A stretch of 50,528 nucleotides of DNA from Octopus sinensis (Eukaryota). Below the pieces are notes generated by a model, which was not told where the DNA came from, did no database searches, and was given only the letters and a program-made list of their open reading frames with translations. Positions 1-50,528 of the stretch are shown here, in pieces. The first letter of the stretch is position 1. Each line of letters opens with the position of its first letter. The position numbers and the translations under genes were made by a program. The stretch covers positions 1 through 50,528 of the forward strand of contig NW_021834269.1 of the NCBI RefSeq assembly GCF_006345805.1, read 5' to 3'.

Positions 1-13649: not shown

Positions 13650-14005
13650 TCAGTCATTTGACTGCGGCCATGCAGGAGCTCAACCTTCAGTCGAACAAAT
13701 CGACTCCAGGACTTATTCTTTGTAAGCCTGGTACTTATTCTGTCGGTCTCTGTTGCCGAACCTCTAAGTTACGGGGACATAAACACATCAACTTCAGTTG
13801 TCAAACGATGGTGGAGGACAAACACACATATATATATATGCGACGGGATTCTTTCAGTTTCCGTCTACCAAATCCACTCACAAGACTTTGGTCAGCCCAA
13901 GGCTATAGTAGAATACACTTGCCCAAGGTGCCGCGCAGTTGGACTGAACCCGGGACCACGAGGTTAGTAAGTAAGCTTCTTGCCACACACCCACTCCTGT
14001 GCCTA
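13650..14005 (-). mobile_element. SINE with tRNA-like head (paralog 45115-45460, +)
   Basis: B-box-like CCGGGTTCAGTCC; conserved body ggcaccttgggcaagtg...ggtagacggaaactgaaagaa. Confidence 0.7.
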
Positions 14006-15089
14006 TAATGTATGTACTTGTCTCAGGATGATCTCAGGATTATCCTGTTGATAATTTTAATAATTATTTTAAAGTCTAAACAAAGCAAGTTAAGACATTA
14101 AACATACAGGTTGAAGGTTAGTTCTATTATCTGGTATTTCAACATTTTAGGGTCAGAACCTGTTCTTCTGGGAATCTACAGAGAAAAGTTGTTGATAAAT
14201 GATGTCTCTGCTTTGTAGTGTGTGTATGAATGGCTGTTTTCTCTAAAATTGTTTTGTTTAAATCGGATATGTTTTAAATATGCGAGCTACACTTGTTAAT
14301 TAAAACTGCTTCTTTTATCCTTAAGTTCCCATTCTTTCTTTCTGTAGATTCAGTGGCAACTTTGACGTCTTGGGTGCAGCATTTGCACAATTTTTTTTTT
14401 TTGACAGAAGAAGCGTTAGCATAGAAATGTTCTTGGATCTTTTCGGCAGTTTTTTTCTAGCTGTGTCATATGAAATTGTCACCCATAATTTGACCCTAGT
14501 ATCAATCTATTGCATTTCAATCTGTTTTAGAGTTAGGGTTAGGGGTGGGGGGAAGGATATCTTTTTTTTCTTCAGAAATGTAAATAAACCCAATCTGTTT
14601 CTTAAACGAGGGAATATTCATACAGCATGGAATGTTTTCACCTCAATAGATGTCATTGATTGGTTGAAATTGCAGAAATTGAAGAAAAAAAAACAACAAA
14701 TATCTTACAAACTATAGAATTTTCTCAATAAAGCCAAGAGAAAAAGATGTTTTATAAACACATTCTACCAGTATACGAAGTTTAAAAGTGTTTAGTTAAC
14801 TAGAAATTATTTTAAAACGCTGCTGTTCAAACCGAAAAGATCCATGTTCTTTAATGCTTATGAGAACCTTCATATTTCACGTTGAAGTATTGGTCGAGGG
14901 CCAATCTCTCTGCGAACACTTCGGTTTCGATGCCTTTTCTAAAAGCCTCATCTAACTTCCTCACTAGCTCTCCTTTTACTCTGTTTCTTTCAACTGCAAG
15001 TCCTTTGCAAGTCTGTTCTGATGGTCCTTTTCAGGGTGAACCACTATTTATAGTTGACAATTGCCTCAGTCAACGGCTTAACTAATTCA

Positions 15090-15665
15090 CTAATCCGGTC
15101 TCTGAAATCTTTGTGCACCGACGAAGGCGCGTTCAGCTTCCGGTAACCGGATCCATGTCTATGAAGCCTAAGTGGCTCGATTGTGGTCTATGTAGTTGAC
15201 TATTTTCAATTGTAGAAAACCTATACTATCCGTATCTGAAGGATACCCTATCGCAATACGATCTGCATGATCCGATGTGGTTTAACCAGCTCTACACTGG
15301 CACATAAAGGAAATTCAGTCGATACCTGTCAGACAGTTGGAATCATTTGGGCAAGTTTGCGGAGCTTTCTCACCCTCCTCCCCTATCTGCTAAGCCTACA
15401 AAGTCCCACCATACGTCTAAAATCCATTCTAATCTTCCACTAATACTAAGGAGTGGAACATTCCCAGGAAAGTTCCAGATGCCTGAAGAAACCTGGTCCT
15501 CCTGCTCCAATCGGGGCATAGACAGCAACTATGCCCTTCGATGTCAGTCGCGATCAGTACCACCGACTTACTTTCTGGATCCAGGAAGAACATCCGTATT
15601 GCAAGATCCAGATTTTTCCGAACCATCATGGCGACTCTACCTCCCGGACGACTTAGAGATGCATA
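15090..15665 (-). mobile_element. L1/Tx1 APE endonuclease fragment in the intron of copy A (paralog about 43470-44030, +)
   Basis: GGRVAMMVRKNLDLAIRMFFLDPE...LVLVED*NG matches degenerate APE motifs. Confidence 0.75.
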
Positions 15666-15970
15666 CACCGAGAGCATCGATGGATGGATGAATGTGCATC
15701 CAGGCTCAGCAGTTGAGTAGGAACAACAGAATAAAACAACTACCCAAGTGTGAGTACGATCCGTTTCGAGTGGGGCCAAGCAGTGTCCGTCCACTCAACA
15801 TCATTGGAAGTAGACAGATACTCATGTTGTAAAGGGATCAGAATAATGGAGACTGAAATAACCGTGATTTCCAATCGTACTTCTGCAGCAGACGGAAATA
15901 TCTACACCTTATTCCGTATTGTAACTATCACAGATTATACAGCAAAACAACAACTGAAATAAACACTTAC

Positions 15971-16057
15971 TCCTGCGGCTACCGTTGGACCATGGCGTGC
16001 TAATGCACCTGCAGCAGGCTTGAGAGCTTCAAAAGCAATGCGTGCAACTGGAAGCAT
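15971..16057 (-). CDS. Micro-protein copy A, first coding exon (MLPVARIAFEALKPAAGALARHGPTVAAG); whole exon is 15971-16071 including 14 nt of 5'UTR
   Basis: Minus strand reads polypyrimidine tttttgctcttctttcag|gtgaagttttgaatATG...GCAGGA|gtaagt. 87 nt = 29 codons, phase-0 donor. Splice sites and ATG are conserved in the paralog at 42809-42903. Confidence 0.8.
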
Positions 16058-17432
16058 ATTCAAAACTTCACCTGAAAGAAGAGCAAAAATAGCGTGAATA
16101 GTAATTTCTTAGAAGCAGAGTGTATGATATGTATATGAATTGACTATTATATAAATAAATTGATTAATCCGTGTATGTATTCTCCATTTTCTTTTTTGTA
16201 TTGTAATGAATTTTTTTTCCTCCAATAAAGAAAAGGTGAAAACATCTATAACGGCAACTGGAATTCCGGATCTTTTCCTTTTGAACAGCACATGTCTCAC
16301 CCTAACCCTTACCCTAACACTAACTCTAACACTAAATCTAAAATTGATTGAAATGCTAGGGCTATAATTATACCAGGGTTATAATTATGGGTGACAATTT
16401 CATACGACACCGCTACAAAAATGGGATTTTTTTCTAGCGGTGTCAAATGAAATTGTCACCTATAATTATAACACTAGTATCGATCTATTGCATTTCAATC
16501 TGTTTCAGGGTTAGGGTTAGGAGTGGGGAATGGGTATCTTTTTTTTCTTCGCAAATGTAAATAAACCCAATCTGTTTCTTAAACGAGGGACATATTCACA
16601 CACAGCACGGAATGTTTTCACCCCAAATGGAGGTCAGCGATTGGTTAAAATTGCCGAAATGCTTGAAATTAAAGTGGAAATATCTTACAAACTATAGAAT
16701 TTTCTCAATAAAGCCAAGAAAAAATGATGTTTTATAAACACATTCTACCAGTATACGAAGTTTAAAAGTATTTAGTTAACTAGAAATTGTGTTGACATCT
16801 GCCATTCAAAAGGAAAAGATCCGGAATTTCAAAAGGGTAAGGTACGAATATCAAAGACGAACCAACGATAAACAATGGATCATATTCGCATCTACAATTT
16901 CCAGTATCATTAATCGATATAGAGCTAAACTGGTGTACACTTTGATAAAATATATCTCTGGGAAAGGACAACCTCTTTCCATTCAAACTTATATATATGT
17001 CTGTGTGTGTGTGTAGTGGAGGCGCAATGGCCCAGTGGTAAGGACAGTGGACTTGCGGTTTCCATTCCCAGACCGGGCGTTAGAGTTTTCATTGAACAAA
17101 AACGCCTAAAGCTCCACGAGGCTCCAGCAGGGGATGGTGGCAACCCCTGCTGTACTCTTTCATCACAACTTTCTCTCACTCTTTGTTTCTGTTGTACTTG
17201 TATTTCAAAGGGCCAGCCTTGTCACACTCTGTGTTACGCTGAATCTCGCAGAGAACTACGTTAAGCGTACACATGTCTGTGGAGTGCTCAGCCACTTGCC
17301 CGTTAATTTCCCGAGTAGGCTGTTCCGTTGATCGGATAGTCCTCGCAATTTCAGCTGATTAATCTTGAGATTGTCCCTTTTTGTATCATCTAGTTGTCTG
17401 GATGTTTTGCGCTCTTGTTCCATTTTGTATTT

Positions 17433-17498
<66 letters not shown>

Positions 17499-18476
17499 CG
17501 AGCGACCACTAAATTTTGTACGACTTTTTCAACCTTTTCCCGCTTCATTCTTTCTTTCTCCCCCCCCTCTCTCTCACACATTTCTTTCCCTTTCTTACTC
17601 ATTTTTCGCTTTACTATGTCCCTGTCTCTCTTTTTCTCTCGCCACTCCTTGATTCTTCTGTCTATCTGCTTCTACAACTCTCTCTCGCTCTTGCTCTCTC
17701 TTCTCCCCCTCCTTAATTCTTTTGTTCCTCTTTTTCTCTCTCTTCTCTTCTAACGTGACCTATAGGCCAGACTGCTAGCCCTTTTGCGTCTGACCATGGT
17801 CACTGCCACATCGATATTCTTCCCTCTGCCGTAAAGCTTCATATCTACACATGCCAGCTGAATTCATTTGTTCCCAGTTGAAAGACACTTGTTGTTATGT
17901 CCTGTTATTATTATTATTATTATTATTATTTTTATTGTATTTTTGTATTTTTATTCGTGTAAAATCGTCTGTTTTTTCGTCCTTGTTTTCGTATACATTT
18001 GATGCTTTTTTCCAAGGAATCACTTAGCTTAGTTTTTCCTTGGGGCTAGGCAGATTGAAGCAATCTCAAGATTAATCAGCCGAAATTGCGAGGATGATCT
18101 TTTTCTTGACTGAGGATAAAAGGCTTCAAATGACCTGTCCTTGTTTTTTTTTATCGCCTATCTGGATGTTTTGTTGTCCCTTTTTGTATCACCTAGTTGT
18201 CCGAATGTTTTTCATTCTTGTCCCATTTTATATTCTATTTGATATATATAATATATATTATATATATATATATAGGGAAAGTTTACGAAAATAAACAAAA
18301 GTTGAAGGCAGGTGGAGTACAAACAAACAAATGTATTAGTATAGCGCTCAGGAATAGAAAAGTCTTTTACTTTTCGAGCCTACGCTCTTCGACAGAAAGA
18401 TACACAGAAAAAAAACAAGGTGAGAAAAAATGCGTGTAGTAGCTAACGATAGCAGCATACGTACACTTTGTTCTCT

Positions 18477-18554
<78 letters not shown>

Positions 18555-18564
18555 TATTCGTAAA

Positions 18565-19196
18565 AAAAGAAGAAGTTCGAAAATGCTGCTATATTATACA
18601 ATTATTAATTTTTATATATACATTATAACATGTTTCAGTTCCTGAAATGAACCTTATCAAAAAAGTTATATATAAAAAAAAGACAGCTCATGCAGTCAAA
18701 CACAAAAATTCATTTATAATACTCAACGGAGTCAGACATCTTAAAGTTTTGATATATGTTTGAAGTATGTTCATTCATGCTATATGTTCAAAGTGTTCGA
18801 TATGTATACATATATATATAATAATAATAATAAATTAGGGAGCAAATCCAAACTTACAGGGAAAATTAGATTTAGGATTAAATCCAATTTTATAGTATAA
18901 ATATATATTATATTAAATTAGAAATAAAACCACTATTAGGCAAATCAAACAGTGAAAATCATAAGCCAATACATAGAAATAAAATTAATCAAAAAATATA
19001 AAATATAAAATATAAAATATAAAATTCCAAATTAAAATATTTAAATTAAAGTTAAAATTTTAAAAATTATTTAAATAATTTAAACTTATAAATTTTAAAT
19101 ATAAATATATATATATATTTTTTTTTTTCTAGTTTCAGCTCAGAGCTGCGGCCATGCTGAGGCACAGTATAAGGTGTGAAATAAAGATGTTCGGTG

Positions 19197-19247
<51 letters not shown>

Positions 19248-19707
19248 CCCATTCCTGCATGATAAAGAGAAATTAAATTATGATATTGTAGATATATATA
19301 TATATAAAGTATACATATATATGCACACATATGTATGTTCATCCCACCCATGCCAGCATGGAAGTCAGACATTAAACGATAATATATATATATGCTGTTA
19401 CCACTGCCGCCGGACTGGCCCCCGTACAGGTAGCAGGTAAAAAACACCTTATGAGCGTGGTCGCTGCCAGAACCACCTGACTGACCTTCATTCCAGTGGC
19501 ATGTAAAAGCACCCACTACACTCTCGGAGTGGTTGGCGTTAGGAAGGGCATCCAGCTGTAGAAACTTTGCCAGGTCAGACTGGAGCCTAGTGCTGCCTCT
19601 GGCTCACCAGTCCTCAGTCAAAGCATCCAACCCATGCCAGCATGGAAAGCAGACATTAACGACGATGACGCCGCCGACGATATATACGGATATATATATA
19701 TACATAT

Positions 19708-19765
<58 letters not shown>

Positions 19766-21000
19766 ATATATATATGGAAATGTATGGATATATATATACA
19801 TATATATCCATACATACATGTGTGTGTGTATATATATATATATGACAACGCAACCTTCACACAACGCCAAAATAAAGAACTATATTCATAAAAAAATTTA
19901 GACCAAGTTTAAACACCCTGGGCCAGGAATACTAAAACAAAAGATAAGTCCTCCGAAAAGGAGAAGCAAAATTCCACCACGGCCGCTACTTCAAACAGAC
20001 ACTCACTCTGACGGAAATATGCCTAAGTAAAAAAGGAAAAAAATTCTTTCGTGCAAATCTGACCCTGATACATACGATACAGCTAAGGGTCAGACCCGAT
20101 TCTGATTGGTCAACAAGTTGATGACGTCTAGCTCAGCTAGAATGGACAGGATACAAACAGGGGACAGTCATTAGTCAGAATATTGATGACGTCCTTTTCT
20201 GCTTGAATAGTCACCTAACAAGTACAGACAGGGGGCAGATCTAATGTAGCTATAAGTCGTGATTGGGCAGAATCTGCATGACGTCCCGTTCTGCTTGACT
20301 AACGAAGCGACTGGTCAAAACAGGAAACAAACAAGAGGCAGTTATAATGCAGCGATTGGTCAAAATAATGATAACGTCCCGTTCCACTTGACTAACGAAG
20401 CGACTGGTCAAAACAGGAAACAAACAAGAGGTAGTTATAATGCAGCGATTGGTCAAAATAATGATGACGTCCCGTTCTACTTGACTAAAGCCACCTAACG
20501 AAACGATTGGTCAAAACGTTGATGACGTCACGCTACGCTGGATTGACCACCTAACAGGCATTATAAAACCGAGCACTTCACAAAAACTCATTAGACCCAC
20601 CCAGCGAACATCCACCATGGGTCATCACATTTGCTTAAGGTAAAAATGAATTCCTCGCTCTTTCGGAAACATCAATCTTATGTATTGACCGCTTTCCACC
20701 ACTTTGATCTGTTTTTTGTATTGAATTCGTATCGCCACCGTGGGCCACTGCATCGAACACTTTGAACATATACTTCAAACTATATATCAACTATACATGA
20801 ACTATATATCAACTATACATGAACTCTAGATGTCTGACTCCGTTGTGTATTATAAATGAATTTCTTGTGTTTGACGGCATGAGCTGTCTTTTTTATATAA
20901 CTTTTTTTGATAAAGTTCATTTCAGGAACTGAAACATGTTATAATGTATATATAAAAATTAAAAATTGTATAATACAGCAGCATTTTCGAACTTCATTTT
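18565..21000. mobile_element. Probable Penelope-like remnant bounded by inverted repeats between (TA)n tracts, with nested inserts; mostly left-arm specific
   Basis: 18565-18665 is the reverse complement of 20905-21000; internal 93-bp tandem repeats; weak GIY-YIG-like remnant near 19860-20040. Confidence 0.45.
20281..20500 (+). repeat. 93-bp tandem repeat (about 2.4 units) rich in ATTGG (CCAAT) and TGACGT motifs
   Basis: Unit starts acgtcccgtt at 20281, 20374 and 20467. Confidence 0.9.
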
Positions 21001-21002
21001 TT

Positions 21003-21045
<43 letters not shown>

Positions 21046-23559
21046 TATAAATGAGGATAAGATCGTTAATTTAAAATAAAATAATGAACTTATCAAGTGG
21101 TCCGTATGGAAAAAATAACCTTCAAAGGTAATAATCATAAAAATTATAAATTAGGGTATCTACGAGATACCACAATGCTGAAAAAATATATATATATATC
21201 TTTATATATATAAAACTGAGAATGTGTGTCTGTCTGTCTGTCTGTCTGTGTGTTTCCCTAAAACTTGAGAACTACAACACAACCAATTTCATTTCAATTT
21301 TACACATGCCTTACTTAGGGTCCGGGGAGTGTCATCGGCAAAAATAATGTTGAACTTTTTGCCTAGGGCGAGCCCACAGCAATATCATATCTTCTCCACT
21401 ATGATTCCCTAAAACTTGAGAACTACACAACCAATTCCATTCAAATTTTACACATGCCTTATTTAAGGTCCATGTAGTTTCATGGGCAAAAAACAAATGT
21501 TCAACGTCTTGCTTAGAGTGAGCCCATAGCAATATCATATCTTCTCCACTATTTAAGTATTACGTGTTAAAAGAGAAACAAAAACGTTTCTCTATTTTAT
21601 GTCAGATACTTTCACTTTAACAATAAAAATAATAATAACAATTGAATTATATGTAGTAAGTAATAATTAAAATCAAACTAAAGTAACATAACAAAAGTAA
21701 AAATAGCAATTGGTATAAAATTGCATCAATGATTTGAACTTGAATAAGTGGCTTCACATGAATGGGAATAATTAAAAATAAAATTAGTGTGCAGAAATGG
21801 AATAAAAAATTAAATTAAAGAAAAGACTATTGTGTATAAAGTATACAATGTAGAGAAAAAAGAAGATTTGAAAACATGAAGGAAAGCACCTTCGAAAAGT
21901 GTCTTGGTGCGACTATGAAACGTATCTAATCAGAGGCGGTAAATTCGCCACAATAGAAGCAAGGTTCGAGTCAACGGAGCTTGCAAGGGAGTACTCGACT
22001 CGGACTTGCAAAGTGGAAATATTTTACTTTTAGCTTTATATCTGGGATGTAGGACGTCCAGGAAAAAATTAAAAATGCATCCCCCCCACCAAAAGTAGAG
22101 GTAGGCTGGATTGTAGCCACACTTCTATACAAGAGGGAGGACAAGATACAATTCATCGAAATTACAAGAGACAAGCTAACAATTCCAGTCTGTTATATAT
22201 TTTGAGTATTGTTATCACTAGCGATATCAAGATATAACTTAGTATTTTGTATTTTATGTGTAGATGTATATATATATAGATGTACGTGTAATATGTACAC
22301 ATATATACATATATATACATGCACTAGCACTATGACCTGGCAACGAAGCTTAATTGTTACTGGTGATGTGATCGAATGTGACTTTTTATCCCAGCCAAAG
22401 ATCTACAATGTCTTGTACAGAATTAGAAAGTAAAACCTTTACTGGTAATAGCCGGCTGTAGTTGTAACTGGGCTTCATGTACCTTTGCATATCGTTTAAG
22501 TCCTCCTGCCGAATTACACTCTCTTCCACATGCCCGACAGATATGATTAGTATGGTGTGTTACACCACCATCAGTGACCAGATCTGTCTCGTTTTATGAC
22601 TACGAAGATGACTCATGAGTCCAGCTTTACTGAGGCAGTCTTACACAGACATTGCATGTCAGCATCAAAGGAAGACCCTTCCCTTCTGGAAGTGTAACAG
22701 CGATGCCCTTCCTGACATCCCTCCTTACTTTCTCATGTGCAACTCGAAATTTCTCAAAGTGGCTGTCCCCTCGTGCACAATCCTTCTCCACCTGCTACGA
22801 TCAATAGCTATGTCTTCCTATGTGTCACGAGAGATGCAACCATCTCTTAAGGAAACCTTCAGCAAGTCCTTATACCTCTTTTTTGGTTTATGTGGAGGTC
22901 ATTCTCCTTTAGCTAACTCTCCATAAAAGAGTTGTTTTGGTATCCTTGAATCCTTCATCCTGACCAGATGACCAACCATCTGAGCCTACAAACATAAATA
23001 CATACATACATACATACATACATACATACATACATACATACATACATACATACATACATACATAGGTAGATAGATAGATATAAATAGATAGATAGACAGA
23101 CAGACAGACCAGCAATTAGCGTGGGGAAAGGAAGAGAGAGAAAGCTAGAAAGACAAATATATGAGTGTAGCAGTAAGTGAATTAATATGATAACAAAGTG
23201 GGTCCCCACACAGATTGAAGCTCATGACCTTCACCTGCGAAGGGGAAGGAGAGGCGGCGAGTTGGCAGAATTGTTAGCAACACCGGGCTTAAATGCTTAG
23301 CGTTATTTTGCCCATGTCTACGTTCTGAGTTCAAATTTCCCCGAGGTTGACTTTGCCTTTCATCCCTCCGGGGTCGATAAACTAAGTGTTAGTGAAACAG
23401 TAGGGTCGATGTAATCAACTAGTCCCCTCCTTGCAAATTTCAGGCTTTGTACCTTAAGGTAGAAAGGATTATTTTTAATTATTTCCTGTTGTTTTTTAAT
23501 TTACCATTTGTATGTTATTATTTTACATTATTTGTTCCATATTTTCTTTAATCTTCGTC

Positions 23560-24360
23560 ATCTATCTTGCATTGAATTTACGCATTGCGTTTGCATATAT
23601 GCATACATACGTGTATATAATTACATATGTATACCTTTGCACACATCATCTACACACAAATGTATATATGTATGTATTTTTATTTCGTGATTTCTTCCAA
23701 TAGAAAAAGAATCACTTTCTAACCTAGATCTATGGCTCCTTCATTGGAATTTCAACATCAGCAACAATATATTTTTGCATGGATTTGTGTATATGTGCAG
23801 GATTTGGAGTCAGTGTGTGTGCAGATTTGTTCATTTGTTTAATATATGTATTCTCATGCATATAGAGACATACACTTATATACTTCAATGATAAACTTCT
23901 GGAAAGTTTTACAGATTTTTACAGTTTCAGAGAGAGCTTGTCTCTCTGTAGTCTTCGAATCAGCTGTAGTCTTCGAAGAAGTGAGTCTGGTGATGTGCCG
24001 AGCAATTGTTGAGAAACAAAACTGTAATGTCAGCGGTGCAGGAACATAGGAGGAACCTAGTTTCAATGTGGTTGGACTACAAGAAAGTCATCTTTTCCTT
24101 TTGAACGGCACTTTGTAACATAATTTCTAGGTAACTAAAAAGTTTTAAACTTCGTATACTGGTAGAATGTATTTATAAAACATCATTTTCTCTTGGCTTT
24201 ATTAAGAATTTTCTATAGGTTGTAACATATTCCATCTAAAATTTCTTGCATTTCGGCAATTTTAACCAATCAATTACCTCCATTGACGTAAATAACATTC
24301 TGTGCATAATGAATATGTCCCTCCTTTAAGAAACAGATTGGGTTTATTTACATTTGTGTA
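23560..24360 (+). repeat. Direct duplicate of 6312-6712 fused to 8512-8890
   Basis: Colinear identity, junction at 23960-23980. Confidence 0.9.
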
Positions 24361-24394
24361 AACCACTTGTGAGACGCTCTAATTGTTGTCAAAA

Positions 24395-24600
24395 ACCGTT
24401 AAAGGGTGGACTAGGATGCCGTGGCTAATGATGCGCAGAAATGCGCTGAGGTTAAGGCATCTGTGGCTCCATCTGGATGATGAACGGGTGTGGTCTCCGT
24501 TGGCGAAACAGATGTTTCCCAAGTTCACCAGTTTTGGTGGACGGGAAGCCTGGTATAATCGCAGATCGAAGTTGGGTTCATGGTACACGGAGTGTCTAGT
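24395..24600 (+). mobile_element. L1/Tx1 post-RT fragment interrupted by the Gypsy LTR
   Basis: MPWLMMRRNALRLRHLWLHLDDERVWSPL is similar to the ORF at 11499-11825. Confidence 0.65.
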
Positions 24601-25480
24601 TGTAATGCCTTGTCATCCGAAAATGTATAATCATCATCAAATTTTTAATTGACCCCAAATGTATTATTATGTAAAATCATTCGTGATTGTTTTGTCCATA
24701 GTTGTTGAACCGAAATGGTGACCAAAGAAAAAGCAGTTGGCTTTTTGGCCCTCGACTGATGTAAATCGTGTCCCTCTCGCCTGCCTCGCTCGCCACTCAC
24801 GCCTGAAATAAATCGCTGTATAAACTTACACCTCTTGTCTGACCGTCATTTCAACTACTGCTTTCGTCTGTCCAGTTTTACTGATTACGACCACAGTCCT
24901 TTTCAGGGCTATTTCAAGTCTGATCTGAATGCGATAACAGTCCTTTTTAGGACTATTCTTGGATCGGATCTAATTGCGACAACAGTCCTGTTAACGGCTA
25001 CCCTCGGATCAGACCAGAAGTAGTGGCCAAGAATCATACCCGCTACAATTGGTGACCCCGACGTGATAGGAAGCGAACAGCATATCAAGAATCAGCATGG
25101 ACACGCCAAAACCAACAACAGAGGCCGATATACCAACCACGCAAGCAGCTTTAACCATGAAGGTCACGGTTTTTTGGTCCAACGACCCAGCCCTGTGGTT
25201 CGTCCACATAGAAGCACAATTCGCCGCGAATAGAATCAAGCACGACTCTGCAAAACTCACGCACATCATTGGGTCAGTCCCACCAGAAGTATTGGCTGAG
25301 GTGAGAGACCTAGTCATGGCACCGCCAGGCACGGTGTCGTACGAAGCTTTCCGCAAGGAATTAATAATGCGAACTACTGCATCACAGCAGAGACGACTCA
25401 ACCAACTCGTGTCTGCAGAAGAGTTGGGGGACTGAAAACCGTCCCAACTGCTGTGTAGAATGAGACAGCGGATGGAGGAA
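24601..25480 (+). mobile_element. Truncated Ty3/Gypsy element: 5' LTR (about 24601-25047), tRNA-Trp PBS (25050-25067), gag N-terminus
   Basis: TGGTGACCCCGACGTGAT is complementary to the 3' end of tRNA-Trp. ORF 25097-25435 has the gag-type motif FW..DPALWF..IEAQF...EELGD(R)KPSQLL, with an in-frame stop; cut off by an RTE 3' end. Confidence 0.85.
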
Positions 25481-25481
25481 A

Positions 25482-26070
25482 ATGTGTGAAAATGTGCCAC
25501 ACCCTAGCGGTTGAGGGAACCTGTGGAAGAGGTAGACCCAGGAAAACCTGGGATGAGGTGGTGAGGCATGACCTTCGCTCTTTAGGTCTCACCAAGGTAA
25601 TGACCAGAGACCGAGACCTTTGGAAGTATGCTGTGCGTGAGAAGACCTGGCAGGACAAGTGAGACCATAACCCGTGTCCTCTACCTGGGACGTAGTCTCT
25701 ACCATGGCCTCTACCTGTGAAGACCTGTTGAGGCAAGTGAAAACCAAAATCAAAATCGAAATCGATGAACATCAATGGAATTTGTAGTTATGATACCAGT
25801 GCCGGTGGCACGTAAGAGATTCATCCGAACATGGCCGTAGCCAGCGCCGCCCTGACTGGCCTCCGATCGTGGCCGTTGCCAGCCTCGCCTTGCCTCCGTG
25901 CCGGTGGCATGTAAAAAGCACCATCCGTGTATGGCCATTTGCCAGCCTCGTCTGGCACCTGTGTCGGTTGCATGTAAAAAGCACCCACAACACTCACGGA
26001 GTGGTTGGCATTAGGAAGGGCATCCAGCTGTAGAAACACTGCCAGATTTGACTGGGCCTGGTGCAGCCTT
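25482..26070 (+). mobile_element. 5'-truncated RTE LINE 3' end (same family as 31085-32190)
   Basis: Near-identical reverse complement of about 31170-31780. Confidence 0.85.
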
Positions 26071-26076
26071 CTTTAA

Positions 26077-27870
26077 AATAGGCTTGAAATTTCGTTGAAC
26101 TCAGAACATGAAGACGGACTAAATACCTATTTCTTTATTGCTCACAAGGGGCTAAACATAGAGGGGACAAACAAGTACAGAGAAACGGATTAAGTCAATT
26201 ACATCGACTCCAGTGCGTCACTGGTACTTAATTTATCGACCCCGAAAGGATGAAAGGCAAAGTCGACCTCGGCTGAATTTGAACTCAGAACGCAGCGGCA
26301 GACAAAATACTGCTAAGCATTTCACCAGGCGTGCTAACCATTCTGCCAGCTCGCCTCCTTTATACCAGCTTGCCGCTTTGACTGCCAGGGTTTCAGATTT
26401 GGCCCAAAATGACACTAAGCGTATCTGAACACAAAACGTAAGAAATTCTTATTTAATCATTTATATTTATTTACGTCGTACTTTTTAATAATAAATATTT
26501 TTATGCATCAGGAAGACTTCCTTGTGCGATTCAACGACTGGTCAGGTTGGGTAACATTCTTGGCATATCTTATGAAATAGAAATTTAAGTTGGGTCAATG
26601 AACAAGAATAATAATTTGCTTACCTGTTTATCTTGCATTGAATTTACGCATTGCGTTTGCATATATGCATACATACGTGTATATAATTACATATGTATAC
26701 CTTTACACACATCACCTACACACAAATGTATATATGTATGTATTTTCATTTCGTGATTTCTTCCAATAGAAAAAGAATCACTTTCTAACCTAGATCTATG
26801 GCTTCTTCATTGGAATTTCAACATCAGCAACAATATATTTTTGCATGGATTTGTGTATATGTGCAGGATTTGGAGTCAGTGTGTGTGCAGATTCATTTAT
26901 TTGTTTAATATATGTATTCTCATGCATATAGAGACATGCACTTATATACTTCAATGATAAACTTCTGGAAAGTTTCACAGAGTTTTACAGTTTCAGAGAG
27001 GGCTTGTCTCTGTAGTCTTCAAATCAGCTTTCTCCTTTGTGGTTTTGAGGAAACTAATTTCTCAAGATTACTACTTAGGCTGTGTGTTACATATCACTGT
27101 GCCCCAATAATTACGAGTACAAATCTGAGCTTCTAATCTGGATAGAGTAACTGAAGATTTCTCAATAGATACCATAGGTATTTTAGTATTCGATTACCTT
27201 TATGTTACCTTTATGTTAACATCTGCTAGATAGCTGATTTACACAACAGTTTCTTTTCACAATCCCAAATCATAATGACAGGTCTATTCCGTTTATATTT
27301 TACTGAAATCTTCACTGGGGCATTCCACCTGTACTCCTTTTCATTATGAGTAGCTATGGCTTCTACCACACCGTGGTTCTTATTTCTTTGCAATCAGAGT
27401 AATCCTTTCAACGGATCTCAATTTACCGTGTCTTAGCGACAACTTCATGTCACATGCTAGATAACACCATAAAGATATTTTCAGACAACTGCTTTTCACA
27501 TTCTACCAGTATACGAAGTTTAAAACTTTTTATTTACCTAGAAATTATGTTACAAAGTGCCGGTCAAAAGGAAAGATCCCAAGAAAGCCTTTGATTCTGT
27601 CCTCAACTCATGAATGCTAGAAGCCCTTCGATTTGCTAGCGTTCCAGTGGGCATAGTCAAAGCCATTGCTCACCTGACTTTATCGTGGGCCACCATCTTA
27701 AGACTAAATACGAGTGTTTGTATTACCACTGATAAAATAAGGTATCACAGAGGTATAGTCCAAAGGGCAATGTCTCTGTGATGCTGTTTATACTTTGTGT
27801 AAATCCCTCGTCATTCATGTTAAGGATGTCTGAAGGGTATCCGACTGGTTCACAAGGAAACAGAAATACC
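26077..27870 (+). repeat. Direct duplicate of 5670-7185 fused to 9409-9782
   Basis: Colinear high identity; junction ttttcaca|ttctacc near 27498. Confidence 0.9.
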
Positions 27871-28028
27871 AAAATTACACACTGCTTCATTGTGGATGAA
27901 TTGAAACTGTAACTCAAGAATATGCATGAGATGAAAAAGAGCCTTGAGCAGAAAACAACATTTTCAAAGGATATAGGGTCAGGGTTATTTTCTATTGGCA
28001 AAAAATCTTCAAATAAAACTGAATAATG

Positions 28029-28290
28029 ACATACATAAATACATACATACATGCATACATGCATACATACATACATACATACATACATACATAAATAATA
28101 CATACATACATACATACATAAATACATACATACATACATAAATACTACATACGTACATACATACTACATGCATACATACATACATACATACATACATACA
28201 TACATAAATACTTACAAACATAAATACATACATATAACATACATACATACATACATAAATACTTACAACATACATACATACATACATACA

Positions 28291-28321
<31 letters not shown>
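28029..28321. repeat. (TACA)n microsatellite
   Basis: Direct reading. Confidence 0.98.
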
Positions 28322-28607
28322 GTGCAGTCACCGGAAGTACTTGCACGGACACCGGAAATACATCTGCCATCACCAGAGAAAACAAAGCAACTACCCCCAG
28401 CGACTTGCCTGACCTTTCATTGGACAATAGCTACCTACCTGCCATTCTATTGGACACTGGCTAAACATCACTGCTGATATTTTTGTATAAATAGACATCA
28501 TAAATCGCTGTAAAGGCAGTTGGCTTTTTGGCACATGATATACTGCGTGAGTTATTTATCTGTCTGTTTTTGAATATTTTGAGTACGAATCTGTAAGAGT
28601 TGAACTT

Positions 28608-30019
28608 TTGTTGAAAATTGTTGTTTTTGAACGTCTGGTGTTTAACCAGAAAAATATTGTTATTCCCCTCCGTAAGGAGGGGAAAGTGCGACACATTGTA
28701 ACACAACAAAACAAAAAAATATATATATTGTCTGAAAAAATGTTTGAAACATTCTTTGACGAAGGTTCGCCTTCTAGAGAAAATGTAGTAGGTTCGCCTA
28801 CATTGAAATTTGTGAAAAATACGTCTTCAAAAGAAAATGTAATGGATTCGCCCAAATTGAAAGTTGTTGAAGGTCCGCCTTCTGGTAAAGCTGTGAAAAC
28901 AGACAAAGTTAGGGAAGGTTCGCCTTCCAAAGGAGGAAAAAGTGAAACAAAAACTTACAACTTTGCAGCCGCCGCAGGAAGAAAAACTGAAGAAAAAAAA
29001 ATGGAAGAGATCGACTACGAGATTTATAAAACCATGTTCACAATGGAGGGGAACAATATAAAAGCAACCCTCCCACAAGACATTAAAAACAGTACTCAAA
29101 AAAGAATAATAATAAATAAATCATATATTATAAAAGAACAGAAAATAGATAAAGTGACGAAGGAACAAGCGGAAAAATGCCTTCAACCAATATGGCGCGA
29201 TGTAGACTACGTGACGTGGGGGAAAAGGTACACCACAATAGCGGTGTACTTCAAAGAGGAAGAAATGGCTAAAAAGCATTCACTAACCCCGATAAAAACC
29301 AGCGACATCATCCTTCTACCTTCATATTTGGGGCGAAGGACATCCAAAATACGGATAGAAGATATCACCCAGAAATAGAGGTGAAGTGGTTACTTCCAGC
29401 CCTATTAATAGGGCTGGAAAAGAAAATAAATGTAATAAAAATCACTAAAATACAAAAAGAAAACTGGAGAGGCCAGACGCTGCAAATAACAGTACAGGCG
29501 GCCCCAGAAACTCTGGAGGAGGTCCCGGAGAACATCAATTTCGACGAGGAAATTAACTTGCGGGTGGTGGTGGAGGGGCGAAAGCCGAGATGCTACGAGT
29601 GTGGCGAAAAGGGCCACATCCGTATGGAATGCCCCACCCGCAAGAAAGAGGAAGAAAAAAGAAGGGCAGAAGAAGAGGAGAAGAAGAGAAAAGAGACGGA
29701 GGGAACAAAACAGAAGGAAGATGAAAATGCCTTCACACTGGTGAGGCAAAAGAAAAAAAGAAAGAACGATGACGTAAACCCACCCATCCCAAGTACAAAC
29801 AAAAAGAAAACAAACACACAGGGGGGGAAAATCTACCCCACCGAACCACGGTTCCCCACAAAAAGAAAAAAAAGAGAAGACTCCCCCCAGCCCAACCCGA
29901 ACCACCCCCACCCCAGTGCTGAAATTCCCTCCCCTCCCAAACTACTCCCCGTGTTCCCCCCATCATACTCCCCGCTGTCCTCCATCACCCCCACTAGCCC
30001 CCCCCCCCAAAGAAAATAA
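28608..30019 (+). pseudogene. L1/Tx1-clade LINE ORF1, frameshifted near 29370
   Basis: ORFs 28608-29378 and 29381-30019 abut with a 1-nt frameshift; CCHC knuckle CYECGEKGHIRMEC; Lys/Pro-rich tail; directly precedes an APE ORF. Confidence 0.8.
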
Positions 30020-30190
30020 TAGAATTCGTCTCTATAAACAAAGCAAATGACAGGTTAACAAAACAAATGGACAATATCCCAACGGCACACAAAATCCAGA
30101 CACATTGGGTACTCCCTAAAAATGTCGAGGTTTACAAAATCGACAGGATGAATTATAATATTATAAGAGAGGAATACCCGGGGGACATTA

Positions 30191-30760
30191 ATGGTCCGCG
30201 ACTCGACCTTCACGAGTCACTATACAAAGCGGACTTCCCCCCACGACCAACAGAAAAGAAAAACAACTAAAAGGTCGGTAAGGTCTCGTATTTATGTAGG
30301 GTGTATAGATGTACATGGCCTGATGTCGAACTGGAAGCAAGGGCGCCTCCTAAATGACATCAGGTCACGAGATTTAGATGTTGTTGTTGCCACAGAAACC
30401 TGGTTAAAAGGGCCAAGAGATCTGCTCCCGCTGCTCGACGGTTACGAGGGAATTATCTCTCCGAGCTGTTCGTCCGGCGGAAGCGGGGTGTTGGTCCTGT
30501 GTAAAAAGAACCGGGTTTCTGAGAAAAAGTTGATTTTTTCAGATCCAGAAGGTAGGCTGGTCGTCGTTGATTTGACGTTCAGTAGTCGTAAGACAATCAG
30601 GCTGGTTGCGATTTACGCACCCTACAAGATTGGGGAACAAAGTGATTATTTTCGGAACCTTGGAAAGTTTCTGAGTACATCGCACCCTTTAGTAATTTTA
30701 GGAGATTTCAACACAATCTGCGATGCGCGGGTAGACTGTGAAATTTCAAGCCTATTTTAA
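30191..30760 (+). pseudogene. L1/Tx1 ORF2 N-terminus (apurinic-like endonuclease), 3'-truncated
   Basis: APE motifs DVVVATET, GSGVLVL, DPEGRLVVVD, AIYAP, LVILGDFN. Confidence 0.9.
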
Positions 30761-31084
30761 ATAAAAGCAAGGGGAAAAGTAGTATATGTTATAAGGGACC
30801 CCAAAATACTTAGGACATAATATATAAACCAAACAAATACACAAGTACCATGCTCAGGAATAAACAATGCCAACAGTATCATTAAAACTATTTAGACAAT
30901 GAGGAATTAAGGCGGTTGGGGTGTTGTGTGTGGAAATGGTGCGAAAGCTTTATAAAATAGGAGTGTGAAATTAGAAGGCAATGAAAGGAATTGATTCCTT
31001 TGGAAGAATTAGGGAGGGTATTAAGGATGATAATTACGGTTAAGAGGAGGTAATGACTCAAAAAGTGACCTAAATTGGGAGATT

Positions 31085-32190
31085 CATCATCATCGTTTAA
31101 CATCCGCTTTCCATGCTAGCATGGATTGGACGGTTCAACTCGGGTCTGGGAAGTTAGAAGGCTGCACCAGGCCCAGTCAGATCTGGCAGTGTTTCTACAG
31201 CTGGATGCCCTTCCTAATGCCAACCACTCCGTGAGTGTAGTGGGTGCTTTTTACATGCCACCGACACAGGTGCCAGACGAGGCTGGCAAACGGCCATGCA
31301 CGGAGAGTGCTTTTTACATGCCACCGCCACAAAGGCCAGGCAAGGCTGGCAACGGCCACGATCGGATGGTGTTTGTTACATGCCACCGGCACGGAGGCCA
31401 GTCAGGGCGCGCTGGCTACGGCCACGTTCGGATGGATCTCTTACGTGCCACCGGCACTGGTATCATAACTACAAATTCCATTGATGTTGATCGATTTCGA
31501 TTTTGATTTTGGTTTTCACTTGCCTCAACAGGTCTTCACAGGTAGAGGCCACGGTAGAGACTACGTTCCAGGTAGAGGACACGGGTTATGGTCTCACTTG
31601 TCCTGCCGGGTCTTCTCACGCACAGCATACTTTCAAAGGTCTCGGTCTCTGGTCATTACCTTGGTGAGACCTAAAGAGCGAAGGTTGTGCCTCACCACCT
31701 CATCCCAGGTTTTCCTGGGTCTACCTCTTCCACAGGTTCCCTCAACCGCTAGGGTGTGGCACATTTTCACACAACTATCTTCATCCCTTCTTACCACGTG
31801 TCCATACTAGCGCAGACGTCTCTCTTGCACACCACAACTGATGCTTCTTAGGTCCAACTATTCTCTCAAGGTACTTACACTCTGTCGGCTATGAACACTG
31901 ACATTACACATCCATCGGAGCATACTGGCTTCATTTCTTGCGAGCTTACGCATGTCCTCAGCAGTCACGGCCCATGTTTCACTGCCATGTAGCATGGCTG
32001 TTCGTACACATGCTTCATACAGTCTGCCTTTTACTCTGAGCGAGAGGCCTTTTGTCACCAGCAGAGGTAAGAGCTCTCTAAACTTTGCCCGGGCTATTCT
32101 TACTCTAGCAGTTACACTTGCAGCACACCCGACCCCGCTACTGACTTGATCATCTCGGTGACGGAAGCTATCAACTATTTCTAGTTTTTC
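31085..32190 (-). mobile_element. RTE LINE 3' end with UTR
   Basis: KGRLYEACVRTAMLHGSETW...MLRWMC; GTCGRGRPRKTWDEVV; UTR shared with many short copies in the window. Confidence 0.85.
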
Positions 32191-32589
32191 TCCCCGGAAT
32201 GTTGCGGTTGGGGTGTGTGTGTGTATGGAAATGGTGCAAAAGCTTTATAAAATAGGAGTGTGAAAATAGAAGGCAATGAAAGGAATTGATTCCGTTGGAA
32301 GAATTAGGGAAGGTATTAAGGATGATAATTACGGTAATGACTAGAAAAGTGACCTAAATTGGGAGATTATAAGACGCAAGTCTAACTTCTGAACTAACAT
32401 CGAAAGCACCTAAGCAGTGAGCTGACTAGGCAATTAAACAGCTAATTGGCTAAACATTCCCTAAGTCAGTCAGTCCAGTGGTCATATAAGTATAAGTATA
32501 TATCCGCAGATTAATCAAATGATTACAAATGTAATACTTGCTAATTGGTATTTTTATTATTAAGTGTGAGAGCAGTGCAAGTCATCAAA

Positions 32590-33080
32590 GTGACAGTGGG
32601 GTAAAATATATGAAGCCCAATATACCCGTCATGACTACCTGTCCGATAAGGGTACACCAGGCACATGCATCAGAACCATATGTGCGCGACATGGTGATCT
32701 CATACCAAGATAAACATTGCATGACCTTGCAGGTGGGGCCCATTAGAATTTTCTTCAGGTTGAGTAATCCATCCCACCGAAAAAGTCCCTGAATAAGGGT
32801 TGTTTAGGATGTTGAACGAAACCCCATGTTTTCGGAGTGAATTATTCAAACCCAAAGGATCCCTTTCAACACATGGCTATGATGCTCCCCCACTACGTCT
32901 GCTCATGATCAGAGATGCACATATCATCAGCCACTAAGGGACATGCTCAACGGGTTAAGGTCAAACAACTGACAAGCAAATCTGTGGTATTGAGCAGAAT
33001 ATTTGCTGTAGCCCATCTTTTATACCAAGACAAAACAATGCACATGATAACACTTCCAATCAGTTAAGATCAGAAGCCAT
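32590..33080 (+). repeat. Dispersed repeat (reverse-complement copy 10290-10625), likely LINE 3'UTR
   Basis: Shared ...gataagggtacacc...gaccttgcaggtggggccc...ggtccctgaataaggg. Confidence 0.65.
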
Positions 33081-34029
33081 TATTATTATTATTATTATTA
33101 TTAGCTTTGTATTTGTACAAGTTGGCTCCAAGTCTCACCCAGAGACCTCAAGAGACAACAAGTTAGAAATTCATGTTGGTGTTATGCCTAGGGTGTCATA
33201 TATTTGGTTTTGTACAGAGTATTGTTCTAGAGAATGTCTGTCAAAACAAAAGTAAATTAGAGGTTTGTTTTAAAAGTAATTTGATTAGAAGATGATTGTC
33301 TGATGTTAAGATGACAGTAAAAGGTGATTGCTGTTACATACATTTCAAAGTAATTTGACACTGTTTACGGATTAATAAAATTTGGGGATTACATAGACAA
33401 TATTTACGCAAGATATGGGCAGTTCCTATGAGCAGTATTTTTTAATTTCATCTATTTTTGGATTTCCTGACATCTGAGCCATCAGCCCTTTTTGCTATCA
33501 TTCTTAGGGCGCTCACAACAACAGGTCTTGTTTTAGTCTTGAGGTTTCACATTTTTCCAATTACTCTTTCAAGATCTTTATACTTGCTCAGTTTTTGGTA
33601 GGTCTTGACAGATACATACATGCCTACACACACGCGTACACATCCACACATGCGTACAAATGAATCCATATACACATCTATATAGGCACAAGGAAAAATG
33701 AAGGGTGGAAGGTAGAGTACATAAAAAAATTATTATGTGTAAAAAAATAATATATCTTTAAACCAAACTCTCTATAACATATATATATAAATATATGACA
33801 AAATAAAAGTAAAAGGTATAATGAGATAAAAAACTTGTGCGTGGACATAATATAGAAAGCAAGTTCTATCTGTAGTCTTTTGAGGACCAAAAACGTAACA
33901 AAAATTTGGTCACATATGGGCATGACCCGAAAAGTTCTGTCCTTGAGTTTAGACATGTAGCAGGGTCTAAACTGCTTTTCCAGATAAGCCATCATTCCAT
34001 GTCACATAGACACAAAAACCACAATGCAA

Positions 34030-34480
34030 AAACAGCAGTTCATGCAGGAATAAAAAATTGTGCCTGCTAAATGGAGCTTGCATGTCCAAGACCTTCATCT
34101 ACGAAGCTACCGTGGACTCTATACCCACTAAAGACACCATTTCGACAAAGAAATATGTAGGCCTTACAGAGGGTAATTTCAAGGCCAGGTTCAATAACCA
34201 CACCTTGAGTTTTAGGCACTGGGACAAAAGTAAAGCGACAAAATTATCCAATCATATATGGTCATTAAAAGATAAAGGTGTCAGTTACAACATCCATTGG
34301 AAGATTTTTGCCCTACACCAACGGCAGCGGAAAGTGCCGGACAGATAGACAATGCAAAGTGTGTGTATGGAGAAATTTATTAATTAACTATAATTGCCGA
34401 TCAAAATTTGCTGCTTTATTTTGAATGAAATAACAGCTGCTGCAGAGCAGAACCTTCCAGCACAGTTCACTTGCATCTAG
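34030..34480 (+). mobile_element. Penelope-like element, GIY-YIG endonuclease fragment
   Basis: FIYEATV...KKYVGLTEGNFKARFNNHTLSF...LSNHIWSLKD is a typical PLE GIY-YIG sequence. Confidence 0.85.
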
Positions 34481-34944
34481 CGTCTCTGACAATCCCTTGC
34501 TCCCACTCCGTTGGTTGCTTTTAGATTCACTCTGCCAGTGTAACCTATTTGTGCTTTTTGCAAGTAATATGCGACTCTTTAATGGAACGTTACATGAATA
34601 TTGAACTACCAAACACGCTCACTCACTCACTCACACACACATACACACACACACACATATACACACAAACATACATACATGCTAACCAGCACAATTTAAA
34701 TCATATTGCAATGAAAAACGAAATGTAAATGCATATAACAATACGCTGACCCACAAAGTGATATTCCCACTCTTACCATTGCACGACCACCTCTCCCGAT
34801 TGGCTGGTCGATACAAAAGCAAGAACAACATCAACAAAAAGCTACGAAACAAACAATAGACTTCTTTTTGCTTGACCCGTCCCTGTCTTTTCGATTTCGT
34901 TTTGCTACTAAACTTCCTCGTTCCTAAAAGCACATATCTGATGA

Positions 34945-35086
34945 TATATAAAGAGAGGTGAACACACCCTGGCGCAGCTTTCATAGACATCCACTGCTGT
35001 ATCTGACGAAACATTCCGTCTGGAAGAGAACCAAAGTTTCCAGTCGCCAGAGTAACTTTCCCTTTGCCAACCATTATAAGGTAATT
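34945..35086 (+). promoter_or_regulatory. Candidate TATA promoter plus non-coding first exon (about 34976-35080) with GT donor
   Basis: TATATAAA at 34945-34952; ATTGG near 34799; ATG-free stretch of about 100 nt ending AAG|GTAATT at 35080/35081; lies upstream of copy B on the same strand. Link to the gene is inference. Confidence 0.35.
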
Positions 35087-36544
35087 TATTTATCCTAAAT
35101 ATACATTCCTGTCCCTTTCCATTTTATTCTTTGATCCCGTATGTTTATTTTTTGTTGTTGTTGTTGTTTGTAGGAAAGCATAGGAGTATTAGGGACGTGT
35201 GTGTGTGTGGGGGGGTGTATGTGTGTGATTAGGGCTTTGCATTCATGATCGTAAGATTGCAGTTTCGATTTCTGGACTGGGCGAGGCGTTGTGGTCTTTA
35301 TCAAAACATTGCCTTTCATGTTTGTCGGATCCACTCAGGTGAGAAACAAAGGGTAATCCTGCAATGGACTGCCGTCACGTAAGGGAAGGGTGTGCGAGTG
35401 TGTGTGTGTGTAGGGGAGACAGATCGTTTGTGCATATGTCTTGTGAAAGATATTTTATCTTTTTCACATATGCACACTCTCAACACATACACATATATGT
35501 ATTTGTGTGTGTGAGTATGTATTTATATATGCACACACACGTGGACGCATATGCAGACACACACCCATCTGTCTACACAGAGGACTGGTTTGGAACAGAG
35601 ATAAGTGAAGAATGTCACAAATAAGATGGACAAGGCAAATGAAACTGGCTGAAGGTGAAAATGTCTGACCAGAGGTCGCTGATGGAAACCTTTCATAAGC
35701 AAAGACTAATTCAGAACTTGGTGCCACATTCAGACATTTGAGGGGTGAAACGCTTGTTATCTTGAAAAACCTGATAGTGGTACGAAAGGCTTCTGACATT
35801 GTGATCGGTTCAAAAGAAGGGCTCGCAATACCCTTGAATAGCTTCCCCAATTTCTGCAAGGGTCCAAACCTTTCTGATGCTTCTTCCACTTATATGTATA
35901 TGATATACTTCATCAGACCCGTGCTTCATTCTGCCCAAGTCAAGTCACTGAAACTGATGAAAGTATTTGCGAATATATTTTGCAACACAGTTTTATATTG
36001 AATCAAAAACCCCAACGGTTTAATGATTTGTATTTCTTTTAATAATGATAATTATTTTAATATCAATTAATTAGTTCGTAAGGCGGCGAGTTGCAGAATT
36101 GTTAGCAACACACCGGCTTAAATGCTTAGCGTTATTTTGCCCATGTCTACGTTCTGAGTTCAAATTTCCCCGAGGTTGACTTTGCTTTCATCCCTCCGGG
36201 GTCGATAAACTAAGTGTTAGTGAAACATTAGGGTCGATGTAATCAACTAGTCCCCTCCTTGCAATTTCAGGCTTTGTACCTTAAGGTAGAAGGATTATTT
36301 TAATTATTTGCTGTCGTTTTTTAATTTACCATTTGTATGTTATTATTTTACATTATTGTTCCATATTTTCTTTAATCTTCGTCGTCGTCCACCTCCTCCT
36401 CCTCTCCTTCCTCTTCGCAGGTGTAGGTCATAAGCTTCAATCTGTGTGGGGACCCACTTTGTTTTCATATTAATTCACTTACTGCTACACTCATATATTT
36501 GTCTTCCTAGCGTTCTCTTTCTTCCTTTCCCCACTCTCTTTTGC

Positions 36545-37252
36545 TGCTAATTGCTGGTCTGTCTGTCTGTCTATCTATCTATTTATATCTATCTATCTAC
36601 CTATGTATGTATTTATTTATGTATGTATGTATGTATGTATGTATGTATGTATGTATGTATGTATGTATGTATGTATGTGTGTATTTATGTATGTATGTAT
36701 GTATGTATGTGTGTATTTATGTAAGTATGTATGTACTTATGTATGTACGTATGTATGTATGTATGTATGTATGCATGTATGTATGTATGTATGTATGTAT
36801 GTATGCATGTATGTATGTATGTATGTATGTATGTGTATTTATGTATGTATGTATGTATGTATGTATGTATGTGTGTATTTATGTATGTATGTATGTATGT
36901 ATGTATGTATGTATGTATGTATGTATGTATGTATGTGTGTATTTATGTATGTATGTATGTATGTATGTATGTATGTATGTATGTATGTGTGTATTTATAT
37001 ATGTATGTATGTATGTACTTATGTATGTATGTATGTATGTATGTATGTATGTATGAATGTATGTATGTATGTATGTATGCATGCATGCATGTATGTATGT
37101 ATGTATGTATGTATGTATGTATGTATGTATGTATGTATGTATGTGTGTATTTATGTATGTATGTACTTATGTATGTATGTATGTATGTATGTATGTATGT
37201 ATGTATGCATGCATGCATGTATGTATGTATGTATGTATGTATTTATGTATGT
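36545..37252. repeat. (TCTA)n/(TATG)n microsatellite, about 700 bp (only about 120 bp in the left arm at 22992-23110)
   Basis: Direct reading. Confidence 0.98.
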
Positions 37253-37900
37253 AGGCTCAGATGGTTGGTCATCTGGTCAGGATGAAGGATTCAAGGATGC
37301 CAAAACAACTCTTTTATGGAGAGTTAGCTAAAGGAGAATGACCTCCACATAAACTAAAAAAGAGGTATAAGGACTTGCTGAAGGTTTCCTTAAGAGATGG
37401 TTGCATCTCTCGTGACACATAGGAAGACATAGCTATTGATCGTAGCAGGTGGAGAAGGATTGTGCATGGGGAGACAGCCACTTTTGAGAAATCTCGAGTT
37501 GCACATGAGAAAGTAAGGAGGGATGTCAGGAAGGGCATCGCTGTTACACTTCCAGAAGGGAAGGGTCTTCCTTTGATTCTGACATACAATGTCTGTGCAA
37601 GACCCTGCCTCAGTAAAGCTGGACTCATGAGTCATCTTCGTAGTCATAAAGCAAGACAGATGATTGACAACCCGGCCACTGGTGGTGGTGTAACACACCA
37701 TACTAATCATATCTGTCGGGCATGTGGAAGAGAGTGTAATTCGGCAGGAGGACTTAAACGACATGCAAAGGTACATGAAGCCCAGTTACAACTACAACCG
37801 GCTATTACCGGTAAAGGTTTCAGTTGCCTTTCCTGTACAAGACATTGTAGATCTTTAGCTGGGCTAAAAAGTCACATTCGATCACAGCACCAGTAACAGT
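37253..37900 (+). mobile_element. RTE-clade LINE C-terminus carrying three C2H2 zinc fingers (left-arm copy about 22330-22990, -, internally deleted)
   Basis: RWSGHLVRMKDSRMPKQLFYGEL-type RTE motif, followed by ORF 37462-37896 with three C-x2-C-x12-H-x3/4-H fingers. Confidence 0.8.
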
Positions 37901-38019
37901 TAAGCTTCGTGCAATGGCCATACTCGATAACGAGGGAAACCATAATGTAATGTATGTATATGTATATATAAACTTACTTGGAAATGGATGCGTGGCGTTC
38001 AATCAAATAATAATATAAA

Positions 38020-38095
<76 letters not shown>

Positions 38096-39991
38096 ATATA
38101 TGGGTACATGAAAACAGTTGGGTACGCAAACAACGAGAGAAACAAATATATATATACTAGCATTAAACCCGTCGTTGCGGTCATAGTGCTAGTGCATGTA
38201 TATATATGTATGTATATGTGTACATATTACATGTACATCTATATATATACATCTACACATAAAATACAAAATACAAAGTTATATCTTGATATCGCTAGTG
38301 ATAACAATACTCAAAATATATAACAGACTGGAATTGTTAGCCCGTCTCTTGTAATTTTGATCAATTGTATCTTGTCCTCCCTCTTGTATAGAAGTGTGGC
38401 TACAATCCAGCCTACCACTACTTTTGGTGGGGGGATGCATTTTTAATTTTTTTCCTGGACGTCCTACGTCCCAGATATAAAACTAGAAGTAAAATATTTC
38501 CACTTTGCAAATTCGAGTCGAGTACTCCCTTGCACGCTCCGTTGACTCGAACCTTGCTTCTATTGTGGCGAATTTACCGCCTCTGATTAGATACGTTTCA
38601 TAGTCGCACCAAGACACTTTTCGAAGGTGATTTCCTTCATGTTTTCAAATCTTTTTTCTCTACATTGTATACTTTATAGACAATAGTCTTTTCTTTAATT
38701 TAATTTTTTATTCCATTTCTGCACACTAATTTTATTTTTAATTTATTCCCATTCATGTGAAGCAACTTATTCAAGTTCAAATCATTGATGCAATTTTATA
38801 CCAATTGCTATTTTTACTTTTGTTTTGTTACTTTAGTTTGATTTTTATTATTACTTACTACATATAATTCAATTGTTATTATTATTTTTATTGTTAAAGT
38901 GAAAGTATCTGACATAAAATAGAGAAACGTTTTTGTTTCACTTTTAACACGTAATACTGAAATAGTGGAGAAGATATGATATTGCTATGGGCTCGCCCTA
39001 GGCAAAAAGTTCAACATCTTTTTAGCCGATTACACTCCCCGGACCCTAAGTAAGGCATGTGTAAAATTTGAATGGAATTGGTTGTGTAGTTCTCAAGTTT
39101 TAGGGAAACACACAGACAAACAGACAGACACACATTCTCAGTTTTATATATATCAAGATATATATTAATTAATTTAGGGTAGCAAAAAATTCAATAGAAA
39201 TTATTTTGCCACCAGCGGTCTAGTGAGAAAGAGGAAATAGTCAGAGACTATGAATAAATTCAACAACAATTGAGGAACGGCTACAATAGGCCGTTCGACC
39301 CACTAGAAATAGCAGCCAGGGCTCTAACCGCAAATAGTAGTAATTCCGAAATCAAAGGAAAAATTAAAAAGACATTTACCCTGTTCTGCTTTAGACAATG
39401 CATTGTTTCGGCGTTTTTTAATGGTAAACCAGCCTGATTAAATTAAATTAAACTTAATCAAGTCAATCTTCCAAAAGGCCAACGCGCTCATCAGTAAAGG
39501 AGCCAGAAGGGACAGAAATTACACGAGGCAGCTACCTTCATGCCTAGGTAATATCTGACCTAAAATCTTCAAAATCATCGTACTCGTGCCAACTTTTGAA
39601 ATGTAAGGAATGGGTTTTACACACACACACACACAGAACATCTTTATTTCACACCTTATAATGTGCCTCAGCATGGCCGCAGCTCTGAGCTGAAACTAGA
39701 AAAAATATATATATATATATATTTATATTTAAAATTTATAAGTTTAAATTATTTAAATAATTTTTTAATTTTAACTTTAATTTAAATATTTTAATTTGGA
39801 ATTTTATATTTTTATATTTTATTTTTTTGGATTAATTTTATTTCTATGTTTGGCTTATGATTTTCACGTTTGATTTGCCTAATAGTGGTTTTATCTCTAA
39901 TTTAATATAATATATATTTATACTATAAAATTGGATTTAATCCTAAATCTAATTTTTTCCCTGTAAGTTTGGATTTGCTCCCTAATATTAT

Positions 39992-40026
<35 letters not shown>

Positions 40027-41029
40027 GTTTAAATATTTGTTGTGCAAGATTTTTTATATATATATATATATGTAAGAGAATAAAGTGTACGTATGCCGCT
40101 ATCATTAGCTACTACACGCATTTTTTTCTCTCCTTGTTTTTTTCTGTGTATCTTTCTGTCAAAGAGCATAGGCTTGAAATGTAAAAGACTTTTTCTATTC
40201 CTGAGCACTATACTAATACATTTGTTTGTTTGTACTCCACCTGCCGTCGTCTTTTGTTTATTTTCGTAAACTTTCCCTTTATATATATATATCAAATAAA
40301 ATATAAAATGGGACAAGAACGCAAAATATTCGGACAACTAGGTAATACAAAAAGGGACAACAAAACATCCAGATAGGCGATACAAAAAAACAAGGACAGG
40401 TCATTTGAAGCCTTTTATCCTCAGTCAAGAAACAGATCATCCTCGCAATTTCGGCTGATTAAAATTGAGATTCCTCCAATCTGGCTAGCCCCAAGGAAAA
40501 ACTAAGCTAAGAGATTCCTTGGAAAAAAGCATCAAATGTATACGAAAACAAGGACGGAAAAAAGACGATTTACACGAATAAAATACAAAAATAGAATAAA
40601 AATAATAATAATAATAATAAATAATAACAGGACATAACAACAGGTGTCTTTCAACTGGGAACAAATTGAATTCAGCTGGCATGTGTGGATATGAAGCCTT
40701 ACAGCAGAGGGAAGAATATCGATGTGCAGTGACCATGGTCAGACGCAAAAGGGCTAGCAGTCTGGCCTATAGGGCACGTTAGAAGAAGAGAGAGAAGAAA
40801 AGAGAACAAAAGAATTAAGGAGGGGGAGAAGAAGAAGAGAGCAAGAGCGAGAGAGGTTGTAGAAGCAGATAGACAGAAGAATCAAGGAGTGGCGAGAGAA
40901 AAAGAGAGACAGGGACATAGTGAAGTGAAAAATGAGTAAAAGGCAAAGAAATGTGTGAGAGATGGGGGGGGGAGAAAGATAGAATGAAGCTGGAAAGGTT
41001 GAAAAAGTCGTACAAAATTTAGTGGTCGC

Positions 41030-41102
<73 letters not shown>

Positions 41103-41600
41103 AACTGTAGTTGTGTGAGTGTCTGTCCCCTTCGATTTAGATTCCTAACTACTCCCACATTTTGCGGTGCAGTTTAATTAACCAAATTCGGGTATCTTAT
41201 AGTCGTGATTCATATCGAGCCCGTCTGAGTATTAGCGCGCGTCTACGATGAGTCTACGATTTAAAAAATAATTTAACACCATTTTTTTATTCCATTTTAA
41301 TGCATAATTTTTCGTGTGTCGATGGCGGCGGAGTTGGCGTCCATGGTCCCACCTGCACCTGTTTGCTTCTCCCCCTTCTTCCCTCCCTCGTGAAGCTGTG
41401 GGGAAGGGAGTGTAAGGAAATCAACGTCGTAAAGCGTTGTCAAGGAGACCAGCGTTCTTTTAGAACAACGACTTCATGGCTTGAAGACACCAAAACAAAA
41501 ATGGCTAAGAAAGCCCGAATTTATAAGGGAAGTAACTCTCTAAAAATGCTTATATAGTTATTTCCCTTACAAACCCGAGCATCGCCGGGCGATACTGCTA

Positions 41601-41642
<42 letters not shown>

Positions 41643-42067
41643 CATAATAAAATACAAAAGGGAACAAGAGCGCAAAACATCCGGACAACTAGATGATACA
41701 AAAAGGGACAATCTCAAGATTAATCAGCTGAAATTGCGAGGATGATCCGATCAACGGAACAGCCTACTCGGGAAATTAACGGGCAAGTGGCTGAGCACTC
41801 CACAGACATGTGTACGCTTAACATAGTTCTCTGCGAGATTCAGCATAACACAGAGTGTGACAAGGCTGGCCCTTTGAAATACAAGTACAACAGAAACAAA
41901 GAGTGAGTGAAAGTTGTGATGAAAGAGTACAGCAGGGGTTGCCACCATCCCCTGCTGGAGCCTCGTGGAGCTTTAGGCGTTTTCGTTCAATGAACACTCT
42001 AACGCCCGGTCTGGGAATGGAAACCGCAAGTCCACTGTCCTAACCACTGGGCCATTGCACCTCCACT

Positions 42068-42104
<37 letters not shown>

Positions 42105-42822
42105 AGTTTGAATGGAAAGAGGTTGTTCTTTCCCAGGGATATATTTTATCAAAGTGTACACTGGTTTAGCTCTATATCGATTAACGATACTGGAAATTGT
42201 AGATGCAAATATGATCCAATGTTTATCGTTGGTTCTTCTTCGATATTCGTACCTTACACTTTTGAAATTCCGGATCTTTTCCTTTTGAACGGCACATGTT
42301 AGGGTTAGGGTTAGGGGTGGGGAAAGGGTATCTTTTTTCTTCGCAAATGTAAATAAACCCAATCTGTTTCTTAAACGAGGGACATATTCATACAGCACAG
42401 AATGTTTTCACCCCAAATGGAGGTCAGCGATTGGTTAAAATTGCCGAAATGCTTGAAATTAAAGTGGAAATATGTTACAACATAGAGAATTTTCTCAAGA
42501 AAGCCAAGAAAAAATGATGTTTTATAAACACATTCTACCAGTATACGAAGTTTAAAAGTATTTAGTTAACTAGAAATTGTGTTGACATGTGCCGTTCAAA
42601 AGGAAAAGATCCGGAATTCCAGTTGCCGTTATAGATGTTTTCACCTTTTCTTTATTGGAGGGAAAAAAATTTATTACAATACAAAAAAGAAAATGGAGAA
42701 TACATACACGGATTAATCAATTTATTTATATGATAGTCAATTCATATACATATCATACACTCTGCTTCTAAGAAATTACTATTCACGCTATTTTTGCTCT
42801 TCTTTCAGGTGAAGTTTTGAAT

Positions 42823-42903
42823 ATGTTTCTAGTTGCACGCCTTGCTCTTCAAGTAGCTGCACGTGCAGTAGTACGCTATGCTCCAAGGATAGTCGCTTCG
42901 CAC
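42823..42903 (+). CDS. Micro-protein copy B, first coding exon (MFLVARLALQVAARAVVRYAPRIVASH); whole exon is 42809-42903
   Basis: tttttgctcttctttcag|gtgaagttttgaatATG...TCGCAC|gtaagt; 81 nt = 27 codons, phase 0. Confidence 0.8.
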
Positions 42904-45281
42904 GTAAGTGTTTATTTCAGTTGTTGTTTTGCTGTATAATCTGTGATAGTTACACTACGGAATAAGGTGTAGATATTTCCGTCTGCTGCAGAAGTACGAT
43001 TGGAAATCACGGTTATTTCAGTCTCCATTATTCTGATCCCTTTACAACATGAGTATCTCTCTACTTCCAATGATGTTGAGTGGACGGACACTGCTTGGCC
43101 CCATTCGAAACGGATCGTACTCACACTTGGGTAGTTGTTTTATTCTGTTGTTCCTACTCAACTGCTGGGCCTGGATGCACATTCATCCATCCATCGATGC
43201 TCTCGATGTTGGGGGTTGACTTGATTTCTCTTCTGTGGGTCTTATGAATAGCAAAGGACCACGTTTCGGACTTCTCCCACTACAGGACATAGACCGCTTC
43301 GCTCAACAAACAAACAAACAAACAAATAAGCAGCAGCAGTAGCAATAACAATAACGACAAGAACAACGAAATGAACTGAGCAACAATCTGGTGCAACGGC
43401 TTGGAACAGCACTAAACTTCCCTTTGCTAGTGCTACCAAGTCCTCTCTTCAGAGAGTATAAGGTGTATGCATCTCTAAGTCGTCCGGGAGGCGGAGTCGC
43501 CATGATGGTTCGGAAAAATCTGGATCTTGCAATACGGATGTTCTTCCTGATCCAGAAAGTAAGTCGGTGGTACTGATCGCGACTGACATCGAAGGGCATA
43601 GTTTGTCTATGCCCCGATTGGAGCAGGAGGACCAGGTTTCTTCAGGCATCTGGAACTTTCCTGGGAATGTTCCACTCCTTAGTATTAGTGGAAGATTAGA
43701 ATGGATTTTAGACGTATGGTGGGACTTTGTGGCTTAGCAGATAGGGGAGGAGGGTGAGAAAGACCCGCAAACTTGCCCAATGATTCCAACTGTCTGACAG
43801 GTATCGACTGAATTTCCTTTATGTGCCAGTGTAGAGCTGGTTAAACCACATCGGATCATGCAGATCGTATTGCGATAGGGTATCCTTCAGATACGGATAG
43901 AATAGGTTTTCTACAATTGAAAATAGTCAACTACATAGACCACAATCGAGCCACATAGGCTTCATAGACATGGATCCGGTTACCGGAAGCTGAACGCGCC
44001 TTCGTCGGTGCACAGAGATTTCAGAGACCGGATTAGCGAATTAGTTAAGCCGTTGACAGAGGCAATCGTCAACTATAAATAGTGGTTCACCCTGAAAAGG
44101 ACCATCAGAACAGACTTGCAAAGGAATTGCAGTTGAAAGAAACAGAGTAAAAGTAGATCTAGTGAGGAAGTTAGATGAGGCTTTTAGAAAAGGCATCGCA
44201 ACCGAAGTGTTCGCAGAGAGATTGGCCCTCGGCACATTCTTCAACGTGAAATATGAAGGTTCTCATAAGCATTAAAGAACATGGATCTTTTCGGTTTGAA
44301 TGGCAGTTTTTAAAAATAATTTCCAAGTAACTAAACACTCTTAAACTTCGTATACTGGTAGAATGTGTTTATAAAACATCTTTTTCTCTTGGTTTTATTG
44401 AGAAAATTCTATAGTTTGTAAGATATTTTTTTTTCTTCAATTTCTGCAATTTCAACCAATCAATGACATCTATTGAGGTGAAAACATTCCGTGCTGTATG
44501 AATATGTCCCTCGTTTAAGAAACAGACTGGGTTTATTTACATTTCTGAAGAAAAAAAAGATATCCTTCCCCCCACCCCTAACCCTAACTCTAAAACAGAT
44601 TGAAATGCAATAGATTGATACTAGGGTCATAATTATGGGTGACAATTTCATATGACACCGCTAGAAAAAACTGCCGAAAAGATCCAAGAACATTTCTATG
44701 CTAACGCTTCTTCTGTCAAAAAAAAAAAGTTGTGCAAATGCTGCACCCAAGACGTCAAAGTTGCCACTGAATCTACAGAAAGAAATAATGGGAACTTAAG
44801 GATAAAAGAAGCAGTTTTAATTAACAAGTGTAGCTCGCATATTTAAAACATATCCGACTTAAACAAAGCACTTTTAGAGAAAACAGCCATTCATACACAC
44901 ACTACAAAGCAGAGACATCATTTATCAACAACTTTTCTCTGTAGATTCCCAGAGAACAGGTTCTGACCCTAAAATGTTGAAATACCAGATAATAGAACTA
45001 ACCTTCAACCTGTATGTTTAATGTCTTAACTTGCTTTGTTTAGACTTTAAAAAATTATTAAAATTATCAACAGGATAATCCTGAGATCATCCTGAGACAA
45101 GTACATACATTATAGGCACAGGAGTGGGTGTGTGGCAAGAAGCTTACTTACTAACCTCGTGGTCCCGGGTTCAGTCCACTGCGCGGCACCTTGGGCAAGT
45201 GTATTCTACTATAGCCTTGGGCTGACCAAAGTCTTGTGAGTGGATTTGGTAGACGGAAACTGAAAGAATCCCGTCGCATAC

Positions 45282-45317
<36 letters not shown>

Positions 45318-45524
45318 TTGTCCTCCACCATCGTTTGACAACCGAAGTTGGTGTGTTTATGTACCCGTAACTTAGGGGTTCGGCAACAGAGACCGACAGA
45401 ATAAGTACTAGGCTTACAAGGAATAAGTCCTGCATGGCCGCAGTCAAATGACTGAAAAATGCAGAAGAATATGTAATTTACGCAGTTGATATATAAACAG
45501 GGCTAGATTAGCTGTCTTTCAGTA

Positions 45525-48188
45525 TGTTACGAAATGTGAATATCTTCTCTTGCACTTTCGGGGTGCAAGAAGCAATCACCTTCCGTTGCTTTAATATCCA
45601 GATTCTTACCAGTCAGAAACAACAAGACGCAGACGTAAAATATATATATATACTTTATTCTCTTATGACAGTAACAAATAAGTGGTATATCTGGGTATCC
45701 CTTTGGTATAGATGTGTCAGAGCTGAACTTTATCGCTGTAGAATTTACAATGTTCAAATGCTAACGACACAACCATGATGGCGTCCGGAACAGGGAGAAG
45801 ATGTGGTCTGCAACAATTTGGTTAAAGTCTTCAGCCGACTGCTATCAAATACGGACAGAGAGAAAATATACGTCCGTTGCCTTCAGCCGCTGTGCCTCAA
45901 GTCACTGCTTGCTGCTGCTAGTGGTCAAACGTTTTACGCCCCCCTTGCCTCTTTTCTAAGGGTCGCTTTTTCCTAGCCAATCAGCTAATTCCACGATAGC
46001 AATATTCCCTCTTCTGGTGATGAAAACACGCGCGAATCAGAAAAGGGCGTTGCGCGCGCGCGCTGTTGTATAGCGTCACTACAAAGGCTCCCCCACAAGT
46101 GCGTAGCACGACACAAAATTCCTTGTAGTGACTTTAAAACTCAAGGTGGATACCAGATAACCAAATAGCACACAATATAATAAAAATGGCAAAATTTACA
46201 TCATACATAAGAAATTCACCAAAAGGAAAAAATACTCAAAATGAGCAAAAATCAAAAGTGCATGCGTGAATAAGAATAGAGCCTTCCGCTGAAAGGAGCG
46301 GAGGGAAAGCAAAACTCACAGTTAATGAACCTAGGCGAAGTAAAATCCAACTCCTCTAAAGGTAGTTGATCCTGCGAAATAGCAGTTAAGTCAATTACTG
46401 CAGGAGAGGAAATGGAATCGACAGATAGATCGCCAGTAACACAAAGGCAGACAGTGCAAGCATGCTGGTGTGATGCGCGAGACAGATAATTTTCTCTGTT
46501 AATTACGTGACCAACAGGGGTCTAACAGGGAAAAATAATTACGCCTAAACATGGGCGCAGCGCATGGGAACATCCGACGTTCTATGAGTCGGGAAAAGAA
46601 TTAAGCTAACGCAAAGGTGTTGCAAAAACAAGGCAGTACACGTGCAAAGCAAGGGTGCATGAATGCAATAGGGCTTGCCAGACCGAAAAACAGCAATGAA
46701 TATGCCAGTGGTTAATGTAGTAAGGCTGAGCTGCCAGCCAGTGCTTGAGCGATTATATGCCTCGTTCGTACAGGAACAAAAGCGTGACATGCTGGCGCGT
46801 TATAATGGACAAACAACCCTCTCTATGTATACGTGACCGACCTAGGGTCTTACAGAAATTAGGTGTGTCCACAAAGGCAAATTAGCATGGAAAAACAAGC
46901 GAGAAAAGCATGTGTGACGTATGTATGTGAGAGAGATAGCATTTATGTGTGTGTACGTGTGTTCGACAAAAATACAACAAGGTGAATGCGAGCAAAAAAA
47001 ATAAAAATACAGCGCATAGGAAAAAGTCTCTCAGGGCTATTTCAGACAAGATGGAGTTATTTTTACCAGTCCGTAATAGCCTGATACACAATAGCAGTTC
47101 GTTCTGTAACAGAATGTTGAAATCACAAATGCAGATGCCGATTGAACACATATCGTGTAGCGGTTGTAGCTTCGATGCTGTGACAGGTTAAATCGTTACA
47201 GAAGAATCTCGCAGATAGACTGTGCTGTTAATCCTTGGTGTGCTATGCACAAACAGCGTGTACGCTAAAGTTCCGCGAGTTGCTATGTACATCTTGTGGA
47301 GGTCGACGGTGTTGAAAGGCGACGGTGGTGGAGGCGACTGTATTGGACTTGAGACACATTGTTCTTAGTGGTGATGGCGACGAAGATAACGACGACGTGA
47401 AGTTGAAAGACGACGATGGCAAAGAAAAAGCATCGATGATATGAATGCGTCCGTCATTATTGTTGAAGAATAAGAAAGGCTCCTTCTATAACTGTTTGAG
47501 GTGGCCGGAAACAAATCGTCGAAAGATGAATGCGTAGAGTTTATCGTGTTCAGACCTGGCAGAAAAACTGGATTTTTTTTTTGTTGTTAAGTGATCTCTG
47601 GTTTGAGACCAGAATCACGTCGGGGGTCACCAGTGTTACGACCAGTGAAATATCTTCTCTTGCACTTTCGGGGTGCAAGAAGCAATCACCTTCCGTTGCT
47701 TTAATATCCAGATTCTTACCAGTCAGAAACAACAAGACGCAGACGTAAAATATATATATATACTTTATTCTCTTATGACAGTAACAAATAAGTGGTATAT
47801 CTGGGTATCCCTTTGGTATAGATGTGTCAGAGCTGAACTTTATCGCTGTAGAATTTACAATGTTCAAATGCTAACGACACACCAAGATGGGCGTCCGGAA
47901 CAGGGAGAATGTGGTCTGCAACAATTGGTTAAAGTCTTCAGCGGACTGCTATCAAATACGGACAGAGAAAATATACGTCCGTTGCCTTCAGCCGCTGTGC
48001 CTCAAGTCACTGCTTGCTGCTGCTAGTGGTCAAACGTTTTACGCTCCCCTTGCCTCTTTTCTAAGGGTCGCTTTTTCCTAGCCAATCAGCTAATTCCACG
48101 GTAGCAATATTCCCTCTTCTGGTAATAAAAACACGCGCGAATCAGAAAAGGGCGTTGCGCGCGCGCGCTGTTGTATAGCGTCACTACA
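45525..48188 (-). mobile_element. Non-autonomous Ty3/Gypsy-type LTR retroelement inserted in the intron of copy B
   Basis: Two LTRs (45525-46083, 47634-48188) with TG...CA ends; 4-bp TSD AGTA (45521-45524, 48189-48192); tRNA-Trp PBS on the minus strand (47613-47632); PPT-like GGGGGAG next to the other LTR; no pol ORF; absent from the left arm. Confidence 0.9.
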
Positions 48189-48516
48189 AGTAGATTAATG
48201 GAAAACACTAATCGCTATTAGAAGATTACTGTAGTCTCATCAGAGGAGTCTACATTATTATGACTAATCACAAGGAAATCTATTTATATACTCATCAGTT
48301 ACAGTAATTACAGAAATCTGTGGCTGCTAATTCGCATATTGTATGTGTTAGTACCTTAAATGTCAGTGGCCTGTCAACAGGGCCTGTCATTCATACGGTA
48401 CCAAGGGATTATATAATACACGTAACCTGTATAGTAGCTTTCTATCTTCATAGGGGAGGGAGATAATTCAAAGTTTCCCTTTAGAGATGTTGATTCTCTC
48501 TTTTTATTTCTTTCAG

Positions 48517-48651
48517 TTGGGGCTCATGGCAATCGAATACGCGGTTGAAAGAAAAGACGAAGAGGAAAGTGAAGATGAATGCAGTGAGGATAGCAGAAAG
48601 AAGAAAGGAAAGAAAGAAAAAAAAAGAAAAGAAACCAAAATCTTAATTTAG
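48517..48651 (+). CDS. Micro-protein copy B, terminal coding exon (LGLMAIEYAVERKDEEESEDECSEDSRKKKGKKEKKRKETKILI*)
   Basis: Same acceptor context as copy A (ctctctttttatttctttcag|TTG); 135 nt in frame to the same ...ATC TTA ATT TAG. Spliced product is 71 aa. Confidence 0.8.
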   Translation: MGLMAIEYAVERKDEEESEDECSEDSRKKKGKKEKKRKETKILI

Positions 48652-49433
48652 GATGAGGAATCGAGAGAAAGCTTCGAGCTTTGCCTCACTGTATTTGTTT
48701 TCATTCTCTTCAAGCACACACACACACACACACACACACATGCACACACACACACATGCAACACAACACACATGCACACACACACACATGCACACACACA
48801 CACACACACAAACATACGCAAACACACACACACAGACTTATTCAGACATTATCACATCGAGCTACACACATACAGCTTTTTTTTCTTTTTTTTACCTAAC
48901 CACAGTCTCAAGAACAAATTAAATCTTAACAAATAATGAAGACGTAATGTAATTAGCATCTAAAAAGTATGAATTAATCGATTCATCGCTGTGTTGTTGT
49001 TTTTGTCGTCCAATCTACAAAAGCTGCGGTCATAAAAGTAATGATACTTCCCAAATATTACAGCCTTCACGAGGTTGGGGCCATTTATCTTTGACTTAGC
49101 TTCCCTCACTCCTCTGATCTACTCCTTCTCAATTTTCACTTTCATTTCTGTAGTTAGTACTCTGTCAGATTTATATACTCCTACATACTTATAACTCTCT
49201 CCTTCTTTCACTGATTTTAATGTCTGGTCATCTGGTAATTGGATGCCTTCGTGTTGACTACCTGTCCCCTTCTCGTGACTAATATTACGCAATTATCTGT
49301 GCCAAATTCCTTGCTTGTATCTTTTCTGAAGAGTCTTACAGTCTGTATTAAAGAATAAATCTCTTTCACTTTTAATAAAAAAGCTTCAAGTTATCCATTG
49401 AGAGCAAATGGTTAATTTTTCTCTTACTATTTC

Positions 49434-49515
<82 letters not shown>

Positions 49516-50159
49516 TTTCTTCTTTCAATTTTGTTTCCCATTTCTTGCTGAGTGGCTTCCAACACCTAGTGCAAAGAACTCACTGTATTCCTTGGTAGGT
49601 CATTAAATAAACACACCAGATTGTTTATTTACAAAGTCATGTGACAGAAAAAGGGAAGACAGAGAAAAATGGGGAAAAAAGGAAAAAGGAAAAAAAAAAA
49701 ACAGTGTCTGGTTTGGTCCAGATCTTCAGCTGGAGAAGAACTGAGAATAGGTGACGAACATGGAGATCAATGTCACGAAGAAATGGGTTAAGACAAAGCT
49801 ATCCCTGAAGGGTCTGGCAAAGTGACAAATGCACACATCGTCTCCGTCATATATTATCACCTGACCCCCGTGCCTTACCCAAATCCATCTCGGACCAAAC
49901 TGGAGTGCGCGTGCTTCTGCTTTCTGTGGAAGGAACGTGTTCCACTTGTCAGGTGCTCTGTTCGCTGTCAACACTCACTGAATGGAGGGCCGGGTTTGCA
50001 GTGGCTGCTGATGTGCAGACATGCACTGAGGCTGCGACATCTCCAGAGCTTCCTAGACGGTGAGCAGGGGTGGTCACCGTTTGTCAGACACGATTTCCCA
50101 CAGCTCGTCTCTTGTCTCAGCTGCAGTCCTGGATCAAGCATAGACCCAGGCAGGCTGGG

Positions 50160-50528
50160 GGTACTGCTGGTGGTGGTGGTGTTGGAGGTGCTAGTGGTTC
50201 TTGTGGTGCTAGTGGTGTTAGTGGTGGTGTTGTTGGTTGTGCTACTGGTGATAGTGGTGGTGTTGATGGTGCTTATTGTGTTGGCGTTGCTAGTGGTGGT
50301 GGTGTTGGTGGTAGTGCTAGTGTGCCAATGGTGCTTGTGGTGTTGTGGTGCTGTTGGTAATAGTAGTGGTGGTGTGGTGCTAGTGGCTCTCCACCACTAG
50401 CAGCCCACAGTCAGCCCTATGGGGTGGTATTACACATGAATGACATGACAGGACATGACATACAGGACAGGACATGACAGGACATGACAGGACATGACAG
50501 GACATGACGGACATGACATGCATGACAG
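50160..50528. repeat. Degenerate (GTG/GTT)n tract, then a (GACATGACAG)n minisatellite from about 50435
   Basis: Direct reading. Confidence 0.9.

Follow-up and report, generated by a model that had tools for sequence, protein, structure and literature searches.

Two copies of a small predicted gene in Octopus sinensis, A and B, raise the question of how coding exons can become hyperdivergent when the introns and flanks joined to them remain nearly identical. The window, which is the whole stretch of 50,528 nucleotides analysed here, makes up one unplaced scaffold of 50 kb in which transposons are plentiful. The retroelement pieces within it were those of ordinary retrotransposons: a zinc-knuckle ORF and an endonuclease domain of a non-LTR element, and an LTR element.

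Location and structure of copies A and B

Copies A and B were located one in each arm of an inverted duplication of ~12–14 kb, with the following features.

36401..50158, + strand: arm B of the inverted duplication, colinear with arm A, 91–96% identity
42795..42822, + strand: pyrimidine tract with CAG, a possible splice acceptor, then the 14-nt 5' leader GTGAAGTTTTGAAT, from the copy alignment
42823..42903, + strand: copy B coding exon 1, 27 codons that open with the ATG and end immediately 5' of the GTAAGT donor, MFLVARLALQVAARAVVRYAPRIVASH
42904..48516, + strand: copy B intron, 5613 nt, 2.1–2.8% substitution divergence from the other copies
45525..48188, + strand: LTR-type element within the copy B intron, TSD AGTA
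45525–46083 and 47634–48188, + strand: LTRs of this element
48517..48651, + strand: copy B terminal coding exon, 44 codons and TAG, LGLMAIEYAVERKD (hypervariable) then EEESEDECSEDSRKKKGKKEKKRKETKILI
11579..23254, − strand: arm A of the inverted duplication, colinear matches to arm B
15971..16057, − strand: copy A coding exon 1, 29 codons, MLPVARIAFEALKPAAGALARHGPTVAAG
13253..15970, − strand: copy A intron, 2718 nt
13085..13252, − strand: copy A terminal coding exon, 55 codons and TAG, ATDIVAKRVFARIH then DSKEEESVSEEESEVEWCELCRKKESKEKKKKKEKETKILI

The leader GTGAAGTTTTGAAT, which places an A at −3 from the ATG, was unchanged in 5/5 O. sinensis places, and variation in copy B exon 1 began at codon 2 and ended at the donor site. 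The LTR-type element at 45525..48188 was private to copy B, being absent from A, from two further O. sinensis copies (C26a and C26b) and from the O. vulgaris copy; its LTR pair was ~1.7% diverged. Positions 1–28420 of the window recurred on contig C9024 at 99.63% identity, and the coding sequence of copy A exon 1 was identical there. This second contig supports arm A only, and A and B may be paralogs, divergent haplotypes or the product of a fold-back misjoin.

Hyperdivergence is limited to coding sequence

The counts on which the earlier note had based its claim of exon-restricted divergence were reproduced exactly. The first 14 codons of the terminal exon (48517–48558 compared with 13252–13211) contained 18 differences, distributed 8/9/1 over codon positions 1, 2 and 3, with 13 of the 14 residues changed and 13 of the 14 third positions identical. 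Exon 1 had undergone 13 replacement changes and one synonymous change over 24 gap-free codons, and the first 190 nt of the adjacent intron contained two differences. Four differences were found in the 240 nt upstream of the ATG, the last 14 nt before it being identical, and there were four substitutions in the ~326 nt before the acceptor and none in the 50 nt after the stop. Hyperdivergence was bounded exactly by the ATG and donor of exon 1 and by the acceptor and coding end of the terminal exon.

The introns of A and B were 2.1–2.4% diverged. The 38 cleanly aligned N-terminal codons contained 16, 14 and 2 differences at codon positions 1, 2 and 3 respectively. Hypervariable coding sequence differed at 32/114 sites, compared with 57/2664 in the intron (Fisher p = 1e-23), and codon positions 1 and 2 together exceeded position 3 (p = 6e-5), whereas position 3 (2/38) was not significantly different from the intron (57/2664, p = 0.2). 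Silent sites have therefore changed at the neutral, intron rate and the excess does not come from a local rise in mutation rate.

Over 8411 aligned bases of the two arms the mean mismatch was 3.4% and the median 42-nt window 2.4%, and the two exons were the second and third most divergent 42-nt windows. The top-ranked window (38995–39052), which at first resembled a further exon with GTAAGG at its end, was rejected; it pairs a 149-nt tandem-pair unit with a non-equivalent arm A unit and displayed no codon periodicity (5/3/6, read off the alignment). Microsatellites and the edge of a transposon accounted for the remaining hot windows.

Coding indels between B and A were of 9, 3, 27 and 6 nt, all four multiples of three, in contrast to 0/17 short intron indels (p = 1.7e-4). 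Retention of the open frame was not significant alone as coding evidence (simulation P ~0.22). With regard to other frames, each of the two shifted sense frames is interrupted by stops in one or other of the copies (read off the codons), and a rate exceeding that of the introns could not, we infer, be due to an antisense frame.

An acceleration that is very large and limited to ~120 nt per exon pair might also be produced by hypermutation that is targeted to the exons or programmed for them, with selection contributing little or nothing. An editing enzyme, error-prone repair or templated diversification could be the agent, and mutator ideas have reportedly been put forward for conopeptides. 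However, a process acting on DNA cannot spare third bases in register with the reading frame (16/14/2). All 12 substitution classes were present (37 transitions and 24 transversions) with no single-base bias, whether A-specific, C-to-T or A-to-G, and CpG decay would strike third positions too. CpG decay and ADAR-type, APOBEC-type and adenine-specific mutagenesis were rejected as misfits with either the substitution spectrum or the frame register. Templated mutagenesis of the diversity-generating retroelement type, which calls for a template repeat beside the variable repeat, adenine-specific changes and an associated RT, was not supported: the genome contained no template or donor copies, the changes were not adenine-specific and the retroelement pieces in the window were those of ordinary retrotransposons. 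Hypermutation is hardly credible as the source of this pattern.

Tests for selection

Nei-Gojobori counts for B and A were nd = 31, N = 84 and sd = 1, S = 30 (Fisher p = 2.5e-4), corresponding to a dN of 0.51 and a dS of 0.034, and the maximum-likelihood omega (38 codons, 31 replacement changes and one silent) was 18 (LRT p = 2.5e-5). The six pairs tested, all those among B, A, C26a and the O. vulgaris copy and all resting on 38 codons, gave an omega of 7.1–18, or unbounded where silent change was absent, with LRT p values from 1.6e-5 to 1.2e-3. An omega significantly above 1 by LRT, the dN/dS criterion for a positively selected gene, was thus obtained in 6/6 pairs. The earlier suggestion of extreme positive selection is supported by these data, omega remaining far above 1 (at least 7.1 in every pair) after two further O. 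sinensis copies and O. vulgaris had been added. Over the first ~40 codons about half of the replacement positions have changed and silent ones hardly at all, which ranks among the strongest signs of adaptive protein change.

When four copies were viewed together, 10, 13 and 3 of the 14 sites were variable at positions 1, 2 and 3 in the first 14 terminal-exon codons, and 4.2% of intron sites were variable. Each of five copies had three to six private changes at positions 1 and 2 (28 sites, the same 14 codons), and private intron change was 0.3–1.0% per copy. Replacements in the N-terminal module have been fixed 7–18 times or more faster than silent changes, independently in every copy, a comparison that spans the time since the copies separated (~2% neutral divergence).

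Family members and distribution

The 2.7-Gb O. sinensis assembly contained four distinct copies, A, B, C26a and C26b, the last two both on contig C26; the four are spread over three contigs, one of which is chromosome-scale. At least one further copy was found in O. vulgaris, in an independent assembly. The annotated O. vulgaris protein CAI9741335.1 consists of exon 1 joined directly to the terminal exon, and its locus is syntenic with copy C26a, with flanks 97–98.5% identical. As the spliced product of a syntenic copy CAI9741335.1 supports the two-exon model, and its annotation, which states no evidence type, may rest on ab initio gene calling. A possible alternative start, an ATG lying in frame 30 nt before the terminal-exon acceptor (MLILSFYFFQ...), was rejected, as it is not conserved in the C26 copies.

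A phmmer search of 1.84 billion representatives with protein A returned only CAI9741335.1 (E = 9.7e-9), and word-indexed homolog searches with protein A, CAI9741335.1 and C26b returned nothing beyond CAI9741335.1 itself. In a 15-billion-protein collection, exact look-up retrieved 0/4 of the predicted O. sinensis proteins, and a six-frame genome search with CAI9741335.1 gave no additional members. In Pfam-A, B and A matched no family, and C26a and C26b gave sub-threshold low-complexity matches only (best 16 bits, cut-off 30.8). The family is defined by two phase-0 coding exons, by flanks and an intron that are nearly the same in every copy, by a variable module at the N-terminus, by an acidic stretch of S/E and by a tail rich in Lys. 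These features were found in the O. vulgaris copy as well as in A, B, C26a and C26b. The duplications are young (~2–4% divergence, units of ~13–30 kb) and, judged from these sequences, the family is small, with 4–5 copies on three contigs, young and confined to the common-octopus lineage.

Alternatively, the ORF might not be a functional gene, the pattern having been produced by chance or by faulty assembly or alignment of a scaffold that is repeat-rich and partly redundant. The window is unplaced and transposon-rich, the assembly includes redundant haplotigs and has a BUSCO duplicate rate of 5.2% (PMC10700109), the O. sinensis proteins are unannotated and the AlphaFold model is of low confidence. 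Nevertheless, the same structure and pattern recurred in four copies on three contigs and in the independent assembly of a second species, the exon borders are canonical, the coding indels are in-frame and the 14-codon alignment is gap-free with 13/14 third positions identical. An artefact of this kind is very improbable.

Informative intron sites gave conflicting groupings (B with A, C26a with the O. vulgaris copy, A with C26b, and B with C26a), and the copies grouped differently in exon 1 and exon 2. Exchange among copies therefore occurs, and as a result intron divergence may understate the age of the copies. This exchange, and a third-position variability (3/14) somewhat above the 4.2% intron level, would fit an old family with non-coding DNA evolving in concert, in which conversion keeps introns and flanks alike and selection guards the amino-acid differences of the exons. 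Yet conversion tracts cannot homogenise each third base and spare the two between, and their ends would need to match four exon borders exactly in every copy. Old exons predict diverged third positions, whereas position 3 was statistically equal to intron (p = 0.2). The divergence of the B-private LTR pair (~1.7%) was similar to that of the B–A introns, which suggests that the intron clock has not been grossly reset. Concerted evolution of an old family is, on balance, very improbable. Replacement of one exon pair by an old distant paralog, an alternative raised in the earlier note, is also unlikely, because silent sites are undiverged (third positions are no more diverged than introns) and the genome holds no donor copy; only four distinct copies were found in the 2.7-Gb assembly, none matching the exons of B.

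Predicted protein

The predicted product is highly charged, has 71–115 residues and is encoded by two coding exons. Four parts were recognized: a ~40-residue N-terminal module, an acidic Ser/Glu-rich stretch in which repeat number varies among copies, a short Cys motif and a Lys-rich tail. The Cys motif is CxxC in 3/5 copies, the two CxxC Cys codons switching together between copies, and the extreme C-terminus is frameshifted among copies through changes in poly-A run length. The N-terminus of C26b is strongly hydrophobic (19-residue Kyte-Doolittle window 2.2, compared with at most 1.24 in the other copies), and no other copy reaches the hydrophobicity that a signal or anchor would require. 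An AlphaFold2 model from a 3-sequence alignment was uninformative (mean pLDDT 56.8, pTM 0.20, one long helix). The copies share no structural scaffold in the variable module, and this, with the hydrophobic contrast of C26b, is odd for a binding domain.

The conotoxin-like layout of a conserved signal peptide, a pro-region and a hypervariable mature peptide on a fixed cysteine framework was not found; the protein varies from codon 2 and its cysteines are not conserved. Gamete recognition, immunity, venom and drive were the candidate functions proposed in the earlier note, and the missing conserved signal peptide makes a secreted toxin of the conotoxin type somewhat less likely. Taken with the NLS-like Lys tail, this feature suggests an intracellular, possibly nuclear or germline, conflict.

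Interpretation and significance

Copies A and B probably belong to a genuine microprotein family that is restricted to one lineage and subject to extreme diversifying selection. The copies arose through segmental duplication of ~13–30 kb units and continue to exchange segments, and natural selection would favour amino-acid novelty in the N-terminal module, amounting to diversifying selection of a recurrent kind. Most likely, this module interacts with a partner that is itself evolving fast. A bolder and rather doubtful reading is that the family supplies the protein component of a conflict, intragenomic or reproductive, that is under way in common octopuses alone and that would also promote the local palindromic and tandem duplications. 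Candidate roles would then lie in the germline, in sperm chromatin or in drive, or in restriction of the retroelements that abound around the locus, with the N-terminal module selected merely to differ from its sisters and ancestors. Such a conflict, if true, would be the first system of its type in a cephalopod and would place these proteins among the fastest-evolving animal proteins known.

Exons that evolve more than tenfold faster than introns are rare and have repeatedly pointed to arms races in venom, fertilisation, host-pathogen interaction and genomic conflict. A literature search on CAI9741335.1 and octopus hypervariable families found nothing relevant, and no such system has apparently been described before in a cephalopod. 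Its small size and narrow distribution put the gene beyond the reach of standard annotation and of scans based on homology; scanning young duplication arms for coding-restricted, frame-periodic divergence can expose unannotated functional microproteins. With ~40 variable residues, 4–5 copies and two sister species, O. sinensis and O. vulgaris, whose separation is put at 2.5 million years (PMC10700109), the family is suited to be a compact test bed for the drivers of extreme diversifying selection and its coupling to segmental duplication.

Comparison with known systems

By analogy, the pattern is of an already-known kind (NPIP, venom toxins, lysin), and it is the octopus family itself that is newly defined. 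The exons of NPIP are reportedly several times more diverged than the introns. NPIP (morpheus, the LCR16a core duplicon of apes) lies in young segmental duplications, is under some of the most extreme positive selection recorded and has kept its open reading frame, with C-terminal amino-acid repeats variable in number (PMC7419210). The octopus family shares the young segmental duplications, the replacement excess, the open frame and the variable repeat number. It differs in having no sequence similarity and no Pfam match, in its two coding exons and 71–115 residues compared with eight exons, in its 4–5 copies, clustered rather than interspersed, and in its mollusc host.

In venom-gland toxins, namely the conotoxins of Conus and the PLA2 isozymes of crotaline snakes, coding regions are said to evolve faster than introns and UTRs, the families being young and multi-copy with dN/dS > 1. 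The octopus genes resemble these toxins in being young and multi-copy, with coding sequence that outpaces introns and dN/dS > 1; however, the toxins conserve a signal peptide and a cysteine framework, whereas the octopus gene varies from codon 2 and has CxxC in only 3/5 copies. Abalone sperm lysin exons are likewise said to diverge much faster than the introns, and as in the octopus they far outpace them under positive selection. Lysin comes from a single-copy gene; it is folded and secreted, has a mass of 16 kDa and pairs with VERL as its known partner, whereas the octopus protein is multi-copy and has no predicted fold.

The SPANX genes, hominid cancer/testis genes, are reportedly small two-exon genes for charged proteins of ~100 residues with a nuclear-localisation signal, lying in recent segmental duplications and with coding sequence that outpaces the intron. 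The octopus family is similar in gene size, two-exon structure, charged product with an NLS-like tail, recent segmental duplication and faster coding change; there is no homology, and silent and replacement rates are both raised in SPANX, compared with replacement sites only in the octopus. The sea-urchin Sp185/333 (SpTransformer) genes are said to be small two-exon genes in tight clusters with near-identical flanks and bordering microsatellites, with a repeat mosaic in exon 2 and exchange among copies. Small, clustered two-exon genes, very similar flanks, microsatellites at the borders, repeats in exon 2 and exchange among copies are common to both families. Sp185/333, to which the octopus family has no homology, has a conserved leader exon and derives its diversity mostly from element mosaics, whereas in the octopus the first exon is itself hypervariable and the diversity consists of point replacement at codon positions 1 and 2.

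Divergence between copies A and B

Self-comparison of the window identified two inverted arms, each carrying one copy of the two-exon microprotein gene, as colinear matches (91–96% identical) broken up by insertions:

36401-50158, + strand, arm B, carrying copy B
23254-11579, - strand, arm A, carrying copy A

The arms were aligned around both coding exons of copies A and B. An earlier note, made from a manual alignment, had described exons dominated by replacement changes next to a nearly unchanged intron, and its counts were reproduced. In exon 1 (B, 42823-42903; A, 16057-15971), 24 gap-free codons contained 13 single-base replacement changes and 1 synonymous change; two indels, of 9 and 3 nt, were also present and kept the frame. 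Within the terminal exon (B from 48517; A from 13252), codons 1–14 harboured 18 differences, distributed 8/9/1 by codon position, with 13/14 residues changed and 13/14 third positions identical. Past the donor, the intron showed 2 differences in its initial 190 nt. Similarly, the 240 nt leading up to the ATG held 4 differences, with 4 substitutions in ∼326 nt of pre-acceptor intron and none in the 50 nt past the stop.

Mismatch across the arms was 3.4% over 8411 aligned positions, with a median of 2.4% per 42-nt window, and the two coding exons were the second and third most divergent of all such windows. The hypervariable coding sequence (the N-terminal ∼40 codons) differed from the intron (Fisher p = 1e-23), as did codon positions 1 and 2 from position 3 (p = 6e-5), while third positions and intron were not distinguishable (p = 0.2).

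The top-ranked window, 38995-39052, was rejected; here the arm B unit of a 149-nt tandem pair had been aligned to a non-equivalent unit of arm A. Arm A (21402-21251 / 21614-21402) and contigs C26 and C9024 have the unit as a tandem doublet, and arm B (38962-39110) has it once. The two units are identical except for ∼15 changes clustered within ∼55 nt, the cluster ending at GTAAGG, and it is this clustering that generates the high rank between arms. Differences between the units lacked codon periodicity.

Copies in the genome

The genome searched comprised 2,719,151,902 bases in 13,516 contigs, the window being the whole of contig C10740. DNA searches with each exon and its flanks located only five places: B, A, a duplicate of A on contig C9024, and a tandem pair on C26, a contig of chromosome scale:

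C26 3903428-3900368, - strand, copy C26a
C26 3932902-3929569, - strand, copy C26b

All four distinct O. sinensis copies had intact reading frames with identical borders. Essentially no variation was seen in the 5' leader, donor, acceptor or 3' flank, and the coding sequence between them was different in each. Intron substitution divergence was 1.7–2.8% in all pairs, with 4.2% of intron sites variable among the four copies. Across the four copies, third positions of terminal exon codons 1–14 form the series G G C G A C A C G T A A A C, with 3 exceptions in 56, and the same codons were variable at 10/14 first and 13/14 second positions.

Window positions 1-28420, containing all of arm A, matched C9024 31544-59974 at 99.63% identity over 28.4 kb. 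These are redundant scaffolds or haplotigs, and arm A has therefore been independently assembled. As C9024 ends near the palindrome centre of the window (about 29.8 kb), the junction between the arms depends on scaffold C10740, the only one in which it was seen, and could be a fold-back misjoin.

The window is AT-rich, with many microsatellites and transposon fragments. The arm spacer (28551-30760, + strand) contains pieces of a non-LTR retrotransposon, namely a CCHC zinc knuckle ORF and an endonuclease/exonuclease/phosphatase domain; two further ORFs are of DUF7041 (25070-25435) and C2H2 zinc-finger type (37423-37896). A dispersed repeat of ∼315 nt, with copies 83–90% identical, was found in both orientations (42298-42612, 44283-44593, 8623-8938, 9176-9489, 24090-24356 and 16428-16831). 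One copy just upstream of exon 1 and one in the intron form an inverted pair flanking exon 1 of copy B.

The Octopus vulgaris copy and the predicted protein

A full HMMER scan, run with protein A against 1.84 billion representative proteins, gave a sole match, CAI9741335.1 (E = 9.7e-9). This is an Octopus vulgaris entry of 73 residues, titled 'hypothetical predicted protein', the sequence of which is exon 1 directly fused to the terminal exon. The four predicted O. sinensis proteins had no entry in a 15-billion-protein collection. The independent O. vulgaris annotation supports a model with two coding exons. Its locus (L039) is colinear with C26 3913251-3890892 at 97–98.5% identity. On L039 as on C26, the copy is followed ∼7 kb downstream by a gene of the Pex2/Pex12 family (peroxin RING; L039 19799-22953; C26 about 3894000-3891000), and C26a and the O. 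vulgaris copy (Ov) are therefore positional orthologs. Between the species the peroxin gene is 98.6% identical, and the window ends short of any equivalent. The Ov intron differed from those of the O. sinensis copies by 1.55–2.4%. Exon 1 of Ov showed two changes from C26a, both position-2 replacements, and its terminal exon was a further distinct variant with 13/14 third positions kept.

Divergence among copies followed a strict three-base period, and the limits of the hypervariable region coincided exactly with the start codon, splice sites and coding-sequence end; the base at -3 from the ATG is A. Exon 1 lengths (81, 87, 87, 30 and 87 nt) are each divisible by three, and 4/4 coding indels between B and A were multiples of three, compared with 0/17 short intron indels (p = 1.7e-4). 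The two cysteine codons of a CxxC motif changed jointly: A, C26b and Ov carry WCELC or CCEHC, and B and C26a carry CSEDS. Openness of the frame alone gave no significant coding signal (simulation P about 0.22). The periodicity, borders, in-frame indels, paired Cys codons and O. vulgaris prediction argue in favour of translation of a putative microprotein.

The predicted protein has four parts: a hypervariable N-terminal module of ∼40 residues, rich in alanine and arginine; an acidic Ser/Glu stretch; the Cys motif; and a Lys-rich tail. The acidic stretch is built from an 18-nt unit (GAA GAA GAA AGT GWG AGC) of variable repeat number, and the internal units of C26a, where diverged, differ mainly at codon positions 1 and 2. 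The tail is encoded by an A-run (48600-48651 in B, 13136-13085 in A, also in the C26 copies), changes in the length of which place the last few codons in all three frames among copies. The resulting ends, ETKILI*, KPQS* and NHNLNLG*, each have their own stop codon, and the lysine run is unaffected by any of these frameshifts. A strongly hydrophobic N-terminus was found in C26b only. A Pfam search of the copy proteins gave no family matches, and the AlphaFold model, a single long helix, was of low confidence (pLDDT 56.8).

Probable diversifying selection and alternative explanations

By the Nei-Gojobori method, 38 codons of B and A differed by 31 replacement changes (N = 84) and 1 silent change (S = 30), corresponding to a dN of 0.51 and a dS of 0.034. 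A pairwise maximum-likelihood codon model was written for this analysis, with a likelihood ratio test (LRT) against omega = 1. Omega was 18.1 for B-A, 7.1 for B-C26a, 17.1 for B-Ov and 13.7 for A-C26a, and was unbounded for A-Ov and C26a-Ov, where there were no silent changes. The excess over 1 that the earlier note had anticipated with additional copies was thus found in all six pairs (LRT p 1.6e-5 to 1.2e-3). At first and second positions of the 14-codon block (28 sites), each copy carried 3–6 changes seen in no other, against 0.3–1.0% private intron change per copy. Private changes in every copy indicate that the acceleration was recurrent in all lineages, rather than a single burst.

It may be argued that the exons are old and that the introns have been homogenized by gene conversion. 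Exchange among copies is real: informative intron sites support mutually conflicting groupings, and exons 1 and 2 support different groupings of copies. An intron segment (43210-43461, 252 nt) present in B and C26b and missing from A, C26a and Ov contradicts the exon groupings, and adds to this evidence. However, conversion could not equalize each third base yet spare its two neighbours, and exon third positions have diverged to intron level. A clock is also provided by a retroelement private to copy B:

45525-48188, LTR-type element of 2664 nt inside the B intron, LTRs 45525-46083 and 47634-48188

The element has TG..CA ends, a target-site duplication AGTA (45521-45524, 48189-48192) and no long ORF in its interior (∼1.55 kb), and no other copy has it. 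The two LTRs differ by ∼1.7%, in agreement with the intron clock, which puts the separate history of B at about the age of the A-B split. Homogenization is accordingly considered very unlikely. Replacement of an exon pair from an old paralog, raised in the earlier note, is unlikely given the same third positions and the absence of a donor copy from the genome searches.

Targeted hypermutation of the exons is barely credible, as a process at the DNA level could not track the reading frame; the substitutions cover 12/12 classes (37 transitions and 24 transversions), and the searches yielded no template copy. An artefact is extremely improbable, the same pattern being shared by four copies, spread over three contigs, and by a second species. 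With these rivals disfavoured, the frame-periodic replacement excess and the omega tests lead us to accept positive selection, and recurrent diversifying selection is probably the cause of the N-terminal hyperdivergence.

Possible selective agents and known analogues

A secreted toxin of conotoxin type is somewhat disfavoured, as no signal peptide is conserved. The Lys tail and acidic tract resemble those of nuclear proteins, and the setting of young palindromic and tandem duplication recalls ampliconic germline genes. Taken together, these features lead to intracellular or reproductive conflict as the leading guess for the selection, which is weakly held.

The known family comprises one annotated O. 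vulgaris protein together with the four copies of O. sinensis, and a literature search found no publication describing it. Venom genes (PLA2 and conotoxins), the lysin of abalone, SPANX and Sp185/333 may each have individual features in common with it. No homology was found to any of these or to NPIP. The pattern of exon hyperdivergence is ordinary in type and exceptional in degree, in a gene and lineage previously unstudied. The closest behavioural analogue is NPIP/morpheus of the ape LCR16a duplicon, a family within young segmental duplications in which replacement excess is extreme and the C-terminal repeats vary (PMC7419210).
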